Part shown: one piece after another, positions 1 to 56,871 of the stretch
Layout of the letters: every line of letters starts with the position of its first letter
How positions within the stretch are numbered: the stretch's first letter is position 1
Program-made: the position numbers and the translations under genes
The notes under the pieces: model-generated
Database searches by the model: none
Told to the model about the DNA's origin: nothing
Seen by the model: only the letters and a program-made list of their open reading frames with translations
Source of the DNA: an uncultured Gammaproteobacteria bacterium
GTDB taxonomy: Bacteria > Patescibacteriota > Patescibacteriia > Magasanikbacterales > UBA922
Assembly: GCA_964435035.1 (NCBI GenBank)
Contig: CAYSXR010000005.1
Coordinates: 10,564 to 67,434 of the forward strand
DNA: 56,871 bases
Direction of reading: 5' to 3'

Positions 1-48
1 GGCTAAAATAAGACAAAATATTGATTTCCTGCTATACTCCATAAATCC

Positions 49-77
49 TTGACAATCTTATTCATTTACGCTACAAT
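49..77 (+). promoter_or_regulatory. sigma70-type promoter upstream of infA
   Basis: TTGACA at 49-54, 17-nt spacer, TACAAT at 72-77. About 115 nt of leader precede the infA ATG. Confidence 0.6.
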
Positions 78-192
78 ACTGGCGATGAATGGCCTGGTAG
101 CAAGCTACGGGGTATCATCAAAGGAAATTCTTTGCAGCAAACTGTAGGGAATCAACCCTTGTCCCGACCTAGTCGGGATTAAACATATTTAC

Positions 193-411
193 ATGGGAAA
201 GCAAAACGATTTTTTGGAAGTCCGAGGTACAGTTGATGAACTGTTGCCCGGTGCTAAATTTCGAGTGATACTTGAAAACGAACACGAAGTAATCGCTCAT
301 CTTTCAGGGAAAATGCGGATGTTCAATATCCGACTCAATGTCGGTGATGAAGTAAAAGTCGAAATGACACCGTACGACCTCTCAAAGGGACGTATTACCT
401 ACCGGTTCTAA
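193..411 (+). CDS. infA: translation initiation factor IF-1
   Basis: 72 aa with an S1-like fold signature (LPGAKFRV...[34 protein letters not shown]). Canonical position ahead of rpmJ-rpsM. Confidence 0.95.
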
Positions 412-509
412 ATTAATATAGGAAGTCTCAACTAGTGCGGTGTAGTCGGCCACAGGCTGACGTCGATATCGCTTAGTAGTTGATGATTTTTGTTTAAAAA
501 GCACAGAAT

Positions 510-650
510 ATGAAGGTACATCCATCAGTGAAAGTACGCTGCAAAGACTGTAAAATCGTCATTAGACGAGGAGTACGGTTTGTAATCTGCAAAAACCCTC
601 GCCACAAACAACGACAGGGACGAAAGCAGAGAACTAAGGCAGGTAGTTAA
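510..650 (+). CDS. rpmJ: 50S ribosomal protein L36, with a short C-terminal extension
   Basis: Not in the ORF track (under 60 aa). ATG at 510 gives [46 protein letters not shown], stop at 648-650. The CxxC...C...H zinc-ribbon pattern of L36 is present. Confidence 0.9.
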
Positions 651-680
651 TTTTTTAGAATAATTTTGAATCATTCAAAT

Positions 681-1067
681 ATGAGAGTATCCGGCGTAAC
701 TATTCCTCGCGAAAAAAGAATCGTAATTGCGCTTACGTATATTTACGGTATTGGAAGTACCAAAGCAAAGAAAATTTTGGCTTCTGCAAAAGTACCTGAG
801 AGCACTCGGGTAAAAGCGTTGACCCAGGAACAAGAAGATGTAATCCGAAATATTATTGAAAAACAAGAAACTACTGAAGGAAACTTGAGACGTGAAATTT
901 CTTCAAATATCAAGCGTTTGAAGGATATCAAGTCCTACCGTGGTACGAGACATACAAAACGATTACCGCTTCGAGGGCAGAGAACGAAAACCAATAGTAG
1001 AACAACCCGAGGCAACAAACGAAACGTTGCTCCAAGTGGTAAAAAACCATCTGCGCAGAAGACCTAA
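681..1067 (+). CDS. rpsM: 30S ribosomal protein S13
   Basis: MRVSGVTIPREKRIVIALTYIYGIGSTKAKKIL is a typical S13 N-terminus. ATG 681 is preferred over the upstream TTG at 666. Confidence 0.93.
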   Translation: MRVSGVTIPREKRIVIALTYIYGIGSTKAKKILASAKVPESTRVKALTQEQEDVIRNIIEKQETTEGNLRREISSNIKRLKDIKSYRGTRHTKRLPLRGQRTKTNSRTTRGNKRNVAPSGKKPSAQKT

Positions 1068-1104
1068 TAGCTAGGGTGTATCCTTTATTTTCCTAAATTA
1101 CCGT

Positions 1105-1503
1105 ATGGCACAAGCAACTACTAAAAAAGTTACTAAAAAGAAGAAAGCGATTCGTTCGGTTTCTCATGGCAGAGCGTATGTTCAGGCTTCTTTTAACAAT
1201 ACCATTGTTACTGTGGCTGACCAGAATGGAGATGTACTCGGCTGGGGATCAGCTGGTGGTGCTGGATTCAAAGGTCCAAAGAAGGCGACTCCTTATGCTG
1301 CAGGTATGGTCGTAAAAAACGTGCTTGAAGCAATCAAGGCGTATGGTGTAAAAGAAGTAACCGTATTTGTAAAAGGTGTGGGAGGTGGACGTGAAGCTGC
1401 AATCCGAGCGTTTAATACCAATGGAGTCAATGTACTTGGAGTAAAAGATATCACTCCTATCGCACATAACGGTTGCCGCCCTCCAAAGCGTCGCCGCGTA
1501 TAA
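1105..1503 (+). CDS. rpsK: 30S ribosomal protein S11
   Basis: GRAYVQASFNNTIVTVADQNGDVLGWGSAG...HNGCRPPKRRRV is the S11 signature. Confidence 0.95.
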   Translation: MAQATTKKVTKKKKAIRSVSHGRAYVQASFNNTIVTVADQNGDVLGWGSAGGAGFKGPKKATPYAAGMVVKNVLEAIKAYGVKEVTVFVKGVGGGREAAIRAFNTNGVNVLGVKDITPIAHNGCRPPKRRRV

Positions 1504-1529
1504 CGTAACTTATTCGAATTTGAAATACT

Positions 1530-2153
1530 ATGGGTAGAAATATTGGACCAAAAAATAAAATAGCTCGCCGATTTCATGTGAATTTGGGATTGAAAACAAA
1601 TGCGACCAAAGTGGCTCGCCGATTGATGCAATCTCCAGGACAGCATGGACCAACCAAACGCAGAAGTAATGCGTCTTCATATGGTCGTCAGCTTGATGAA
1701 AAACAGAAAGCAAAATTTGTATACGGACTTCGTGAACGTCAATTCCGACGCTATGTGGAAGTTGCAAGTGGTATGAAAGGGGATTCGGGAGTGAATCTCA
1801 ACCAGATACTTGAAATGCGTATGGACAATGTGGTCTATCGCCTTGGTTTTGCGATCACTCGTGCACAGGCTCGTCAATTGGTAAGTCACAGTATGTTTAC
1901 CTTGAATGGAAAAAAGATGAATATCCCTTCACATATTGTAAGTGTTGGTGATGTAGTAGCTCTCAAACCAAATAAAGCAAACAAAAAGATTTTTGAAGGA
2001 ATTGACGAAAAATTAAGTAAACACACACTTCCTTCATGGTTGACCGTTGCAACAGCTGCAAAAGGTGGTACCGTGATCGGAAAGCCCGTTGAAACTGATT
2101 TTGAACGTGTATTCGACGTTAAACTTATTGTTGAGTACTACTCAACTCGTTAA
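1530..2153 (+). CDS. rpsD: 30S ribosomal protein S4
   Basis: MGRNIGPKNKIARR..., YGRQLDEKQKAKFVYGLRERQFRRY, and an S4 RNA-binding domain (RMDNVVYRLGFAITRAQARQLVSH). Confidence 0.95.
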   Translation: MGRNIGPKNKIARRFHVNLGLKTNATKVARRLMQSPGQHGPTKRRSNASSYGRQLDEKQKAKFVYGLRERQFRRYVEVASGMKGDSGVNLNQILEMRMDNVVYRLGFAITRAQARQLVSHSMFTLNGKKMNIPSHIVSVGDVVALKPNKANKKIFEGIDEKLSKHTLPSWLTVATAAKGGTVIGKPVETDFERVFDVKLIVEYYSTR

Positions 2154-2200
2154 TCATGAGGGAGTGTGGCTTTAGCCCCACCCTTCAATAATCTAGGTCT

Positions 2201-2926
2201 ATGGATTATATTTTACTACCTTCGACAATCGAATTCCGAGAAACCGGTGATAAAAACATTGGTGAGCTCGTAGTTACTCCTTGTCATCAGGGATATGGTA
2301 CCACTCTTGGTAATTCTTTGAGACGAGTACTCCTTTCTTCAATCGAAGGCTCTGCTGTAGAGGCGGTGAAAATTGATGGAGTTCAACACGAATTTGCTGC
2401 AATCGAAGGAGTGCAGGAAGACGTGATTGAAGTTACCCTCAATTTGAAACAACTTGCAGTAATTTCTCACAGTGATACTCCAGTTGTGTTGACTTTAAAG
2501 AAAAAAGGTGTAGGTGAGGTGACTGCTGCTGATTTTGAAAAAAATGCTGATATTGAAATTGTAAATCCTGAATTAAAAATTGCTACCATTACCTCTGATA
2601 AGAAAGAACTTACTCTTGAAGTGATTATCGGCAAAGGATTGGGATATATTCCAGCTGCAGAAAAAGAGAGTAAGCATCTTGATTTGGGAACGATTGTAAT
2701 GGATTCTTTCTATTCACCAATCAAGGATGTTGGTTATTCAGTTGAAAATACTCGTGTAGGAGATGTAACTGATTACGAAAAGTTGACGATCAGAATTGAA
2801 ACCAATGGAACGATCTCTCCTCGTATTGCAGTAGAACGAGCAACCAAAATTCTTATGGACCACTATAGCCTTGTACTTGATGCGGCCGGTACCGCAGCGG
2901 GCACAGGTTCTGCTGGACAAGAATAA
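2201..2926 (+). CDS. rpoA: DNA-directed RNA polymerase alpha subunit, N-terminal domain only (241 aa)
   Basis: GYGTTLGNSLRRVLLSSIEGSAVEAVKIDGVQHEF is the alpha NTD motif. The protein ends in a Gly/Ala/Thr-rich tail at residue 241, and rplQ starts 20 nt later. Confidence 0.9.
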   Translation: MDYILLPSTIEFRETGDKNIGELVVTPCHQGYGTTLGNSLRRVLLSSIEGSAVEAVKIDGVQHEFAAIEGVQEDVIEVTLNLKQLAVISHSDTPVVLTLKKKGVGEVTAADFEKNADIEIVNPELKIATITSDKKELTLEVIIGKGLGYIPAAEKESKHLDLGTIVMDSFYSPIKDVGYSVENTRVGDVTDYEKLTIRIETNGTISPRIAVERATKILMDHYSLVLDAAGTAAGTGSAGQE

Positions 2927-2946
2927 TATTTGTTATTGATAATTGT

Positions 2947-3297
2947 ATGAGACATAAGAAAAAAGGCGTAAAGCTAGGACGTGAACGAGGACAACGCAAA
3001 GCGCTCTTGCGCAGTTTGGCGGAAAGTTTGGTATTGCATGGCGCAGTTACTACTACTCTTGCAAAAGCAAAAGCTCTTCGAGGTGTAGTAGAGCCATTGA
3101 TTACACGAGCAAAAGGAAGTACACAGCTCGATCGTGATATGGCAATGGGAGTACTCTTCACAGGGAGAGCGGTAAGTAAACTCTTCAAAGACATCGCTCC
3201 ACGATATGCTGAAAGAAAAGGTGGATATACCCGAATTACAAAATTAGGATATCGCGAGAATGATAGCGCGGAAACTGCGAAAATCGAATTTGTATAA
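2947..3297 (+). CDS. rplQ: 50S ribosomal protein L17
   Basis: MRHKKKGVKLGRERGQRKALLRSLAESLVLHG...GGYTRITKLGYRENDSAETAKIEF. Confidence 0.95.
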   Translation: MRHKKKGVKLGRERGQRKALLRSLAESLVLHGAVTTTLAKAKALRGVVEPLITRAKGSTQLDRDMAMGVLFTGRAVSKLFKDIAPRYAERKGGYTRITKLGYRENDSAETAKIEFV

Positions 3298-3298
3298 T

Positions 3299-3661
3299 AT
3301 GACTTCTATGAATAAAAGAAAAACTATTGAAATTGATGCAACCGGTCGAGCAGTCGGACGCGTAGCAACACAAGTGGCAATGGCACTCATGGGAAAAGAT
3401 GAACCCTCGTTTGAACGTCATATTGATGGCGGTGCAACAGTGCTTGTTACCAATGCTTCAAAAGTAAAATTCACAGGTAAGAAATTTGTCCAGAAAGATT
3501 ACAAGAGACATACGATGTACCCAGGTGGTTTGAAAACTGCTTCATTGAAAACAGTGTTTGAAGACGACCCAACTTCAGTTATCAAACGCGCGGTGAATGG
3601 GATGCTTCCAAAAAATAAACATCGAGTTCTGATGATGAAGCGTCTAACTATTAAGGCTTAA
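3299..3661 (+). CDS. rplM: 50S ribosomal protein L13 (short form)
   Basis: IDATGRAVGRVATQVAMALMGKDEP...HTMYPGGLK...AVNGMLPKN. ATG 3299 is chosen because the track start at 3260 overlaps rplQ. Confidence 0.88.
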   Translation: MTSMNKRKTIEIDATGRAVGRVATQVAMALMGKDEPSFERHIDGGATVLVTNASKVKFTGKKFVQKDYKRHTMYPGGLKTASLKTVFEDDPTSVIKRAVNGMLPKNKHRVLMMKRLTIKA

Positions 3662-3672
3662 ATTTAGAATGT

Positions 3673-4089
3673 ATGACAGCAAAAAGAGCTACAAATACGG
3701 ACGATAGCATGACCAAAGCCTTGGGAAGACGCAAGGAAGCTGCTGCGCGCGTACGAATCATGCCAGGAAAAGGTGCTATCACCGTGAATGGTCGTGAATT
3801 TAGAGAATATTTTCCTACCAAAATTCTTCAGCAGGTAGTGATGGCTGCACTTGTTGCAGTTCAGAGAGAAGGAAAACTTGATGTAAGTGTGCGTGTAGTT
3901 GGAGGTGGAGTTACGGGTCAGGCTCATGCAGTACGACACGGTATTGCTCGAGCGCTCATCAAATTGGATCCGCTTCTTCGACCAGTGTTGAAAGCAGAAG
4001 GATACCTCACTCGTGATTCACGATCAAAGGAACGAAAGAAACCGGGTTTGACCAAAGCTCGTCGTGGACATCAGTGGAGAAAACGTTAA
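3673..4089 (+). CDS. rpsI: 30S ribosomal protein S9
   Basis: GRRKEAAARVRIMPGKGAITVNGR...GGGVTGQAHAVRHGIARAL...RDSRSKERKKPGLTKARRGHQWRKR. Confidence 0.95.
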   Translation: MTAKRATNTDDSMTKALGRRKEAAARVRIMPGKGAITVNGREFREYFPTKILQQVVMAALVAVQREGKLDVSVRVVGGGVTGQAHAVRHGIARALIKLDPLLRPVLKAEGYLTRDSRSKERKKPGLTKARRGHQWRKR

Positions 4090-4098
4090 CAGTATGTT

Positions 4099-4133
4099 AC
4101 AAACCCCTTGCTATGGCAGGGGGTTTTTGTTTG
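4099..4133 (+). terminator. intrinsic terminator after rpsI
   Basis: Stem AAACCCCTTGC / GCAGGGGGTTT followed by a T-run. Confidence 0.75.
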
Positions 4134-4137
4134 TTAA

Positions 4138-4250
4138 GTCAAAACGCAAAACTCAAAGGTAAAAACTATAACTCAAATCAAAATGTTACTAAATGAGCAA
4201 GTTAGTTTTGAATTTTTAGTTACAGTTTTGCGTTTTGACATTTGAGTTTT
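4138..4250. repeat. low-complexity imperfect palindrome
   Basis: GTCAAAACGCAAAACT (4138-4153) is the exact reverse complement of AGTTTTGCGTTTTGAC (4224-4239). AAAACTCAAA and TTTGAGTTTT motifs are reiterated in the arms. Confidence 0.7.
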
Positions 4251-4302
4251 AAGTTACAGAAGTAATAGACTTTTCTGCTTGTTTAACGTAAAATATCCCT
4301 AT

Positions 4303-5742
4303 ATGAAGACCATCTCCCTCGGCCAAAGTACACTCTATATGACAGGAGCATCAATTGCACAAAAGCTTATTTCGTTTGTGTATTTTGCAATAATTGCGCG
4401 TATTCTCGAACCAGGAGACACGGGAAAATATTTTTTTGCAATATCCTTTACTACGATTTTTGTTGTTTTTATCGATCTTGGACTGACCAATGTAATGGTT
4501 CGGGAAGGTGCAAAGGCAAAAGAGCGTGTATCTGAATTTTTATCATCAATCATTTTCTTAAAATTGTTTTTAGGATTGGCTACTTATGCGATTATGGTAG
4601 TCGTACTGAAGGCTCTTGGATACCATGTTGATACTCAAATCTTAGTACTCATATCTGGGATTACCATGCTTTCAGACTCACTGCAATTAAGTCTCTATGG
4701 GACACTTCGAGCACTCGGTAATATTAAATATGAGGCATATGGGATTATGGGTAGCCAGTTTTTGACCCTTGTACTCGGTACTCTATTTCTCTATTTCAAA
4801 TTCCCTTTGTATTTCCTCATGATTGCATTTCTTATACCGAGTTTCTTGAATACTTTATATGTATGGCTTGTTGCAGCAGTAAAATATCGGATTAAACTTC
4901 GTCCTCGCTATTCTCGAGAGATCATATTTTATTTACTACCGATCGCTGTACCTTTTGCGCTTGCGACCGTATTTGGACGTGTCTTCGCATATGCTGATTC
5001 AGTCTTACTATCAAAAATGGCAGGGGACGTTGCTGTGGGATGGTACAGTGTGCCATATAAAATTGCGTATGCGTTTCAATTTATCCCATTTGCACTTATT
5101 GCAGGACTCTACCCGCGAATGAGTGAATATTTTGCACATGACGAAAAGCGTCTCGGTGAAGTATTTTCTCAAGGATTGCGATATTTATTGATTGTCTCAA
5201 TCCCTATGTCTGTTGGGATTATTGTGTTAAGCGGAATAATAATTAATACGTTTTTTGGGCCAAAATATGCACCGTCTGTTGTACCACTTCAGATTCTCAT
5301 GGTAGGAGTCGTTGCAGGATTTGTAAATGTACTCTTGGGTGCATTACTTAATGCTACAGGTAAACAAAAAACTCAGACAACCTATGTAGGTATTACTATG
5401 CTCGTAAATATTGTGTTGAATATCATATTGATTCCAAAATTCAATATTCAGGGTGCTGCACTTGCTGCGACCGCAGGCAATATAGTACTTTTTATTATTT
5501 CATGGGTTACGGTATCAAAAAATATAACTATTCCATATGGGGAACTCCGTTCATTACTAGCTAAATTGGTACTAGTGAGTGCTATAATGGGTATGGTCGT
5601 GTGGTATACTTCAGCATATGTACATGTTCTTCTCGCAGCAATAATAGGTGCCCTAGTATTTGGAATACTTTTTATATTCATGAAAGGGGTATCAGCTGAG
5701 GACATTCAATATTTCAAATCAATTCGGTCAAAAACCTCATAA
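4303..5742 (+). CDS. polysaccharide/oligosaccharide flippase (MOP superfamily, Wzx-like)
   Basis: About 480 aa and multi-TM. The N-terminus (GASIAQKLISFVYFAIIARILEPGDTGKYFFAISF) is typical of the PST/Wzx family, and a glycosyltransferase follows. ATG 4303 is preferred over TTG 4279. Confidence 0.8.
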   Translation: MKTISLGQSTLYMTGASIAQKLISFVYFAIIARILEPGDTGKYFFAISFTTIFVVFIDLGLTNVMVREGAKAKERVSEFLSSIIFLKLFLGLATYAIMVVVLKALGYHVDTQILVLISGITMLSDSLQLSLYGTLRALGNIKYEAYGIMGSQFLTLVLGTLFLYFKFPLYFLMIAFLIPSFLNTLYVWLVAAVKYRIKLRPRYSREIIFYLLPIAVPFALATVFGRVFAYADSVLLSKMAGDVAVGWYSVPYKIAYAFQFIPFALIAGLYPRMSEYFAHDEKRLGEVFSQGLRYLLIVSIPMSVGIIVLSGIIINTFFGPKYAPSVVPLQILMVGVVAGFVNVLLGALLNATGKQKTQTTYVGITMLVNIVLNIILIPKFNIQGAALAATAGNIVLFIISWVTVSKNITIPYGELRSLLAKLVLVSAIMGMVVWYTSAYVHVLLAAIIGALVFGILFIFMKGVSAEDIQYFKSIRSKTS

Positions 5743-5745
5743 TGT

Positions 5746-6882
5746 ATGAAAAAAATACTTTTAGCTACCCTTGAATTCCCTCCCACTATTGGAGGTATTG
5801 CGACCTATGTCACACAATTTGCGCGTTCAATTGACCCTGAACATATACGGGTATATGCGCCCAAAATGGCAGGGGACCGTGTATTCGATGAGGGTGAATC
5901 TTATCCAATTTTTAGGAAAAAACAATTACTAACGTTTTTGTGGCCACGTTGGATCCCCACAGTATTCCATTTTTTTTCAATTGCAAAAAAAGAAAAAATA
6001 GAAATGGTTTTGGTAAATCATGTGCTTCCACTCGGATACGCTGCGTTCGTTTTGAAAAAGTTTAAAAAAATTCCGTATATTATTATTTCTCATGGAACGG
6101 ATGTACTCTATGCGACCGCGCATCCATGGAAAAAGAAAATGCTGAAGCGAGTGGTTGAGGGGGCAGAGCAAGTAGTTTTCAATAGCGAGTCAATCAAGCG
6201 AAGATTTTTGGAGCGATTACCTGAATTTGAACACAAGTCACTAGTCGTCTATCCATGTCCGGATAAAGCGTTTTTGGGTGCTGTAGATACTGAAAAAGTG
6301 GAAAAACTTAGGAGATCGCTTGCACTGCAAGGGAAAAAAGTAATTCTTTCGGTATCACGTATGGATATTGGTAAGGGGTTTCAGCACCTCGTACATGCAA
6401 TGCCTGAAATTTTGGCACGAGAACCACATACGGTGTGGATAGTGGTTGGTGATGGACCTAAGCGTGAGGAGATTTTTGAAGCAGTGCAAAAACTATCACT
6501 TCAAAATGTGGTACGTTTTATCGGATCCGTACCACATGAAGAATTGGCTGCATATTATCATCTTGCTGATCTTTTTGTATTATTAACACATACTGCAGGT
6601 GAGCGCGAAGAAGGGCTAGGACTGGTATTCCTCGAAGCTGCGTCTGCGGGGAGAGCAATTGTTGCGGGCAAAAGTGGAGGCGTAGAAGAGGCCGTAATTG
6701 ATGGAGAGACAGGGCGAGTATTCGATGTATATCACGAGGCAGGTAAAGTGGTTGATACTATTTCCGAATTATTGGGAGATAAAGAAAAACGTGACACCTA
6801 TGGATTAGCGGGTAAGCGTCGTATTGAAGGTGTGTTTGATTGGGGTATTCAGCTTGAAAAATTAAAACCTTGGTTAGATTAA
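5746..6882 (+). CDS. glycosyltransferase family 4 (GT-B, Glycos_transf_1)
   Basis: GGIATYV N-terminal motif; C-terminal EGLGLVFLEAASAGRAIVAGKSGGVEEAVIDGETG is the E-x7-E retaining GT4 signature. Confidence 0.88.
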   Translation: MKKILLATLEFPPTIGGIATYVTQFARSIDPEHIRVYAPKMAGDRVFDEGESYPIFRKKQLLTFLWPRWIPTVFHFFSIAKKEKIEMVLVNHVLPLGYAAFVLKKFKKIPYIIISHGTDVLYATAHPWKKKMLKRVVEGAEQVVFNSESIKRRFLERLPEFEHKSLVVYPCPDKAFLGAVDTEKVEKLRRSLALQGKKVILSVSRMDIGKGFQHLVHAMPEILAREPHTVWIVVGDGPKREEIFEAVQKLSLQNVVRFIGSVPHEELAAYYHLADLFVLLTHTAGEREEGLGLVFLEAASAGRAIVAGKSGGVEEAVIDGETGRVFDVYHEAGKVVDTISELLGDKEKRDTYGLAGKRRIEGVFDWGIQLEKLKPWLD

Positions 6883-6889
6883 TTAGTAT

Positions 6890-7501
6890 ATGAAATCTTT
6901 ACCACTCCGGGTTGATGAACAAATTGTTGCAGAAATTAGACGCTTTGGTGTTACTTATTTGTGGCGCTGGATGGGAGCAATTATCCCATTTGTAGTTGCA
7001 GGAGTCTACATGTTTTGGTTGTTTCGTCAAGGCACGATTGGTAGTATTGGTTTTGCTTTGCTTATTAGTATAGGAATTGCCGGATGTATTACAAACTACG
7101 TACGATTTCGAGGTACGGTTTTTATTCTCACTAATTATCGAATTATTGATATTGCAAAAGATGGTATTACTGGTAGGACTATTTCTGAAGCAGAGTTAGG
7201 TGATATTGAAGATGTAGTAGTGAGACAGCGTGGGCTCTGGAGAATGATACTCAATTATGGAACAGTTGAAATCAGAGTGCGTGATTCAAAAATACGGATT
7301 GATGTTGAATATGTGAGACGTCCACAAGGAGTGCAGCGTTTAATTAATGAGTTAAAAAAACAAACTAATGGTATTAGTAGTGGTCTGGGTCCTAGGTTTT
7401 CAGTTGAAGATATGCACAAAGGTATTACCGGACTTGATACAGAAGATCTGATCTATTTACGAAAAATAATTGAAGCTCGACTCAAACAATTGAGAGGATA
7501 A
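6890..7501 (+). CDS. membrane protein with a bacterial PH-like (bPH_2/YdbT-type) domain
   Basis: Two TM helices followed by a beta-rich segment (FILTNYRIIDIAKDG...GTVEIRVRD) resembling bPH_2 proteins. Assigned by eye only. Confidence 0.5.
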   Translation: MKSLPLRVDEQIVAEIRRFGVTYLWRWMGAIIPFVVAGVYMFWLFRQGTIGSIGFALLISIGIAGCITNYVRFRGTVFILTNYRIIDIAKDGITGRTISEAELGDIEDVVVRQRGLWRMILNYGTVEIRVRDSKIRIDVEYVRRPQGVQRLINELKKQTNGISSGLGPRFSVEDMHKGITGLDTEDLIYLRKIIEARLKQLRG

Positions 7502-7529
7502 GTGTAATCGTGCTATACTACGGAGTACT

Positions 7530-7949
7530 ATGAGCCGGGAATCCTCACGCGTGCGTACGTTTTTTGGGTCAAAAATTTTTCTCACTTGTGCGTTATTACT
7601 TACGTTCGCTTTTGCGTTTGGATTTGCGCGTGCATATTTCAAAGATTATGCCTTTCGTGAAGAAGTAAAACGTCTTGAAAGTGAGATTAGTAAACTTGAA
7701 AAGAAAAAACTTGAATCTCTCGAACTTTTGAAATACGTCTCAAGTACCGCATATCTAGAAGATACGGCAAGAGTTGATTTAAATTTGAAAAAACCCGGAG
7801 AGCGTGTATTATTTATAGATCAGGTAGATCCAGAGGGGGGTGTGGCAGGGTCGCGAGAGGCAAAAAAAACACCCGATGGACAAGAGATTTCAAATCCGCT
7901 AAAATGGTGGTATTATTTTATTCATAAGTCACCCAGTTCAGGGGAGTAA
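7530..7949 (+). CDS. septum formation initiator family protein (FtsB/DivIC-like)
   Basis: Single TM, then a coiled coil (EEVKRLESEISKLEKKKLESLELL), then YLEDTARVDLNLKKPGERVLF, as in DivIC/FtsB. Confidence 0.75.
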   Translation: MSRESSRVRTFFGSKIFLTCALLLTFAFAFGFARAYFKDYAFREEVKRLESEISKLEKKKLESLELLKYVSSTAYLEDTARVDLNLKKPGERVLFIDQVDPEGGVAGSREAKKTPDGQEISNPLKWWYYFIHKSPSSGE

Positions 7950-7965
7950 CGTAAATTTAGTATAT

Positions 7966-9042
7966 ATGGAAGAAGATAAAGTAATCGAGACTTCTACACA
8001 AGAACAAACATCGAAGAAATCAGTAAAAGCTGGTCCTTTATTGCTTGCAGGATTAGGTGTGGCTTTAGTTATTGCAGGAGTTATATGGTATGTTGTAGGT
8101 ATTAGAAGTGTCAAAGGACTCTCTGAATCATCATTTGCTCTTACTACTGCAGGCGTCTTTAATATCCCTGTAGCTGAGGTGAATGGTGAAAAAGTCCCAT
8201 ATACCGAATATGTGGATAATCTTCAGGCAATGAAAAAATTCTACGATACAGAAGCTGAAGCAACAACGCGTCCGAGTGAAGCTGAAATGTCTGATTATAT
8301 CTTGAGTCGTTTGTTGGTGAATCAATTGGTGGCACAAGTGGCAGAAGAATTTAATGTATCATTAGAACAGTCAGATATTGATTCGATTATCGAAACAAAA
8401 TTATTAACGAGTTTTGAAAGTAGAGAAAAAGCAGAAGAAGAAATCATAAAACGTTATGGTTGGACATTGGATGAATTTGTACAAAATATTGTAGTACCAA
8501 CTGAACTTGAGCAAAAATTAAGTGTGGCATATCTTGAGTCGGTAAAAGATCCTTCAGAAAAAGAGGCAGTAAAGGCTGCTGCACAGAGTGTGCTTGATCG
8601 AATCAAAGGTGGCGAATCATTTGAAAAACTTGCCAAAGAATTTGGATCAGATAGTAGTGCGGAGTCGGGTGGTGATTTGGGTTGGTTTGGAAAAGGAGTA
8701 ATGGTCCCTGAGTTTGAAACAGCAGTGTTTGGTCTAGAGAAGGGTAAACTTGCAGAGAATCTCGTAGAGACTGAATTTGGATACCATATTATAAGACTCG
8801 ACGATCGACGTATGGTGAAGGATCAAGAAGGGGTTGAAGTGGAAGAAGTAAAAGCACGTCATATCTTGTTTAAAACCGCAGGAGAAGATGCTTCAAAATT
8901 TGGAGTGTATATGAACAATCGTCTACTTTCATCAGAAATCAAAGTATCAAAAGGTCTTCGAAATCCATTTGAAGAATTGGGAAACAATGTACCTGAAGCA
9001 GTGGAAACTGAAGAAGTATCTGCGACAACAACAATGGAATAA
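7966..9042 (+). CDS. membrane-anchored peptidyl-prolyl isomerase (parvulin/PpiC type, PrsA/SurA-like)
   Basis: N-terminal TM anchor; parvulin core SGGDLGWFGKGVMVPEFETAVFGLEKGKL...TEFGYHIIRLDD. Confidence 0.88.
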   Translation: MEEDKVIETSTQEQTSKKSVKAGPLLLAGLGVALVIAGVIWYVVGIRSVKGLSESSFALTTAGVFNIPVAEVNGEKVPYTEYVDNLQAMKKFYDTEAEATTRPSEAEMSDYILSRLLVNQLVAQVAEEFNVSLEQSDIDSIIETKLLTSFESREKAEEEIIKRYGWTLDEFVQNIVVPTELEQKLSVAYLESVKDPSEKEAVKAAAQSVLDRIKGGESFEKLAKEFGSDSSAESGGDLGWFGKGVMVPEFETAVFGLEKGKLAENLVETEFGYHIIRLDDRRMVKDQEGVEVEEVKARHILFKTAGEDASKFGVYMNNRLLSSEIKVSKGLRNPFEELGNNVPEAVETEEVSATTTME

Positions 9043-9061
9043 TCGTAGAAGAGTAATACTA

Positions 9062-9096
9062 AAGTCCCGCCCTTCTCGAAGAGTGGGACTTTTTTA
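9062..9096 (+). terminator. intrinsic terminator after the PPIase gene
   Basis: AGTCCCGCCC...GAGTGGGACT hairpin followed by TTTTT. Confidence 0.7.
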
Positions 9097-9097
9097 C

Positions 9098-9168
9098 GCG
9101 GGATTAGTATAATGGTATTATGCTGGCTTCCCAAGCCAGAGAAGCGAGTCCGATTCTCGTATCCCGCT
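9098..9168 (+). tRNA. tRNA-Gly (anticodon CCC)
   Basis: Acceptor GCGGGAT/ATCCCGC; anticodon stem CTGGC/GCCAG with loop TTCCCAA; T-arm GCGAG-TCCGATT-CTCGT. The D-stem is short and no CCA is encoded. Confidence 0.8.
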
Positions 9169-9188
9169 CAGAATAACCCTCACTTAGT

Positions 9189-10307
9189 ATGCGATATCGA
9201 AGTACTGTATTCCATGTGTTGTATCGCTCGATCCTTAAACCAATTTTTTTTGCACAAGATCCTGAAGCAATACATGATCGAATGGTTGCTATAGGTTCCA
9301 GGTTGGGGAGAAATACATTCACTAGAAAGCTAACTCAGATTTGTTTTAATTATACGAACCCTTCGCTTGGACAGAGTAAGTGGGGTATTTATTTTTGTAA
9401 TCCAGTGGGATTGGCTGCAGGATTTGATAAAGAGGGAAAACTATGCACGATAACAGGTGATGTAGGGTTTGGATTTACTGAAGTGGGGACCGTAACGTAT
9501 AGTGCTTATGAGGGTAATCCAAAGCCTCGACTATATCGTCTACCGCATTCACAGGGGCTCGTAGTCTATTATGGACTCAAAAATAGTGGAGCAGAAAATA
9601 TTGTGGCCCATCTGAGAACAGAGAAAAAAACGGTTCCCCGGGTAATATCAATAGGTAAAACAAATTGTAGTAGAACAGCGGATGAAGAAAGTGGTATTGA
9701 TGATTATAGAAAATGTGTGCAGGTATTTCGAGATCACAATGAGGGTGATATATATGAACTGAATATTTCGTGTCCCAATACATTTGGAGGTGAACCGTTC
9801 ACCACGCGGGATAGGTTGCAAAAACTACTTGAAGCATTGAATGTGGAGAAAATAGACAAGCCAATAATTCTAAAAATGCCTATCAATTTGCCATGGGAAG
9901 AATTTCGCGCACTGTTGGATGTGGCGTTATACTTTGGTGTGCAGGCAGTGAATATTGGTAATCTCAATAAAGATAGATCTGATGCCTCAATCAAAGAACA
10001 AATTCCCGAGAATATTCGAGGATCCATTAGTGGGAAGCCTACCTGGGAGCTCTCAAATGAGCTTATTTCAAAGACATATGCATATTGTGGTAACAAGATG
10101 GTAATTATTGGTACAGGGGGTATTTTTTCTGCCGAGGATGCATATGAGAAGATTAAGCGGGGAGCATCTTTGGTACAATTGATTACAGGGATGATTTATG
10201 AGGGCCCTCAGCTTATTGGTACAATCAATTATGAACTTGCACGTTTCCTCAAGCGTGATGGGTATAAGACAATTGCTGAAGCCGTAGGTGCTTATCACCG
10301 AACATGA
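9189..10307 (+). CDS. pyrD: dihydroorotate dehydrogenase, class 2 (quinone-dependent type)
   Basis: N-terminal membrane-association extension; NPVGLAAGFDKEGK, ELNISCPNT, IIGTGGIFSAEDAYEKIKRGASLVQL. Confidence 0.88.
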   Translation: MRYRSTVFHVLYRSILKPIFFAQDPEAIHDRMVAIGSRLGRNTFTRKLTQICFNYTNPSLGQSKWGIYFCNPVGLAAGFDKEGKLCTITGDVGFGFTEVGTVTYSAYEGNPKPRLYRLPHSQGLVVYYGLKNSGAENIVAHLRTEKKTVPRVISIGKTNCSRTADEESGIDDYRKCVQVFRDHNEGDIYELNISCPNTFGGEPFTTRDRLQKLLEALNVEKIDKPIILKMPINLPWEEFRALLDVALYFGVQAVNIGNLNKDRSDASIKEQIPENIRGSISGKPTWELSNELISKTYAYCGNKMVIIGTGGIFSAEDAYEKIKRGASLVQLITGMIYEGPQLIGTINYELARFLKRDGYKTIAEAVGAYHRT

Positions 10308-10336
10308 TTGACAATACGACCTATTTTAGCTAAACT
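10308..10336 (+). promoter_or_regulatory. sigma70-type promoter for tRNA-Thr
   Basis: TTGACA 10308-10313, 17-nt spacer, TAAACT 10331-10336. It lies about 50 nt upstream of the tRNA. Confidence 0.6.
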
Positions 10337-10388
10337 TATGGCTGCTTATAGAGTTGTATTTGCATTATCTTTTGACTTTTTTGCATAG

Positions 10389-10464
10389 GCCGATGTAGCT
10401 CAGCTGGTAGAGCGGCAGTATCGTAAACTGTAGGTCTCGGGTTCGATCCCCGACATCGGCTCCA
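10389..10464 (+). tRNA. tRNA-Thr (anticodon CGT), CCA encoded
   Basis: Acceptor GCCGATG/CATCGGC; D-arm GCTC-AGCTGGTA-GAGC; anticodon loop ATCGTAA; T-arm TCGGG-TTCGATC-CCCGA; 3-prime TCCA. Confidence 0.92.
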
Positions 10465-10500
10465 TACATAAAATAACCCATTTTGGGTTATTTTATGTAT
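10464..10500 (+). terminator. hairpin terminator after tRNA-Thr
   Basis: 16-bp perfect stem ATACATAAAATAACCC / GGGTTATTTTATGTAT. Confidence 0.7.
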
Positions 10501-10602
10501 GCGGTTTATACGGGTTTAATTTCTTCATGGATGAACTTATTGATTAATAGTATCATATTGTGATAAATTTAGGTGAATAATATACCTAGTATGGATAATA
10601 GT

Positions 10603-11472
10603 ATGAAAAAAGTCTTAGTAATTGGAGGAGGAAAAATTGGAAGTGCAATTGGAAAGATAGTCCAGAGTGGAGGAAAGCAAGTAGAGTGGTGGGATATTGA
10701 TCCTACAAAATGTACGGGAGAAGGAACACTGGAAGAACAGGTGATAGAGGCTGATGTAATATTTCTCTGTATTCATTCATGGGTAATACGAGAAACTCTG
10801 GTGAGAATCAAATCACACTTGAAACCTGAAACAGTGATTATTTCAGTTGCAAAAGGTTTTGAAAAAAATACCATGAAAACCGCGGATCAAATTGTGAAAG
10901 ACGTAGTACCACTGCAGCCGTTTGCCTTTTTTGGCGGACCTATGGTTGCTCCAGAAATTGATGCAGGGAAATACGCATTTGGAGCGGTAGCAAGTGAGTC
11001 ATCCGAGACATACACTCGTATTGTGGCACTGTTTCAGGGTAGTCGTATCCTATTGAACTATAGCGACGATGTACATGGTACCGTCCTTGCAGGTGTTTTG
11101 AAAAATGTGTATGCCATGGGGTTGGGGATGCTTGATGAACAGGGGATGGGGAGTAATGCTAGGGGTTGGTATGCAACCAAAGTAATTGAAGAAATGGGTA
11201 GAGAAATTGAAGCTTTGGGTGGAAAGAAGGAAACTACGTATACACTCGCGGGCATGGGAGATTTTATTGCAACAGGCATGAGTGAAGATTCGAGACATCG
11301 AGGAGAAGGTCGCCGTATTGCTGCAGGAGCAAAGCCGAGTGAGTGCGAAGGAGTGGTTTCAACTCCAATTGTCGTGGAATTGTTGGGTGACGTGAGTTCG
11401 TATCCACTACTCCATACGATTCATCATATTTTGCAAGGAAAACATGAACTATTAAGTGAGATTGTAAAGTAA
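10603..11472 (+). CDS. gpsA: NAD(P)H-dependent glycerol-3-phosphate dehydrogenase-like protein
   Basis: Rossmann motif VIGGGKIGSAIG; central GPMVAPEI; C-terminal LKNVYAMGLGM...LAGMGDFIATG. The start could also be 10591 or 10573. Confidence 0.8.
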   Translation: MKKVLVIGGGKIGSAIGKIVQSGGKQVEWWDIDPTKCTGEGTLEEQVIEADVIFLCIHSWVIRETLVRIKSHLKPETVIISVAKGFEKNTMKTADQIVKDVVPLQPFAFFGGPMVAPEIDAGKYAFGAVASESSETYTRIVALFQGSRILLNYSDDVHGTVLAGVLKNVYAMGLGMLDEQGMGSNARGWYATKVIEEMGREIEALGGKKETTYTLAGMGDFIATGMSEDSRHRGEGRRIAAGAKPSECEGVVSTPIVVELLGDVSSYPLLHTIHHILQGKHELLSEIVK

Positions 11473-11606
11473 ATAATAACTTAAAAAACTGTCTAAATAA
11501 GGCAGTTTTTTTGATTTGTGACATATGTACGTTCTTTTTATTGTGTGTGTATATTGTATCGCTATATTCCGATATGCTATACTATATTTTACTTGTATCA
11601 TTTTTT

Positions 11607-12287
11607 ATGATTACGCTCAAAAACGTAAGCAAACATTATTCCCGCGACAGCATCGGTTTACATGAAGTAAGTCTTCATATTGAACCAGGTGAATTTGTAT
11701 CAATCGTAGGACAGAGTGGAACGGGAAAAACAACACTAGTAAAAATGCTAATTGCCGAAGAGCGTCCGACTGCAGGATTTATTGAAATTGGGGGGTGGGA
11801 TATTACTAAAATTTCTCTTCATGATATTCCATTACTTCGCCGTCAGATTGGAGTTATTTTTCAGGATTTTAAATTATTACCAAAACGAACAGTTTTAGAA
11901 AACGTTTCATTTGCACTTGAAGTAGCAGGAGAAAAAAGAAAGCGAATTAAGCAGATTGTTCCACGTGTATTGGAAATTGTAGGACTGGCACATAAGGTGG
12001 ATCGTTATCCACATCAGCTTTCAGGTGGGGAACAGCAGCGTGTAGCAATTGCACGTTCACTCGTACACCGACCAAAAATTTTGGTAGCAGATGAACCTAC
12101 AGGAAATCTTGATTCCATCAATACGCAGGAAATTATTGAAATTTTGAAAAAAATAAATGAATTTGGAACCACGATCATGCTCGTAACCCACAATCGTGAA
12201 ATCGTAAATCAGTTGAAGAGAAGGGTAGTCGTACTCCACGACGGTCGCGTGGTATCTGATGAACGGGAAGGAAGATATCGCATCTAA
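11607..12287 (+). CDS. ftsE: cell division ATP-binding protein FtsE
   Basis: Walker [10 protein letters not shown], signature [14 protein letters not shown], Walker [16 protein letters not shown] 11607 ([11 protein letters not shown]) is preferred over the track start. Confidence 0.92.
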
Positions 12288-12328
12288 TTTTATTTGAACT
12301 TTGAAATTTGGATTTTGAACTTATTTTT

Positions 12329-13234
12329 ATGTCTCTTGGTCGCATTATCAAATTTTCATTTCAAGACATGGTGAGAAACATGAGCTTGTCATTCATGACC
12401 GTACTCATTTTGATTCTCATGTTACTCTCGATTAATACACTGATTATCGTCCGTGTACTTACTGATCAATCGATTCAATCAGTAAAAGATCAGATTGATG
12501 TGAGCATCTATTTTGACCCGACAGCAACTGATGAAAATATTGCAGAAGTGCGAGCATTTGTTTCTTCTCTCCCCGAAGTTACCGATGAGCGGTATTTGAC
12601 CAAAGAAGAAGTACTCGAAGAATTCAAAAAAACCTATTCTGGTAATACTGAAATTATCGAGTCCCTCGATGAACTAGGAGGAAATCCACTCGGTTCGACA
12701 CTCATCGTAAAAACGAGAGAACCAAAGGACTATCAGAAAATTATCAAAGCACTTTCGGTTCCCGAATACGAGAGTATTATTGAAGCAAAGACATTTGGAG
12801 ACACGGAAACTGCAATTGATCGAATCCAGACAATTACGGTGCAAGTAGAACGCTTTACGTATGCGTTAACCGCGCTATTTGCCATTATCGCATTTGTAAT
12901 TATTTTCAATACCATTCGTGTAGCTATCTATACACAACGCACCGAGATTGGAATCAAGCGATTGGTGGGTGCAACCAACTGGTTTATTAGTGGACCGTAT
13001 CTCGTGGAGTCATTTATTTTTACCGTCATAAGTGTCCTTATTACCAGTGTTATTGCATGGTTCACTCTCCAGTTCCTCGACCCCTATGTAAGTGTGATTT
13101 TTGAGTCAGAGGCAATCTTGACAAATTACTTCACGTCACATATACTCTTCCTGATTGGAATTCAATTCGGAGCAGTATTTCTTCTCACGCTCTTCTCGAG
13201 CATGCTTGCCATGAGACGGTATCTGCGGACGTAA
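12329..13234 (+). CDS. ftsX: cell division permease-like protein FtsX
   Basis: Follows ftsE. TM1, a periplasmic loop, then three TM helices with RTEIGIKRLVGATNWFI, which is typical of FtsX. Confidence 0.9.
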   Translation: MSLGRIIKFSFQDMVRNMSLSFMTVLILILMLLSINTLIIVRVLTDQSIQSVKDQIDVSIYFDPTATDENIAEVRAFVSSLPEVTDERYLTKEEVLEEFKKTYSGNTEIIESLDELGGNPLGSTLIVKTREPKDYQKIIKALSVPEYESIIEAKTFGDTETAIDRIQTITVQVERFTYALTALFAIIAFVIIFNTIRVAIYTQRTEIGIKRLVGATNWFISGPYLVESFIFTVISVLITSVIAWFTLQFLDPYVSVIFESEAILTNYFTSHILFLIGIQFGAVFLLTLFSSMLAMRRYLRT

Positions 13235-13254
13235 AAACGACAAACTTCGCCTCA

Positions 13255-13320
13255 CGTCATTCCCGCGAAAGCGGGAATCTGATATTAGAATTTAAGATCC
13301 CCGTTTTCACGGGGATGACG
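13255..13320. repeat. REP-like double hairpin element
   Basis: ATTCCCGC-GAAA-GCGGGAAT (13259-13278) and ATCCCCG-TTTTCA-CGGGGAT (13297-13316), bracketed by CGTCAT / ATGACG. Confidence 0.75.
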
Positions 13321-13329
13321 AATTTACAT

Positions 13330-13400
13330 TCGGGGATCGTCTAATGGTAGGACAGAGGCCTTTGAAGCCTTTTATCGGGGTTCGAATCCCTGTCCCCGAG
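13330..13400 (+). tRNA. tRNA-Gln (anticodon TTG)
   Basis: Acceptor TCGGGGA/TCCCCGA; anticodon stem GAGGC/GCCTT with loop CTTTGAA; T-arm CGGGG-TTCGAAT-CCCTG. Confidence 0.85.
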
Positions 13401-13402
13401 CT

Positions 13403-13440
13403 AATAAAATAATACGATCTATAGGTCGTATTATTTTATT
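13403..13440. terminator. AT-rich hairpin after tRNA-Gln (bidirectional)
   Basis: 15-bp stem AATAAAATAATACGA / TCGTATTATTTTATT. It sits between the tRNA (+) and the convergent small gene (-). Confidence 0.65.
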
Positions 13441-13451
13441 TCAGTTTTTAC

Positions 13452-13712
13452 CTATATTTTGCTCCCGCAGTGTTTACACTTTTTTGCTTCTTTCGGTATC
13501 CATTCAAGACACTGTGTACATTGCTTATTTTCTTTTTTGAAACTTCTGTTTTCAAGATATTTATCTGCTTTGTACATGCCTAGCTTGATAAGAATCAGGA
13601 CTAAGAGGACTATCCATACTGGCCACAAAATTTTTGCAAACCCCCAGAACCAGGGCCACACACCTGTTACTATTTCCCATAAACTCGGAGCTGGTAAAGG
13701 TTGGGTGTCCAT
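13452..13712 (-). CDS. small membrane protein with a C-terminal zinc ribbon
   Basis: 86 aa. Trp-rich TM segment (VWPWFWGFAKILWPVWIVLLVLILI), then CTQC...CKHC (two CxxC pairs). Confidence 0.6.
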   Translation of the reverse strand: MDTQPLPAPSLWEIVTGVWPWFWGFAKILWPVWIVLLVLILIKLGMYKADKYLENRSFKKENKQCTQCLEWIPKEAKKCKHCGSKI

Positions 13713-13930
13713 ATTGATAAGAGATGATTTTATGTATTAGTAAAGTAGTAGACGGCTTAGCCATCTCTACGTTTTTGCGGTTTTTTGACCATGCTCTAAA
13801 AGGAGTTTAGGTCTTCTTAAATTGTAACTAGATTGTATATTAAAGGTAAATAGAATTCAAGACTATTGTATTTGCATTATTTCTCGGTTTTAGCTAATGT
13901 AATGAGCATAAGGAATATATCTGAGTATCT

Positions 13931-16381
13931 ATGGAGACTATTGATGTTTCAAAAGAAAATTTTAAAGAGTTTAAAGATAAATTTGATAGTTGGAAAACTA
14001 TAGATTTGTCCGAATCGGATACTAGAAGTAAAGTTCTTGACCAAATTCTTATTAATATTTTAGGCTGGGACGAGAATGATATAAAAAGAGAGGAATATTC
14101 CGATAATGGAAAATATGATTATAAAGTAAGTACGGCAATTTTTCAATTTATTGTTGAGGCTAAGAGAAATTTTAAAGATTTAATACTTCCAGATACAGGA
14201 GGAAATAAATTTAAAATAAAAACCTTGATGAATAAAGGAAATACCAAAGTTATAGAACAAATTCGTCTATATCTTGTAGATCACGGATTGGCATATGGGG
14301 TAATTTCTAATGGCTATCAATTCGTGGTAGCTAAATTTGTAAATAATGACGGCACTGATTGGAAAAATAATGATTGTTACATATTTAGAAATTTAAATGA
14401 GATAGAAAATGATTTTATAACTTTTTTCAATCTTTTTTCTAAGGAGGCGGTATTAAAAAATGGAAGAATAAAGTTTTTTCAAGAAATACCAAAAGGTAAA
14501 ACAGTTTTAGAAATTAAAAATCCTTACAATAAGGATGAAGAAATTGTTAGAAATGAACTAAGTAGCATCCTTATTCAAATTGTTTCAGAAGTTTTCGAAA
14601 GTATATCCGACTTGGAGGATAACACTTTGTTAAAAGAATGTTATGTTGAGAACAAAGATGTAAAAAAGCAAAATTCTGAATTAGATATGTTGTTTCCTGA
14701 TAATCCTCCAAATTTTGACGATAAAATAGAAAGATTAAGAAACACAGCTAATACAAGGGATAAAATAAAAGAAAAAATTGTTAATGATTCTGTTTCTAAT
14801 CCAATCATTATTATTGGTAGTAAAGGTGCGGGAAAAACAACATTTATAAAATATTTTGTTGAGATAACTTTACAAGAAGATCGGAGATCAAAAAAAGTTC
14901 CTGTAATTTATCTCGATTTTAAGAATCATACTTATAGTCAAATAAAGAATACAGAAGCTATTTATAAAGATATTATTGATAAAGTAGAATCAAAATATCT
15001 GCAATACGACTTAACATCTATTGAAACACTAAAAAAAATTTATAATGCAGAGATTGAAAAAAACTTAAAGGGTATTTGGAATTTTTTAAAAGATAGCAAG
15101 GATGGTTTAGAACAAAAAATCTCTGAATTTTTGGAAATACAATTAAATGAAAAAATTAATCATCTTAAAAAGGTTTCTCAATATTTGTATACATACTACG
15201 GGGTTAGAATGTGCGTTGTGCTCGATAATGCAGATCAGTTAGATGATGATTCTCAAAAAGAGGTTTTTTTGTTATCACAAAGTATAAAAGATGCGATCAG
15301 AAGTTTAGTTATACTTTCATTACGCGAGGGTTATTACTTTCAGTGGAAGAATCACTCTCCGTTTGATGCCTATCCTTCTGTTGTTTATCATGTTACAGCT
15401 CCACCATATGGAGAAATTTTAAAAAAAAGAATTAAATATGTTCTTAAAAATTATAATTTTAATAAGATAAGAGCTAATTACAGAGGCAATATAAAAGTTA
15501 TATTAAAAGATGAACAAATTAAAAAGTTTTTTGAAACATTAGAAAATACATTTTTCAGTGAAATTAATAACGATGAGGTTTTAAAGTTTTTAGGCGAAAC
15601 TTCATATCCTAATATAAGATCTTTACTAGAAAAAGTTAGACTTTTTTTGCTTTCGGGTTATACAAAAATTTCAACTTACATAGCAATGGAGTTTGATAGA
15701 ATTCCAATTTGGGATTTTATTAAAACTATTTCCTTGGAATCAAGATACTACTATAAGAGTAGATTGAGCATTATTTTTAATTTATTCTACCCTGTGCAGG
15801 GAAATACTAATCATTTTACAAAGATTAGAATATTAAAATATCTTTATTATCGATTAACGATCGATAAAAATGAAAATTTTGAAGATTATAAAACAATCAG
15901 CAGCTTATTTTATAAGATTGGTTACGGTAGTGAGATATTAATAAAAGAGCTTAATGAACTTCTAAAGTATGGTCTCATTGAGACTCCTAACTCATCTTCT
16001 GATACAATAAATTTAAAAATTGATGAAAATTCAAAATTTAAAGTAACTTTATCTGGCAAGTATTATATCTGTAATTTATTATATCGTTCTATTTACATAG
16101 ATCTAGTTGCTCAAGATACTCCAATTTATGATGAAAATGCGTTAAATGAAATAGTGTCAAAATTCCCCATCTCTCAAAGAGATACAGGAAATAGAGATAT
16201 GAAAAACAGGGTAGAAGTAATTGAAAAATTTATTAACTATCTCGATAAGCAAGAAAAAATAGAACTTAATAATTTTAGCCAGGATGATGAGTTAAAAGCA
16301 ATTGATTTTTCAATTGTAGAATTAATAAAAAATAATGAGCGTTTTAACAAAGACATGGGGTTAATGAAAAGAAATATATAA
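13931..16381 (+). CDS. 816-aa fusion: N-terminal PD-(D/E)XK (HsdR_N/Mrr-like) nuclease domain, central P-loop NTPase, C-terminal helical domain
   Basis: SESDTRSKVLDQILINILGW, then D63 ... E76-A-K78 (nt 14117-14164). Walker A GSKGAGKTT (nt 14816-14842); Walker B CVVLDNAD (nt 15212-15235). The gene lies in a strongly AT-rich block. Confidence 0.75.
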   Translation: METIDVSKENFKEFKDKFDSWKTIDLSESDTRSKVLDQILINILGWDENDIKREEYSDNGKYDYKVSTAIFQFIVEAKRNFKDLILPDTGGNKFKIKTLMNKGNTKVIEQIRLYLVDHGLAYGVISNGYQFVVAKFVNNDGTDWKNNDCYIFRNLNEIENDFITFFNLFSKEAVLKNGRIKFFQEIPKGKTVLEIKNPYNKDEEIVRNELSSILIQIVSEVFESISDLEDNTLLKECYVENKDVKKQNSELDMLFPDNPPNFDDKIERLRNTANTRDKIKEKIVNDSVSNPIIIIGSKGAGKTTFIKYFVEITLQEDRRSKKVPVIYLDFKNHTYSQIKNTEAIYKDIIDKVESKYLQYDLTSIETLKKIYNAEIEKNLKGIWNFLKDSKDGLEQKISEFLEIQLNEKINHLKKVSQYLYTYYGVRMCVVLDNADQLDDDSQKEVFLLSQSIKDAIRSLVILSLREGYYFQWKNHSPFDAYPSVVYHVTAPPYGEILKKRIKYVLKNYNFNKIRANYRGNIKVILKDEQIKKFFETLENTFFSEINNDEVLKFLGETSYPNIRSLLEKVRLFLLSGYTKISTYIAMEFDRIPIWDFIKTISLESRYYYKSRLSIIFNLFYPVQGNTNHFTKIRILKYLYYRLTIDKNENFEDYKTISSLFYKIGYGSEILIKELNELLKYGLIETPNSSSDTINLKIDENSKFKVTLSGKYYICNLLYRSIYIDLVAQDTPIYDENALNEIVSKFPISQRDTGNRDMKNRVEVIEKFINYLDKQEKIELNNFSQDDELKAIDFSIVELIKNNERFNKDMGLMKRNI

Positions 16382-16444
16382 ATCGATTAATCAATTATTT
16401 CCCATTAAATATGTTCCGATCTCATCCCACAGCCGGAGCACATA

Positions 16445-16475
16445 AAAAATCCTGAGTGAGTGTCAGGATTTTTTA
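16445..16475 (+). terminator. intrinsic terminator after the 816-aa gene
   Basis: AAAAATCCTGA-GTGAGTG-TCAGGATTTTT followed by Ts. Confidence 0.8.
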
Positions 16476-16518
16476 TTTATACATTTCATGCTATACTTTC
16501 CCAATAAATTTCCACAGT

Positions 16519-17187
16519 ATGTGTTTCTCTCCAGAAGCGAGTTTTACCGCTGCAGCCCTTCTCTCTGTAGCAGGTGGTGCTGCGGTTATCAAAAATAAAC
16601 AAATCAAAAAAGCTCTACCTATTGCAATCATACCGCTTATTTTTGCAATCCAGCAAGCAATTGAAGGAATACTTTGGGTGAATATCCAAGGGAGTGGGGA
16701 ATACACGTTGCTATTTACGTATCTGTTTCTCTTCTTTGCACTCTTTTGGTGGCCTGCATATGTACCACTGAGCGTCTATCTGCTCGAAGACAATCCTCGA
16801 CGGAAGCAAATACTCATGTGGTTCATGGGGGCTGGAATTATGCTCGGTACTGCACTCTATGGAGCATTTATTATGAATCCGGCTCCAGCCACCGTTGTGA
16901 ATAGTTGTATCTACTATGACTATACGACCTCATTTGGTACGCTCGCAATTGTAGTATACGGACTCACGACTATTGTGGCTGGTCTTATATCAAGCAATCG
17001 AAATGTGAAATTTTTGTATTTTGTATTTTGGATATTGGCACTCGTTGCGTGGAAGCTCTATTTAGTCAATTTTACTTCAGTATGGTGTTTTTTTGCAGCA
17101 ATCGTAAGCGCGATTATTTGCTGGTTTGACTTTTCAGTAAAGCCAAATAAAATTTCCATGAAAAAAATGTTTTCCATAAAACACTAG
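16519..17187 (+). CDS. integral membrane protein, unknown function
   Basis: About 6 TM helices. ATG 16519 (MCFSPEASFTAAALLSV) is chosen because the track start at 16456 lies inside the upstream terminator. Confidence 0.65.
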   Translation: MCFSPEASFTAAALLSVAGGAAVIKNKQIKKALPIAIIPLIFAIQQAIEGILWVNIQGSGEYTLLFTYLFLFFALFWWPAYVPLSVYLLEDNPRRKQILMWFMGAGIMLGTALYGAFIMNPAPATVVNSCIYYDYTTSFGTLAIVVYGLTTIVAGLISSNRNVKFLYFVFWILALVAWKLYLVNFTSVWCFFAAIVSAIICWFDFSVKPNKISMKKMFSIKH

Positions 17188-17271
17188 AGCAGCATCAGAC
17201 GTAGTTCATATCCTTGATCTATACCTCAAGAACATGATACACTTCTCCTCATTACATACGCATTACCAACT

Positions 17272-18192
17272 ATGAATACTGAACTCAACTTGTTTATTGT
17301 CTTTGCGGTAATTATTATTGGATTTTTGGTTGCGGATCTGGGATTTTTCAATAGAAAGGCACACAAGATTTCGCTCAAGTCAGCGTTTCTTCAGTCCATG
17401 TTCTGGATCGGTATTTCATGTGCCTTTGCTGTACTTATCTGGTGGGCGGAGGGGGGAGATCAAGCGGCAGCGTTCATGAGTGCATATGTTACTGAGAAAA
17501 TGCTTTCAGTTGATAATTTATTTGTTATATTACTTATCTTTAGTTTTTTTAAGCTAGAAGAAAAATATTATCACAAAGTTCTTTTTTGGGGGATCATAGG
17601 AGCAATTGTATTCCGTGCAATTTTTATTGGAGTGGGGGCCTACATTATCAGTCAATTTCATTGGGTGCTTTATATTTTCGGGGCAATTTTACTGTACACA
17701 GGTGTCAAACTCTTTAGAGATAAGAAAGAAGAACATGCTGACTTCCATGAACATGCAATTTTGAAGTTCGCAAAGAAGATTTTTCGATTTAGTACCAATT
17801 ACCATGACGGCAAGTTCTTCCTTAAGGAAAATGGAAAGTGGCATGCCACAGTCCTTTTCATGATCGTGCTTTTGGTAGAAGGTACGGACATTATATTTGC
17901 AGTTGACTCTATTCCCGCAGCATTCTCGATCTCTCAAGATCCGTTTATTGTCTTTACCTCAAATATATTCGCGGTTATGGGGCTTCGTGCACTATTCTTC
18001 CTTATTGAGGGTGTAGTTCACAAATTCCATTATTTACAGAAAGGTCTTTCATTTATACTTGTTTTTATCGGATTAAAGATGCTTGCAGGTATATTTCATA
18101 TTCATCTTTCATCACTTATGTCATTTGGAATTATCATGTCAGCTCTTGGAGTATCACTTCTCTTGTCAGTAGTATTTCCGAAAAAGATTTAG
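17272..18192 (+). CDS. TerC family integral membrane protein
   Basis: YVTEKMLSVDNLFVILLIF and LVEGTDIIFAVDSIPAAFSISQDPFIVFTSNIFAVMGLRALFF are the duplicated TerC motifs. Confidence 0.9.
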   Translation: MNTELNLFIVFAVIIIGFLVADLGFFNRKAHKISLKSAFLQSMFWIGISCAFAVLIWWAEGGDQAAAFMSAYVTEKMLSVDNLFVILLIFSFFKLEEKYYHKVLFWGIIGAIVFRAIFIGVGAYIISQFHWVLYIFGAILLYTGVKLFRDKKEEHADFHEHAILKFAKKIFRFSTNYHDGKFFLKENGKWHATVLFMIVLLVEGTDIIFAVDSIPAAFSISQDPFIVFTSNIFAVMGLRALFFLIEGVVHKFHYLQKGLSFILVFIGLKMLAGIFHIHLSSLMSFGIIMSALGVSLLLSVVFPKKI

Positions 18193-18347
18193 AAGTGTTT
18201 TTTTGGTTGATCACACATGGTAAGAGTTCAGGGATGGATTCGGAAAATTTAAAAAATAATCCTAACCAGGGTTATTTTTTAGTAACATAGCTGTACATAT
18301 ATTTGGTATAGGTGTAGGGTAAATAAAGAGGAGTATAACCTATACAT

Positions 18348-19031
18348 ATGTTTACAATTCATGCGGAAAGTACGCTCGTTCCGATGAATGAAAGGGGTGG
18401 AGAAAAAATAGAGAACTTTTTATATATCTCGTTTTTTATCTTAATCCAAGCCCTGGTCATTTCGGAATATCTATTTAGTCCAAAAAAAGGATCTGATATT
18501 TTTTGGTTTTGTAATCACGCTTCAATTCTATATGCATATGCATATTACAAAGGGCGTCCACAAATGGTAATAGGTATTTTGCAGGTGGGGATTGTGATTC
18601 AAATCCTGTGGTTGATTGGATTTATGAGCCATATTTTTGGTTTAGAAGTTCTAGACATTACAAGCTATATGTTCGAGGGAACATTTAATTATGGAAAAAG
18701 TATTGCACTTATTGTGCACATGTTGCTTCCTATAGGTACCTTGTGGTTTTTGCGCAAAGAAAAACCACGTTTGGTATCATTGTTCTATTCAGTAGTGTAC
18801 TGCACTACTATGTATATCTCAGTTATACTATCCACTCCGATAGATGAAAATGTAAATTGTGTGTTTGCTCCATGCACATCACTGTTGCCTAAGTGGGGTT
18901 ATACCCTATTATGGCCTGTCTATACTGGAACCATGGTATTTTTGACCCATTGGGGGTATAGAATGATATATAGATTTTTCCATAGAGAACAGAAAAGGGT
19001 GCAATCGCTCTATCCAATTCCTATCAAATAA
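18348..19031 (+). CDS. hypothetical multi-pass membrane protein
   Basis: Hydrophobic segments throughout; no motif recognised. The start is uncertain. Confidence 0.5.
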   Translation: MFTIHAESTLVPMNERGGEKIENFLYISFFILIQALVISEYLFSPKKGSDIFWFCNHASILYAYAYYKGRPQMVIGILQVGIVIQILWLIGFMSHIFGLEVLDITSYMFEGTFNYGKSIALIVHMLLPIGTLWFLRKEKPRLVSLFYSVVYCTTMYISVILSTPIDENVNCVFAPCTSLLPKWGYTLLWPVYTGTMVFLTHWGYRMIYRFFHREQKRVQSLYPIPIK

Positions 19032-19103
19032 TCCACATCCTGAACAAAAAAGGTATCCAAGAGGGCGTTGTATTTTTTTCCATAACTAAGTACAATAGGC
19101 GTC

Positions 19104-20312
19104 ATGAAAAAAATACTACTATTTATAATTTTTATTCTAGTCCTTGGTTTCACTGGATGGTATATCTGGAGGAATATTTTGTGGTTTCGCGCAGGGGACC
19201 CTGGTGGAGCTATGGAGAAGGCAAGGACAGAAGCGATTGATCGCGTGCTTGATGCTAGGCGTACTCGAGTAGAGGGTGGAGAGGATGCTGACCCATTTGG
19301 CGAAGATGGTATTGCACGCGTACTTTTGATTGGGCTTGATAAACGCGTCGGGCAAACCAGTGGGCACTGCGATGTGATCCAGATGATTACTATTGATACT
19401 AAGGAAGAAAAGGTGACGATTACTGCAGTACCCCGTGGAACGTATTCGCCGCTTCCTCCAGGTACCGGAGTCACGTCGTCTGATTATTATGTATCCAATG
19501 CGTGTGGACTTGGTGGAATTGAATATGGTATTAATCAGATTGAAAAAATACTTGGGATGAAGGCAGATTATCTGGTGATTGTTGGATTCTCAGAAACACT
19601 AGGGGTGCTTCGAAGTTTGCGTCTTCCAACGACTGAAACACTGCAGTGGCTTCGCCAGAGACATGCATACCAAATTGGCGAGCCCCAGCGGGCGCACAAT
19701 CATTCAACATTTTTGAAACAAATGTTAATCGGGTATGTACCAGACGAGCCATCCAAAATTGATAAGGCACTTCACTACGTGGTGTACAAAATTGTAAAAA
19801 CAGATTTATCATTTGATGAGGCAGAAGCACTGGTAAGTGCACTGTCGAATATGAAAATTTCTGCACGTCCTGATGATATTATTCTTGCAATGCGCCCGGC
19901 ACACACGGTTTCTGATATTCCGTATATTCCTGATGAACTGGGTGAATACCTAGATAATACCCTTGGTAGAATCAAAAATAATCTTGGACAAAATGATTAT
20001 AGCGGGACTACGACGGATGAAATACAAGAAACACTACTTACGATGATTGATGAGAAGAAAAATGATAAAGAGTTTGTGGTATGGGCATTTGAAAATAATT
20101 TATGGCTCCAGGTTGAAGACGAACAAACACGTTTGCAAACCCAGTATGATTTTCTACGATTATATTTGGAAATGGAAATAGAAAAAGATGAAGCAACAAG
20201 AAGACTCTTGATTACGGATTACACCTTGGAGATGGAGCATAGCGGACAGGAGAGTTGGGCAGTCAAAGGACGAGAATTACTTGCAGAGGAAATTGAAAAA
20301 CAACAGAAATAA
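19104..20312 (+). CDS. LytR-CpsA-Psr (LCP) family protein with a C-terminal extension
   Basis: N-terminal TM; VLLIGLDKR...GHCDVIQMITIDTKEEKVTITAVPRGTY...ADYLVIVGFS resembles the LCP core. Confidence 0.7.
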   Translation: MKKILLFIIFILVLGFTGWYIWRNILWFRAGDPGGAMEKARTEAIDRVLDARRTRVEGGEDADPFGEDGIARVLLIGLDKRVGQTSGHCDVIQMITIDTKEEKVTITAVPRGTYSPLPPGTGVTSSDYYVSNACGLGGIEYGINQIEKILGMKADYLVIVGFSETLGVLRSLRLPTTETLQWLRQRHAYQIGEPQRAHNHSTFLKQMLIGYVPDEPSKIDKALHYVVYKIVKTDLSFDEAEALVSALSNMKISARPDDIILAMRPAHTVSDIPYIPDELGEYLDNTLGRIKNNLGQNDYSGTTTDEIQETLLTMIDEKKNDKEFVVWAFENNLWLQVEDEQTRLQTQYDFLRLYLEMEIEKDEATRRLLITDYTLEMEHSGQESWAVKGRELLAEEIEKQQK

Positions 20313-20320
20313 AAAAGACG

Positions 20321-20827
20321 CTAACTTGAGCGCTCTTTTTTTATGATTATATAATCAATTTTTTTCTTTCCGATCTCGACGGTAATAGTATCTCCAACTT
20401 TTTTCCCAATGAGTGCTTCTCCTATGGGGGAATTATGTGAAATGATTCCCTTGTGCGGGTTAGTCTCACTTGATCCTAATATTTGGTATGTTTTTTCTGT
20501 TCCGTTGGACTCCACCGTGACCGTGTCTCCAAGTTCAATGGTAACACTTGTGGATTTGGAAGAAATAATTTCTGAATGTTTGAGCTGGTTTTCTAGAATG
20601 AGTATTCGTTGGTTGACTGATCGGAGCTTTCCTTTTGCCAATTGATATTCTACGTTTTCAGAAAAGTCTCCGAGCTCTGCGAGGCGACCCACTTCTTTTG
20701 CTAGCTTTGGACGATCTGTATACAATTGCTCGAGTTTGCGAGTGAGCTCATCTAGCTTTTCTTGGGTAACAAAAGGGTCCAAGGGGGTGTGGGCATATTT
20801 GCCTAGTTTTCGGTAAGGAAGTTGCAT
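20321..20827 (-). CDS. greA: transcription elongation factor GreA
   Basis: Coiled-coil NTD (ELGDFSENVEYQLAKGKLRSVNQRILILENQL) and CTD (ISHNSPIGEALIGKKVGDTITV). Confidence 0.92.
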   Translation of the reverse strand: MQLPYRKLGKYAHTPLDPFVTQEKLDELTRKLEQLYTDRPKLAKEVGRLAELGDFSENVEYQLAKGKLRSVNQRILILENQLKHSEIISSKSTSVTIELGDTVTVESNGTEKTYQILGSSETNPHKGIISHNSPIGEALIGKKVGDTITVEIGKKKIDYIIIKKERSS

Positions 20828-21024
20828 AGGACAGTATCATAGCAAGTATACGGTGTTTTTACAAAAATACACCAGAATTGTCTGATGTATTTTTGTAATG
20901 GAGCGATGGCAAGCTCCTGGTTGAATTGCTTCTGCTTCTGTGTCCATCCGCTCATGTGGGAGCGCATAGAAGCAGGGTATAAGGAACATCATCGGTGCAC
21001 TCATGCGTAATACACGTCTGGTAT

Positions 21025-21663
21025 CTAGGAACGATCATAGTGGGCGAGTTTCTTTTCCATGTCTTTCCGTGCATAGAAGAGCCGACTTGTCACGGTGCCG
21101 AGAGGGCATCCAAGTGAGGTTGCGATCTCTTCATAGCTCATGCCGCGGAGTTCTCTCATCTCGAAAACCACTCGGTTTCTGGGAGGAAGTGTATTCAGCG
21201 CTCTAGTGAACTGTGTGCAGTACTCATGGTGCAGGTATACTGCATCAGGAGTAGGGATGTCCGCGTGCATGCGAATATCCTGTCGTGTCTCATCATGCAT
21301 CCTGGTGTCGAAGTACTCAGTAGACGCTGCACGCCTTTCCTTTCGAATGCGGTCGATGCAGGTGTTCTTCGTGAGCATCCAGAGCCAGGTTGAAAACGTG
21401 CATTTCTCATCAAACGTTTTCACATGGGTGAGAACTTTCACGAAGACATCATGCATGACGTCTTGCGCCGCTTCGAGATTGCGAACCATGGAGTACGCAA
21501 TCTTCATGATCAGTTTGCGGTACCTCTGGTAGAGTTGTTGGAATGCGCGATGATCGCCTTCTTTGCAGAGTGCGATGATGTTACTCTCTTCAATCGCGGT
21601 AGGTTTGTCTTTTTTCAAGGTGTACCTCCGTAATATGGTTCTAGTCCCCTCAAGTAGACACAT
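21025..21663 (-). CDS. ECF-type RNA polymerase sigma factor (GC-rich, C-ending codon bias)
   Basis: Region 2 (DVMHDVFVKVLTHVKTFDEKCTFSTWLWMLTKNTCIDRIRKERR) and region 4 (MSYEEIATSLGCPLGTVTSRLFYARK). Composition is clearly higher in GC than the neighbours. Confidence 0.85.
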   Translation of the reverse strand: MCLLEGTRTILRRYTLKKDKPTAIEESNIIALCKEGDHRAFQQLYQRYRKLIMKIAYSMVRNLEAAQDVMHDVFVKVLTHVKTFDEKCTFSTWLWMLTKNTCIDRIRKERRAASTEYFDTRMHDETRQDIRMHADIPTPDAVYLHHEYCTQFTRALNTLPPRNRVVFEMRELRGMSYEEIATSLGCPLGTVTSRLFYARKDMEKKLAHYDRS

Positions 21664-21734
21664 TGTATCTAAACATAACAGTAGTATAAAAAATCGTCAA
21701 GAAAATGTTGTTATGTGCATTGCATTGTTAATGA

Positions 21735-21763
21735 TTGACAGATATGAGATATACGACTATAGT
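21735..21763 (+). promoter_or_regulatory. sigma70-type promoter
   Basis: TTGACA 21735-21740, 17-nt spacer, TATAGT 21758-21763. Confidence 0.6.
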
Positions 21764-21806
21764 AAAAATAGACCTTCGTTAAGTGGGTATATAACACCTT
21801 AATCAT

Positions 21807-21962
21807 ATGGCAGACGATACCGGAGGATCAAACACAGGAAAAAATTTTATTAAAGGATTTACCGCAGGATTGGCAGATGCGAAAGAAGTAAAACAGGAGA
21901 AAAAAGAACAAAGTCAGGAAATACACGAGAAATTAGAAGAAACAGAGGAGAAAAAAGATTAA
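21807..21962 (+). CDS. small Lys/Glu-rich protein (51 aa), hypothetical
   Basis: MADDTGGSNTGKNFIKGFTAGLADAKEVKQEKKEQSQEIHEKLEETEEKKD. Flanked by a consensus promoter and an intrinsic terminator; below the ORF-track size cutoff. Confidence 0.5.
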   Translation: MADDTGGSNTGKNFIKGFTAGLADAKEVKQEKKEQSQEIHEKLEETEEKKD

Positions 21963-21976
21963 TGATTACTCATACT

Positions 21977-22002
21977 AAAAAAGCCTTATGTAAGGCTTTT
22001 TT
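21977..22002 (+). terminator. intrinsic terminator
   Basis: AAAAAAGCCTTA-TG-TAAGGCTTTTTT. Confidence 0.8.
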
Positions 22003-22076
22003 AGTATCTAAGACTGTGGTGTGAAATAAAGAGTGTGGTATAGTTGTAGTAATGAATAGATCCCGAATTTCATTTT

Positions 22077-22631
22077 ATGGACCCACTCCGAACGGATGAG
22101 GAACTCGCATTGGATGTGCAACAGGGAAACAGCGAAGCCTTTAGTGTGTTATTCAATCGATATGAGCAAAAAATGCTTCGTTATGGTAAGCGGTTTTTGT
22201 ATACCTATGAGGATTTAGAAGATGCAGTGCAGGAAGTGTTTATAAAAACCTATAAAAATATCCAAAGCTTTAATACTACCAAGAAATTCTCAACCTGGTT
22301 GTACCGTATCGCGCACAATACGTTTATTAATGTAATCAAGAAAAATGGAAGAGAGCCTGTATCATTTTTTGACTTCGATACATTAGTGAAAATCCCATCC
22401 AAAACCACCGATACACTTGAAGATGATTTTTTGAAAGTAGAAGACGCTGAATCGTTGGCTGATGTAATGAAAAAAATATCACCCAAATATCGCGAAGCAC
22501 TAGTGTTATTTTATTTTGAAGAATTAGAATACAAAGAAATTGCAGAAATTCTGAAAATACCGATTTCAACAGTAGGGGTGAGAATAACTCGAGGCAGAAC
22601 AATGCTCAAAAAAATGATTTCTAATACATAA
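22077..22631 (+). CDS. ECF-type RNA polymerase sigma factor
   Basis: EDAVQEVFIKTYKNIQSFNTTKKFSTWLYRIAHNTFINVIKK (region 2) and LEYKEIAEILKIPISTVGVRITRGR (region 4). Confidence 0.88.
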   Translation: MDPLRTDEELALDVQQGNSEAFSVLFNRYEQKMLRYGKRFLYTYEDLEDAVQEVFIKTYKNIQSFNTTKKFSTWLYRIAHNTFINVIKKNGREPVSFFDFDTLVKIPSKTTDTLEDDFLKVEDAESLADVMKKISPKYREALVLFYFEELEYKEIAEILKIPISTVGVRITRGRTMLKKMISNT

Positions 22632-22633
22632 GT

Positions 22634-23332
22634 ATGCAGGAAGAAACCAAAAAAATTAATATTGATCGCATCCTTGAATCCATTAAGAAGGGAGAGTTAA
22701 AAATGCGCCCCAAATGGCATTTTGTGTTGAAAACAGTGCTTCTCATATTGGGTTCGGTTATACTCGCTCTATCATTATTTTATCTGATTAGTCTGATTAT
22801 TTTTGGACTTCGTGAAACCGGAGTCATATTTACACCAGGATTTGGCGTACGAGGAATGATTTTATTTTTACGTTCACTGCCATGGCTCCTGATCCTCTTG
22901 GTGGGAATATTTTTGGTTATTCTTGAAATTTTAGTCCGCTCCTATTCATTTGCGTATAAGACCCCACTCGTATATTCAGCAGCATTGATTGTGTTGATTG
23001 CATTTGTGGGAGGGTGGATTGTTGCTCGTACACCCTTACACCCCCTCATGATACGACATGTACCAGAATTCAATATTCCGCTCGTAGGTGGAGGATATCC
23101 TGATATTCGGTTTCCAATGTTTAAGGAAGTACACACCGGAAGAATAATAGTGATTACTCCCAAAGGTTTCGACATACAGAATCCTCGTAATGAGATGTTC
23201 ATGGTGATTGTTACCCCACAGACAAAAATTAAGAGGGATGTTCAGTTTCATACGGGAGATCGGGTGATGATTATGGGTCCTCGGTTTGGAAATGAGATTA
23301 GGGCAATGGGGGTGCGGAAAATATCAGAATGA
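22634..23332 (+). CDS. membrane protein translationally coupled to the sigma factor (putative anti-sigma/partner)
   Basis: The start is 3 nt after the sigma stop. Four TM helices; no recognised zinc-finger anti-sigma motif. The role is inferred from position only. Confidence 0.45.
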   Translation: MQEETKKINIDRILESIKKGELKMRPKWHFVLKTVLLILGSVILALSLFYLISLIIFGLRETGVIFTPGFGVRGMILFLRSLPWLLILLVGIFLVILEILVRSYSFAYKTPLVYSAALIVLIAFVGGWIVARTPLHPLMIRHVPEFNIPLVGGGYPDIRFPMFKEVHTGRIIVITPKGFDIQNPRNEMFMVIVTPQTKIKRDVQFHTGDRVMIMGPRFGNEIRAMGVRKISE

Positions 23333-23410
23333 AATAAATCAGTGAGAGTAGGTGTAGTATTATATGTAGCCCGGGAAACATAATGCTAAATCATAATTAC
23401 ATATGATACT

Positions 23411-23905
23411 ATGAAAAAAAGTATACAATATGCAGTATTACCTGCAGTAGCACTTGCACTATTAGGCGCAGGAGTTGTGTCAGCACAGGGAATGGGGGAG
23501 GGTGGAAAAATGAGAGGAGGCGGACATGAAGGAGGTTTCCTTGTCTTCAATGACGTGGATTCGGAAGAATTCGCAAATCGTCAATCAGAAATGTTTGCGA
23601 CTCAGGCAGAACTCACCGGTCTTAGTATTAGTGAAATTAAAGATGCGTGGGCAGAGGGGAAAAATTTGAATGAATTACTCACTGAAAAGGGGATTGATGT
23701 AGAAAAATTTAGAGAACAAATGAAAGCAAAAGCTGAGGAAAAAATGAAAGAACATATTCAGTCGCTTGTTACAAAAGGAGTGATTACCCAGGCACAAGCT
23801 GATAAACGAATTGAGTTTATGAAAAATCATGTGCCAGAGGTTAAAGGAAAAATGAGGGGGCGACTTGAACAAAAAAATGACATCCCCGTAGAAGTAAAAT
23901 CATAA
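23411..23905 (+). CDS. secreted helical protein, unknown function
   Basis: Signal peptide MKKSIQYAVLPAVALALLGAGVVSAQG, then charged helical repeats. Confidence 0.6.
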   Translation: MKKSIQYAVLPAVALALLGAGVVSAQGMGEGGKMRGGGHEGGFLVFNDVDSEEFANRQSEMFATQAELTGLSISEIKDAWAEGKNLNELLTEKGIDVEKFREQMKAKAEEKMKEHIQSLVTKGVITQAQADKRIEFMKNHVPEVKGKMRGRLEQKNDIPVEVKS

Positions 23906-23915
23906 TTGAATAAAT

Positions 23916-23950
23916 AAAAAACACCCGGACTATACATCTGGGTGTTTTTT
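23916..23950. terminator. bidirectional intrinsic terminator
   Basis: AAAAAACACCCGGA...TCTGGGTGTTTTTT between convergent genes. Confidence 0.75.
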
Positions 23951-23960
23951 GTAATTCATC

Positions 23961-24647
23961 TTAAATTTCGTAGATCACATCTTTTCGTTCGACTACTATT
24001 TTCCAACCACGCTGTTTTGCATTGGTAAATAATTCTTGGCTCGGATTGAATGCAATAGGATTTTCAACTAGATTGAGAAATGCAATGTCGCCATTAGTAT
24101 CTCCAATCCCAATTGATTCTTGCAAACCAAGACCACGCTCAGTACAAAAATTGTTGAGTGTTGTATCCTTTACCTCATATGATGGGAACACGACTTCGCC
24201 GGTATATACACCATTTTCTGATCCGTAGATAGTGCCATATGCTTTATCGAATTTCCAATTTTCGGTAAATGCATCAACAACTTCGCGTGGAGAACCTGAA
24301 ATGGCGACCAGGAGATGATCAGGACGTAATCGCTCGATCATGTCGCGCGTATATACATATACGTGTTCCATTTTTTCGGCAACAATAAATCTACTTACTT
24401 TCTGGATATCTTCAACTACTTTTCCTTTCAAGCGATTTTGGTACGAGACAATCAATGATTTTTCAAAATCACGATAATGTCCACGACGATTGATCCAGTC
24501 ATCGTGATATTCCTCAATTTCTTTTAACACAATTGCAGGGAATATTCCATATTCTACGAGACCCTTAAACAATTCAAAGTGTAAATTCGATCTGAAAATA
24601 GTCCCATCAATATCAAAAACAGCAATTTTTTTCTTTGTTTCTTCCAT
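23961..24647 (-). CDS. HAD-IB family hydrolase (SerB-like phosphatase family)
   Basis: Motif I VFDIDGTIF; later SGSPREVV and GIGDTNGDIAFL (motif IV). Confidence 0.85.
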   Translation of the reverse strand: MEETKKKIAVFDIDGTIFRSNLHFELFKGLVEYGIFPAIVLKEIEEYHDDWINRRGHYRDFEKSLIVSYQNRLKGKVVEDIQKVSRFIVAEKMEHVYVYTRDMIERLRPDHLLVAISGSPREVVDAFTENWKFDKAYGTIYGSENGVYTGEVVFPSYEVKDTTLNNFCTERGLGLQESIGIGDTNGDIAFLNLVENPIAFNPSQELFTNAKQRGWKIVVERKDVIYEI

Positions 24648-24817
24648 ATACTCTAGAACAAGTGTAAAGAAACAGTATACGCTATCGTAGTATTATTTGC
24701 AATAAGAAGAGATCCTCATCTAATTGAACAGTCCAATAGGTGTGCGGTAAGTAGTATGTTAAGTGTTACTTTTTTTGTCCTTTACCGTATACTATATACA
24801 GATTTTAATTTAGTAGT

Positions 24818-25393
24818 ATGCCTATAGGTTTTTTTGAAGATAAGCTGGTACTGGCACAAAAAGGAGACCGTGCTGCTTTTAGTGAGGTCTATGATGGATT
24901 TGTAAAAAAACTGTATGACTATGCTTTTTTTCGGGTAAAAGACAAACATTCTGCTGAGGATATTGTGGCAGACACATTCATGAAAGCACTTGAGCATGTG
25001 GGATCATTTGATCCAGAGAAAGGTTCGGCAGCATCATGGCTGTATCGAATTGCGAGAAATACACTGGTAGATCAATATCGAATGAACAAAAAAACAACTG
25101 GATTTCCCGAAGATTTTGATGTGGCAGATACCACCGATTTGAAAACACATATAGAAAATAAAGACATGCTCGAAAAAGTGGAAAATGCATTAGAAAAATT
25201 ATCAGAACGTGAACGTGAAATCATTATACTTCGGGTCTGGGACGAACTTTCGTATAAAGAAATTGCTGAGGTGCTGGGAAAAAGTGAAGCCAGTCTGAAA
25301 ATGGCTGCTTCTCGAGCTTTGAAGTCGCTTCGAAAAGAGTTACCGTTGGGGGTATATCTAGGGATTCTCTTAGTGATGAGTAGTAAGTTATAA
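24818..25393 (+). CDS. ECF-type RNA polymerase sigma factor
   Basis: AEDIVADTFMKALEHVGSFDPEKGSAASWLYRIARNTLVDQYR and LSYKEIAEVLGKSEASLKMAASRALKSLR. Confidence 0.88.
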   Translation: MPIGFFEDKLVLAQKGDRAAFSEVYDGFVKKLYDYAFFRVKDKHSAEDIVADTFMKALEHVGSFDPEKGSAASWLYRIARNTLVDQYRMNKKTTGFPEDFDVADTTDLKTHIENKDMLEKVENALEKLSEREREIIILRVWDELSYKEIAEVLGKSEASLKMAASRALKSLRKELPLGVYLGILLVMSSKL

Positions 25394-25516
25394 GTAATAA
25401 GTGGCAAGTGAATACAATTTATTTTCTAACTTACAACTTATTTGTTACTACCTACTACCGATTACGTAGTACAGGTGTAAGGATATCCCGCTAAAACATA
25501 ATTTAGTAAATAGTAT

Positions 25517-27043
25517 ATGGAAAAAAATATTCAATTCATTCTTGATGAGCTCTACCAGATTGATCCTGAGTTGAAAAATCATCAAGTGGAAATCGCACAA
25601 ATAGTTGATACTATGATGAAACATAAACCACATACGCAATTCGATGAGAATTTTGCCCGTGAACTGAAAACAAAAGTACTTGAAAAGTTTTCTCATGGGA
25701 TTACGACAGAAAAAAAGCCGTTCTCATTTTTTAGATCAAAATTTGTCTATACACTCAGTGGTGCGCTTGCAACACTTGCGATTGCACTGCCGATTGTGTA
25801 TGTGACGTCAGGAAACATCTCGAATCAATGGGTAAAGAACAGTTTTACGGGTGGAACACAGGTCGTACGAGCTGAGGCAAATGCATTTGGTCCATTATCA
25901 CCGGTGACAGCGAATGTGAATACGGCTGAAAGTGCGACTAATGTAGCGGCTCCGATGACAGCGGGTATGGGGGGTGATGCGGTGAAGATCAGCGGTACGT
26001 CTCTCTTGTATAATCCAGAATATATTAATTATCATTTTACATTCAATGGAGAATTGCCAGAATTGGATGATAGTATTGAGGTTTTGAAACGTGAGTCAGG
26101 AACTGATGCTGCAACACAATATGCGGGAATACTACAAAAAATAAAATTAGGCATTTTCGATCTGGGAAAAATACAGCAAGCACGAGTACAAAATTTTTCT
26201 CTTGTTGAAGATAGAGAACAAGGCTATGTGATAAATGTGGATATGATTGGAGGAACAGTGTCGATTTCAGAAAATTACTCTGCATGGGCGTGGCGTTCAG
26301 CGCGACCATTCATCGAATGTAGTGTCGATTCTTGCGTTGATCCGAATAGAATTACGATTGATGAAGTGCCTGAAGATGTCGAATTATTGAAAGTCGCTGA
26401 TGAATTTTTGAAAGAATATGGGATAGATATGAGCTCGTATAGCGCGGGGAAGGTAGATACTCGTTGGAGAATTGGATATGAACGTGCAGAAGATAAGGAT
26501 GCATTCTATATCTCAAATATACAGACTATCATATACCAGCTGATGATTGACGGCATGCCTGTCTATGAAGAATATGGTGAGCCGATGGGTATCCGAGTGA
26601 ATGTCAATGCAACTGAGATGAGAGTAACCAATGTCGATGGAATTATGACAAAGAAATTTAGCGCATCTTCCTATGTCGGAGAGACTGATGATGCACGTCT
26701 CCGTGCACTGATTGAAAAAGGGAGAATGGTCGCATATGATCAGCCTTCTAAGACAGTAGAAGCAGAGTTAGAAAATGCAAAAAAAGGATATATGCGCCGG
26801 TGGCAATACAATGAGAGTAACGGAATTTCAAGTGAAATATTTGTTCCTGCAATCATTGTGGAAGTGAAGGATTTCGAACGATTGCAGGGCGAAGGATTGT
26901 GGCAGAGTAATATTGTAATTCCGCTTGCAAGTGAAATGTTGACCGAGCTTGAAAAACAGGCAGAAGAACCTGTACATATCATGCCATTTGATGCGACACT
27001 GAAAGACGCAGTGAGTGAGCCTGCGGTAGAGCCACGAGGCTAA
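25517..27043 (+). CDS. membrane-anchored protein downstream of the sigma factor (possible anti-sigma with a large extracytoplasmic domain)
   Basis: About 80-aa cytoplasmic helical N-terminus, a single TM (FVYTLSGALATLAIALPIVYV), and a 400-aa external domain. The role is inferred from context. Confidence 0.45.
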   Translation: MEKNIQFILDELYQIDPELKNHQVEIAQIVDTMMKHKPHTQFDENFARELKTKVLEKFSHGITTEKKPFSFFRSKFVYTLSGALATLAIALPIVYVTSGNISNQWVKNSFTGGTQVVRAEANAFGPLSPVTANVNTAESATNVAAPMTAGMGGDAVKISGTSLLYNPEYINYHFTFNGELPELDDSIEVLKRESGTDAATQYAGILQKIKLGIFDLGKIQQARVQNFSLVEDREQGYVINVDMIGGTVSISENYSAWAWRSARPFIECSVDSCVDPNRITIDEVPEDVELLKVADEFLKEYGIDMSSYSAGKVDTRWRIGYERAEDKDAFYISNIQTIIYQLMIDGMPVYEEYGEPMGIRVNVNATEMRVTNVDGIMTKKFSASSYVGETDDARLRALIEKGRMVAYDQPSKTVEAELENAKKGYMRRWQYNESNGISSEIFVPAIIVEVKDFERLQGEGLWQSNIVIPLASEMLTELEKQAEEPVHIMPFDATLKDAVSEPAVEPRG

Positions 27044-27048
27044 GAATA

Positions 27049-27080
27049 AAAACATCCCGACTAAGTCGGGATGTTTTCTT
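27049..27080. terminator. bidirectional intrinsic terminator
   Basis: AACATCCCGAC-TAA-GTCGGGATGTT with flanking A- and T-runs, between convergent genes. Confidence 0.8.
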
Positions 27081-27148
27081 ATATGAAAGGTAGGAACCGT
27101 CATGCGCGATATGGAAGTATATGCGCACATGACGGGGATTCAGCGGAC

Positions 27149-27559
27149 TCAGGGGAGTTCGAGAATCTTGGTGAACAGTGCCTGCAGATCGAGCGTACCT
27201 TCATCATCGGTCATCGCGATCTCTGTCAGGCACTGAGTTGGCAGATCATGTGACTGCTGACTGAATGCCGGACTGTGGTTGTAGACGCCGGCGAAGGTAC
27301 GTGGAGGGTTCTTTTCGTCGAATTTCCGAGACATCATCGGGGCCCTCGTTTCCTGGATCAGGATGAAGGCACGGGTCGAATCGAGCGGAATCATGCCGAT
27401 CACGCGAAACGTCTGGTGAGTGTAGTCGCACACGCGCCCTTTGTTGTAGACGAAGCGCACAGTGAAGACCGGGTGAGTTCCACTTGTGTGCATGGAGTAG
27501 TACAGACTGGTGACGAGTTCGTCCCAGCCAGGACCTCTATTGATGATGAGTGTGAGCAT
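27149..27559 (-). CDS. hypothetical protein (136 aa) in a GC-rich patch
   Basis: The minus-strand frame shows strong C/G third-position bias (ctc atc ggc gac gtc acc ...) and a protein-like sequence. The overlapping plus-strand ORFs look like shadows. Confidence 0.6.
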   Translation of the reverse strand: MLTLIINRGPGWDELVTSLYYSMHTSGTHPVFTVRFVYNKGRVCDYTHQTFRVIGMIPLDSTRAFILIQETRAPMMSRKFDEKNPPRTFAGVYNHSPAFSQQSHDLPTQCLTEIAMTDDEGTLDLQALFTKILELP

Positions 27560-27681
27560 GCGTTGCCCCTATCCGGTTGTTGTATTTGATTGAAGCACAC
27601 GAGAGAGTAATGCTTCTTCAGGAAAAGATTATCACAATATGTGATTTTGTAAAGGAGGGGAGTATGTTATACTAAAATTCT

Positions 27682-28833
27682 ATGCACACCAACTTTTGGA
27701 AATATTTCGCAATTATGAGTGCCTCAGCAGCTGTTGTGGCTATGATGGTCACCTGGGTATTCTGGTCGTCTAGCCCATCAGATTCTAGTAACAACAGTCC
27801 AAGTGTTAGTAAGAAGACTGTTGAAGAAAATAATGAGAATGCCGTGCTGGTAGTTCCAGAAAAAGATAAACTCACTATACTCGCAGCAGGGGACATCATG
27901 CTCGATCGCACGATGCTTCTTTTGGCACAAAAACATAATGATTTTGGTTATTCATTTCGCATGATTTCTTCTACCATGCGACAAGCCGATCTCCGTGTAG
28001 CGAATCTCGAAGGACCTATAACCACAAATAAATCTATTTCAAATGGCGAAGGGGGTGCCCGATTTAGTTTTACGTTTTCACCAAAAGTCACCTCAACACT
28101 CAAAGAAAATTTTGATGTGGTGAGTCTGGCAAATAATCACACCACGAATTTCGGATTCGAAGGTCTAGAACAAACCAAAAAGTTTCTTGACGAAGCAGGA
28201 ATAGAGTGGTTTGGCGATCCGAATAATCGGGCAGGGCAAAAACTTTCGGTAATCGTGGAAAAAAATGGATTCAAGATTGGATTTGTAGGATATCATCAAC
28301 TCGTAGAAATTGGTTTTGAACAGGTGATTGCCGAGGTAGAAAAAATTCGTCCCGAGGTAGATATCATTATTGCCTACCCGCATTGGGGAGTCGAGTATGT
28401 GACGACCACCCCTTCACTGCTCCAAGAAAAAGAAGCTCATGCATTGGTAGATGCAGGTGTTGATATAGTCATTGGTGCACACCCACATGTGATTCAGCCT
28501 GTGGAAATATATAAAGATAAAATTATATTTTATAGTCTAGGAAATTTTGTATTCGATCAATATTTTTCACTTCAAACCATGCAAGGACTGTTACTTTCAT
28601 TAGAATTAGAAAAAGATACTGAAAATATTGATACAAGAATTACTTTAATTCCGGTACATATTAATAAGCAGAGTCAGCCATTTGTAGCGGATAGTGTTGA
28701 GCGTGAATCAGTTCTTTCACTCGTTGGCCGAGTGTCAATTGGAGATGAAAATTTAAGAGAATCAATAACAAATGGAATGATCTCCTTTACAGTCCCGGTT
28801 CAAAAAAATACGGTGCTAGTACCGATGAAATAA
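27682..28833 (+). CDS. CapA family protein (PGA_cap metallophosphatase-like)
   Basis: LAAGDIMLDR, ANLEGPIT, SLANNHTTNFG, YPHWGVEY, GAHPHVIQP, YSLGNFVFDQ. Confidence 0.88.
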   Translation: MHTNFWKYFAIMSASAAVVAMMVTWVFWSSSPSDSSNNSPSVSKKTVEENNENAVLVVPEKDKLTILAAGDIMLDRTMLLLAQKHNDFGYSFRMISSTMRQADLRVANLEGPITTNKSISNGEGGARFSFTFSPKVTSTLKENFDVVSLANNHTTNFGFEGLEQTKKFLDEAGIEWFGDPNNRAGQKLSVIVEKNGFKIGFVGYHQLVEIGFEQVIAEVEKIRPEVDIIIAYPHWGVEYVTTTPSLLQEKEAHALVDAGVDIVIGAHPHVIQPVEIYKDKIIFYSLGNFVFDQYFSLQTMQGLLLSLELEKDTENIDTRITLIPVHINKQSQPFVADSVERESVLSLVGRVSIGDENLRESITNGMISFTVPVQKNTVLVPMK

Positions 28834-28835
28834 TA

Positions 28836-28865
28836 TTGACACCTGAGAGGTAGTATCAGTATACT
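28836..28865 (+). promoter_or_regulatory. sigma70-type promoter
   Basis: TTGACA 28836-28841, 18-nt spacer, TATACT 28860-28865. Confidence 0.55.
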
Positions 28866-28898
28866 ACTCGAATAATTTATTTTTTTATTATATATCTT

Positions 28899-29315
28899 AT
28901 GAACAGACTGAGTATCTTCGTGGTCGTACTTCTTCTCGTTGGTGCAGGGTGTTCTTCATATGTAGAAACAGATACACGACCAGAATCTACTACTTCGTAC
29001 AGTGAGACAAAAGAAACATCTCCTGTAGAAGAGAATCGTGCGGATACTGAGGTATCTACTGATACAGCAACTGCCGATACAACATTTACGCTTGCTGATG
29101 TCTCGAAGCATGGTTCAAAAGATGATTGTTATACTACCGTGCGTGGTGAAGTGTATGATGTGACTTCCTGGGTGTCCAAGCATCCTGGCGGTGAAAAGGC
29201 GATACTCTCTATTTGCGGAAAAGATGGCACTGCATTATTCGAAAAAAAACATGATGGGCAGCCACGACCTGAAAATGAGTTGAGTACATTCAAGATAGGT
29301 ACGTTGGTACAATAA
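28899..29315 (+). CDS. lipoprotein with a cytochrome b5-like heme/steroid-binding domain
   Basis: Lipobox LVGAGCSS; C-terminal HGSKDDCYTTVRGEVYDVTSWVSKHPGG...CGKDGTALFEKKH. Confidence 0.8.
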   Translation: MNRLSIFVVVLLLVGAGCSSYVETDTRPESTTSYSETKETSPVEENRADTEVSTDTATADTTFTLADVSKHGSKDDCYTTVRGEVYDVTSWVSKHPGGEKAILSICGKDGTALFEKKHDGQPRPENELSTFKIGTLVQ

Positions 29316-29410
29316 CATGTGGTAAGAGTAAGAAAAGTATCGATTGATCGATACTTTTCTTTTGTACCGGCTAATGCTAGAATGAGCATATTCAATTTTA
29401 AAATAATTTT

Positions 29411-29821
29411 ATGAGCTTTATCCAGGATTTCAAAAAGTTTGCCATGCGGGGAAATATGATCGATATGGCAGTAGGTATTATTATAGGTGGAGCATTTGGG
29501 AAAATTGTATCTTCGCTCGTGAATGATGTGATTATGCCTCCGCTCGGGTATATAATTGGCGGAGTAGATTTCAAGAATCTGAAAGTGGTATTAAAACCAG
29601 AAGAAATGAATGCTGTAGGTGAAGTAGTGGCACAAACAGTGTCTTTCAACTATGGTATGTTTATCCAAAACATCATGGATTTTCTGATTATCGCTCTTGC
29701 GGTTTTTATGATGGTAAAGATTGCGAATAAAATGGCAAAGAAAAAAGAACCAGAGCCAGCGACTCCACCAAAACAAGAAATGCTACTTGAAGAAATTAGA
29801 GATCTATTGAAGAAACAGTAA
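29411..29821 (+). CDS. mscL: large-conductance mechanosensitive channel
   Basis: [40 protein letters not shown]. Confidence 0.93.
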
Positions 29822-29906
29822 ATTTTCTAAGTTAGCTGAGTTAAATTAGCAATTTTAGCATCTCAAGCCTTTTGAGCATCCTAAGCTTCTCTAGCCTGTA
29901 TTAACT

Positions 29907-31541
29907 ATGAAAGCATCAGAACTATTCGTCAAAGCACTCGAACATGAGGGGGTGAAATTTATTTTCGGTATTCCTGGAGAGGAGAATTTAGATTTATTGG
30001 AAGCTCTGAGTCATTCATCAATCAAGCTAGTGGTCACACGGCACGAACAAAGTGCGGGATTTATGGCAGCTACGTACGGTAGGCTAACTGGAAAAGTAGG
30101 TGTGTGTCTTTCAACCCTTGGTCCGGGAGCTACCAATCTGGTTACTGCGGCTGCATATGCACAATTAGGTGCAATGCCTATGCTTATGATTACGGGACAA
30201 AAGCCGATCAAGAAGAGTAAACAAGGTCATTTCCAGATTATTGATACCGTGCAGATGATGCGTCCGCTCACAAAATTTACCAAACAAATAGTACATGCAG
30301 AGAATATTCCTGCATTGGTCAGAGAAGCATTTAGATTTGCAATTGAGGAAAGACCAGGCGCAGTTCATCTTGAACTTCCTGAAGACATTGCTGCGGAAGA
30401 AGTTGAGAATATTTCATTATTTGAAATCAATCAGATTAGACGTTCGGCAGCAGAAGAAAAAGCCGTTGCACGTGCTGTTGAAATGATAGAAACCGTGAAA
30501 CATCCCCTTATTCTTGTTGGTGCTGGTGCAAATCGGAAACTGGTGAGTAAATCATTATTGCAGTTTATTGAAAAAACACAGATCCCATTTTTTACCACTC
30601 AAATGGGAAAAGGGGTTATTGATGAGTCGCACCCACTACATCTGGGCTGTGCAGCACTCTCTGCAAATGATTACCTACATTGCGCAGTTGATCGAGCTGA
30701 CTTGATTATCAATGTTGGGCATGATGTGATTGAAAAGCCTCCATTTTTTATGAAGCAAGGACAACAAGTAATCCATGTTAATTTTTTTAGTGCACATGTA
30801 GATAGTGTCTATTTTCCACAATGGGAAGTACTTGGTGATATTGGAAATGGATTGTGGCAAATAACTGAGAAAATATCACCGAAACAATGGGACAATTCCT
30901 ATCCATTAAAAGTAAAAAAATATATTGAAGATAAACTAAATGAAGTGTCTAGTAGTTCATTCCCTATGAAGCCACAGCATATTGTGGCAGAAGTAAGGGG
31001 TGTGCTGCCTCGTGATGGTATCCTCTCTCTGGATAACGGAATGTACAAACTTTGGTTTGCACGTTACTTTCGCGCATATGAGAGAAACACAGTACTCCTT
31101 GATAATGCGCTCGCGACGATGGGGGCAGGATTACCTGGTGGAATTGCGGCAAAACTCGTGGATCCAGAAAAAAAAGTCGTTGTCGTTGCAGGAGATGGCG
31201 GATTTATGATGAATTCTCAGGAATTAGAAACTGCACTTCGACTCAAACTTGATCTAGTTATCCTTATTCTGAACGATAATGGGTATGGTATGATCAAGTG
31301 GAAACAGGAAAGTCAAAAAATGCATGATTTCGGATTGAGTTTTACCAATCCTGATTTTGTAAAATATGCTGAGAGTTATGGTGCATATGGGTATCGAGTT
31401 ACCGAGACTGAATCACTCAAGTCATTGTTAGAAAAAACCCTGTCACTGCCGGGAGTACATGTGATTGAAGTACCGATTGATTATTCAGAAAATTACAAAG
31501 TGTTTACCAAAGAATTGCAAGATAAAGTTTGTCCAGTTTAA
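29907..31541 (+). CDS. thiamine diphosphate-dependent enzyme, acetolactate synthase (AlsS)-like
   Basis: N-terminal Pyr domain (FGIPGEENLDLLEAL...RHEQSAGFMA), ThDP motif GDGGFMMNSQELET...ILNDNGYG. 544 aa, with no small regulatory subunit nearby. Confidence 0.8.
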   Translation: MKASELFVKALEHEGVKFIFGIPGEENLDLLEALSHSSIKLVVTRHEQSAGFMAATYGRLTGKVGVCLSTLGPGATNLVTAAAYAQLGAMPMLMITGQKPIKKSKQGHFQIIDTVQMMRPLTKFTKQIVHAENIPALVREAFRFAIEERPGAVHLELPEDIAAEEVENISLFEINQIRRSAAEEKAVARAVEMIETVKHPLILVGAGANRKLVSKSLLQFIEKTQIPFFTTQMGKGVIDESHPLHLGCAALSANDYLHCAVDRADLIINVGHDVIEKPPFFMKQGQQVIHVNFFSAHVDSVYFPQWEVLGDIGNGLWQITEKISPKQWDNSYPLKVKKYIEDKLNEVSSSSFPMKPQHIVAEVRGVLPRDGILSLDNGMYKLWFARYFRAYERNTVLLDNALATMGAGLPGGIAAKLVDPEKKVVVVAGDGGFMMNSQELETALRLKLDLVILILNDNGYGMIKWKQESQKMHDFGLSFTNPDFVKYAESYGAYGYRVTETESLKSLLEKTLSLPGVHVIEVPIDYSENYKVFTKELQDKVCPV

Positions 31542-31544
31542 AGA

Positions 31545-31646
31545 ATTAATCCGTGTTGATCCGTCTAATCCGTTCAATCCGTGTTCTATCAACGAATGAA
31601 AATGGAACACAGATAACGCGGATCTAACGGATTGGAACGGATTAAA
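31545..31646. repeat. imperfect palindrome built from ATCCGT/ACGGAT units (member of the TAGAACACGGAT family)
   Basis: The left arm has AATCCGTGTTG ATCCGTCTA ATCCGTTCA ATCCGTGTTC. The right arm GGAACACAGATAACGCGGATCTAACGGATTGGAACGGATT is its approximate reverse complement. Confidence 0.75.
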
Positions 31647-31654
31647 TACATAAT

Positions 31655-33019
31655 ATGCCAATTATTTCCCACAATCCAGCAACTGGCGAAGATATACAAA
31701 AGTTTGAAGAGCTTACTGATGAACAAATAAAAGATAAAATCGCAAAAGCGCAATCAGCTTTTGAGTTGTACAAAAAAGTATCAATTGAAAAGCGATCCGA
31801 AATGCTTCGTCGTGTTGCTGTTCATCTCCGTGGCAAGAAGACTGTATATGGAACATTAATTACCGAAGAAATCGGTCGACCACTTGCTCCATCTATTGCT
31901 GAAATCGAAAAATGTGCGGTCGCATGTGAATATTATGCAGAACATGGTTCTGAAATGCTCAAACGTGAAATGGTTGCAACTGATGCGAAAGAAAGTTACG
32001 TATCGCTCGAACCTCTGGGAATAGTCTTTGCAGTCATGCCATGGAATTATCCTTTTTGGCAAGTATTGCGTTTTGCTGCACCCGCACTTATCGCTGGCAA
32101 CGTGGGATTGTTGAAACATGCGTCAAATGTTCCACAATGCGCAGAAGCAATCGAAAACTTATTTCTCGAATGTGGATACGAAGAGGGTATATTTCAAAAT
32201 ATATTGGTAAGCGGTGGGCGTACGGAGGTTATTATTCGTGATCCACGTGTAAAAGCAGTTACACTTACCGGAAGTGAATGGGCGGGGAGAAAAGTGGCAG
32301 AAATCGCAGGAGATGAGATTAAGCCAGTAGTATTGGAACTCGGTGGAAGTGACGCATTCATTGTTCTTGCAAGTGCAGATATTGAGAAAGCTGCACATGT
32401 GGGTGCTGCAGCACGACTGCAAAATTGCGGACAGAGCTGTATTGCAGCAAAGCGATTTATTATCGAAGAATCAGTATATGATAATTTTTTAGCATTATTT
32501 ACCACTGAATTCAAAAACTATATTCCAGATGATCCGAAGAAAGAAGGGGTATTGATTGGACCTATTGCTTCATCATCAGGATTGGAAGAAATAGAAAAAC
32601 AAGTGGTGTCTTCAATTGAAAAAGGGGCGAGTCTAGTAATTGGCGGGAATAGAATAGAGAAACCAGGTTATTTTTATACACCCACTATTTTGACGGGAGT
32701 AAAATCTGGAATGCCTGCGTATAATGAAGAAATTTTTGGGCCTGTAGCTTCAGTTATTAAAGTAAAGGACGAAAGAGAAGCAATTGCTGTCGCAAATGAT
32801 TCTCCATTCGGATTAGGAAGTTCCTTATGGTCGAACGATCGAGAACAGATTGAGCGATTAATACCACAAATCGAAGCTGGATGCGTGTTTGTAAATTCAA
32901 TGGTAAAATCAGATCCACGCCTTCCGTTTGGTGGAATAAAAAAATCCGGGATAGGTCGTGAACTCTCATATTTTGGACTTCGGGAGTTTGTGAATGTAAA
33001 AACTGTTTCAATTCAATAA
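31655..33019 (+). CDS. NAD(P)-dependent aldehyde dehydrogenase, succinate-semialdehyde dehydrogenase-like
   Basis: FPFWQV, LELGGSDAFIV, catalytic-Cys region QNCGQSCIAAKRF, EEIFGPV, PFGGIKKSGIGRE. 454 aa. Confidence 0.85.
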   Translation: MPIISHNPATGEDIQKFEELTDEQIKDKIAKAQSAFELYKKVSIEKRSEMLRRVAVHLRGKKTVYGTLITEEIGRPLAPSIAEIEKCAVACEYYAEHGSEMLKREMVATDAKESYVSLEPLGIVFAVMPWNYPFWQVLRFAAPALIAGNVGLLKHASNVPQCAEAIENLFLECGYEEGIFQNILVSGGRTEVIIRDPRVKAVTLTGSEWAGRKVAEIAGDEIKPVVLELGGSDAFIVLASADIEKAAHVGAAARLQNCGQSCIAAKRFIIEESVYDNFLALFTTEFKNYIPDDPKKEGVLIGPIASSSGLEEIEKQVVSSIEKGASLVIGGNRIEKPGYFYTPTILTGVKSGMPAYNEEIFGPVASVIKVKDEREAIAVANDSPFGLGSSLWSNDREQIERLIPQIEAGCVFVNSMVKSDPRLPFGGIKKSGIGRELSYFGLREFVNVKTVSIQ

Positions 33020-33029
33020 AAAGTTGTAT

Positions 33030-33120
33030 AATAGAACACGGATTGAACAAATCGTACGGAATAAAGACAGAATAAATTCTGTACTAATTTTGTGAGATTC
33101 TGTCTGATCCGTGTTCTATT
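33030..33120. repeat. MITE-/REP-like element with 14-bp perfect terminal inverted repeats
   Basis: AATAGAACACGGAT (33030-33043) and ATCCGTGTTCTATT (33107-33120). Nested inverted repeat AGACAGAAT (33065-33073) / ATTCTGTCT (33097-33105). Confidence 0.8.
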
Positions 33121-33127
33121 TTAAGAT

Positions 33128-35014
33128 ATGCAAACTGATCACAAACAACTTGCACAATTATGTGCCCAATCCTGCCGCAAGTCTATTCTCGAAATGACTG
33201 CACACGCGGGCAGTGGACATCCAGGAGGATCACTTTCGTCTATTGATTATCTTTCAGCACTCTATACTTCCATAATTTCACAGACAGGAGAACCTGTGTT
33301 TATTTCAAATGGTCACATATCACCCGCTGTATATGCAGTTTTAGCAGAAATGGGCTGGGTATCAAAAGAAGAAGTGCTTGAAGGGTTTCGAAAAAATGAC
33401 TCCCAGTTTGAAGGACATGTAACACGTCGTGTGCCTGGTGTATGGTATGGTACTGGACCGCTCGGTATCGGTCTCTCGGTCGCCTGCGGAACAGCACTCG
33501 GGTACAAAATAAATAAAACGAAACAAAGAGTGTATGTCATGATTGGAGATGGAGAAGGAAATGAAGGGCAGATTTATGAAGCGATGAATTTTGCGCACAA
33601 ATACAAGCTAGATAATCTGATTGTTGCAATGGATTACAATCGAGTACAACTCTCTGACTCGACTGAGTCTATTATGCCGTACAATCCAGTTGAATTTTTC
33701 AAAGCTGCAGGATGGAATGTGCTTGAAATCGATGGGCATAATTATGATGATATTTTTGAAGCATTAGAAATTACACAAAAGCCGAATGGTTATCCTACAT
33801 TCATTTGTGCGAGTACGATTATGGGTAAGGGAGTAGATTTTATGGAGAGGGAAGGAGTCGAACATAAGGCTACGTGGCACGGTAAAGCTCCGAGTAACGA
33901 ACAAATTGTTGATGCAGTTACGAGACTAACACTAAGCAGTGAAGAGGAAAAAATGCTTAACAAATTTCGAAAAGAGATTAAGATTAAACCTAGAATTTTT
34001 AAATCAGCAAGCCTGGGTGACACGATCAACATCAGAGCAGGAAAAGCAACATTGTATAGCGTAGACACACTTACTGATTGTCGTAGTGCGTATGGAGCTG
34101 CACTGGTCGATCTTGCAAAGTTGAACAAAAATATTATAGCACTCACCGCAGATCTTGGAGGATCAGTAAAAACTGATGGAGTTCAAAAAACATTTCCCAA
34201 TCGCCATATTGAATGTGGAGTAGCTGAACAATGTATGGTTTCCGCGTCAGCTGGGCTTGAGATTGCTGGATTTGTACCATTTTGTTCCACCTTTGGTGCA
34301 TTTATGACGAGCCGCGCAAAAGATCAGGTGCGGGTGAATGATATCAACGAGACCAATGTGAAGATGGTCGCGACTCATTGCGGTCTCTCTGTCGGGGAAG
34401 ATGGTCCGACGCACCAGGCGATTGATGATTCAGCATCGGTTATCGGCTTTTTCAATACAATGCAATTGGAACCCGCAGATCCGAATCATTGTGATAGACT
34501 CGTACGATTTGCCGCGACACATCAGGGTAATGTGTATCTGCGCATGGGTCGACATAAAATTCCCGTGCTTACCACGGGATCAGGAAAGCCATTTTTTGGT
34601 GAAAAATATAGTTACACCTATGGCAAGACTGATATTCTCCGAATTGGCGATGCGCTCACTATTGTTGCAATAGGTGGGGTGGTGATTGAAGCACTCCGTG
34701 CGTGGGAGATTCTCAAAACAGAAGGGATTACGGTTGAAATAGTGATTGCAAGTTCGATTAAAAAGTTTGATGAGACAGTATTCGAATCAATCAAAAAAAC
34801 AGGCAGAGTATTAACGGTCGAGGATCATAATCCATATTCAGGGTTGGGTGGAATGCTTGCAAGAGAGTGTGCAAGTCGAGGGATTACGTTTGAAAAATAC
34901 GAAATGCTTGGAGTGACTGAATACCAGTTGTCTGGTACTGCAGCAGAACTCTATCGTGCAGCGGGTATTGATGTGGATGTTATTGTTGCAAAAGTCAAAA
35001 GTGTGGTAGAATAA
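33128..35014 (+). CDS. tkt: transketolase (single-polypeptide form)
   Basis: GSGHPGGSLS, ThDP motif GDGEGNEGQIYEA, Pyr domain with ECGVAEQCMVS, and the C-terminal domain. 628 aa. Confidence 0.88.
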   Translation: MQTDHKQLAQLCAQSCRKSILEMTAHAGSGHPGGSLSSIDYLSALYTSIISQTGEPVFISNGHISPAVYAVLAEMGWVSKEEVLEGFRKNDSQFEGHVTRRVPGVWYGTGPLGIGLSVACGTALGYKINKTKQRVYVMIGDGEGNEGQIYEAMNFAHKYKLDNLIVAMDYNRVQLSDSTESIMPYNPVEFFKAAGWNVLEIDGHNYDDIFEALEITQKPNGYPTFICASTIMGKGVDFMEREGVEHKATWHGKAPSNEQIVDAVTRLTLSSEEEKMLNKFRKEIKIKPRIFKSASLGDTINIRAGKATLYSVDTLTDCRSAYGAALVDLAKLNKNIIALTADLGGSVKTDGVQKTFPNRHIECGVAEQCMVSASAGLEIAGFVPFCSTFGAFMTSRAKDQVRVNDINETNVKMVATHCGLSVGEDGPTHQAIDDSASVIGFFNTMQLEPADPNHCDRLVRFAATHQGNVYLRMGRHKIPVLTTGSGKPFFGEKYSYTYGKTDILRIGDALTIVAIGGVVIEALRAWEILKTEGITVEIVIASSIKKFDETVFESIKKTGRVLTVEDHNPYSGLGGMLARECASRGITFEKYEMLGVTEYQLSGTAAELYRAAGIDVDVIVAKVKSVVE

Positions 35015-35082
35015 AATGCGGATTGGCTAGAATGTAATAAAAAAATGAATTAATTCTTTGAAATTCAGTTCGATCCCGTATT

Positions 35083-35094
35083 ATCCGTGTTCTA
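35083..35094. repeat. solo copy of the ATCCGTGTTCTA repeat arm
   Basis: Exact 12-mer shared with 33107-33118. A degenerate partner (GCGGATTGG) lies at about 35018-35026. Confidence 0.6.
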
Positions 35095-35232
35095 TTAATT
35101 AGAAAACGTATACATAACATTAAAATTACAATTCCGAAAGTTACCGAATGGAAAGAGTTTCGAGCTCTACGTCTTCAAGCTCTCAAAAATGAACCCCATG
35201 CATTTAAGAATTGCTATCACGAAGAAATACAA

Positions 35233-35643
35233 TTGACTGAGAATGAATGGAAAAAGAAAATTTATAATTCATCCCGACATAATCGGGATGAATTTTTTAT
35301 TATAGCAAAAGTAGATAGTCAAATTGTAGGAATGGTAGGTGCTGAATTAAAGGATGGGGGTATATGGTCTCTTAAATCAGTGTATGTCGCATTCGAATAT
35401 CGAGGGCAGGGTATTGGGACGAGACTTCTTGAAAAAATAATAGAAAAACTTGAAAGAAATCGTCATGCACATATGATTGAACTTACCGTAAATACGGTAC
35501 AGTCAGCTGCAGTCAGTGTGTATAAGAAATGTGGATTTACCGTGAGAGAGGTTAAAGAAAATCAAGAATCAGGGGATGGAAAAAAATATACAAAATTTAA
35601 TATGTACCGCAATTTTTATCCAGTATCTGTAAGTTATAATTAG
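35233..35643 (+). CDS. GNAT family N-acetyltransferase (start codon problematic)
   Basis: Acetyl-CoA motif EYRGQGIGTRLLEKII. The frame stays open upstream to 35062 and encodes a GNAT-like N-terminus (IKITIPKVTEWKEFRALRLQALKNEPHAF) with no ATG/GTG/TTG before TTG 35233. Confidence 0.75.
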   Translation: MTENEWKKKIYNSSRHNRDEFFIIAKVDSQIVGMVGAELKDGGIWSLKSVYVAFEYRGQGIGTRLLEKIIEKLERNRHAHMIELTVNTVQSAAVSVYKKCGFTVREVKENQESGDGKKYTKFNMYRNFYPVSVSYN

Positions 35644-35683
35644 TTTTAGCTAAGTAGTTATCCCCAAATAACATATAATTTGT

Positions 35684-35711
35684 TTGACAGGGAATCTTTC
35701 CATGGTATATT
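35684..35711 (+). promoter_or_regulatory. sigma70-type promoter of GC-rich RNA locus 1
   Basis: TTGACA 35684-35689, 16-nt spacer, TATATT 35706-35711. Confidence 0.6.
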
Positions 35712-35717
35712 AGACAT

Positions 35718-36142
35718 AGGTTCACTCACACATAAGTTTCACCACAGCATCTATTCTGTAAAAATGTACAGTATGAATGGTGTGGTGAAGTTGTGGGGCG
35801 TCGAAAATACCAAAGCCTTGGTCATAGGCATCTTTCGACCATTCTCTTGGTCTTTCTTCGCTCCTCACTTCTCTCCACCATCTTGCTTCGCTGTTTGTGG
35901 GTACTTTGTTTCTACGAGTACCCGATTCCTTGAGACACATCTTGTCTCGGTCTCCCGCGGTATTTACCTCGGACAAACACAGAAAGGGGATTTCGGTCTC
36001 CACAAGCAAGCCATTCGACGGGATGTGTTTCGTCGAAAACAGTTCTTTCGTTCCATAGGGGCGACAACCATACGTGCAAACGTGTGTACGTCGCCCCTCC
36101 GTACACTTTCGTTTTCTTAATTGTAAAAGGAAACAAGAGCAA
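35718..36142 (+). ncRNA. unclassified GC-rich structured RNA candidate 1 (about 425 nt plus terminator)
   Basis: Many strong local stems, for example CACCACA/TGTGGTG (35740/35781), GGGTACT/AGTACCC, TTCGACG/CGTCGAA, and AGGGGCGAC/GTCGCCCCT (36057/36090). ORFs on both strands have non-protein-like composition. The 5-prime end is inferred from the promoter. Confidence 0.55.
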
Positions 36143-36177
36143 AGCAAAATAACCGATTAAAAATCGGTTATTTTGCT
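36143..36177 (+). terminator. intrinsic terminator of RNA locus 1
   Basis: 15-bp perfect stem AGCAAAATAACCGAT / ATCGGTTATTTTGCT. Confidence 0.75.
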
Positions 36178-36216
36178 TAAATTAGCTAAATTTAAACTTT
36201 ATGCATAGCTTAAGTA

Positions 36217-36245
36217 TTGACAAATATAAAAAAGTATGGTAAAAA
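36217..36245 (+). promoter_or_regulatory. putative promoter of GC-rich RNA locus 2
   Basis: TTGACA 36217-36222, 17-nt spacer, weak -10 TAAAAA 36240-36245. Confidence 0.45.
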
Positions 36246-36251
36246 CTTTCT

Positions 36252-36602
36252 AGTTCTTGAAACGAGATTGGGTGTAATTCCCTTGCGTACTATTTAGTAT
36301 GATACGAGATCATAACAAATAGTACGCAAGGGAGGTTAGAGGTGCTCTCTTCCGCGCGTAGTGTGTGGGAGAGTGCGCACTCATCCCGATCTCCACCGTC
36401 CGTGCGGACGGAGACATGCTTGTATGCTGGACGCAGCAGAGGCATACGTACCTCCGAGCACCATGCGGTTGTGGTGTGGTCTGTGTGGCTACATCACACT
36501 GCAGATGCTTCCTACAGGGAGGGTAGGAAGGAGATTACGAGGGGGAATGGCATTAGGACCATCCCCTCGAACACACTTTCATTTTCTCATTTGAGGAGAT
36601 AA
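36252..36602 (+). ncRNA. unclassified GC-rich structured RNA candidate 2 (about 350 nt), partial paralog of candidate 1
   Basis: 16-bp perfect stem 36280-36295/36317-36332; CCGTCC/GGACGG; CTTCCTAC/GTAGGAAG (36508/36523). Its 3-prime module CCCCTCGAACACACTTTCATTTTCTC (36563-36588) matches CCCCTCCGTACACTTTCGTTTTCTT (36094-36118) of candidate 1. Confidence 0.55.
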
Positions 36603-36649
36603 GAGCATACAAAAAAATCCAGATGTAATCTGGATTTTTTTGTATGCTC
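36603..36649. terminator. bidirectional intrinsic terminator (RNA locus 2 / YibE-F gene)
   Basis: 21-bp stem GAGCATACAAAAAAATCCAGA / TCTGGATTTTTTTGTATGCTC. Confidence 0.8.
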
Positions 36650-36650
36650 A

Positions 36651-37898
36651 TTAATGTGTGTGTTGATGATCTATGAGTGTTTCTGGAGAAACAAGAGGTT
36701 TTCTTTTACTATAATAATGTACGGCAATGAATGTAACAATGGGTACTGCAATAATAAGTGTGGTACTTCCAATAATCATCCGTATTACTTCTTCTAGAAT
36801 GATCTCACTGTTTAGAGTGACCCACGCCGGTCTCTCGTAAATAGTAAATAATAAAATAAGTGGAAGTGACGCACCGGTGTATGCAAGTACGAGTGTGTTT
36901 ACGAGAGAGAGGATATGTTCGCGTCCAACAATGGATGCACGTAGATAGAGCTCTCTTGCGCTTAATTCTGGATTAGCATGATAAATTTGTTCGACGACGG
37001 CTGCTTGAGCAGTGGTAATATCATCGAGAATTCCTAAGACTCCAATAATGATACCCCCGAGTAATAGCCCACGCAGATTGATTACTGCTCCTGGAGCAAA
37101 TTGGAGGTAAAATGCTTCTTCACTTCCCATACCAAACAAGTGTGTAAAAGTAACAAAGAAATACGAAAGTATGAGCGCAGCACTGATAGAAATAATGGTG
37201 GCGAGAAGTGCGATTGAAGTGCGTGCGTGGAATCCATGTGCTATGTAGAGTGAGGTTGCTGCGATAAAACTTGTTCCAATAAGACTTATAAGCAGAGGAT
37301 TTGCACCTTGTATGATTTGAGGAACAATATACCAACCAATTACACCAAAGCTCATGAGAAGTCCTGCAAATGCTCTTAAGCCATGAAATTTAGTGAGAAG
37401 CAGGGTTATGCCTATAAAAATTGATAATACGACCCAGAGAGCATTGAGTCGATACACATCGCTGATGTAGTGCTGGATTTCATTTGCAATAATACTTTTT
37501 CCTACAATAATATGATCTCCAACTTCGAGCTTCCATCCAGGAGTATTTTGAAGTAGTACTTCGTTAACAACCGTAATAATAAGACCTTTTTCAGAACCAG
37601 AAAGTATCTCAACTTCGAGTTCTTGGACTAGGATAGTCTCACCCTCTCCGTAGCCATGTTGTTCTGTCTCTGAAATGATTCGAGTTATTTTTCCTCGGGA
37701 AAAATCGTCTTTTACTTCTACAGGCGCTTCAATATTATCAATATCAGTTTCAGGAAATGTAAATGAATCGTCAGTTAGAATAGCCTCACTGACTGATCCG
37801 GGAATTGGAGTAGTCTGTGCGTGAGCTTGATAACCAAATATCGAACATAGTATCAAGAGAAAAACAACGTAAATAATTTTTTGTTGCATAGTATACAT
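36651..37898 (-). CDS. YibE/F family membrane protein
   Basis: Signal/anchor plus an extracellular domain, then 6-7 TM helices with LNALWVVLSIFIGITLLL...GANPLLISLIGTSFIA, typical of YibE/F. Confidence 0.8.
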   Translation of the reverse strand: MYTMQQKIIYVVFLLILCSIFGYQAHAQTTPIPGSVSEAILTDDSFTFPETDIDNIEAPVEVKDDFSRGKITRIISETEQHGYGEGETILVQELEVEILSGSEKGLIITVVNEVLLQNTPGWKLEVGDHIIVGKSIIANEIQHYISDVYRLNALWVVLSIFIGITLLLTKFHGLRAFAGLLMSFGVIGWYIVPQIIQGANPLLISLIGTSFIAATSLYIAHGFHARTSIALLATIISISAALILSYFFVTFTHLFGMGSEEAFYLQFAPGAVINLRGLLLGGIIIGVLGILDDITTAQAAVVEQIYHANPELSARELYLRASIVGREHILSLVNTLVLAYTGASLPLILLFTIYERPAWVTLNSEIILEEVIRMIIGSTTLIIAVPIVTFIAVHYYSKRKPLVSPETLIDHQHTH

Positions 37899-37948
37899 TT
37901 AAAACCTGAGTATATTGTATAGTATTCCAATAAAAAAGCATAGGTAGA

Positions 37949-37977
37949 TTGACAAAATGGCTACATTTAGGTATTCT
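37949..37977 (+). promoter_or_regulatory. sigma70-type promoter of the GC-rich mini-gene
   Basis: TTGACA 37949-37954, 17-nt spacer, TATTCT 37972-37977. Confidence 0.6.
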
Positions 37978-38021
37978 GTATGCGGTTTCTAAATAGAACC
38001 TCAGCTAGGAGAAGAGTGAAC

Positions 38022-38243
38022 ATGTCTGTTGTTCAAGTCGATCCGATCACGGGGAACGTGTTCGTCAGTGTCGCTCGTAGGGCGGAAACCCATACCGAGC
38101 CACACGCCAACCACGCCGACCTGATCAAGCCCTCCGATGATCCCTCGTGGATCGAATCGCTTCCCGAGGAAGAGAGGGAGGCTGCACGTGAGCGATCGCG
38201 GAAGGTACAGGAGGACCACGACACGCACTTCCCGCTGCCCTAA
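38022..38243 (+). CDS. small acidic His-rich protein (73 aa), hypothetical, GC-rich
   Basis: AGGAGA about 11 nt upstream of the ATG. G/C-ending codon bias in this frame. Sequence MSVVQVDPITGNVFVSVARRAETHTEPHANHADLIKPSDDPSWIESLPEEEREAARERSRKVQEDHDTHFPLP. Confidence 0.5.
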   Translation: MSVVQVDPITGNVFVSVARRAETHTEPHANHADLIKPSDDPSWIESLPEEEREAARERSRKVQEDHDTHFPLP

Positions 38244-38328
38244 GCGTTCATCAACACGCCACATGTTCGTGACCAGTCGCTTTCAAGCGCGCCTGGTCAC
38301 GAACGAAACTTCATCACGAAAATAGAAG

Positions 38329-38356
38329 CGACCAACCAAAGGTCGTTTTGTGTTTT
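38329..38356 (+). terminator. intrinsic terminator (preceded by the 12-bp-stem hairpin at 38265-38304)
   Basis: CGACC-AACCAAA-GGTCG followed by TTTTGTGTTTTT. Upstream hairpin: GTTCGTGACCAG...CTGGTCACGAAC. Confidence 0.65.
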
Positions 38357-38409
38357 TAGAAGGCATTTGGTATACTAAAAAAATAATTTGGGAAATATTA
38401 GTGCAGAGT

Positions 38410-38967
38410 ATGAAAAAAGTGTTAATTGGACTTGGAGTACTTCTCGTGTTATTCATTCTCTTTCTTCGGTGGGGAAGTACAGTGGAAGCACCTCATTCTG
38501 ATAGTGGTGAAGGACGGTATCGTCAAAATTTCACTTCTGACAAAGGAAATTTCTCAATTTATTTTGAAGACACTCCAGGATATAGTCTCGGAGCACTTAC
38601 TCTTGAAAATGGAGACTGGTTTCCGACACATACCTATCAATATCGGGATACCAAGAATAATGTATGGCAGGTTTTTTATACTGAATATCCTACAAGTACC
38701 GATCGTATTTCCGATACCACCAACTCAATGCTTGCAACAATCAAAGGAACAGAAGAGGAAATTGGAGGAAAAATTATTTCAACTACGGTTGGTGAATATA
38801 GGGGTTTTCCAGCAATTGACTACGAGATATATATAAAAGCAGAAAAAAGATTGTTTAAAGGGAGAAATATTTTGAATGGACGAAAATTGTACGCAGTCGT
38901 GGTTATCCATAATGAAGATGAAAAAGTGGAATATACGAATTTCTTCGACTCTTTGTTGATTAAATAA
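38410..38967 (+). CDS. signal-anchored secreted protein, paralog family member A
   Basis: MKKVLIGLGVLLVLFILF anchor. Shared motifs NFTSDKGNFSIYFE, PTHxYQ, WQxxYTEYP, GFPxIDY, FKGRNILNGxKLY, NFFxSL. Confidence 0.7.
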   Translation: MKKVLIGLGVLLVLFILFLRWGSTVEAPHSDSGEGRYRQNFTSDKGNFSIYFEDTPGYSLGALTLENGDWFPTHTYQYRDTKNNVWQVFYTEYPTSTDRISDTTNSMLATIKGTEEEIGGKIISTTVGEYRGFPAIDYEIYIKAEKRLFKGRNILNGRKLYAVVVIHNEDEKVEYTNFFDSLLIK

Positions 38968-39006
38968 AAAATGAGATTAATTTAGTTATTTATTAGTTTT
39001 AGTCGT

Positions 39007-39582
39007 ATGAAAAAAGTGTTAATTGGACTTGGAGTACTTCTCGTGTTATTTATTTTATTCATCTGGTGGGGAAGTACCATAGAAACTCCTCCGTCTGATG
39101 AAGGTACCGTAGAAAATACTACCACAGAGCTGGATAATCAAAATTTCACTTCTGACAAAGGAAATTTCTCAATTTATTTTGAAAGTACTCCACAATACGT
39201 GCCAGGTACTATGACTACTTCAAAGGGTGAAACCTATCCGACGCATCTCTATCAGACCAGGGCAGCTGACGGAAGTGTGTGGCAAGCCTTATATACTGAA
39301 TATCCAAAAAGTTCTGATGTTTCCAATCCGGAAAATGTATTATTGAATACTGTTCGAGGAACTGAATCTTCAGTAGAGGGAAAAATTACTACAACACAGA
39401 TCGGAACATACCAAGGTTTTCCTTCAATAGACTATACCATCAGTATTCCTGAACAAAAGTACGTATTCAAGGGTAGAAATATTCTCAATGGTCACAAGCT
39501 ATATTCAATAGTCTATATTTTTGATGAAGGCAAAGAAGTGGCTTCTGAAAACTTCTTCAATTCGCTGAAAATTGGTAAATAG
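39007..39582 (+). CDS. signal-anchored secreted protein, paralog family member B
   Basis: Same motifs as 38410..38967. The first ~45 nt, and the NFTSDKGNFSIYFE-coding stretch, are identical at nucleotide level. Confidence 0.7.
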   Translation: MKKVLIGLGVLLVLFILFIWWGSTIETPPSDEGTVENTTTELDNQNFTSDKGNFSIYFESTPQYVPGTMTTSKGETYPTHLYQTRAADGSVWQALYTEYPKSSDVSNPENVLLNTVRGTESSVEGKITTTQIGTYQGFPSIDYTISIPEQKYVFKGRNILNGHKLYSIVYIFDEGKEVASENFFNSLKIGK

Positions 39583-39600
39583 GCTTTCCAAAAACATATA

Positions 39601-39634
39601 AAAAATACTCTCTAATATTAGAGAGTATTTTTTT
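39601..39634. terminator. bidirectional intrinsic terminator
   Basis: AAAAATACTCTC-TAATATTA-GAGAGTATTTTT, between paralog B (+) and the tRNA-Asn 3-prime end (-). Confidence 0.8.
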
Positions 39635-39635
39635 G

Positions 39636-40003
39636 CTCGGCGGGCGGGGCTCGAACCCGCGACCCACTGGTTACAGTTTCCTCTCTCTTTCAAGAGAGAC
39701 TGGACTATGTCATCACCCATGCCGTAAACCTGGAAAATAAATCCTCCAAGAGCCTGGGGGTGCGGAGCGCTTCCCGCCCCGACAATGTCGGGGAAGTACT
39801 CCCATAAAGGGATAGTCTCTGAACCTTCCTAACCCATTACTAATTCCAGTAAAACTGGAGTATCAAGTTAGGCTTGGCTGCAGGTTACCCTATGAAATTC
39901 ATAGTAGCGGTTTCCTGCAATTCACTCCGTTGGCATCCTGACATTACTATCAGGAGCTGCTAATTTTTAACAGCCAGTTGCTCTACCACTGAGCTACCGC
40001 CGA
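39636..40003 (-). tRNA. tRNA-Asn (anticodon GTT) interrupted by a group I intron in the anticodon loop
   Basis: Exon 1 is 40003-39970 (TCGGCGG TA GCTC AGTGGTA GAGC A ACTGG CTGT). Exon 2 is 39673-39636 (TAA CCAGT GGGTC GCGGG TTCGAGC CCCGC CCGCCGA G). Joined, they give a 72-nt cloverleaf with loop CTGTTAA. Confidence 0.85.
39674..39969 (-). ncRNA. group I self-splicing intron (296 nt, no ORF)
   Basis: P1: exon GCUGU pairs with intron GCAGC, with a U-G wobble at the splice site. The terminal intron nucleotide is G (39674). Core elements are GCAGCCAAGCCUAAC (plus coords 39867-39883), GGUUCAGAGACUAU (39812-39825) and GACAUAGUCC (39702-39711), matching the Tetrahymena and Azoarcus cores. Confidence 0.85.
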
Positions 40004-40023
40004 ATATATGTAAACTAGGCTAC

Positions 40024-40052
40024 AGTATACGATATAAAAGGTGTTTAGTCAA
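40024..40052 (-). promoter_or_regulatory. sigma70-type promoter for tRNA-Asn
   Basis: On the minus strand: TTGACT (40052-40047), 17-nt spacer, TATACT (40029-40024). It lies about 20 nt upstream of the tRNA 5-prime end. Confidence 0.6.
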
Positions 40053-40151
40053 CCACTACCATTGTGTTACATATAAAGTCTATCCACATCTCTTTTTATT
40101 ATAAAAAAACTGCCCAATAAATGGACAGCTAAAATGATTCGAATAATTGGG

Positions 40152-40649
40152 CTATTTTTTAATTTCCTTGAGATTTGTGGCCTTTGTAGTAAACAATATC
40201 CCATCCAAATGATCTACTTCGTGTTGTATGACTCGAGCAAAGAAATTTCGAGCTTCAAATGATAATGTATTACCATGTCGATCGAGTGCTTCTACGTGTA
40301 TTGCTGAATGTCGTTTTACGGTTCCGTATAGTCCAGGAATTGAAAGACAGCCTTCCTGATCATTATTAGTTTTTCTACTGGTTTTTACCCAGGTAGGGTT
40401 AATGAGAACCAAATCTTCATGAGGGAGTGTGGCTTTTCGATCCATTTTAATTGCTTCTTTGCCAATAATACATACACGTATTGAATGATTTACTTGTGGA
40501 GCTGCGAGTCCAATGCCCTCGCTTTCATACATCTTTGGGATCATTTCATCAATCAGCCCCTGTATTTCAGGTGCATTAATTTCTGCAAGTGTAAGTGCTC
40601 GGGTAGGAGTTTCGAGAATTTTATCTGGAACAGTGACTATGGTAAGCAT
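40152..40649 (-). CDS. def: peptide deformylase
   Basis: GIGLAAPQV, EGCLSIPG, QHEVDHLDG (the three deformylase motifs). Confidence 0.95.
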   Translation of the reverse strand: MLTIVTVPDKILETPTRALTLAEINAPEIQGLIDEMIPKMYESEGIGLAAPQVNHSIRVCIIGKEAIKMDRKATLPHEDLVLINPTWVKTSRKTNNDQEGCLSIPGLYGTVKRHSAIHVEALDRHGNTLSFEARNFFARVIQHEVDHLDGILFTTKATNLKEIKK

Positions 40650-40660
40650 ATAGAGAAAAA

Positions 40661-42580
40661 CTAAGGAGAAAAAATGGAAATAGGGTTGAGATCAGCGATG
40701 CAGCCAACAGGTAGGTAAGGAATAATTGCTTCAGCAACTCTACCTACTTGTTTGGGTGATGACTTCACGAGCACTCCCCACCAATACATCCGTTTGTGAT
40801 AGGTCGGGTGGGTTTCAAATATTTCGCTTACGGTAGCAGTAATATCATCCTGTGTCAATCGTCTTATGATGTCTTCCTTGAATTGTTGTGCTCGAACACG
40901 TGCACCCTGTCGATTAGGCGACGACAATGTATATTTTATCATACTTTGGTAGGGAGGGTAACCTAGTTTTTGACGCAGGCCAAGTTCAGTCCGGTATACG
41001 CGATCACTTTCTGAAAATAGTTTGAAAATAGATTTTTCAGCTGAATTAGTTTCAATAATAAACTGGGATTTAGGATCTCTTAAATAATTAAAGGTATTGA
41101 GTAGATGGACTACGCGTTCAAATGTTTGAAATTCAGGAATGGCTAGATATCTTTCAAAATCAAGAATAACATACAGTGCTGTCTGTTCTGGTCGGATATA
41201 GGAAAATAGTTTTTCAGTTCCAATAAGTACGCGTGGACTATCTTCAGTGAGTTTGTTCAGTGTGGTTTCGGAAGTATTATCATCGACTCGAAATACCGGA
41301 ATATCTATGTTTTCTTTTTTAAATAATTCCGAAAAGTATGAGGCAACTTTTTCAGTACCAACTCCACGCAAGAGCATAAGAGTAGATTTGCATTCACTAC
41401 AGTTGGTCGGAAGGGGTCGACGTTCATCGCCATGAGTACCGTGCATCATGCGGGTATCTTCGTGATATGACATAGGAAGTCCTGTGGTAGGAGAGGCTTC
41501 GATATGTCCGCATTGCTTGCACACGATCATGGTTGCGAATCCTTTACGTTGTACGAGGATTACGATATCTTGTGTATTTTGTTCTGCTACATCAACAATT
41601 CTCTCTTCGGTTGTTATTGAAGATACTCTCGAATCTCGTGGCTGGACGGTGTGTTCAAGAATTCGAATAGTTTCATGAGTGGCTTTTTGGGTTTCAAATA
41701 ATAGTCCACCTGTATAAGGTAGATTACCTACAAGACAGGGTATTTTTTCTTTTACAATTCTGTAGTATAGGTCAAAGCTTGGTGAAAAACTGGCGTAGAT
41801 ACAGTGTGATGTATAATGTGTACCGAGTATTCGTACCACATCGCGTGCGTGATATTTAGGCTGCTGATCGTAGCTTTTATATTGTTCATCCTGTTCTTGA
41901 TCAATGATTATTCGATCAAGTCGGGTAAATGGTAGAGTGAGAGCGCTTCTGGTACCAAGTACAATCAGAGGTTCCGTATTATTGCGTACCCTAAGCCATA
42001 GATCAAATTTTTCTTTATCACTAATGTCCGATTTCCATACAATAATGTTCAATGTATTTTTTTCTTGTAATATACTTCGCATTAACTCAATTTGCGCAAC
42101 TTCGGGAACGAGAATAAGTGTGGTATGAACATCATCGAGTGAAGAAAAGAATTGCCTACGTTCTTCAGGTGTTCTATAGAGTGTATAAGACTCCTCAAAT
42201 TTGATTTGCGAATTATTTTTTAGAGTGCTAGGTTCAAGAAACATTTTTGCAATCTTTCTTTTTTGCATCGGTAAAGATGATGTTTTATACAGAGTTGCAA
42301 GTGATGTTGCATAGAGTATGGAAAGTTCTTGTAGTATACGTTGAGTGGTAGTGGGGAATAGTGGTGTGTGATGAATAATTGAGGTAATCGGCTTGTACAC
42401 ATACTCTTTGTTTGGTGTATGAGAAACCGAAACAACGATCCCATATTCAAGAGTTTTACGAAGTTCTATCTGTACGAGCTGCCCCGGGGCAATCACCTGT
42501 TCAAGCTCAGTAGGAATTGAGTAATCAAATAATGAAGAATGCCGCGGTAAACGCTTCAGGGGAATAATAGTCGCGATCAT
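40661..42580 (-). CDS. priA: primosomal protein N-prime (PriA) homolog with degenerate helicase and zinc motifs
   Basis: Collinear with PriA (LVPEVAQ, VLGTRSALTLPF, YHARDV, RGVGTEKV, VLIGTEKL). The Walker A position reads YRTPEERRQFF, DEEH reads DQEQ, and only the outer two CxxC pairs remain. Confidence 0.75.
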   Translation of the reverse strand: MIATIIPLKRLPRHSSLFDYSIPTELEQVIAPGQLVQIELRKTLEYGIVVSVSHTPNKEYVYKPITSIIHHTPLFPTTTQRILQELSILYATSLATLYKTSSLPMQKRKIAKMFLEPSTLKNNSQIKFEESYTLYRTPEERRQFFSSLDDVHTTLILVPEVAQIELMRSILQEKNTLNIIVWKSDISDKEKFDLWLRVRNNTEPLIVLGTRSALTLPFTRLDRIIIDQEQDEQYKSYDQQPKYHARDVVRILGTHYTSHCIYASFSPSFDLYYRIVKEKIPCLVGNLPYTGGLLFETQKATHETIRILEHTVQPRDSRVSSITTEERIVDVAEQNTQDIVILVQRKGFATMIVCKQCGHIEASPTTGLPMSYHEDTRMMHGTHGDERRPLPTNCSECKSTLMLLRGVGTEKVASYFSELFKKENIDIPVFRVDDNTSETTLNKLTEDSPRVLIGTEKLFSYIRPEQTALYVILDFERYLAIPEFQTFERVVHLLNTFNYLRDPKSQFIIETNSAEKSIFKLFSESDRVYRTELGLRQKLGYPPYQSMIKYTLSSPNRQGARVRAQQFKEDIIRRLTQDDITATVSEIFETHPTYHKRMYWWGVLVKSSPKQVGRVAEAIIPYLPVGCIADLNPISIFSP

Positions 42581-42590
42581 GTATGTGAGT

Positions 42591-43385
42591 TTAGGAGAAA
42601 ACGAATTCTGCTGTGAGGTATCCTACGCCAAAAGGATGTTCGTATGCAAGGTGTTTGAATTCGTAATTAATATTCTTGAGAGAGCCAAGAAGCATAAGTA
42701 ATGGCTTGTACCCAGTTTCAGCAGCCGATTCTACAAATGCAGGATCAAGAGTTGCGATACCACTTGTATTATGTGATTGAAGAAGTTCGATAATTTTTTC
42801 ATCAAATTTTTTCCCTGATTCTCGAAAACCAGCAGGAGAATCAGTGGTAATTCCATGTGAAAGATTTGCGGAAGCAACAACAGCAATCCGCTTATCTGAA
42901 TCCATGCACGCTTCTTTGATTAGATTACCAAAATTAAGATGAGTTTTTGAATCAAGGTCACAAGGACCGATCGGAAGTACTTTTGCCTGCGCGAGATGCC
43001 CTGCGAGAGAGTAGAGCGGTACAGTGGATCCATGATCGAGTTTTTCTTCACTCACCAGTTTGAGTGGAATATTTTCTCGGCTCGCGGCATGGGCAATTTT
43101 TGCTGCGAAATCAGGAGATCCAATAAATTCTCGACGGAGTGAATAGTCTCCAAATTCTTCAAACGAAGAAGTGAATTTGGTGTGTGCATTTATTGCAAAT
43201 GTATCAGAGTGTGCTTGAAAATGAGGTGTGAAGATAATAATCAAATGAGGTTTTGAAAGATACAAATTTTCCTCAAGTGTTGATAGTGCTTCGATCGTTT
43301 TAATAGCCTTGTCACGATCAGACCCTCCAATAGAGGGAACGAGTACTGGTGAATGGGGTACAATTGCTCCAAATACGAGAGGCAT
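42591..43385 (-). CDS. LigB-superfamily protein (class III extradiol dioxygenase subunit B-like)
   Basis: N-terminal GAIVPHSPVLVP; later DHGSTVPL and ASANLSH, reminiscent of the LigB/DODA fold. Assigned by eye. Confidence 0.55.
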   Translation of the reverse strand: MPLVFGAIVPHSPVLVPSIGGSDRDKAIKTIEALSTLEENLYLSKPHLIIIFTPHFQAHSDTFAINAHTKFTSSFEEFGDYSLRREFIGSPDFAAKIAHAASRENIPLKLVSEEKLDHGSTVPLYSLAGHLAQAKVLPIGPCDLDSKTHLNFGNLIKEACMDSDKRIAVVASANLSHGITTDSPAGFRESGKKFDEKIIELLQSHNTSGIATLDPAFVESAAETGYKPLLMLLGSLKNINYEFKHLAYEHPFGVGYLTAEFVFS

Positions 43386-43395
43386 AGAGTAAGGG

Positions 43396-45693
43396 TTAGA
43401 AATTTTTCAGAGCCCATGTAGTAAATCGATGCGGCTCATCGAATCGAGATTCAGAACCAAAATCCGGATTACCCATAGTGAGAACAATGAATTTTTTACC
43501 ATCTTCATTTCGCTCGACAAGCATGATGAGGCAACTTCCTGATTCGTAGAGAAATCCAGTCTTACTCGCAAGAATCGTATAAGGCAGATTTCGCTTGAGG
43601 AGAGCATTACTGTGAACTTCTGTATGTCGTACTACTGCATCGGTACTATTGATTTCGTCATAGGAATATCGGGCGGTACCAAGTACTGATGCTATCGTAT
43701 CACTTTTCAGAGCTTCGCGGAATAGGGTCACAACTTCTGCGGGAGTTCCCACATTCGCAGGGTCATATCCATACGGATCAGTAAAAGTAGTATGATCAAG
43801 CCCTAAGCTTTTCACCTTGGTATTCATAAGTTTCGCGAAGTTTGATACAGAATATCCAAGAGCATCGGTGAGCATGACTGAAGCAGTATTATTTGAACCT
43901 ACAAGCATTGAATACAAAATGTCTTTGTTTTTGATCGTGTCACCTTCGGCTACCGAAAAATTGTGATATGCTGATTTATGTTTTGATGCAGTGTAAGTTG
44001 TTGAATCATTTAGGGGTAACTGTTCGTCGATCAACAGGTGTGCTGTCATGAGTTTGGTGAGTGAAGCAAGTGGTCGCACGGTGTCAATATTTTTCCCAGC
44101 TAGAATATCACCATCAGTAGTGGCTACAATATATGAATCAATAGGTGTTTCAAATGTGGTGCCTACAAATGAAACATGGTCCGCGGGAGTCCGGACCATG
44201 TAATCAACTGGTTTCTTGGTTTCAGTTGTAGGTGTGTTAGTGGTAGGTGAGGGAGTATTAACACTGGCTTGATTGGAAGTAGGAGAAATAGAAGTCGAAG
44301 GTTTGGTATAAATTGGTTCTCCAGTTTCATGTGCGAGTCCTACATATTCATTTACCCACACGATATTTTTAGGATTAAACCCAAGTCCGTTGAATACTGT
44401 TTCACTGGCGATATGTCGTTTTTTGCCTTTTTCAACGACGTACACTTCATTAAATCCTTTAATTCCAAATACCGTGCCATCCTTCAGTCCCACTGGATTG
44501 CCGAAGCTTACTCCAAGTGCTCCAACTTGTTCAGTTGAGAGTTTCTCAAGTGAAAGGTGAGGGAAATTGATCTTCACAATTGCGGGGTCAAATATAGGAT
44601 GCATCATTCCTTCGTTCACAAAATAGAGATTTTTTGACTCTTTCACTTCGATTACTCGACCCAGTGGAGCCACGCTCGATCCAGTACCTTCGATTACTTT
44701 ACCTAATATGTATGGTTCAAGGTCACTTGAGTTTACTTCGATGATTTCATCTGGGTTGTATCCGATCTGGCGTACTGTGTCAGCACTGGCAAAAGGGCGT
44801 TTAAAATCGTAGTCGAGAAGATAATAGGTAGACCCGTCAAATGCTATGGAATAATTCGGAAGAGAAATATTTTTTCCATCAGCATATCTACTGAGTTCGC
44901 TGGTAGGAACCGTAAGAATTAATTTGGGATCAAACCTTGTAGCGAGAGCACTCATACTTGTAAACCGTCGCTTTTCACCATCCTGAATCAGATAGACGTC
45001 TGGAGCGTCAGCAGTTTTGATAAGCGATCCGTCAGGATATACCTGGTCGAACCATTCTTGCCACAATTTCCAAAAGTTTAGGTTTCCTTGAAGGTGAGGA
45101 GTATACGTATAGAGGAAAGCGGTTGCATAATTTGCAGGAGTGACGAGTGTGTCATCAATCATATAAGGAGTCATTGCGCGTTTGATCCACCCTTGAGTAC
45201 CTACATTGTCATAATACCAGCGTATAATTCCTGCAGCACTATCCACCTGTGTACCCAATCCTTTATGTTTCTGAATATTAGGATCATCCATTGAACAACT
45301 GTCGCACACGCCATACCCTGTAGCCCAGTCCAATTGTTTTTGCGTCGGATTCTGTGCAGAAATCAGACTTTGCTCTTTCTGGAGTTTCACCAGCACATAT
45401 TTTGGGTTGATTCTATTGTCTATTGCTGCACGGTAAATAATTTCAGATACAGAGCGTTCAATTCCATTTTTATCAGCAGTTACAAGATTTGCAATATAAC
45501 TCCCTTTATCAGTAAGAAATGCCTGAATATCTTCCCGATTCATACTCTGATAATTCTGCATTTCCTCATCGCTTACTAGGTAATTAGGGTCAAAAGTAGT
45601 AGCAGAAAGCGAGCTCGGGAGTGTGAGAGCGAGTGAAACAAAACCGAAAAAAGCCTTTGTATGTAATTGCATAAGAATTTTAATTATGAACAT
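43396..45693 (-). CDS. secreted protein with a C-terminal D-alanyl-D-alanine carboxypeptidase (peptidase S11/PBP5-like) domain
   Basis: SxxK (ASLTK), SxN (GSNN) and KTG (SKTGF) motifs in the last ~260 aa. The ~480-aa N-terminal region is unassigned. A signal peptide is present. Confidence 0.8.
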   Translation of the reverse strand: MFIIKILMQLHTKAFFGFVSLALTLPSSLSATTFDPNYLVSDEEMQNYQSMNREDIQAFLTDKGSYIANLVTADKNGIERSVSEIIYRAAIDNRINPKYVLVKLQKEQSLISAQNPTQKQLDWATGYGVCDSCSMDDPNIQKHKGLGTQVDSAAGIIRWYYDNVGTQGWIKRAMTPYMIDDTLVTPANYATAFLYTYTPHLQGNLNFWKLWQEWFDQVYPDGSLIKTADAPDVYLIQDGEKRRFTSMSALATRFDPKLILTVPTSELSRYADGKNISLPNYSIAFDGSTYYLLDYDFKRPFASADTVRQIGYNPDEIIEVNSSDLEPYILGKVIEGTGSSVAPLGRVIEVKESKNLYFVNEGMMHPIFDPAIVKINFPHLSLEKLSTEQVGALGVSFGNPVGLKDGTVFGIKGFNEVYVVEKGKKRHIASETVFNGLGFNPKNIVWVNEYVGLAHETGEPIYTKPSTSISPTSNQASVNTPSPTTNTPTTETKKPVDYMVRTPADHVSFVGTTFETPIDSYIVATTDGDILAGKNIDTVRPLASLTKLMTAHLLIDEQLPLNDSTTYTASKHKSAYHNFSVAEGDTIKNKDILYSMLVGSNNTASVMLTDALGYSVSNFAKLMNTKVKSLGLDHTTFTDPYGYDPANVGTPAEVVTLFREALKSDTIASVLGTARYSYDEINSTDAVVRHTEVHSNALLKRNLPYTILASKTGFLYESGSCLIMLVERNEDGKKFIVLTMGNPDFGSESRFDEPHRFTTWALKNF

Positions 45694-45839
45694 AGTGTAG
45701 TATAGCAGAAACTAGCCCCCTGTTCTATGGGTTATATAATTTGTTTACATGCAGCCATTTTTCTGCTAACCTTTCTCTGTGTCATTCCGACCAAGTTCGC
45801 ACCGGACGCGTGGAGGAATCCCTTGGTTAACGTAATTCT

Positions 45840-46520
45840 ATGTCAAGCACAGGAACACTCTATATCGTAGCCACTCCAATCGGAAACATGACTGATATTT
45901 CTAGTCGTGCTCTTGAGGTACTCGGTTCCGTAGATGTCATCCTTTGTGAGGATACTCGTGTGACTGCAAATCTACTGACTCGTTATAATATAAAAAAAGA
46001 GACCAAAAGCTACCATCATCATTCAACTGATGCGGTAATTAATGAGATTATTGAGCTTTTGAGAAGTGGAAAGACGCTTGCGTGTGTTTCAGATGCCGGA
46101 ACCCCAGGAATTAGCGATCCAGGAAATATTCTCGTAGCAGCCGTTCGTGAACGGCTGTCCGTGTGCCAGATTATTCCAATCCCAGGAGCGAGCGCCGTCA
46201 TTTCAGCTCTTTCAATCTCAGGATTTCCTACCGACAAATTCTTATTTCTCGGTTTTCCACCACACAAGAAAGGTAGAAAATCTTTTTTTGAGGAAGTTGC
46301 TACCGCCGAATATACAGTAGCGTTTTATGAATCGAATCATCGGATCAAGAAATGTATTGATGAACTTGTTGAGGTCCTCGAAAGCACAAGGCAGGTTGTA
46401 TTATGTCGTGAACTTACGAAAAAATTTGAAACAACCTACAGTGGAACGATTGATCAGATCAAAGACATGAATATTTCAGAAAAAGGAGAGTTTGTAGTAG
46501 TAGTCAGAGGTAAAAGATAA
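45840..46520 (+). CDS. rsmI: 16S rRNA (cytidine1402-2-prime-O)-methyltransferase
   Basis: GTLYIVATPIGNMTDISSRALEVL...ILCEDTR...SDAGTPGISDPG. Confidence 0.92.
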   Translation: MSSTGTLYIVATPIGNMTDISSRALEVLGSVDVILCEDTRVTANLLTRYNIKKETKSYHHHSTDAVINEIIELLRSGKTLACVSDAGTPGISDPGNILVAAVRERLSVCQIIPIPGASAVISALSISGFPTDKFLFLGFPPHKKGRKSFFEEVATAEYTVAFYESNHRIKKCIDELVEVLESTRQVVLCRELTKKFETTYSGTIDQIKDMNISEKGEFVVVVRGKR

Positions 46521-46528
46521 AATTATAT

Positions 46529-48058
46529 ATGAAAAACAAACCATTCTACATTTCAACAGCAATTCCATACGTAAATGCCAAGCCTCACATTGGATATGCT
46601 TTGGAATGTGTGCAAACTGATGCTCGAGCTCGATTTGAGAGACTCAACGGTCGAGAGGTGTTCTTTTTGACTGGAACTGACGAAAATTCGCTTAAAAATG
46701 TTCAAGCTGCAGAAAAAGCTGGCGAGAAAGTAGAAAAATTTGTTGATGAACATGCAGAAAAATTTAAGGAATTAAAAACTGTTCTCAATATTTCTTACGA
46801 CGATTTTATTCGAACGACTGAAAAACGTCATTTTGAAGGTGCTCAAAAACTTTGGGAAAAATTCAACCCCGAAGATGTATACAAAAAAGAATATAAAGGA
46901 TTGTATTGTGTTGGGTGTGAAGCGTTTTACACCGAAGAAGAATTGGTTGATGGAAAATTATGCCCTGAACACAAAAAGCCAGTTGAGGTTGTAGAAGAAG
47001 AAAATTACTTTTTCAAGCTGGGTAATTATTCGAAGCAACTTCGAGAGCTAGTTGAAAAAAACGTGATCAAAATCTATCCAGAAGCTCGTAAAAACGAATG
47101 GCTTGCATTTATCGACCGAGGACTCGAGGATTTTAGTATCTCACGTTCACACGAGCGTGCTCATGGCTGGGGAGTTCCAGTTCCTGGTGACGAATCGCAG
47201 ATTATGTATGTATGGGTCGATGCATTATCAAATTATATTACCGCACTCGGATATGGTGGTGATGAAAAGAATTATGATGCATATTGGGTACAAGAAAATG
47301 ATAGGCAAGTTGCTCATGTAATCGGGAAAGGAATTGGTAAATTCCATGTACTCTACTGGCCAGCATTTTTACTCTCAGCAGGAGTTCCATTGCCTACGGA
47401 AATTTTTATCCATGGCTATGTCACGGTTGAAGGAGAAAAAATTAGTAAGTCTCTTGGGAATGTAATTGATCCAAGTGAGGTGGTGGAAAGATATGGTACT
47501 GACGCTACACGATATTATCTGCTCGGTGCAATTCCTGCCGCACAAGATGGTGATTTTTCATACGCACGATTCGAAGAATTTTACACAGCACACCTTGCAA
47601 ACGGAATCGGAAATCTCACACACCGAATTCTCACGATGCTTGAGAAATATACTGATAACAAAATTCCAGAAAAAAATACTGAGGATGTGTTTGGTGTAGA
47701 AACGTTTTGGAAAGAGTATGTAGCTTCATTTGAAAATTATTCGTTTGACGAAGTAATTCAACACATCAATAAACTGACCACAAAAATTGATACTGCAATT
47801 TCTTCCTACAAGCCATGGGAAAAAGCAAAAGCGGGAGAAGATATTGCAGGGCATTTATATCAGATTTCAGAAGGACTATTTCATCTCGGAGTTTCATTGC
47901 TACCATTAATTCCATCTGCGGCAGAAAAAATTCTTGTTTCGCTGGGGGTTGATTCAAAAAAATTAGTACTATCTGAGATTACGAAGTGGGGCAATCTAGA
48001 AGTTGGACAGAAAATAAAGAAAGGTGAGCCCGTGTTTCCACGGTTAGAGAAAGAGTAA
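46529..48058 (+). CDS. metG: methionine--tRNA ligase
   Basis: HIGH-type motif (NAKPHIGY), KMSKS-type motif (KISKSLG), and the zinc knuckle CVGCEAF...CPEH. Confidence 0.93.
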   Translation: MKNKPFYISTAIPYVNAKPHIGYALECVQTDARARFERLNGREVFFLTGTDENSLKNVQAAEKAGEKVEKFVDEHAEKFKELKTVLNISYDDFIRTTEKRHFEGAQKLWEKFNPEDVYKKEYKGLYCVGCEAFYTEEELVDGKLCPEHKKPVEVVEEENYFFKLGNYSKQLRELVEKNVIKIYPEARKNEWLAFIDRGLEDFSISRSHERAHGWGVPVPGDESQIMYVWVDALSNYITALGYGGDEKNYDAYWVQENDRQVAHVIGKGIGKFHVLYWPAFLLSAGVPLPTEIFIHGYVTVEGEKISKSLGNVIDPSEVVERYGTDATRYYLLGAIPAAQDGDFSYARFEEFYTAHLANGIGNLTHRILTMLEKYTDNKIPEKNTEDVFGVETFWKEYVASFENYSFDEVIQHINKLTTKIDTAISSYKPWEKAKAGEDIAGHLYQISEGLFHLGVSLLPLIPSAAEKILVSLGVDSKKLVLSEITKWGNLEVGQKIKKGEPVFPRLEKE

Positions 48059-48059
48059 T

Positions 48060-48176
48060 ATGGAACTTAAATCCCTTCAAAGGAATATCTACCCTGAAAT
48101 TTTATTGACCGTTTTTTTTGGCGAGTATTGTGTTTATTGTCTTCTTTGTCTGGGTTCCATACTTTGCGGCGTCTGA
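48060..48176 (+). CDS. possible 38-aa Cys-rich hydrophobic peptide
   Basis: The ATG is 1 nt after the metG stop. MELKSLQRNIYPEILLTVFFGEYCVYCLLCLGSILCGV. No RBS seen; weak evidence. Confidence 0.25.
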   Translation: MELKSLQRNIYPEILLTVFFGEYCVYCLLCLGSILCGV

Positions 48177-48235
48177 AGGGTTGAATTGTAGATTTTTTGA
48201 TCAAGCTTCATTATTAGTTTGTGATTAAAGAAAGT

Positions 48236-48550
48236 ATGATTTTTCCTCCAAAAAAATTTCAAGTTCGATTCACAATATTCGGCGCGGGTATTGGTGTTAC
48301 TGGAGGATTATTAGCGATCCTATTGCTAAATAGTTGCTTTGCAGATGAAAGTACGGCTTTGTGCTATATAGCTACCTTCATGACCTCGGTATTTATGTAT
48401 TTACCTACTATAACGATTGGAAAAATCTGCGCCGCCCTATATCCAACTTTTGCATGTTTACTTTTGAGCCCTGTATTATTTTTTACAATTATTTTTTACA
48501 TATTCGGAAATATATTCTGGATGCTTAAAAATAGAAAAAATAAAATATGA
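48236..48550 (+). CDS. small 2-TM membrane protein, FPPKK...WMLKNRKNK family, copy 1
   Basis: MIFPPKKFQV... ...GNIFWMLKNRKNKI. The stop overlaps the next start (ATGA). Confidence 0.65.
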   Translation: MIFPPKKFQVRFTIFGAGIGVTGGLLAILLLNSCFADESTALCYIATFMTSVFMYLPTITIGKICAALYPTFACLLLSPVLFFTIIFYIFGNIFWMLKNRKNKI

Positions 48551-48924
48551 AACTAACTTTTCCTCCAAAAGAAGTTCAAATTGTAAAACCGCACTTTCCT
48601 CCTAAAAAAATTCAAATAGTCAGTATACTGATGAGTATTGTGGTATGGATAGTTGCTTTTTCGCTGGGGCAGGGAGCTTTTGATGATCAATGGTGTGGAG
48701 AGTATAGGAATGCATGCCGTTCATTCTTTAAAGATGTGCAAAGTTTTTCCTATTTTCCTTATTTGAAATCTGCTGACTTATTACAAAATGCTCCATCTAT
48801 AATATCATCAAAACCATTTCTACTTTTATATGCTGTTACACCTCCAATAATATTTTATGGTCCGATAACATGGCTTGTAGGTTGTATGATTTGGATGCTT
48901 AAAAATAGAAAAAATAAAGTATGA
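48547..48924 (+). CDS. small membrane protein, FPPKK...WMLKNRKNK family, copy 2
   Basis: MKLTFPPKEVQIVKPHFPPKKIQIV... ...GCMIWMLKNRKNKV. ATGA overlaps at both ends. Confidence 0.65.
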   Translation: MKLTFPPKEVQIVKPHFPPKKIQIVSILMSIVVWIVAFSLGQGAFDDQWCGEYRNACRSFFKDVQSFSYFPYLKSADLLQNAPSIISSKPFLLLYAVTPPIIFYGPITWLVGCMIWMLKNRKNKV

Positions 48925-49415
48925 AACTAACTTTTCCTCCTAAAAAACCGCAAGTTATAATAGGGATCAATAGTTTTATTATAGCATTTGCGGCGCACAT
49001 GTGCCGGTTTATATTTGAATTCGGCAGCATTCGCAATGGATTTGATGATGTCTTAATTAGGATTATCCATGCAATACAGTTTCCAACGCTCTATCTTCTG
49101 GATGGAATGCAGTACTCACTTGGCCAGTTTGAGATAGTTGAGAGTTTTCTATATTGGATAATACCTTCTACTATTTGGCTTTGGCTTTGGTGTAATGTTT
49201 TTTGGGCGCCCTATCATTACATTAAGAATAAGATAGTTTTTCCTTCTGCGGAAATGCAAATTTTATTTCTCACCATAGGAGCTGCCGGTGGATATTTATT
49301 TTCATCTTATTTTCAAATTACTTTTTTTACTTGGTTTTTCGGAAACATTATTTGGATGATTCGAAATTATATTAAGAATAGAACACGGATTGGACGCCTG
49401 CCTGCCGATAGGTAG
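48921..49415 (+). CDS. membrane protein, same family, copy 3 (two fused modules)
   Basis: MKLTFPPKKPQVI... ...WAPYHYIKNKI | VFPSAEMQILF... ...GNIIWMIRNYIKNRT. The 3-prime end runs into a TAGAACACGGAT repeat copy. Confidence 0.6.
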   Translation: MKLTFPPKKPQVIIGINSFIIAFAAHMCRFIFEFGSIRNGFDDVLIRIIHAIQFPTLYLLDGMQYSLGQFEIVESFLYWIIPSTIWLWLWCNVFWAPYHYIKNKIVFPSAEMQILFLTIGAAGGYLFSSYFQITFFTWFFGNIIWMIRNYIKNRTRIGRLPADR

Positions 49416-49435
49416 GGATCTAACGGATTTGAGTT
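49379..49435. repeat. copy of the TAGAACACGGAT / GATCTAACGGATT repeat family
   Basis: TAGAACACGGAT at 49379-49390. GATCTAACGGATT at 49417-49429 is identical to 31621-31633. Confidence 0.7.
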
Positions 49436-49533
49436 CCTTTCGACTCTTCCTAAACCCCCATTTGTACTCAAATCGCAAATACGCTATACTAAAATCTATA
49501 ATTTTTTAAACTGTGCATATGGTAAACAATTTG

Positions 49534-50112
49534 ATGAAGAAAGCATTACTTCTCGGAGGTGGATTAGTGGTACTTATTCTTATTGTAATGTGGTCACAAG
49601 GAGAGCCTGCAGGAGTAGTACTTGATGATTCTTCTGATGCTGTAGACACTAGTGAAGAAGCGGATTTTTCTGCAAATTTTACCTTTGAATTAGGTAATTT
49701 TGGCGCATATTTCCCGATGCCACCATCATATGTACCAGGCAACATGCCTCTCAAAGAAGGCGGTTCTATCGAAACACATCTATACCAATACGAGGCACCA
49801 GATGCGAGTCTCTGGCAAGCAGGTTTTGCAGAATATCCAGAAACATCAGATTTGTCTGATGTAGAAGGTAGTCTTGCAAATAGTGTTGAAACGACACGTG
49901 CTGCTTTTGAGGGAGAGGTTGTTTCTCTTGAAAATACAACCTACCAAGGATTCCCTGCAGTAGATTATCTGATTAGTGTTCAGGGTGGAGTTGGATACTT
50001 CAAAGGACGAAACATACTCAATGGACACCGATTTTACACCGTTGGATATGCGTACGATGCAGGAGCAGAAGTAGCTTCTGATCACTTCTTCAATTCATTG
50101 GTTATAAATTAA
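49534..50112 (+). CDS. signal-anchored secreted protein, paralog family member C
   Basis: Shares the THLYQ, WQ..F.EYPE.SD, YQGFPAVDY, FKGRNILNGHRFY and HFFNSL motifs with 38410..38967 and 39007..39582. Confidence 0.7.
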   Translation: MKKALLLGGGLVVLILIVMWSQGEPAGVVLDDSSDAVDTSEEADFSANFTFELGNFGAYFPMPPSYVPGNMPLKEGGSIETHLYQYEAPDASLWQAGFAEYPETSDLSDVEGSLANSVETTRAAFEGEVVSLENTTYQGFPAVDYLISVQGGVGYFKGRNILNGHRFYTVGYAYDAGAEVASDHFFNSLVIN

Positions 50113-50151
50113 GGAAACCTCGAACTCATGTCGAGTTCATGATACATTTAT

Positions 50152-50685
50152 ATGAACATGCTCGACATTATCATCATTGTTACGACCGCCCTGTTTGCAT
50201 TGGGCGGTTTGTGGCTTGGACTATTCCACACACTTGGTTCACTGTTTGGTACCGTAGTTGGAGCATATATTGCAAGTAGGTATTATGAAGGCGGGGCACA
50301 GTGGCTGATTACTACTACTGGCTGGGGAGAAAATGTGTCGAGAGTAGTCATGTTTATTGCAATATTTTTTGTTATTACTCGAGCAATTGGCGCAGCATTC
50401 TGGTTGATTGGAAAAGTAGGTGGAGTTATTATTCCTATTCCATTTAAAAAAGCATTAAACCGTTTCCTAGGTATGATTGTTGGTGCGGTAGAAGGAGTGC
50501 TTACGATCGGACTGGTACTTTATTTTATAGACAAGTTTCCGCTGGGTGACCGTGTGATGGATTCAATACTTTCATCAACATTCGCCCCCTCAGTAATCGC
50601 GTTTGCCTCGATACTCATCCCATTATTTCCTGAAGCTCTCAAGGCGCTTGAAACAACAGTAGATAAAATAGAAAGTGCTCTATGA
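50152..50685 (+). CDS. cvpA: CvpA family membrane protein
   Basis: MNMLDIIIIVTTALFALGGLWLGLFHTLGSLFG..., four TM helices, typical CvpA N-terminus. Confidence 0.8.
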   Translation: MNMLDIIIIVTTALFALGGLWLGLFHTLGSLFGTVVGAYIASRYYEGGAQWLITTTGWGENVSRVVMFIAIFFVITRAIGAAFWLIGKVGGVIIPIPFKKALNRFLGMIVGAVEGVLTIGLVLYFIDKFPLGDRVMDSILSSTFAPSVIAFASILIPLFPEALKALETTVDKIESAL

Positions 50686-51557
50686 TGATTGATACCCATT
50701 GTCACATCCATTTTAAAGCATTTGAAAATAATAGACATGAAGTTATCGCTCGCTGCAAAGAAAAGGGTGTGATTTTGAATTTAGTGGGAACCCAGGCGAG
50801 TACGAGTAAAAAAGGAGTTGAGCTTGCAGAGCAATATGATTGGATGTATGCGACAATAGGGCTTCATCCGATTCAAATTCATGAGGTCGAAGTATTTGAA
50901 GAGACGACCAATTTTACTTCACGGGGAGAGGAGTTTGATCCAGAATTTTATGATAAGTTAGCAAAACATCCAAAAGTTATTGCGATAGGTGAGACTGGAC
51001 TGGATCGGTTCCATATTCCAAAAGACGTCTCAGAAGAAGTGTATTTGGATAGGCAGAAAAAAGTATTCAGAGCACATTATGATATTGCCGAGAAAAATAA
51101 TTTGCCATTGGTGATGCATATCCGTGATGCACATGAGCAGATGCTGGAATTATTAGCTCAAATCAAACAAGAAAAAGGACGGCTGATTCCAGGTGTTGTT
51201 CATTGTTTTACTGGAAATTGGGAGCAAGCAGAAAAATATTTAGGCATGGGATTCAATCTTGGGTTTACCGGAGTGGTGACTTTTCCTCCAAAGAAAACTA
51301 ATCCCACTCCACAGCTTGAGCTCGAAAAAGTGATCGAGAATATTCCACTTGATCGAATTTTGGTCGAAACCGATGCTCCGTTCCTCGCGCCACAGGCGTA
51401 TCGAGGTGAACAATCTGAGCCCTGGATGGTCGAAGAAGTAATCAAAAAGTTTGCGACAGTGAGAAATTTGAGTATTGATGATATGAAGAACCTGATTAAT
51501 ATCAATACACTAGGACTATTCAACAAAATTGAAATGAATAAAAAATTCCCTGAATAG
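50682..51557 (+). CDS. tatD: TatD family metal-dependent hydrolase
   Basis: MIDTHCHIHF, IGETGLD, LPLVMHIRDA, VVHCFTG, VETDAPFL. Confidence 0.92.
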   Translation: MMIDTHCHIHFKAFENNRHEVIARCKEKGVILNLVGTQASTSKKGVELAEQYDWMYATIGLHPIQIHEVEVFEETTNFTSRGEEFDPEFYDKLAKHPKVIAIGETGLDRFHIPKDVSEEVYLDRQKKVFRAHYDIAEKNNLPLVMHIRDAHEQMLELLAQIKQEKGRLIPGVVHCFTGNWEQAEKYLGMGFNLGFTGVVTFPPKKTNPTPQLELEKVIENIPLDRILVETDAPFLAPQAYRGEQSEPWMVEEVIKKFATVRNLSIDDMKNLININTLGLFNKIEMNKKFPE

Positions 51558-51593
51558 GGAACTTCTTATTCACAAGGTAAGTACAGTGAATAC

Positions 51594-51622
51594 TTGAAAT
51601 GATACATGATCAAGTGTATAAT
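51594..51622 (+). promoter_or_regulatory. sigma70-type promoter of the antiporter gene
   Basis: TTGAAA 51594-51599, 17-nt spacer, TATAAT 51617-51622. Confidence 0.6.
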
Positions 51623-51657
51623 GCTTTGGTCTTTTTTTAATATAAAATACAAAAATT

Positions 51658-53421
51658 ATGAAAAAAATATTCTCTACATATCTAATCCTTCTAGGAGCAC
51701 TTGCTGGAACAATTTTTATTTCACGGTTTTCTAGTGGCCTTTTTTCTCTCTTCCATAGGAGTTCAGATGAACATCTGCTTGTTGCATTTTTTAGCATTTC
51801 AGTCCTCTGTATATTGAGCTTTATTATCTATCACCTATCAATAAAAACAGTGTTTCCTTCGTTTGTTGTTGCAATATTTTTTGGTATTGCCGCACAGCCC
51901 TTGCTTGGGGAGATTATTTCAGAGAAAGGTTTACTTAGTGTAATTGTGGGTGCAGGAGCTACGCTCATTTTGTACAGCGGTGGACTCGAAACACCATTTG
52001 AAAATTTCAAAAAACTAATATGGAAAATTTTATCACTATCTTTTTTTGGGCTTTTCATTACCGCTGTAGCCTTTTCTTTCGGTGTGCACATAATAGGGAA
52101 CATAGTTGGGGTAAATGTTCCTATATCTGTTGCAGTATTGCTTGGAGCAATTTTAGCATCTACTGATCCTGCAGCAATTATTCCAGTACTCAAGCGTCTT
52201 CGTTTCGAAAAGCGTGCAACCAAAGATTTGATAATCTCTGAGAGTGCAGTTACTGATGTGACAGGCACACTCCTTACGTTGGCATTTTTGGGGATACTTG
52301 GACACGGCGCACTTACTTCGATTGGTGGAAGTTATGTAGGATTATTTACTGCAGAAGTGGGACATATTTTGTTTGAAGAAATTTTATTCGGAGTAATTTT
52401 TGGTGGAATTGGATATGTATTACTTGACTTTCTTTCAAAATTTACGAAAAACGGTGGAGAAGAATCAGAAGCACATGCTGCATATTTTCTCTTTGTTCCA
52501 ATTGCAATTTTCACGCTTGCTGTCGCATTTGGTGGTAGTGGGTATCTTGCTGCATTTGTTGCGGGTTTATTATTTGTTATTAGTAAACATCTGCATCATA
52601 CTGAAAGATTTTTTAACCATACAATTGAAGGATTTTTCAAACCAACCATATTTATTTTACTTGGTGCATTAGTAGATGTAGGGAGCCTTATACAGTATGC
52701 GGGAATTGGTATTATTGCATCAGTGCTTTTTATGTTTGTTATTCGTCCACTGTCAGTACTTATAACATTAGGTCCTTTTTCATTCTTAGGAAAAGAGAGA
52801 TTTAATATTCGAGAATTGTTATTCATTTCATTTGTACGCGAAACAGGGGCAATTCCAGCAGTTCTTTTGGTGACTGTCGTGAGTACGGGAATTCAAGGGC
52901 TTGATGGACTGGTACCGATTGGTATGTGGGTAATCCTTGCAACACTTATTGTAGAGCCACCGCTCACCCCGCTGGTAGCAAAATATCTAAAAGTTGCAAA
53001 TCCTATTTCGGATCAGAAAGTACTGAGCCTAAGCAAAATCTCGCCATTTGTAGTGCTTGGCTCGCGTGGTTATTCATTTATGGAGCGTTTACCAAAGGTG
53101 GTAGAATGGGCTAGTAAACATCATATTCACAGTGTGGTACTACTTCACTGTCTGGAAGATAGATATTCACCAGAACTAGCCAAAGATATTGGGGAGCAAG
53201 CTAATGTTGCCTTCAAACAGATTAATGAAAAACGTTCGGTCGCAGGGGAACCCGATATAGACTTTGAATATATCAGTCGAAAAGGTTTTTTGCAGGATAA
53301 TATTGAGGATATTTCACGTCAAAGAAGTAATGTGACTACGATTTTTGTAGGTAGAAAAGTACTTGATTTTCGTCTCGAAGAGATAAAAAAACTATCAGTT
53401 CCAGTATTTTTTATCGAATAA
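51658..53421 (+). CDS. cation:proton antiporter (CPA1/NhaP-like) with a C-terminal cytoplasmic domain
   Basis: About 12 TM helices; LGAILASTDPAAIIPVLK is a Na_H_exchanger motif. A soluble tail of about 150 aa follows. Confidence 0.82.
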   Translation: MKKIFSTYLILLGALAGTIFISRFSSGLFSLFHRSSDEHLLVAFFSISVLCILSFIIYHLSIKTVFPSFVVAIFFGIAAQPLLGEIISEKGLLSVIVGAGATLILYSGGLETPFENFKKLIWKILSLSFFGLFITAVAFSFGVHIIGNIVGVNVPISVAVLLGAILASTDPAAIIPVLKRLRFEKRATKDLIISESAVTDVTGTLLTLAFLGILGHGALTSIGGSYVGLFTAEVGHILFEEILFGVIFGGIGYVLLDFLSKFTKNGGEESEAHAAYFLFVPIAIFTLAVAFGGSGYLAAFVAGLLFVISKHLHHTERFFNHTIEGFFKPTIFILLGALVDVGSLIQYAGIGIIASVLFMFVIRPLSVLITLGPFSFLGKERFNIRELLFISFVRETGAIPAVLLVTVVSTGIQGLDGLVPIGMWVILATLIVEPPLTPLVAKYLKVANPISDQKVLSLSKISPFVVLGSRGYSFMERLPKVVEWASKHHIHSVVLLHCLEDRYSPELAKDIGEQANVAFKQINEKRSVAGEPDIDFEYISRKGFLQDNIEDISRQRSNVTTIFVGRKVLDFRLEEIKKLSVPVFFIE

Positions 53422-53474
53422 AGAGTGTATTACATCTATTTTATTAGTACTATGGGGATAAAAGCAAAAATATA

Positions 53475-53503
53475 TTGACAAATTGCTTGATTTCCTTTAC
53501 ACT
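53475..53503 (+). promoter_or_regulatory. sigma70-type promoter of the atp operon
   Basis: TTGACA 53475-53480, 17-nt spacer, TACACT 53498-53503. Confidence 0.6.
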
Positions 53504-53517
53504 TGAGGTCGCTTTCT

Positions 53518-53790
53518 ATGGATAGTCAAAATCGGAAAAATTCGACCGATCGGGAGTACATTATGCTGGGGATCCAGATAATTGGAGATTTTGGAGCAAT
53601 TATTGCTATTCCTGTAGTCGGATTGGTTCTACTTGGTCAGTGGCTCGAAGGAAAGTATGGATATGCGCCATGGTTTACAATAGGAGCATTCATACTCGCA
53701 GCACTGATATCAGGAAGAATGATTTACAAGAAAGCGAAAGAATATAGTGTAAAATATCAAGCGATCGACAAGAAAGACTACTCTAAATAG
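53518..53790 (+). CDS. atpZ: AtpZ/AtpI family ATP synthase accessory protein
   Basis: Two TM helices (GIQIIGDFGAIIAIPVVGLVLLGQWLE...WFTIGAFILAALISG), immediately upstream of atpB. Confidence 0.7.
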   Translation: MDSQNRKNSTDREYIMLGIQIIGDFGAIIAIPVVGLVLLGQWLEGKYGYAPWFTIGAFILAALISGRMIYKKAKEYSVKYQAIDKKDYSK

Positions 53791-53800
53791 AATAGAGAAT

Positions 53801-54592
53801 ATGGCTGAAATTCACATTCCAGGATTAGCACCAGAAGTATTGTTCCATATGGGACCAGTTCCGGTTACCAATACAGTGGTGAATGTGTGGATTGCAATCA
53901 TCATTTTCCTCGTTATTGGAATCGTGATTAAGAAAAAAACTGCTCTTCGTCCAGGAAAACTGCAAAATGGATTTGAATATATCCTTGAGCTCTTGCTTCC
54001 ATACTTTGACCAAGTCACGGGAGATCGAAAAAAAACTATCAGATTTTTGCCGATAGTTGGAACGATCTTCTTTTTTATTTTACTTTCAAACTGGCTTGGG
54101 CTGTTGCCTGGAACCGGAAGTATTACGGTAGGACATAATATGCTCCTACGTCCAGCAAATACTGACCTCAATCTCACTGTAATTATGGCACTGGTCGCGG
54201 TTGTATCTTCGCATGTATTTGCATTTCTAAGTATTGGTGTATTCACTCATTTGGGAAAATTCGTGCAATTAGGAAATCTATTCAAGAGTGTTAAAAAAGG
54301 TCCTATGGGAATTTTTTCAGCATTGATTGAGTTTGCGGTTGGATTGCTTGAAATCGTTAGTGAAATGGCAAAAATATTATCATTGTCACTTCGTCTATTT
54401 GGAAATATTTTTGCGGGAGAAGTACTGATTTCAGTAATGTCAGCACTTGTTGCTGCACTCGTACCAACTCCGTTCATGTTACTTGAATTGTTGGTTGGTC
54501 TGATACAGGCTGCAGTATTCGCAATGCTAACACTTGTATATATGACCGTAGCATCGTCTGCTCCGCACGGCGCAGAAGAAGGACATCACTAG
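53801..54592 (+). CDS. atpB: F0F1 ATP synthase subunit a
   Basis: LSLSLRLFGNIFAGE carries the essential Arg motif. Five to six TM helices. Confidence 0.93.
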   Translation: MAEIHIPGLAPEVLFHMGPVPVTNTVVNVWIAIIIFLVIGIVIKKKTALRPGKLQNGFEYILELLLPYFDQVTGDRKKTIRFLPIVGTIFFFILLSNWLGLLPGTGSITVGHNMLLRPANTDLNLTVIMALVAVVSSHVFAFLSIGVFTHLGKFVQLGNLFKSVKKGPMGIFSALIEFAVGLLEIVSEMAKILSLSLRLFGNIFAGEVLISVMSALVAALVPTPFMLLELLVGLIQAAVFAMLTLVYMTVASSAPHGAEEGHH

Positions 54593-54665
54593 AGGGTAGT
54601 CTTCACAGAAGAATAGTTCTTCTGTGACATTATTCTTTAAGTGAGACACTAATCCGCGAGTATAA

Positions 54666-54950
<285 letters not shown>

Positions 54951-55010
54951 ATTTATCACAGTATCCTAACGAGAGTTGGGGTACTACATGAATTAATTTC
55001 AAAAAGATAT

Positions 55011-55640
55011 ATGTACTTAGTATACAATGAAGAAGGGCAAGCATATGAATCAACCCAGGCAGAACATGCTGGGGTTCAGGTTACGGAAATAAAAACAGAA
55101 ACAGAGACCAGCGCTGAAGTTGGACATGAGACGACGGCCTCAGACGCAGGAGTTCTCGCTAGTCTTGGGATTAATGGTCCTTTGTTTTTATTTCAATTAC
55201 TCAATTTTGCATTGGTGGCGGTAATTGTGTGGTTTTTGATTTTAAAACCTTTAACCAAAAAGATGGAAGAAAGAAAAAATATTATTGACGAAAGTTTGGA
55301 TAGAGCAAAAGAGATCGAAACTAATCTCAACATGAGTGAAGTAAAATTTCAAGAAAAACTTGAAGCAGCAAAGAAAGAAGCAAATGCGATTGTAGCAGGA
55401 GCTCAGGAAGAGGCTACTCGCGTGCAGGAGAGTATGAAGCAAAAAACAAAAGATGAAGTAGAAGCACTTGTCCTTCAGGCAAAGAAAAATATTGAGATTG
55501 AAAAAACTGAAATGCAAGCAAGTCTTAGAAAAGAAACTGTAGAAATTGTAGTGACTGCAATGGAAAAAGTATTAGGTGAAAAAATGGATGATAAAAAAGA
55601 TAAGAAGTTTGTTGAAGATATTTTGAAAACAATCAAATAA
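55011..55640 (+). CDS. atpF: F0F1 ATP synthase subunit b (with an N-terminal extension)
   Basis: TM helix (LFLFQLLNFALVAVIVWFLILKPL), then a long charged helix. About 60 aa of extra acidic N-terminus. Confidence 0.85.
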   Translation: MYLVYNEEGQAYESTQAEHAGVQVTEIKTETETSAEVGHETTASDAGVLASLGINGPLFLFQLLNFALVAVIVWFLILKPLTKKMEERKNIIDESLDRAKEIETNLNMSEVKFQEKLEAAKKEANAIVAGAQEEATRVQESMKQKTKDEVEALVLQAKKNIEIEKTEMQASLRKETVEIVVTAMEKVLGEKMDDKKDKKFVEDILKTIK

Positions 55641-55642
55641 GT

Positions 55643-56026
55643 ATGGCAAAATTGCTTACCAGACAATACGGAAAAATTTTATTTGAAAGTACTAAAGGGC
55701 TGAAAGGTGCTGAGCTTGAGAGTGTACTCAAAAATTTTCTTCTATTTTTACAAAGTAAGCAGATGATCTCAAAAGCGGATCGAATCATGATTGAATATGA
55801 AAAGTATGCAAAAGAGTCTGAAGGAATAAAAATGATTGAAATAGTAAGTGCGAGGGAGTTGTCATCTGGTGTAGTAAAAGAAATCAGTAAACATTTTGGA
55901 GAAAAAGTAGAAGCGACAGTAAAAATTGATTCGACGCTTCTCGGAGGGGTTATAGTAAAGACAGAAAATGAAATTTTTGATGGAAGTATTAAAGGGCAAC
56001 TAGAGAAACTCAAGCAGCAATTATAA
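55643..56026 (+). CDS. atpH: F0F1 ATP synthase subunit delta (short, 127 aa)
   Basis: C-terminal IDSTLLGGVIVKTENEIFDGSIKGQLEKLK matches the OSCP/delta signature. Operon position supports it. Confidence 0.8.
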   Translation: MAKLLTRQYGKILFESTKGLKGAELESVLKNFLLFLQSKQMISKADRIMIEYEKYAKESEGIKMIEIVSARELSSGVVKEISKHFGEKVEATVKIDSTLLGGVIVKTENEIFDGSIKGQLEKLKQQL

Positions 56027-56069
56027 CTTTTAAACCAGACAACTAGAAAACCAGTTAACCAGAATTTAT

Positions 56070-56871
56070 ATGGCATATACGGATCAAGTGATTGCATCAC
56101 TCAAGAAAAATATCGAAGCATTCAAAAAAGAAGTACATTCTGAAGAGGTGGGTACTGTTATTGAAATTGGAGATGGAATTGCACGTATGAGTGGGCTTGA
56201 AAAATGTCAGGCTCAGGAAATGTTGGAATTTCCAGGTAGTACGTTTGGAATCGCATTGAACTTGCAGGAAGAAACCGTTGGTGCGGTAATTTTGGGTTCA
56301 TACCAGCATATCAAAGAGGGGGACACAGTAAAAAGAACAGGACGTATCATGTCAGTACCAGTTTCAGACGCTCTTATTGGTCGAGTCGTTAATGCGATTG
56401 GTGAACCAATCGATGGTAAAGGTGCAATTAATACTAAAACTTTTTATCCGGTAGAGCGTATTGCTCCAGGTGTAATGACTCGCGAACCCGTAAGTCGCCC
56501 GATGCAGACCGGTATCAAAGCAATTGATGCTCTTATTCCAGTTGGTCGTGGACAGCGCGAACTTATTATTGGTGACCGTCAGACAGGTAAAACTGCGATT
56601 GCGATTGATACTATTTTGAACCAAAAAGGGCAGGACATGATTTGTATCTACGTAGCAGTAGGACAAAAAGAATCAAAAGTGGCTCGTATTGTTTCAAAAT
56701 TACAAGAAGCGGGTGCTATGGACTACACCGTGGTAGTTTCAGCAGGTGCGAGTGAACCAGCTCCGATGTCATACCTCGCCCCTTATGCAGGTGTAACTAT
56801 TGGTGAATATTTCATGGATAAAGGAAAAGATGTATTGATTATTTACGATGACTTAACCAAACAAGCATGGG
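56070..56871 (+). CDS. atpA: F0F1 ATP synthase subunit alpha (5-prime partial, runs off the window)
   Basis: My translation from ATG 56070: [18 protein letters not shown]...[15 protein letters not shown]...Walker [20 protein letters not shown]...[11 protein letters not shown]. No stop before the window end. Confidence 0.93.

Follow-up and report, generated by a model that had tools for sequence, protein, structure and literature searches.

Among the described defence systems, the bNACHT proteins with restriction endonuclease (REase) effectors, such as bNACHT25 (Kibby et al., 10.1101/2022.07.19.500537; PMC12169576), are one of the groups closest to the protein analysed here. Both are encoded by a single gene, carry an N-terminal REase-fold effector, have in their middle a STAND-type NTPase accompanied by helical and winged-helix domains, end in a short, fast-evolving C-terminal region (SNaCT-like) and are found on mobile elements and in defence islands. 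The SNaCT sensor of bNACHT01 was reported to evolve fast, and the Walker B motif of NACHT proteins reads D[GAS]hDE (10.1101/2022.07.19.500537). Avs/AVAST proteins (Avs1-21; PMC13581612) share the effector/NTPase/sensor logic, the nuclease effectors, the stand-alone gene and the location in prophages and defence islands; in these proteins, trigger-induced oligomerisation activates the nuclease. In the KAP proteins PifA, Tmn, QatA and EF_KAP, a single defence polypeptide likewise has a fused module under the control of an NTPase that bears an insert between its Walker motifs, and it has been shown experimentally that single-gene KAP NTPase fusions have anti-phage activity, which depends on Walker B (PMC13552941). 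Orc1/Cdc6-clade AAA+ proteins, which include TnsC and BrxC/DUF499 of BREX-type systems (PMC12839542), consist of a P-loop core, a lid and a winged helix. Finally, HsdR of type I restriction-modification (R-M) systems possesses an N-terminal nuclease of the HsdR_N group of PD-(D/E)XK nucleases (PF04313/PF13588/COG2810; PMC3424549).

The window, that is, the whole 56,871-nucleotide stretch of DNA that was analysed, derives from a member of Candidatus Magasanikbacteria (Patescibacteria/CPR) and contains a gene for a nuclease-NTPase fusion, located in a variable slot that adjoins a tRNA gene:

13330..13401, + strand: tRNA-Gln(UUG); its 3' end bounds the variable slot on the left and is the attachment site (ARAGORN; Rfam 63.5 bits)
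13403..13440, + strand: AT-rich, terminator-like 17-bp hairpin directly 3' of tRNA-Gln (terminator scan)
13452..13712, - strand: open reading frame (ORF) for an 86-aa membrane-anchored zinc-ribbon protein within the slot (ORF list)
13713..13930, + strand: AT-rich intergenic stretch, presumed promoter region of the 816-aa gene (GC 0.303)
13931..16381, + strand: nuclease-NTPase gene, 816 aa, whole coding sequence with stop codon (ORF list, motifs, model, family alignment)
~16409..16445, + strand: att remnant in which the tRNA-Gln 3' end survives as a decayed copy; it bounds the slot on the right (Alignment A2 with L014)
16442..16476, + strand: A/U-flanked, bidirectional terminator-like 14-bp hairpin of the core genome (dG -15.8 kcal/mol, z -3.2)

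A reading of this DNA made from the sequence only had proposed an island beside tRNA-Gln. Indeed, the tRNA 3' end is the exact point at which synteny is lost: nucleotide homology with the relatives L008, L010 and L014 ends there (13401-13414), and homology to L014 restarts at 16433. The island had been thought to start about 0.3 kb past the tRNA; the variable region in fact starts at 13402 and includes the zinc-ribbon gene. The 14-nt 3' end of tRNA-Gln is exactly duplicated in L014 and L010. No intact copy of this end is present within the window, and its decayed copy was recognized in Alignment A2, which pairs CCCACAGCCGGAGCACATAAAAAATCC of the window with CCCTGTCCCCGAGCTAATAAAAAATCC in the second tRNA-end copy of L014. 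The slot contains a CBASS CD-NTase in L010, a Zot element in L008, and a UvrD-like helicase together with a large serine recombinase and DUF4238 in L009 and L011. In the window, it lies among genes for FtsE/X, DUF6629, TerC and LCP and is devoid of a recombinase, in agreement with the earlier statement that no integrase is found near the gene. The nuclease-NTPase gene itself occurs in none of the 33 related Candidatus Magasanikbacteria loci, which bears out the expectation that it would not be syntenic in relatives. The gene has a GC content of 0.265 (GC3 0.197), compared to a mean of 0.397 (sd 0.016, minimum 0.359) in 980 windows of 2451 bp taken with the island left out. It lies ~8 sd below this mean, which confirms the contrast to flanks of ~40% GC noted before. 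The stretch from 13402 to ~16445 was thus acquired horizontally, as cargo of an integration hotspot formed by the tRNA-Gln 3' end in this Candidatus Magasanikbacteria genome.

The strong terminator that had been assigned to the nuclease-NTPase gene exists as the hairpin at 16442-16476, but does not belong to it: the hairpin is kept in L014, a relative without the nuclease-NTPase gene, and is therefore a pre-existing core-genome feature rather than cargo. The hairpin next to the tRNA, the only site returned by the terminator scan, is not conserved in the relatives. The zinc-ribbon ORF has a host-like GC content (0.398), lacks a Pfam match and resembles PHROGs whose function is unknown (phrog_8436, E=4e-10). 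It had been considered as a possible partner of the nuclease-NTPase; this was rejected, since it is missing from every homolog locus of the latter as well as from 33/33 related Magasanikbacteria loci.

The ORF of 816 aa and its motifs were all found as the sequence-only reading had given them, and the AF2 model of the whole protein (pLDDT 80.4, pTM 0.69) divides it into the following parts:

14012..14470, + strand: HsdR-N-type PD-(D/E)XK nuclease domain, aa 28-180 (AF2, HSDR_N_2, Foldseek, alignment)
14471..14785, + strand: linker, aa 181-285, partly disordered in the model (AF2, alignment columns)
14786..15406, + strand: P-loop NTPase core, aa 286-492 (AAA_22, KAP_NTPase in a relative, Foldseek, conservation)
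15407..15805, + strand: helical lid domain, aa 493-625 (AF2 secondary structure, Foldseek)
15806..16378, + strand: winged-helix-like domain and helical tail, aa 626-816 (AF2 elements, entropy)

The key residues of the nuclease domain are E28, which lies within SESDTRSK at aa 27-34, D63, E76-A-K78, Q110 and N127-G128-x-Q130. D63, E76 and K78 had been named as nuclease residues before, and their conservation among homologs was proposed as a test: D63 and E76 are found in 127/127 sequences and K78 in 126/127. The nuclease core is predicted to adopt an alpha-beta-beta-beta-alpha-beta arrangement (pLDDT 84-93), and in both AF2 models strand E60-67 contains D63, while E76-A-K78 sits where strand E72-77 ends; the catalytic D...(D/E)xK triad hence falls on strands 2-3, as in the HsdR_N group. 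HSDR_N_2 matches 20 of 22 N-termini of the family at E<=0.1, with a best E of 1.3e-6. The window protein scores 15.7-17.6 bits with HSDR_N/HSDR_N_2, below the Pfam cut-off of 25, and two Klebsiella relatives score above it with HSDR_N_2 (26.6 and 25.9 bits). A Foldseek search with the N-terminal domain yielded nothing at E<=0.001; its matches are weak but consistent and comprise HsdR 3h1t (E=0.012, probability 0.99, TMq 0.35, 161 columns) and the PD-(D/E)XK enzymes RecU, Hjc, HincII and Cas4. The D...ExK, QxR and NGxQ motifs are shared with HsdR (HSDR_N/HSDR_N_2, COG2810; PMC3424549). HsdR, however, carries an SF2 helicase motor and acts with HsdM and HsdS, whereas the 816-aa protein does not match ResIII or Helicase_C, hsdM and hsdS are missing from the window, and no conserved HsdM/HsdS partners were found in the relatives. 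As the sequence-only reading had stated, the gene is not part of a standard type I R-M system.

The nuclease domain is followed by a linker with a pLDDT below 50 over aa 243-271, in which R207, N208, S211, C237, D257, P259 and P260 are invariant. The P-loop NTPase identified earlier is confirmed, and its motifs are conserved across the family: Walker A reads GSKGAGKTT (G296-x2-G-x-G-K302-T) and Walker B VVLDNADQ (D432-N-x-D435-Q). Between them, the AF2 model shows a 95-aa helical insert (aa 331-425), which, as read from its sequence, is hydrophilic and free of transmembrane segments. AAA_22 matches the 816-aa protein with 28.1 bits (cut-off 27). KAP_NTPase (PF07693) reaches 28.7 bits in a Klebsiella relative (Pfam cut-off 20) and has weak precomputed matches on many Bacteroidota members of the family; the window protein has no match to it at E<=1. 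Foldseek retrieved Cdc6 (1fnn, E=3e-6), ORC subunits, CED-4, Apaf-1, NOD2, NRC2, Dark, TnsC and TniQ-TnsC complexes, and the alignments to Cdc6, ORC and STAND proteins extend over 450-600 columns.

A STAND-type layout had been suspected. In its favour, a helical domain and then a winged helix come after the NTPase core in the model, and R465, at the end of strand E459-465 and conserved in 123/127 sequences, may represent a sensor-1-like arginine as in STAND NTPases, an assignment inferred from the model topology. Since the core/lid/winged-helix fold is common to STAND and Orc/Cdc6 proteins, it does not discriminate between them. On the other hand, the STAND profiles remain below their cut-offs on the 816-aa protein (NACHT 14.7/26.7, NB-ARC 12.3/23.5, nSTAND_NTPase5 13.2/34 bits), and a repeat sensor is missing: no TPR, WD40, LRR or other C-terminal repeat families were found, and only ~190 residues follow the lid. 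The likeness to Orc1/Cdc6 is restricted to the fold, with 21.3 bits for TIGR02928 against a cut-off of 181.3 and a Walker B with D-N instead of D-E. The D-N-x-D-Q signature falls between the NACHT/STAND, KAP and Orc/Cdc6 clades. The ~330 C-terminal residues, in which no motif had been recognized, resolve into the AAA+/STAND lid, the winged-helix-like domain (AF2 elements H630-644, H653-662, H667-679 and E702-705) and a variable helical tail. With an entropy of 2.01 bits, compared to 1.24 in the catalytic cores (Mann-Whitney p=2e-13), aa 626-816 vary more than any other part of the protein and are a candidate specificity or sensor region.

A family search yielded 2827 matches, 879 of them at E<=1e-30, among 50%-identity clusters, from Bacteroidota, Proteobacteria and CPR. 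In an alignment of the window protein with 126 full-length representatives (20-42% identity), D63, E76, K302, D432, N433 and D435 are present in 127/127 sequences and Q436 in 112/127. The catalytic centres of nuclease and NTPase are thus essentially invariant, and both are probably under selection across the family. No name for the family was found in PADLOC, Pfam, NCBIfam or the literature, nor did we find a paper in which it was tested against phage. The search of PADLOC-DB v2 proposed earlier returned local domain likeness (mad8 P-loop, DrmMI N-terminus, PDC-M28C) and no match to a system model, and the PADLOC Avs models matched neither the window protein nor six family members. Likewise, the McrB/AAA_5 and GmrSD/Mrr models found no match in the protein. 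IMG/VR contains only two distant relatives, and INPHARED phages contain no member. The matches obtained by profile and structure searches (HSDR_N_2, AAA_22/KAP/NACHT-like P-loop, Cdc6/ORC/CED-4/Apaf-1/TnsC folds) do not place the protein in a housekeeping family.

Each of the known systems differs from this family in at least one part. The nuclease of bNACHT proteins is Mrr-like, whereas that of the family is of the HsdR_N type; the family further differs by the 95-aa helical insert, and the NACHT Walker B consensus does not fit because of its invariant D-N-x-D, which is mostly followed by Q436. In line with what was reported for the SNaCT of bNACHT01, evolution is faster in the C-terminal region than in the cores. 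Compared to Avs proteins, the 816-aa protein is about half the size and lacks a TPR or beta-propeller sensor, its ~190 residues after the lid standing against the sensors of at least 400 aa clustered in PMC13581612; that study has 589 STAND clades, and the comparison made here covers the PADLOC Avs models. The insert of KAP proteins usually contains transmembrane helices, whereas the 816-aa protein has none there or elsewhere, and, unlike theirs, the effector of the family is N-terminal and a recognisable nuclease. Orc1/Cdc6-clade proteins provide the best structural matches and weak profile matches (mad8 P-loop, TIGR02928), but the nuclease-NTPase lacks their Walker B D-E as well as methyltransferase, PglZ and helicase partners, and is fused to a nuclease and encoded by a stand-alone gene.

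Taken together, the best explanation, which we consider reasonably probable, is an acquired stand-alone NTP-gated nuclease that shields the cell from phages or other DNA invaders. The proposal of a one-gene nuclease-NTPase defence candidate is thereby supported: the protein falls into no housekeeping family, synteny in relatives is absent, and the nuclease residues do not vary. A role in defence as such is probable; that the NTPase serves as a switch or oligomerisation module licensing the nuclease is about evenly balanced, and the sensing of a phage-derived trigger by the C-terminal region is a tentative suggestion. In the resting state, the NTPase (K302, D432/D435, R465) would keep the protein inactive and probably monomeric. 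An infection signal might then be recognised by the C-terminal winged-helix/helical region, which evolves fast, perhaps with a contribution from the helical insert of the NTPase. This would lead to a nucleotide-dependent conformational change and to oligomerisation, the latter as in Avs proteins. Oligomerisation would bring the HsdR-type PD-(D/E)XK domains (D63, E76, K78) together, thereby allowing DNA cleavage, which would either destroy the invader or, if indiscriminate, result in abortive infection. Recognition of a trigger is the speculative step of this scheme, because the large repeat sensor that STAND immune receptors typically possess is missing from the family.

The C-terminal region, being too small for a typical STAND protein sensor, also speaks for a different mode of action, to which we give a modest chance: a methyltransferase-independent restriction enzyme that senses DNA directly, with type IV/McrBC-like logic in one polypeptide. 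Here, the Orc/Cdc6-like NTPase and the winged helix would load onto DNA or scan it, and DNA of foreign modification or structure would be cut by the HsdR-type nuclease, with neither a phage-protein trigger nor suicide. The best structural matches are indeed the DNA-loading ATPases Orc1/Cdc6, ORC and TnsC with their winged-helix DNA binders, the nuclease belongs to the HsdR_N group (PMC3424549), one relative is annotated as 'Predicted type IV restriction endonuclease', no methyltransferase is conserved beside the gene across the homolog loci, and the KAP-type EF_KAP was reported not to act via abortive infection (PMC13552941). However, Walker B reads D-N-x-D-Q and not the D-E of hydrolysing AAA+ translocases, R465 occupies what we infer to be the sensor-1 position, cis-acting and characteristic of STAND switches, and the McrB/AAA_5 and GmrSD/Mrr models are unmatched. 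The variability of the C-terminal region is compatible with both a STAND switch and DNA-sensing restriction. It is tempting to speculate, although this is unlikely, that the family represents a compact immune nuclease whose Orc/Cdc6-STAND-like NTPase senses nucleic acid directly by its winged helix and variable tail, without repeat sensor, methyltransferase or partner; such an 'ORC-like loader fused to HsdR nuclease' would be an undescribed principle of foreign-DNA discrimination.

The acquired NTP-gated nuclease could also be a real defence system of which the window holds a silent or decaying copy, a passenger in a CPR genome. The extreme GC difference indicates little amelioration, the right att copy is degenerate, the slot lacks a recombinase, and the sigma-70 scan upstream of the gene returned 22 sites, which is not above the background of 16.9 ± 4.8. 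Against this, all 816 codons of the ORF are intact and none of the family-invariant residues has been lost, and low amelioration points to recent arrival rather than decay, making a silent passenger improbable.

The genomic context of the homologs agrees with a defence role. They stand alone, without terminal repeats of their own, in defence islands, integrative elements, plasmids and Rac-like prophages, and the neighbours differ in every locus examined: Abi_C with DUF4145 (L001) or Abi_C (L041), integrase, excisionase and HEPN (L003), a serine recombinase (L007), toxin-antitoxin (TA) modules with an AAA_15/21 ATPase and a methyltransferase (L043), a helicase with TA modules (L044), MazG and an SLFN helicase (L045), an IncFIB plasmid (L046), and a plasmid with IS30 and a type II R-M system (L047); in L048, the gene follows phage terminase genes. 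In 7/7 loci, the gene is AT-richer than its host. The fact that homologs often lie on integrative elements, plasmids or prophages, the Foldseek matches to TnsC and TniQ-TnsC complexes, and the use of Orc/Cdc6-clade ATPases by Tn7/Mu-type transposons (PMC10853773) would also suit a component of a mobile element, for instance a TnsA/TnsC-like nuclease-ATPase serving transposition or the choice of targets, or an Orc-like replication, maintenance or addiction module of integrative elements and plasmids. This is very improbable, as no TnsB/DDE transposase or TniQ is conserved beside the gene in the loci examined, the lone gene has no terminal repeats, the E. coli copy is a reverse-oriented moron in otherwise standard Rac-like prophages, and the window island contains no recombinase. 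A foreign-looking housekeeping protein of DNA repair or replication, processes that also use PD-(D/E)XK nucleases and Orc-like ATPases, is effectively refuted by presence/absence and composition: one homolog lies among housekeeping genes (L042, Bernardetia), but the gene is missing from 33/33 close host relatives, is carried by only 8/5426 E. coli genomes, deviates by ~8 sd from the GC content of its host and has conserved synteny nowhere.

Magasanikbacteria possess minimal genomes, and little is known of their defences against phages. The locus described here is a tRNA-Gln hotspot at which defence cargo, namely the nuclease-NTPase gene, CBASS and the recombinase/helicase/DUF4238 element, as well as a Zot element are swapped among these bacteria. 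Members of the family occur in E. coli prophages as well as in ultra-small CPR bacteria and, since E. coli Rac-like prophages and Klebsiella plasmids carry full-length relatives, the function of the family can be tested directly. If the family works in defence, the known repertoire would gain a compact immune nuclease that is encoded by one gene and is widespread (~880 clusters at 50% identity), and its D-N-x-D-Q signature could help to clarify by what means small STAND-like switches detect infection when large repeat sensors are absent.

The 816-aa gene lies in a variable segment that is foreign to its surroundings. The following features are found in and around the segment.

13330-13401: tRNA-Gln(UUG), found by ARAGORN and Rfam
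13452-13712, minus strand: 86-aa ORF encoding a hydrophobic segment at the N-terminus and a CxxC...CxxC zinc ribbon at the C-terminus
13931-16381, plus strand: one long ORF of 816 aa, found by ORF scan
16442-16476: terminator-like hairpin, found by folding (dG -15.8 kcal/mol, z -3.2)

Sliding-window analysis gives a GC content of 0.26-0.27 over positions 14001-16500, compared with an average of around 0.40 for the rest of the window. The 816-aa gene has a GC content of 0.265 and a GC3 of 0.197; its GC content is about 8 standard deviations lower than the mean of same-length windows outside the region (n=980; mean 0.397, sd 0.016, minimum 0.359), which bears out the sequence-only reading of an AT-rich gene beside tRNA-Gln. 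That reading, however, let the island start 0.3 kb downstream of the tRNA gene and regarded the strong terminator as the gene's own. The variable segment in fact starts right at the tRNA, and the hairpin is kept in L014, a related Magasanikbacteria locus that lacks the gene, and is therefore a core-genome feature. The hairpin was missed by the terminator scan and confirmed by folding, and a scan for sigma-70 promoters gave no excess over the shuffled background. The DUF6629 membrane gene (16456-17187, plus strand) has a mechanically called GTG start that falls within this hairpin; the Pfam match begins at residue 22, the L014 ortholog starts further downstream, and translation probably begins at the ATG near 16519. 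Elsewhere in the window, local GC maxima of 0.47-0.48, against about 0.40 otherwise, are seen at 20501-21500 and 26501-28000, where Rfam detects no rRNA or other RNA. A tRNA-Asn(GUU) at around 39637-40003 (minus strand), which ARAGORN does not report, has its anticodon loop interrupted by a group I intron at around 39671-39966 (Rfam Intron_gpI: 88.1 bits, E=6e-21, full model, 39681-39979), leaving the exons TCGGCGGTAGCTCAGTGGTAGAGCAACTGGCTGTTAA ... CCAGTGGGTCGCGGGTTCGAGCCCCGCCCGCCGA.

Related loci (n=33) were collected from reference genomes via the flanking ftsX. Nearly all are labelled Candidatus Magasanikbacteria, Patescibacteria or Parcubacteria, which identifies the host as a bacterium of the candidate phyla radiation (CPR); the closest locus, L008, shares 98% FtsX protein identity. 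Relatives of the 816-aa protein and of the 86-aa zinc-ribbon protein are each found in 0 of the 33 loci. Nucleotide homology with the closest relatives ends at 13401-13414, which is the 3' end of tRNA-Gln, and homology with L014 restarts at 16433, just 5' of the DUF6629 gene. A duplicated tRNA 3' end is the usual mark of integration into a tRNA gene, and L014 and L010 each contain the 14-nt tRNA-Gln 3' end twice, the second copy being exact. No second copy is intact in the window, where a decayed one lies at around 16409-16445 (CCCACAGCCGGAGCACATAAAAAATCC vs CCCTGTCCCCGAGCTAATAAAAAATCC in the alignment to the second copy of L014). The cargo found after tRNA-Gln differs between relatives:

Window: zinc-ribbon ORF and 816-aa gene
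L008: Zot-family ATPase element
L009 and L011: UvrD-like helicase, large serine recombinase and DUF4238 protein
L010: CBASS-type CD-NTase (DncV-like NTFase and AGS_C)
L014: 154-aa membrane ORF

The tRNA-Gln slot is an integration and defence hotspot, and since the CBASS genes of L010 lie outside the att-bounded segment, it has more than one insertion point. The CBASS-like operon of L010 (10064-12459) consists of the CD-NTase and two small ORFs and is evidence that CPR bacteria swap cyclic-nucleotide defence systems at the tRNA-Gln site. Among the products encoded by the insertion after tRNA-Gln in L008 (around 10070-17300) is an assembly ATPase of the Zot family (PF05707, E=3e-7), and the insertion could be a CPR prophage resembling inoviruses. 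L009 and L011 share what is probably a defence element of integrative type at tRNA-Gln (3156-11080 and 9031-16955, respectively), in which the recombinase has Resolvase, Recombinase and Zn_ribbon_recom domains and the DUF4238 protein also has SEC-C. An element of around 35 nt with the hairpin cgaaaaccNgaaggttttcg precedes the second tRNA-Gln 3'-end copies and is common to L014 (10825-10885) and L010 (9880-9936). The zinc-ribbon ORF of the window has a host-like GC content, no Pfam match, and matches to several PHROGs of unknown function (phrog_8436, E=4e-10). Its absence from all 33 related genomes points to a separate small acquisition at the same hotspot. It had been suggested as a possible partner of the nuclease-NTPase; this is ruled out because it never occurs alongside family members and is missing from the relatives.

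Each motif quoted in the sequence-only reading is present at the residue assigned to it. AlphaFold models of the full-length protein (pLDDT 80.4, pTM 0.69) and of residues 1-240 (pLDDT 78.7) both contain an alpha-beta-beta-beta-alpha-beta core at residues 28-180, in which the second strand carries D63 and the third E76-A-K78. The window protein scores 15.7-17.6 bits with the HSDR_N_2 profile, below the Pfam cut-off of 25, which Klebsiella relatives exceed; of 22 family N-termini, 20 are matched by the profile (best E=1.3e-6). A fold search with the isolated N-terminal domain returned nothing at E<=0.001 (best E=0.01), and its weak matches are nearly all PD-(D/E)XK nucleases, among them the HsdR fragment 3h1t (probability 0.99), RecU/PrfA, Hjc, HincII, HhaI, Cas4 and SfsA, thereby lending weak but consistent support to a predicted PD-(D/E)XK nuclease. 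In the Steczkiewicz classification, 3h1t, PF13588 and COG2810 form one PD-(D/E)XK group (PMC3424549).

The AAA_22 profile barely passes on the window protein (28.1 bits, cut-off 27). The full-length model matches Cdc6 (1fnn, E=3e-6), ORC subunits, CED-4, Apaf-1, NOD2, NRC2 and TnsC over 450-600 columns, and residues 286-625 are modelled as a P-loop core of the Orc/Cdc6-STAND type together with a lid and a winged helix; residues 626-816 are modelled as a winged-helix-like unit and a helical tail. The wide spacing of around 130 residues between the Walker motifs, which had been noted before, is real and is explained by a 95-aa helical insert (residues 331-425). KAP NTPases likewise have an insert between the Walker motifs, but that of the window protein lacks transmembrane helices; the KAP_NTPase profile exceeds its Pfam cut-off in one Klebsiella relative. 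PDB chains were searched by sequence with three queries (the single protein, a profile of the N-terminus and one of the family), all of which gave generic P-loop matches only; a viral structure library gave generic AAA+/KAP/clamp-loader matches, and NCBIfam gave no match above cut-offs.

A word-indexed search identified more than 311 full-length proteins of around 820 aa with 38-68% identity, which derive mostly from Bacteroidota and Ignavibacteria and bear names such as 'hypothetical' or 'P-loop NTPase fold protein'; those closest to the window protein (57-67% identity) come from metagenomic contigs. An exhaustive profile search of 50%-identity cluster representatives yielded 2827 matches at E<=1e-3 and 879 at E<=1e-30. 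The best 150 of the 2827 matches, minus 5 already found by the word-indexed search, left 145, and the 126 with at least 750 aa were aligned with the window protein (127 sequences; 20-42% identity, median 25%). D63, E76, Q110, G128, K302, D432, N433 and D435 are conserved in all 127 sequences, K78 in 126 and R465 in 123; the nuclease residues predicted from the sequence alone are thus conserved among homologs, and the near-invariance of the catalytic residues shows that purifying selection maintains both the nuclease and the NTPase. In the same alignment, variability is significantly higher over the last 190 residues than in the catalytic cores (2.01 vs 1.24 bits, p=2e-13).

The homologs are mobile, defence-associated and partner-less, and no conserved neighbour gene is shared by the homolog loci examined. 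Nearby genes encode Abi_C plus DUF4145 (L001), Abi_C (L041), a tyrosine integrase, an HTH_17 excisionase and HEPN (L003-L006, Alistipes), a large serine recombinase (L007), a Gp49/HTH toxin-antitoxin, an AAA_15/21 ATPase and an N6/N4 methyltransferase (L043), a 1012-aa DEAD helicase with DUF433/DUF5615/PIN modules (L044), or MazG and an SLFN-type helicase (L045); L042 is the sole housekeeping-like setting among the examined contexts. Compared with its host, the gene has the higher AT content in each of the 7 loci tested (for example, GC 0.31 vs 0.52 in Alistipes). Distant full-length relatives (21-26% identity) are carried by 32 plasmids, and that of a Shewanella plasmid adjoins IS30 and a type II R-M system. 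The K. aerogenes relative, annotated as a 'Predicted type IV restriction endonuclease', comes after genes for phage terminase and capsid, and a full-length PHROG whose function is unknown, phrog_14719, matches as well (E=7.5e-82). Among complete E. coli genomes, 8 of 5426 encode a full-length relative. Inspection of two of these strains placed the gene in a Rac-like lambdoid prophage, where it is a moron in reverse orientation, flanked by the replication module and the nin/Q region; WP_040091717.1 (strain 789) and WP_045170235.1 are Rac-prophage homologs of E. coli. With 24% identity to the window protein over 759 residues (E=3e-33) and every catalytic residue shared, the E. coli relative is by sequence a true homolog.

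The best-supported reading is that of a stand-alone, NTP-gated nuclease used in defence, and the earlier proposal of a one-gene defence system stands with the minor corrections described. A defence function is likely. The NTPase would serve as a switch or oligomerisation module, the variable C-terminal region would detect a sign of infection, and assembly would switch on the HsdR-type nuclease. Since R465 is at the cis sensor-1 position, as inferred from the predicted structure, and the Walker B motif D-N-x-D-Q lacks the AAA+ catalytic glutamate, it is plausible that the NTPase licenses the nuclease in this manner. As to the trigger, a phage protein may tentatively be proposed. Direct, type IV-like sensing of foreign DNA is a somewhat less probable alternative; it would agree with the small C-terminus and with the fold matches to Orc/Cdc6/TnsC. 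The contexts of the homolog loci argue against both a role in transposition or maintenance and a housekeeping role, each of which is unlikely. A Tn7-like TnsA/TnsC reading was rejected, as the homolog loci have no conserved transposase or TniQ, and the helicase motor, methyltransferase and specificity subunit of type I or type III R-M systems are all absent, as the sequence-only reading had argued.

By analogy, the functionally closest proteins appear to be bNACHT25 (Mrr-like REase plus NACHT) and nuclease-bearing Avs proteins. The NACHT Walker B signature is D[GAS]hDE (10.1101/2022.07.19.500537); the family, however, has an invariant D-N-x-D-Q, and NACHT, NB-ARC and nSTAND profiles all stay under their cut-offs on the window protein. 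A repeat sensor is also missing, and PADLOC gave no Avs or other system-level match for seven family members. The KAP NTPase defence proteins PifA, Tmn and EF_KAP follow a similar single-gene logic, in which the NTPase controls a fused module, but are membrane proteins without a recognisable nuclease (PMC13552941). The Orc/Cdc6-clade defence ATPases BrxC, DUF499 and SspC belong to multi-gene systems (PMC12839542, PMC10853773), whereas the window gene stands alone. With HsdR, the nuclease domain is the sole common feature. Immune proteins composed of effector, NTPase and sensor are well known, and the family therefore represents no categorically new principle.

No paper naming or testing the family was found in the literature; a STAND census of 2026 may include it among its 589 clades (PMC13581612). 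Should the newest STAND or DefenseFinder resources already list the family, the finding would lose interest; it would gain interest if the protein senses DNA directly without a partner. The family appears to be a compact and widespread variant that has no name but a signature of its own, and the window gene is carried as cargo by a defence hotspot at tRNA-Gln in the genome of a CPR bacterium.

Follow-up and report, generated by a model that had tools for sequence, protein, structure and literature searches.

Two adjacent GC-rich transcription units in a Candidatus Magasanikbacteria genome as predicted genes for structured non-coding RNAs

Large structured non-coding RNAs of bacteria are exemplified by OLE, GOLLD, ROOL and raiA. 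Among smaller regulators, the intrinsically terminated trans-acting sRNAs, including those derived from 3'-UTRs, carry a conserved terminator-proximal module and span 50-250 nt, and sponge RNAs of the CsrB/RsmZ type are defined by GGA motifs in their hairpin loops. At the DNA level, integron cassettes combine conserved ends and structured attC sites with variable cargo. To our knowledge, almost nothing is known of regulatory or structural RNAs in CPR/Patescibacteria beyond the universal ones. In AT-rich bacteria, the GC-IGR approach has located large or unassigned structured non-coding RNAs in long GC-rich intergenic regions (PMC6429828, PMC8632094, PMC11109978).

The window analyzed here, a stretch of 56,871 nucleotides, belongs to a CPR bacterium, as a preceding sequence-only reading had assumed, and more precisely to Candidatus Magasanikbacteria. 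Between its convergent GNAT and YibE/F genes lie two units, A and B, on the + strand, which we consider probably to be independently transcribed genes for highly structured non-coding RNAs, the A family being under selection for its helices and B being an orphan. Both share a common build: a sigma-70-type extended -10 promoter, a long 5' hairpin about 20-25 nt past the start, a multi-hairpin GC-rich body and a homologous 3' module, in which a GC clamp is followed by an ACAC linker, by a hairpin whose CU-rich arm pairs with an SD-like arm (AAGGAG) and lastly by the intrinsic terminator. The anatomy, the non-coding status, the structural conservation and mosaic evolution of A and the lack of any known RNA family are shown by the sequences; transcription, RNA ends and any function of the two units are inferred.

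Anatomy, composition and folding of units A and B

The features of the locus, all read on the + strand except for the bidirectional terminator, are as follows.

35657..35672, +, palindrome GTTAT-N6-ATAAC, read from the sequence, just upstream of the -35 element of unit A
35684-36178, +, unit A, promoter to terminator, from the sequence
35684-35689 and 35706-35711, +, unit A promoter: TTGACA, 16-nt spacer, TG-n-TATATT (11/12 matches)
35718..36178, +, predicted unit A transcript, ~460 nt, start placed from the -10 element and end from the terminator
35738..35789, +, unit A 5' hairpin with 23-nt arms, an inverted repeat
35795..36035, +, unit A body, exchangeable "type 1" block, from the sequence and comparison with homologs
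36037..36056, +, segment CAGUUCUUUCGUUCCAU, predicted to be single-stranded (unpaired in the MFE and consensus folds)
36057..36098, +, part 1 of the unit A 3' module: GC-clamp stem AGGGGCGAC/GUCGCCCCU around a small hairpin with a GCAA cap
36099..36137, +, part 2 of the unit A 3' module: linker CCGUACAC, then the CU/GA hairpin 36108-36118/36127-36137
36142-36158/36162-36178, +, unit A intrinsic terminator, 17-bp perfect stem
36217-36649, +, unit B, promoter to terminator, from the sequence
36217-36222 and 36240-36245, +, unit B promoter, read by eye: TTGACA, 17-nt spacer, TG-n-TAAAAA
36252..36649, +, predicted unit B transcript, ~400 nt
36279..36333, +, unit B 5' hairpin, an inverted repeat whose 25-nt arms are 92% complementary
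36334..36537, +, unit B body, G-rich, GC ~58%, several hairpins, from the sequence and folding
36538..36605, +, unit B 3' module: GC clamp CGAGGGGGAAUGG/CCAUCCCCUCG, linker AACACAC, CU/GA hairpin CUUUCAUUUUCUC/GAGGAGAUAAGAG
36603-36624/36628-36649, bidirectional, unit B terminator, 22-bp perfect A-tract/U-tract hairpin, from the sequence

The promoter of unit A was the top site of a promoter scan, and the arrangement TTGAC-N17/18-TATAnT with an extended TG was present in all six of its homologs. The -10 element of unit B is weak and was not listed by the scan; TATTGACAAA within its promoter is common to the second unit of the related locus L007. The sequence-only reading, which had placed TTGACA, a 16- or 17-nt spacer and a -10 element before each unit, was accurate on this point, with the longer spacer and the weaker -10 in B. 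It had also described the terminator stems as perfect, which they are, and as 15 and 21 bp long, which had to be corrected to 17 and 22 bp. The hairpin at 36603-36649 serves both unit B and the convergent YibE/F gene (- strand, stop at 36651) as a predicted bidirectional intrinsic terminator. Upstream, the GNAT gene directly precedes unit A, and a terminator between them is absent.

The body of unit A holds a CU-rich tract (~35830-35895) and, past it, a series of GC-rich hairpins (GGGUAC/GUACCC, GAGACA/UGUCUC, a UUCG-capped stem and UUCGACGGGA/UUUCGUCGAA). The helices listed earlier proved exact, namely 16/16 pairs at 36280-36295/36317-36332 within the 25-nt arms of the B 5' hairpin, 9/9 at 36057-36065/36090-36098 in the GC clamp of A and 8/8 at 36508-36515/36523-36530 in B, and the GCAA-capped ACGUGCAAACGU hairpin was present as described. 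In the CU/GA hairpin of A, a CU-rich arm is paired with an SD-like AAGGA(A/G) arm. A pseudoknot between GUGUAC (36083-36088) and GUACAC (36100-36105), for which L007 has one compatible double change, was rejected as a simultaneous fold because the 9-bp clamp is too long to be bridged by the 2-nt connecting loop; the same pairing is possible as an alternative fold.

Both blocks had been called far more GC-rich than the genome. Against 39.1% GC for the whole window, this description fitted unit B (36252-36602, 51.0%, 99th percentile; 36330-36570, 58.5%), in which line 36361-36420, estimated at about 63%, counted 63.3%. The enrichment of unit A was only moderate (35718-36142, 46.4%; core 35800-36100, 49.8%; 35790-36140, 351 nt, 48.4%, near the 97th percentile among windows of 350 nt). 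Folding was compared with dinucleotide shuffles: with terminators, units A and B gave z values of -9.9 and -12.5. The body of A alone gave -7.9 on the + strand and -5.2 on the - strand, that of B -8.8 and -7.0, and the middle of B -5.2 and -1.7, so that the + strand folded better in both units. Control genes, two other GC-rich islands among them, gave -0.7 to -3.7, and the other GC-rich islets of the genome -0.7 to -2.6. The conserved helices of unit A moreover hold U-G pairs, which the opposite strand would read as A-C. Direct-repeat arrays and tandem repeats were not found. The intermolecular duplexfold energy between A and B did not exceed that of shuffles (P ~0.08), the method being unsuited to such lengths.

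Conservation, covariation and exchange at the GNAT/YibE-F site

Homologs of unit A were found at the GNAT/YibE-F site of four Magasanikbacteria lineages, giving six sequences (the window, L003, L005, L007, L012 and L017). Synteny around YibE/F homologs yielded those in L003, L005/L006 and L017, and pattern scans added L007, L012 and L014 (= L005). By the same synteny, nothing was present at the unit A site in L016, L018/19, L020/21, L030, L031, L032 and L070/71. Occupancy is hence patchy, at 4/13 lineages: unit A was missing from nine related lineages, eight of which are empty at the site while L004 holds a small ORF there, and unit A is therefore dispensable. L030 offered a clean empty site, at whose junction no flanking direct repeats were seen. 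The palindrome at 35657-35672 has a counterpart in L003 and L007 (TTATC-N4-GATAA), retained in the empty site of L030, and may represent an operator or a small hairpin. The neighbours at all examined loci were a TPP enzyme, aldehyde dehydrogenase, transketolase, GNAT, YibE/F, peptide deformylase and PriA, and no integrase, transposase, RT or nuclease lay within ~6 kb of the site at any of them.

Comparison of the six homologs revealed 12 pairs altered on both sides with pairing retained, and 88-95% of cells paired, whereas a control with slid partners gave 30-55%. By element, the 5' hairpin had 87.7% of cells paired and 6 pairs altered on both sides; part 1 of the 3' module had 100% paired and one A-U to G-C double change; and the CU/GA hairpin had 95.5% paired, 2 double-change pairs and several U-G pairs. 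The terminator was kept with 2 double changes, and promoter and terminator were intact in 6/6 homologs. The predicted single-stranded segment CAGUUCUUUCGUUCCAU was near-invariant across the six sequences, and a search for targets with its complement gave no site in the window besides itself. Between the window and L003, unit A had 7 pairs broken against 19-22 expected (0/2000 permutations as good) and 4-6 double compensations against 0.9 expected; for the type 1 body, 2-3 pairs were broken against 8-9 expected, with 2 double compensations. The type 2 body (L005/L007) exhibited no excess of pair-preserving substitutions. With six sequences, four lineages and three body types, the covariation is to be read as suggestive rather than as statistics of R-scape grade. 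The 3' module was 69-91% identical in every pair of homologs, as against 27-62% at the 4-fold sites of YibE/F, which are saturated. The high identity of the body between the window and L003 may reflect recent transfer rather than constraint. Taken together, the comparisons support the prediction that unit A is a non-coding RNA selected for its structure.

In alignment, unit A, unit B and the second unit of L007 proved to carry homologous 3' modules (at L007 2008-2112 in the last of these), the module of B being 86% identical to that of L007 over 81 nt. The shared module proposed by the sequence-only reading was thus real, and it extends further, through the second hairpin and the terminator. 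At the B position of L007, the module follows a gene for a 71-aa protein, so that the module alone is no marker of an RNA gene. A model of the module (R1) scored A at 143 bits and B at 94 bits; when it was run over 190 kb of related DNA, scores of 92 bits or more were confined to its eight training sequences, the remaining matches being terminator-only and at most 40 bits. When its pattern was run against 185,579 species-representative genomes, 9 stretches were returned, of which 3 were true homologs (L007, L012 and L014 = L005). One pattern for both the A-type and the B-type module returned 8 stretches from JGI metagenomes, all due to chance or unrelated; one of these, L024, shares 22 nt, probably by chance. 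The module was not found in IMG/VR, phage and plasmid collections, where the IMG/VR scans returned nothing or generic GC hairpins only and blastn against phages and plasmids nothing meaningful. Homologs of the unit B body were likewise not found in the fetched related loci, phages or plasmids. Having no homolog outside its 3' module, B receives no evolutionary support, and its standing as a putative RNA gene is a matter of thermodynamics, strand asymmetry and shared architecture; the earlier view of both units as functional structured RNAs was accordingly upheld by comparative data for A and not for B.

Unit A is a mosaic. L003 and L007 have YibE/F proteins that are 94% identical and share 91% identity in both the promoter and the 3' module, whereas their unit A bodies (~300 nt) were 50% identical in alignment, i.e., non-homologous. 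The type 1 body of the window was 91% identical to that of L003 and non-homologous to those of L005/L007 and of L012/L017, which gives three body types. The 5' hairpin and body together form an exchangeable block that was swapped between lineages by recombination in the conserved flanks. Since the 3' module also stands behind a protein gene and the A body is exchangeable, units A and B resemble modular cassettes occupying a variable site more than RNAs of the housekeeping type.

Known RNA families, coding potential and rival explanations

At the gathering threshold of Rfam 15, the window matched only a group I intron (39681-39979, ~3 kb from the units) and three tRNAs, and in six related loci the group I intron alone passed. 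At E<=10, the region 35500-36800 gave only hairpin-type noise, with no match to SRP or 6S RNA. ARAGORN found the three tRNAs and no tmRNA in the window, and the Rfam tmRNA was likewise absent. The earlier statement that the units are not RNase P RNA, tmRNA, SRP or 6S RNA thus stood and could be extended to every other Rfam family. In particular, RNase P RNA (bacterial A/B and archaeal models) was rejected since it gave no match at gathering or E<=10, the P4 strands GAGGAAAGUCC and ACAGAA..GGCUUA are absent from the sequence, and the body of unit A is unconserved between close relatives. At the units, riboswitches, ribozymes, introns, OLE, GOLLD, ROOL, HEARO and raiA fell below the gathering thresholds of Rfam 15. 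Retron ncRNA, TnpB-IscB omega RNA and CRISPR/TIGR arrays were dismissed on the basis that no RT, TnpB/IscB, Cas or Tas gene adjoins the sites in the window and related loci, in accordance with the sequence-only reading as to RT, TnpB/IscB and Cas, and that no repeat array was found. A Csr/Rsm sponge was rejected as well, since GGA is absent from every hairpin loop predicted for A or its homologs and occurs in two loops of B.

ORFs occur on both strands of the units, with translations previously judged non-protein-like, and no coding signal was detected in them. No ORF was conserved among the six A homologs, frame and extent differing in each; the indels between the window and L003 are of 1 nt, and the 3' module falls in different reading frames in different homologs. 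GC at codon positions 1/2/3 was flat and without periodicity in the ORFs of A (0.46/0.44/0.48) and B (0.47/0.60/0.59), whereas native and GC-rich orphan genes were clearly periodic (0.53/0.36/0.28 and 0.68/0.42/0.70 in real genes). On two copies of the unit A sequence, gene callers proposed a 72-aa and a 118-aa product on opposite strands. Concatenated six-frame translations of A and of B found no match among the 5.8 billion proteins of a predicted-protein collection, a weak negative in that ORFs called on L001 and L002 also failed to return. The small proteins belonged to no significant family in Pfam, PHROGs, PADLOC or NCBIfam. The 71-aa protein of L007, the 81-aa protein of L004, which is homologous to it and lies at the A position, and that of the GC-rich unit C (38022-38243) gave no tblastn match to A or B.

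That A and/or B encode small proteins (a 146/118-aa ORF on the + strand or a 141/72-aa ORF on the - strand in A, an 86-aa GTG ORF in B) could be read from the long ORFs in exactly complementary frames of A, from the two products called on copies of A and from GGGAGG-N6-GTG at 36342 in B. The reading is nevertheless very improbable, given that no frame is kept and 1-nt indels shift it, that codon-position periodicity is missing and the two gene calls oppose each other, that the conserved 3' module changes frame, that the translations have no protein relatives, and that the SD-like motif of B is buried in the 25-bp hairpin. Equally hard to credit is a highly diverged known RNA (RNase P, tmRNA, SRP, 6S, group I/II intron, omega RNA or retron ncRNA). 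CPR RNAs are often divergent and a group I intron lies ~3 kb away, but the window and six related loci yielded hairpin noise alone at E<=10, ARAGORN was negative, no RT, TnpB, IscB or Cas gene, repeat or array is adjacent, nine related lineages lack unit A, and the non-homology of the body between close relatives rules out a housekeeping RNA. Somewhat less remote, though improbable, are non-functional leftovers of horizontally acquired GC-rich DNA or decayed small-gene cassettes, whose hairpins would be a by-product of composition and whose conservation would reflect recent spread. In keeping with this, other GC-rich islets are protein-coding orphans (unit C and a 136-aa ORF at 27149-27559), B is unique to the window genome and A is dispensable; yet those islets fold at z -0.7 to -2.6 as compared with -7.9 for A and -8.8 for B, the substitutions in A avoid pair breakage and include compensatory doubles, its 3' module by far exceeds the saturated synonymous sites in conservation in each pair of homologs, and all six homologs retain an intact promoter and terminator.

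A possible, if unlikely, account holds that the GNAT/YibE-F spacer is a recombination hotspot for selfish or conflict mini-cassettes, each made of a promoter, interchangeable cargo (structured RNA or small basic protein) and the common 3' module, with A and B as cassette alleles rather than regulators of host genes. As cargo one could think, for example, of an RNA or protein toxin-antitoxin pair, or of a determinant of anti-phage or inter-strain specificity. Body replacement between genomes with 94% identical YibE/F, the three discrete body types, the homologous small ORFs at the B position of L007 and the A position of L004, the 4/13 occupancy with a clean empty site in L030, and a composition unlike that of the host genome would all suit this account; against it, mobility genes are missing within ~6 kb at every locus, the empty-site junction has no direct repeats, the 3' module was found nowhere else in 190 kb of related DNA or in IMG/VR, phage and plasmid collections, and searches with the small proteins gave no defence or toxin family. 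A broader version is quite doubtful, in which undescribed recombining mini-cassettes of CPR bacteria would place a fixed promoter and three-hairpin 3' module around a cargo acting as specificity determinant, which would be a small basic protein or else a large structured RNA belonging to one of several unrelated types, with a role such as RNA-based toxin-antitoxin, decoy or immunity in a context of conflict or symbiosis. If true, it would explain both the discrete body types and their exchange between close relatives.

Possible roles and comparison with known systems

Returning to the preferred reading of two structured RNA genes, unit A is a putative new, lineage-restricted family of structured non-coding RNA, and unit B an apparent orphan paralogous unit. 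Their most probable mode of action would be that of stable trans-acting RNAs. The 3' module would terminate transcription, shield the 3' end and perhaps offer a common protein handle, and the 5' hairpin would shield the 5' end; the specific interaction with an RNA or protein partner would fall to the exchangeable body together with the conserved, single-stranded, CU-rich segments.

Unit A is ~460 nt long and highly structured, falls outside every Rfam family and has apparent helix selection, and these traits make it a tangible candidate for a new class of RNA within a host group of reduced, probably symbiotic bacteria. A fixed promoter and 3' module, a body swapped between near-identical genomes and the module on a small-protein mRNA are unusual for bacterial sRNAs, and this modular pattern could indicate an RNA that carries specificity, or a way for small genes and RNAs to interconvert. 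As long as expression and a partner have yet to be demonstrated, its practical value is modest, the A family being rare and dispensable.

As in integron cassettes, the conserved 3' element of A and B is structured, the cargo is interchangeable, the units lie in tandem and occupancy is patchy; unlike such cassettes, the units each have their own promoter and one known site, with no nearby integrase and no integrase domain among the neighbours. With CsrB/RsmZ they have in common a length of a few hundred nt, consecutive stem-loops and their own promoter and terminator, whereas the loop GGA motifs are missing in A and confined to two loops in B. The intrinsically terminated sRNAs resemble them in the conserved 3' terminator hairpin with adjoining conserved single-stranded or hairpin elements, and those derived from 3'-UTRs also in that the module of A and B occurs both on an mRNA (L007) and on predicted non-coding transcripts and that unit A stands right behind the GNAT gene, with no intervening terminator; A and B are, however, much longer (400-460 nt) and far more structured. 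The GC-IGR ncRNAs are likewise promoter-to-terminator units of several hundred nt, GC-enriched relative to the genome, with many stable helices, no ORF and a function unknown at discovery. Compared with them, A and B match no Rfam 15 model and are far narrower in spread (four lineages of one candidate phylum), and the central ~300 nt of A are not conserved but come in discrete, exchangeable types.

Anatomy, folding and coding potential

The interval 35684-36649 was found to hold two tandem units on the + strand, units A and B, flanked by a GNAT acetyltransferase gene and a convergent YibE/F gene. As listed below, both are predicted promoter-to-terminator units, with GC contents of 46.4% (A) and 51.0% (B) against 39.1% in the whole window.

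Features of the GNAT/YibE-F spacer and its flanking genes
35233-35643, +: GNAT acetyltransferase gene, upstream neighbour
35684-35711, +: unit A promoter, TTGACA-16-TG-n-TATATT (11/12 matches; top site of the promoter scan)
35738-35789, +: unit A 5' hairpin, 23-nt arms
Unit A middle, +: CU-rich tract, then several GC-rich hairpins
36057-36065/36090-36098, +: unit A GC clamp, 9 bp, enclosing a GCAA-capped hairpin
Unit A second 3' hairpin, +: CUUUCGUUUUCUU paired to AAGGAAACAAGAG
36142-36178, +: unit A terminator, 17-bp perfect stem
36217-36245, +: unit B promoter, TTGACA-17-TG-n-TAAAAA (weaker -10; read by eye)
36279-36333, +: unit B 5' hairpin, 25-nt arms
Unit B body, +: 58% GC
36538-36605, +: unit B clamp, linker and CU/GA hairpin, counterparts of those of A
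36603-36649: unit B terminator, 22-bp perfect stem, bidirectional, also ending YibE/F
36651-37898, -: YibE/F membrane-protein gene, convergent neighbour

Relative to dinucleotide shuffles, both units folded exceptionally strongly, with z = -9.9 (A) and -12.5 (B) when the terminators were included, and -7.9 and -8.8, respectively, for the bodies alone. Since the genes on either side and two further GC-rich islands gave only -0.7 to -3.7, this folding is not a by-product of composition, and the two GC-rich structured units noticed in the sequence-only reading were thus substantiated. The + strand outfolded the - strand (middle of B, z = -5.2 versus -1.7).

Unit A carries long ORFs on its two strands, their frames being exactly complementary, and B has long ORFs in each of its three + frames. 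A protein-coding reading is unlikely, because none of the frames was conserved among the six A homologs, 1-nt indels separated the window copy of A from that of the related locus L003, and GC by codon position was flat (A, 0.46/0.44/0.48; B, 0.47/0.60/0.59) compared with YibE/F (0.53/0.36/0.28) and the GC-rich small gene C (0.68/0.42/0.70). Automatic gene callers, moreover, contradicted each other on identical DNA, with products of 72 aa and 118 aa called on opposite strands. The non-protein-like character first ascribed to these ORFs was therefore upheld.

Across the whole window, Rfam 15 matches at gathering thresholds were limited to three tRNAs and one group I intron (39681-39979, -), and at E<=10 the A/B region produced only miRNA-type hairpin noise; the six related loci gave the same outcome, with no family for the units. 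ARAGORN found no tmRNA, no repeat arrays were detected, and the full-text literature yielded nothing relevant on CPR or Magasanikbacteria RNA motifs. A diverged copy of a known RNA is thus unlikely, given the negative Rfam 15 (even at E<=10) and ARAGORN results, in agreement with the original reading, in which no signatures of RNase P RNA, tmRNA, SRP RNA or 6S RNA were found.

The intron (RF00028, 88 bits) interrupts the anticodon loop of a tRNA gene at 39637-40012 (-), uncalled by ARAGORN, whose exons are GGCGGTAGCTCAGTGGTAGAGCAACTGGCTGTT... and ...AACCAGTGGGTCGCGGGTTCGAGCCCCGCCCGCCGA and whose anticodon may be GUU (Asn); L003, L004 and L005 conserve this intron, likewise 3' of peptide deformylase. 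A third GC-rich promoter-to-terminator unit, C (37940-38345, +), combines an acidic 73-aa ORF (38022-38243; GC3 70% versus 28% in YibE/F) with an SD site and a TTGACA promoter, and its folding is unremarkable (z = -2.5). Because its L003 ortholog (68% identity) shows 13/9/24 substitutions at the three codon positions, with one indel of 3 nt, unit C reads as a real small protein gene; the protein has no family, matching only itself and three weak entries among 1.84 billion representatives. At 27100-27560, a further island of about 55% GC holds a 136-aa ORF (27149-27559, -; GC3 69%), whose lack of any Pfam, PHROG, PADLOC or NCBIfam match suggests an acquired orphan gene.

Distribution of unit A and selection on its helices

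Homologs of the YibE/F protein place the organism in Candidatus Magasanikbacteria, and the block of TPP enzyme, aldehyde dehydrogenase, transketolase, GNAT, spacer and YibE/F was syntenic in every relative fetched. Unit A occupied exactly the same site in L003 (GCA_018061425.1; 89% identity to the window over 477 nt), L005 (= L014), L006, L007, L012 and L017, providing a comparison set of six distinct sequences from four lineages. It was missing from the site in nine other lineages, eight having a short or overlapping spacer and the ninth, L004, a GC-rich 81-aa ORF in its place. L030 seems to represent a cleanly empty site, in which the palindrome otherwise found upstream of A and the initial half of the -35 element run directly into the YibE/F end. 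No further true homologs came from pattern scans (species-representative genomes, JGI metagenomes, IMG/VR) or from blastn against phages and plasmids; the family is rare, and it is dispensable.

The palindrome, GTTAT-N6-ATAAC in the window (35657-35672, immediately 5' of the -35 of A) and TTATC-N4-GATAA in L003, L007 and L030, varies in arm sequence across lineages with complementarity kept, and in L030 persists though unit A is missing from mid -35 onward; a regulator might bind this palindrome, or it could form the GNAT 3' hairpin. The records of L007 (CAYUTO010000001.1) and L012 (CAYWFD010000038.1) are titled 'uncultured Gammaproteobacteria bacterium', a label that is probably wrong judging from their synteny with Candidatus Magasanikbacteria MAGs, whose YibE/F proteins theirs match at 94-96% identity. 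In L024 (Ga0114919_10058915, 2150-2830), two small ORFs each lie about 7 nt 3' of a TTGACA/TATAGT promoter and so appear leaderless. The second is followed by a terminator whose loop contains CCCCTTTACACTTTCGTTTTCTTAATTG, with 22 nt identical to the 3' module of A, probably a chance pattern match.

Four-fold degenerate sites of the adjoining YibE/F gene, used as the neutral benchmark, were 27-49% identical between lineages (saturated) and 58-62% within the two closest pairs, and the 3' module of A (GC-clamp hairpin, ACAC linker, CU/GA hairpin and terminator) was 69-91% identical in every pair. Its promoter elements were likewise kept, yet identity in the 26-nt spacer after GNAT was only 38% even for L003 against L007. 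In the six-sequence alignment, 87.7% of cells in the 5' hairpin and 94.6% in the four 3' helices were paired, versus only 30-55% when partners were slid by 1-3 columns; in both the 5' hairpin and the set of 3' helices, six pairs had both partners substituted.

A permutation test, in which the observed substitutions were re-dealt and window-predicted pairs scored in L003, is not inflated by recent transfer. Only 7 pairs were broken against 18.7 +/- 2.7 expected (0/2000 permutations as low), 4-6 double compensations were observed against 0.9 (for example, GGGUAC/GUACCC to GGACAC/GUGUCC), and the body alone had 2-3 broken pairs against 8-9. The signal was weaker in the L012/L017 pair and absent from the L005/L007 body. 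Since several conserved pairs are U-G, which the other strand would read as A-C, the + strand is supported as the putative functional RNA strand of A. Non-functional foreign DNA is unlikely, because folding exceeds composition and the helices and 3' module of A are under selection.

Mosaic bodies and a shared 3' module

The body of A, the central part of about 300 nt, is an exchangeable block. L003 and L007 share 94% identity in YibE/F, 91% in the A promoter and 91% in the 3' module, and their bodies are non-homologous (50% in a forced alignment with 67 gap columns); the L003 body is instead 91% identical to that of the window, against 84% for YibE/F, and the L007 body is of the L005 type. Three types were distinguished (window/L003, L005/L007 and L012/L017), all GC-rich and multi-hairpin, folding at -0.35 to -0.39 kcal/mol per nt. 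The exchanged block extends from just past the promoter to a conserved single-stranded segment, CAGUUCUUUCGUUCCAU, preceding the GC clamp.

The 3' module of B aligns to that of A from clamp through terminator. Under a covariance model of the module, the six A copies scored 115-147 bits, B scored 94 and L007 2001-2108 scored 92, with <=40 bits elsewhere in 190 kb, every such match being terminator-only. The L007 copy forms the 3' end of another unit, located where B lies in the window and comprising a TATTGACAAA promoter, a AAAAGGAG Shine-Dalgarno site and a basic 71-aa ORF homologous to the L004 81-aa ORF; the module thus serves predicted non-coding and coding transcripts alike. No known family matches either small protein.

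Small basic proteins encoded in GC-rich units of the GNAT/YibE-F spacer
L004 11335-11580, -: 81 aa, MEPRFEEDRGVLIVGGQRY...
L007 2122-2334, -: 71 aa, MEAKFEHDCSFLVVGGRRFQ...

The 5' hairpin and body of B had no relative in the fetched loci or the collections searched, and B is best described as a putative orphan paralog with the architecture of A. The proposal of functional structured RNAs is accordingly supported for A, through selection on its helices and 3' module; B remains an orphan.

Possible mode of action and relation to known RNAs

Most likely, both units would yield RNAs that are stable and act in trans. End protection and transcription termination would fall to the 5' hairpin together with the three-hairpin 3' module. 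In this module an SD-like AAGGA(G/A) is always masked by pairing to a CU-rich arm, and the module may double as a handle for a common protein; the specific interaction would be made by the exchangeable body and by the conserved CU-rich segments that are single-stranded. No target was found within the window, no partner gene lies near the units, and the Csr-type GGA loop pattern is absent.

The main rival to such trans-acting RNAs is that the GNAT/YibE-F site harbours cassettes, either selfish or related to conflict, with a cargo subject to diversifying exchange. This explanation fits the patchy occupancy, the discrete body types and the alternation of RNA and small protein at the site, but no recombinase, second site or defence-family match was found.

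Neither unit could be placed among Rfam families, tmRNA, retrons, omega-RNA/array systems, Csr sponges or coding genes. We classify A as a new lineage-restricted family of structured ncRNA and B as an orphan built in the same way, both as predicted RNAs; they are real, unannotated and from a poorly explored phylum, and their modular, mosaic build is unusual. A and B resemble the unassigned structured ncRNAs that have been obtained from AT-rich bacteria by examining their long, GC-rich intergenic regions (PMC6429828, PMC8632094, PMC11109978), and they belong to no described family.

Follow-up and report, generated by a model that had tools for sequence, protein, structure and literature searches.

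A predicted IA-like group I intron within the anticodon of a tRNA-Asn(GUU) gene from Candidatus Magasanikbacteria

Results

A tRNA-Asn(GUU) gene lies on the minus strand, at positions 40003-39636, of the 56,871-nt stretch of DNA analysed here as a whole (the window), and is split within its anticodon by a 296-nt group I intron. It is flanked by sites resembling a promoter and an intrinsic terminator, and the locus reads as follows in the direction of transcription:

40024 to 40052, minus strand: promoter-like site, TTGACT-17 nt-TATACT, 10 of 12 matches, consensus match only, about 20 nt upstream of the tRNA 5' end
39970 to 40003, minus strand: 5' exon, UCGGCGG...GGCUGU, 34 nt, tRNA positions 1-35, with G34 and U35 as its 3' end
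39674 to 39969, minus strand: group I intron, UAAAAAUUAGCAGC...GGAAACUG, 296 nt, ORF-less, IA-like (T4 td-like)
39636 to 39673, minus strand: 3' exon, UAACCAGU...CCGCCGAG, 38 nt, U36 to discriminator G73
39600 to 39633, minus strand: intrinsic-terminator-like hairpin, 15 pairs and a T run, directly past the tRNA 3' end, consensus match only

Spliced in silico, the two exons join, as a first-pass annotation of this DNA had proposed, to a 72-mer that ARAGORN reports as tRNA-Asn(gtt) with a normal cloverleaf and the anticodon loop CUGUUAA; CCA is not encoded in the 3' exon. U1-A72 and G73, both read from the sequence, are identity elements of bacterial tRNA-Asn. Position 1 is U in all members of the intron family described below, and U1 has been noted for tRNA-Asn (PMC5733544). 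An intron-less orthologue in the relative L082 is likewise tRNA-Asn(GUU), with 71.4 bits on RF00005. With its promoter-like and terminator-like sites the gene looks like a transcription unit of its own. The prediction that standard scanners would miss it was borne out, as default ARAGORN returned only Gly, Thr and Gln tRNAs from the window and the Rfam tRNA model gave no match at the locus; tRNA scanners are known to miss genes with such introns (PMC8450103). No second tRNA-Asn copy was found within the 57-kb window.

The insert matches the Rfam model RF00028 (Intron_gpI) from 39979 to 39681 on the minus strand over model positions 1-253 of 253, with 88.1 bits and an E value of 3.5e-21 (gathering score 50). 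This match is far above chance, and 12 related loci of tRNA genes likewise match RF00028. No ORF of at least 40 aa is confined to the intron, in keeping with the ORF-less group I intron first annotated, and no HNH remnant was found in it; a 71-aa ORF at 39505-39720 was taken as spurious, since it extends across the 3' exon and the terminator. The splice point falls after U35, that is between anticodon positions 35 and 36 as originally placed, and the last intron base is G at 39674 (omega-G), also as first read. G is also the final base in each of the 61 delimited family members, a count that is not independent since the delimiting register required a terminal G. The three core strings in which the first-pass annotation had seen a close likeness to the Tetrahymena and Azoarcus introns (GCAGCCAAGCCUAAC, GGUUCAGAGACUAU and GACAUAGUCC) are all found in the intron, but the likeness is that of a generic group I core only, and the intron is IA-like.

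The core helices were recovered by minimum free energy (MFE) folding and supported by covariation. The MFE fold of the intron yields P2, P3, P4-P6, P7.1, P7.2, P8 and P9 (z = -4.4), and the predicted elements are, in transcript order (the slash marks the splice site):

39955 to 39975, minus strand: P1, GGCUGU/UAA, exon G30-U35 and intron UAA (39975-39967) paired with the internal guide UUAGCAGCU (39963-39955), from the Rfam alignment
39936 to 39955, minus strand: P2 hairpin, GUAA (GNRA) tetraloop, double compensatory changes at 6 of 8 pairs
39923 to 39929, minus strand: P3 5' strand, CGGAGUG, partner 39769-39763
39879 to 39919, minus strand: P4-P5-P5a-P4' arm, from the MFE fold, relatives' folds and comparative helices
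39823 to 39878, minus strand: P6 (GCC/GGU, its two strands) with a branched P6a extension, 34 distinct sequences among the hairpins of all 35 relatives
39812 to 39817, minus strand: P7 5' strand, GACUAU, partner AUAGUC at 39703-39708, pseudoknot with P3
39801 to 39811, minus strand: P7.1 hairpin, CCC-UUUAU-GGG, followed by AGUA
39774 to 39796, minus strand: P7.2 hairpin, followed by the conserved joiner GAAG, compensatory changes seen
39763 to 39769, minus strand: P3 3' strand, CGCUCCG
39714 to 39762, minus strand: P8 extended hairpin, from the MFE fold, relatives' folds and comparative helices
39703 to 39713, minus strand: J8/7 and P7 3' strand, AUGACAUAGUC, from the Rfam alignment, conserved in all relatives
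39680 to 39699, minus strand: P9 hairpin, GAAA tetraloop, 8 bp, compensatory changes, followed by the 7-nt tail GAAACUG that ends in the omega-G at 39674

The P1 helix with a U-G wobble at the 5' splice site, noted at first sight of the sequence, is thereby placed, and all 35 family members share its core pairs C32-G, U33-A, G34-C and U35·G. G30 and G31 of this helix also belong to the anticodon stem, and precursor folding could be more complicated than drawn. A P10 is possible between the first three bases of the 3' exon, UAA, and the guide UUA; it comprises only 3 bp in the window and, by a simple rule, is absent in 19 of 35 relatives. A G and a bulged A precede the 5' strand of P7, the usual position of the guanosine-binding site. 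P8 contains one G·A mismatch (pair 270/305) in the subfamily of the window. GNRA loops are kept at L2 in 35 and at L9 in 34 of the 35 relatives.

Covariation was assessed in two sets. In the first, which comprised six intron-bearing orthologues and the intron-less allele, 96.8% of cells were paired, and 22 pairs had changed on both sides as against 9.5 ± 2.1 in shuffled controls, none of 500 shuffles reaching 22; slid controls gave at most 8 pairs with a double-sided change. Double changes were seen also in the acceptor and T stems of the tRNA of intron-bearing orthologues, for example acceptor G7-C66 to A-U. The second set consisted of 35 distinct ORF-less family members, from which helices were extracted by anchors in Python. 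Hairpins of at least 3 bp were present at P2, P5, P6a, P7.2, P8 and P9 in 34-35 of these members, with 31-34 distinct sequences each. RNAfold predicted P7.2 in all 35 (32 distinct sequences) and a P7.1 stem of at least 3 bp in 30 (23 distinct sequences), and P3 covaried at 4 of 7 positions. The pairing of P7 is invariant in all relatives and hence uninformative for covariation. Conservation of exons and intron is 92-98% across three other genomes at species level, with diverging flanks, and in more distant copies, at 77-78% identity, every helix is kept through compensatory changes. The comparative analysis supports every predicted helix, P7 being the invariant one.

A scan of metagenomes for the P7-P7.1 core matched at least 120 contigs, and the matches listed included 60 complete tRNA-Asn(GUU) genes, all split at 35/36, and two tRNA-Asp(GUC) hosts (L114, L124). 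Named contigs were assigned to Jacksonbacteria/Parcubacteria, Harrisonbacteria, Paceibacterota and Magasanikbacteria. The Asn host had been thought unusual in the first-pass annotation, which holds against the classical literature but not within several CPR lineages, where the same site is occupied in these 60 genes among the at least 120 matches listed. The window intron is an unremarkable representative of a large family of introns distributed over CPR bacteria, whose target is CUGU/N of tRNA-Asn(GUU) and rarely of tRNA-Asp(GUC). Apparent His, Tyr, Ser and Pyl hosts called by ARAGORN in intron mode (L094, L126, L160 and L186) were rejected, all being tRNA-Asn after re-derivation of the register, and L143 is likewise tRNA-Asn by reading its sequence. 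Asp appears to be the only genuine second host among the candidates with GUN anticodons.

Of 55 relatives checked, 25 have an HNH-like ORF of 79-119 aa in sense orientation in the P1 loop, and these are all the introns longer than 400 nt. HNH motifs are visible in the ORFs, whose Pfam HNH scores of 18-20.6 bits fall below the cut-off of 21.4; the best PDB profile match has an E value of 8e-5, and no NCBIfam family was matched by the intron ORFs. The HNH assignment of these putative proteins is weak. The window copy encodes no homing endonuclease, and has lost, or never had, such an ORF. Intron-plus and intron-minus alleles exist at the same site. The intron is carried in the window, L061, L076, L053, L085 and L087, and in L082 an intron-less tRNA-Asn (4544-4618) directly follows def at the syntenic position, with exons nearly the same as those of the window and a Def protein 81% identical. 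No tRNA-Asn was found within 10 kb of def in three more distant Magasanikbacteria, L329, L330 and L331 (the sequence of L329 extends only about 2.4 kb downstream of def), and the linkage of def and tRNA-Asn is therefore confined to a close clade.

Discussion

We conclude with high confidence that the insert is a group I intron interrupting a functional tRNA-Asn(GUU) gene between U35 and U36 in a member of Candidatus Magasanikbacteria (CPR/Patescibacteria). The group I fold suggests that the intron is self-splicing. In such a reaction, G30-U35 of the exon and the internal guide GCAGC(U) would form P1 and place the U35·G wobble at the 5' splice site, where exogenous guanosine bound in P7 would attack past U35. 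The terminal G at 39674 would next take the P7 site, UAA of the 3' exon and UUA of the guide could form P10, and the free 3'-OH of U35 would attack past the terminal G, ligating the exons to the 72-nt tRNA with loop CUGUUAA and releasing the intron.

Other readings of the locus have to be weighed against a functional, split tRNA-Asn gene. The gene might be dead, a redundant copy disrupted by the intron or a decayed remnant, unexpressed and unspliced, with an intact tRNA-Asn elsewhere, and the 57 kb of visible genome leaves room for a second copy. Decay is hard to reconcile with the 92-98% conservation of exons and intron, between diverging flanks, across three further genomes at species level, or with copies at 77-78% identity in which compensation maintains all helices, those of the T stem and of the acceptor (G7-C66 to A-U) included; the strings of the catalytic core are all intact, and the gene is accompanied by promoter-like and terminator-like sites of its own. 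A dead gene is thus very improbable. ARAGORN -i instead reports the gene in the window as tRNA-Thr(UGU), 'tRNA-Thr (tgt) i(33,296)', the intron being shifted upstream by two bases, and makes the same call for many relatives. In that register the 5' exon would end in U33, whose partner in P1 is A and not G, and the intron would end in C, both in breach of group I rules; all 35 relatives have the wobble at U35, the intron-less orthologue in L082 is tRNA-Asn(GUU), and U1-A72 together with G73 fit bacterial tRNA-Asn. We give the Thr reading practically no credence.

A real intron that is not autonomous, requiring a protein cofactor or RNA chaperone or acting as a regulatory gate on tRNA-Asn supply, has more substance but is still unlikely. 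Proteins such as CYT-18 and CYT-19 are required as cofactors by some group I introns (PMC3984707), formation of P1 is in competition with the lower part of the anticodon stem, and the family is widely retained in reduced CPR genomes. Against such dependence, the core is complete, P2 and P9 end in GNRA tetraloops of the kind that stabilise small self-splicing introns of bacteria and phages, and none of the genes linked to the locus is a candidate for a cofactor, while the presence of the intron in the window and its absence from L082 argue against an indispensable regulatory role.

By its predicted structure the autonomous intron we favour is a group IA intron built like the td intron of phage T4, and not an IC3 intron. 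The assignment is made because the P7.1 and P7.2 hairpins sit between P7 and P3', as in T4 td; these two extra hairpins in domain 7 are a feature of subgroup IA (PMC4227781, PMC3984707). T4 td, labelled 'group 1A intron' in its GenBank record, was compared through the first 135 intron bases and the I-TevI CDS of that record. Both introns have the same order of P7, P7.1, AGUA, P7.2, GAAA (td) or GAAG (window), P3', P8 and P7', and their P7-P7.1 strings are nearly identical, GACUAUCCCUUUGGGGAGUA in T4 td and GACUAUCCCUUUAUGGGAGUA in the window. The likeness falls short of strict IA2, in which domain 9 is extended with P9.0, P9.1 and P9.2 (PMC4227781), as the window intron has a single short P9 hairpin with no P9.1/P9.2 extension; its viral relatives have longer 3' regions. 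The host gene also differs, being a tRNA gene in the window but a protein-coding phage gene for T4 td and other phage IA introns, and the ORF of the CPR relatives is HNH-like and located in the P1 loop whereas that of td encodes the GIY-YIG enzyme I-TevI and lies further downstream. At least 120 viral contigs contain an exact match to the core pattern GTTCAGAGACTATCC...GGAGTA, and one of these matches lies inside a gene for B12-dependent ribonucleotide reductase.

Classical tRNA introns interrupt their hosts at 34/35 (Leu) or 36/37 (fMet, Ile, Arg). The 35/36 site is not known to be used by the classical IC3 tRNA introns, the hosts of which are cyanobacterial and plastid tRNA-Leu(UAA), cyanobacterial tRNA-fMet, Azoarcus tRNA-Ile(CAU) and Agrobacterium tRNA-Arg(CCU), as opposed to Asn(GUU) in the window. 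IC3 introns such as the 205-nt intron of Azoarcus also lack P7.1 and P7.2, both of which the window intron has, and subgroup IC3 was rejected on these three counts of hairpins, site and host. Common to both are a 5' exon ending in a U that is wobble-paired with G in P1 and GNRA tetraloops on P2 and P9.

The coexistence of intron-plus and intron-minus alleles among close relatives is shared with endonuclease-bearing tRNA introns. The tRNA-fMet intron of Synechocystis encodes I-Ssp6803I (Bonocora & Shub 2001, as cited in PMC3984707), and the relatives of the window intron resemble it in having a small endonuclease ORF within an intron of a tRNA gene; the CPR enzyme differs in being HNH-like, about 105 aa, located in the P1 loop and predicted only, and the window copy is without it. 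Lacking the endonuclease ORF, the window copy is most likely immobile and vertically inherited, and would persist because the intron splices. Copies with an HNH ORF, with ORF remnants and without ORF, together with intron-less alleles, form a natural series for the gain and decay of homing endonucleases.

[quoted passage not shown] 2021, PMC8172020), in the same phylum and with the same consequence of genes hidden from scanners; the supplements of that study mention neither 'intron' nor 'Asn'. Introns in Patescibacteria tRNAs are also the subject of Nakagawa et al. 2025 (bioRxiv 10.1101/2025.07.03.662931, cited in PMC12641178), judging by its title. In the literature searched, which includes the latter by title only, no published group I intron in a bacterial tRNA-Asn was named. 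The present evidence supports the existence of a CPR-wide intron family, which Nakagawa et al. may already describe. A broader proposal is tentative and in our estimate rather doubtful: that this is a formally undescribed, CPR-wide family of td-like IA introns targeting CUGU/N at 35/36 in the anticodon loop of tRNA-Asn(GUU) and occasionally of tRNA-Asp(GUC), that its spread depends on a P1-loop-encoded HNH endonuclease of about 105 aa, and that group I introns thus colonised bacterial tRNA genes a second time, independently and with phages as the probable reservoir. If true, it would explain systematic calls of 'missing tRNA-Asn' in CPR genomes.

For group I introns the window case is nothing conceptually new. 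Its practical consequence is that tRNA-Asn would be called missing from this genome and many CPR genomes, or mislabelled as tRNA-Thr(UGU) in the intron mode of ARAGORN, with effects on how complete CPR bins are judged to be and on what is inferred about their codon usage. Should the intron-bearing gene be the only tRNA-Asn, the decoding of both AAC and AAU would hang on ribozyme activity. The tRNA genes of bacteria with reduced genomes host phage-type (IA) introns besides the classical IC3 introns.

When phage genomes were searched with the intron by BLAST, a method with too little sensitivity for ribozyme cores, only a 37-nt core match to Lak megaphages was obtained. A pattern search of genome contigs for P1 and J3/4, CTGTTAAN{2,12}TTAGCAGN{20,50}GAATTGC, gave 81 matches, of which 78 were due to chance and three were real (L053, L061 and L076), the pattern being too specific to the subfamily of the window. 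The sole tRNA-like call in a viral contig was that of a 'Pyl' tRNA in L287, by ARAGORN in intron mode.

A group I intron in a tRNA-Asn(GUU) gene

The minus strand of the window carries a tRNA-Asn(GUU) gene in which a group I intron separates two exons:

40003-39970, minus: 5' exon of tRNA-Asn, UCGGCGGUAGCUCAGUGGUAGAGCAACUGGCUGU, 34 nt
39969-39674, minus: intron, 296 nt, first bases UAAAAAUUAGCAGC, last bases GGAAACUG
39673-39636, minus: 3' exon of tRNA-Asn, UAACCAGUGGGUCGCGGGUUCGAGCCCCGCCCGCCGAG, 38 nt

Joined, the exons form a 72-nt RNA that ARAGORN identifies as tRNA-Asn(gtt), with a regular cloverleaf, the loop CUGUUAA, U1-A72 and G73. Rfam places Intron_gpI (RF00028) at 39979-39681 on the minus strand with 88.1 bits (E 3.5e-21; gathering score 50), the whole model being covered. 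Checks of these two kinds had been proposed in the first-pass annotation, whose interpretation of the locus was essentially right and whose finding is real: its coordinates and exon lengths are correct on the minus strand, and the sequence shows the P1 pairing, the U·G wobble, the terminal G and every core string that it quoted. Its expectation that standard scanners overlook the gene was also borne out. In the window, the tRNAs called by default ARAGORN are those for Gly, Thr and Gln only, and the locus has no match to the Rfam tRNA model, so ordinary scanners are blind to the split gene. A second copy of tRNA-Asn was sought within the window and none was found.

The U·G wobble and the terminal G together fit one register only, GGCUGU↓...CUG↓UAACC (arrows, splice sites), which lies between positions 35 and 36 and gives the anticodon GUU. 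This register is further supported because 35/35 distinct relatives among the matches listed have the pairs C32-G, U33-A, G34-C and U35·G, and because the intron-less orthologue is a tRNA-Asn(GUU). The UAA triplet begins both the intron and the 3' exon, and either copy can pair with the UUA that immediately precedes the guide G; read from the sequence, this choice is the classical P1-extension/P10 exchange. Splicing would follow the guanosine-initiated, two-step self-splicing pathway at the U35-U36 junction.

In its intron mode ARAGORN reported 'tRNA-Thr(tgt) i(33,296)', a register that was rejected: it would place the 5' cleavage after U33, whose partner in P1 is A, and the 3' cleavage after a C, breaking the group I rules on both counts. 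With introns allowed, the window gene and most of the loci on the metagenome contigs L088-L207 are called 'tRNA-Thr(tgt) i(33,N)', with the intron displaced by 2 bases. Automatic annotations could in this way gain false tRNA-Thr genes while tRNA-Asn seems absent.

Upstream on the same strand lie, in order, genes for an S11 D-Ala-D-Ala carboxypeptidase-like protein (765 aa), a LigB/Memo protein (264 aa), PriA (639 aa) and peptide deformylase (Def; 40649-40152, 165 aa), followed by the split tRNA gene. The named homologues of Def belong to Candidatus Magasanikbacteria. Three signals flank the tRNA gene:

40130-40108, minus: terminator-like hairpin after def, consensus match
40052-40024, minus: promoter-like TTGACT-17-TATACT, 10/12 consensus matches, about 20 nt before the tRNA
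39633-39600, minus: 15-bp hairpin and T run directly after the tRNA, terminator-like, consensus match

On account of these signals the gene looks like a putative transcription unit of its own, transcribed presumably from the local promoter-like site.

Fold and subtype of the intron

The minimum free energy fold of the intron alone (-109 kcal/mol, z = -4.4) contains P2 with a GUAA loop, P3 (CGGAGUG/CGCUCCG), P4-P5-P5a, P6 carrying a branched P6a, a pair of hairpins that separates the P7 5' strand from P3', a long P8, and P9 with a GAAA loop. The core helices are thus foldable, P7 (GACUAU/AUAGUC) being a pseudoknot that cannot be drawn in a nested fold. The hairpin pair is an insertion relative to RF00028 in the Rfam alignment; the two hairpins are P7.1 and P7.2, by which group IA introns are defined (PMC4227781, PMC3984707).

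The sequence of the 3' half of the phage T4 td intron was confirmed at 100% identity in T4 records, for which GenBank notes 'group 1A intron in td'. Its order is P7 GACUAU, P7.1 CCC-UUUG-GGG, AGUA, P7.2, GAAA, P3' GAUAGA, P8 and GAUAUAGUC, with the P3 5' strand UCUAUC upstream. Since the window intron has the identical order of elements and an almost identical P7-P7.1-AGUA string, it is by sequence IA-like (td-like) and not IC3, although it is without the extended P9.1/P9.2 of strict IA2 introns. It thereby differs in type from the tRNA introns of Azoarcus, Anabaena and Synechocystis, which are IC3. Of the likeness to the Tetrahymena and Azoarcus cores noted at first pass, the quoted strings stand, and the likeness is that of the general group I core.

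In P7.2 (window 39774-39796; relatives e.g. L101, L119, L167) many family members start with CUU and end with CGG, so that a U·C mismatch recurs at the third position, and the invariant joiner GAAG comes next. This may be a tertiary-contact motif.

Presence, absence and constraint among close relatives

A pattern scan over one genome per GTDB species returned three real matches (L061, L076, L053), in which exons and intron are kept and the flanks are divergent. Further syntenic contigs (L082, L084-L087) were found via Def homologues.

Close relatives compared with the window locus
L061: 97.8% identity to window locus; fully syntenic; MAG labelled 'Gammaproteobacteria'
L076: 95% identity to window locus; Magasanikbacteria
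L053: 92% identity to window locus; Magasanikbacteria
L082 (GCA_964565405.1): Def 81%; intron-less tRNA-Asn(GUU) directly after def, 4544-4618; RF00005 71.4 bits
L084: Def 76%; tRNA-Asn absent within 4 kb
L085/L086: Def 73%; intron-bearing tRNA-Asn, 77-78% identical to window; 5254-5603, minus
L087: Def 73%; intron-bearing tRNA-Asn, 77-78% identical to window; 6613-6978, plus

As L082 is intron-less and L085/L086 and L087 are intron-bearing, close relatives differ in whether this otherwise same gene has the intron. By Def identity, L082 (81%) stands nearer the window than do three relatives with the intron (73-76%), which points to precise intron loss or repeated gain. In L085/L086 and L087 the tRNA-Asn lies 0.7-2 kb from def, non-adjacent and in either orientation; the tRNA gene, intron included, has therefore changed place within this neighbourhood as one piece. 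L061 is a 290-kb contig (CAYUTO010000001.1) with gene-for-gene synteny to the window and a 91% identical Def; its deposited name, 'uncultured Gammaproteobacteria bacterium', is evidently wrong, and the genome is one of Magasanikbacteria.

The split gene might alternatively be a pseudogene. Structure was tested for the tRNA cloverleaf and P1-P9 on an alignment (A2) of six intron-bearing orthologues and the intron-less L082 allele, in which 96.8% of cells are in standard pairs. Double-sided pair changes number 22, against 9.5 ± 2.1 in shuffles (0/500 attain 22), and slid controls yield at most 8 double-change pairs. They fall in the ribozyme (P2, with 6/8 pairs, P5a, P6a, P7.2 and P9) and also in the tRNA (acceptor stem, G7-C66 to A-U; anticodon stem; T stem), which indicates that both are under selection for structure, a strong argument against a pseudogene. 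At the level of sequence, the locus combines complete group I ribozyme features, a correct tRNA-Asn after joining and structural constraint on both parts.

A wider intron family in CPR bacteria

Metagenome and viral collections were scanned for the P7-P7.1 core (GTTCAGAGACTATCC, 3-12 nt, GGAGTA), giving at least 120 contigs each; family counts are lower bounds on this pattern-selected sample. Among the 120 metagenome contigs listed, at least 55 tRNA-Asn(GUU) genes are split after U35. Proper derivation of the register adds at least five among the matches listed (L094, L126, L143, L160, L186; that of L143 was read directly from sequence), and about five further cases there are interrupted by contig ends. 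Two of the listed matches (L114, L124) are tRNA-Asp(GUC) genes split at 35/36, and the family target appears to be the CUGU common to G34-U35 anticodon loops. The tRNA-Asp loci, at ~843-1084 (minus) in L114 and ~2538-2796 (plus) in L124, read CCUGU↓...G↓CACGCG.

Rfam recognized Intron_gpI in 12/12 family loci tested (62-92 bits). Because proteins on four contigs match clusters named Jacksonbacteria/Parcubacteria, Harrisonbacteria, Paceibacterota and Magasanikbacteria, the family is, judged by these names, CPR-wide. Among the matches listed, 35 distinct ORF-less members covary at 4/7 positions of P3 and at one position of P4. Hairpins of at least 3 bp for P2, P5, P6a, P7.2, P8 and P9 are present in 34-35 of these 35 (31-34 distinct sequences each) and P7.1 in 30 (23 distinct sequences), with a GNRA tetraloop in L2 (35/35) and L9 (34/35).

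An Asn host in a CPR-like genome, considered unusual at first pass, is not rare: with at least 60 tRNA-Asn(GUU) genes split at 35/36, the intron family is abundant in CPR bacteria and well understood in kind, and the window intron is one of its ORF-less members. Group I introns in bacterial tRNA genes are textbook material (PMC3984707), and the tRNAscan-SE authors report that group I introns hide fMet and Ile2 tRNA genes (PMC8450103). The literature was searched for a group I intron in bacterial tRNA-Asn, and none was named in the publications found. The interest lies in the family rather than the window: a tRNA gene with an intron of IA architecture, insertion at 35/36, Asn and Asp hosts, and HNH ORFs in the P1 loop, all of which may already have been described.

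Endonuclease ORFs in related introns

Among the 55 delimited tRNA-Asn introns listed, all 25 longer than 400 nt (441-677 nt) contain a sense ORF of 79-119 aa, which in almost all of them starts within the P1 loop, ~6-48 nt from the intron's 5' end (the 25 include L099, L108, L110, L117, L133, L139-L142, L144, L150, L159, L164, L166, L171, L182, L184, L190, L193, L195, L200, L201, L206 and L207). The encoded proteins are one family, with a mean column identity of 66% in their alignment (A3) and the invariant motifs C-x2-C...HH...C-x2-C-H. Pfam HNH scores 18-20.6 bits, just below the cut-off of 21.4, and the family profile matches McrA (6ghc) and, at E 8e-5, a group II intron maturase in its HNH endonuclease domain (6me0_C). 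Relatives of the window locus thus display both presence/absence polymorphism and endonuclease-like ORFs; in the ORF-bearing ones the HNH-like protein would mediate homing.

The final codons of the ORF (...TQLP) overlap the internal guide sequence. In the ORF-less 252-nt intron of L146, the last ~10 codons (HREVHEGSTQL) remain just before the guide, in the intron 5' region GAACACACGTCGTGAAGTGCACGAAGGTTCTACGCAGC, and this leftover 3' end implies loss of the ORF by deletion. The window intron, correctly described as ORF-less, has a minimal P1 loop of 3 nt and neither an ORF nor a trace of one, and this copy would persist vertically. Elsewhere in the window, a coding region at 32749-32871 (minus) is weakly similar to the intron HNH-like proteins (tblastn E 0.006, 33-38% over ~40 aa), which may reflect a mere shared zinc-ribbon or HNH motif.

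Viral relatives

At least 120 viral contigs (L208-L327, IMG/VR) contain introns whose P7-P7.1 core string is identical to that of the family and which Rfam identifies as group I; a tRNA-like host is found in one contig only among the 120 viral matches listed. These introns differ from the tRNA family in their guide sequences and longer 3' domains.

Examples of viral introns
L214, 4959-5198: intron splitting a B12-dependent ribonucleotide reductase gene
L226, 4945-5231 and 5600-5875: two introns within 1 kb
L211, 4932-5152 and 5233-5448: two introns within 1 kb

The tRNA family has its core signature in common with ordinary phage IA introns, whose hosts are protein-coding genes, and a phage origin of the family is plausible.
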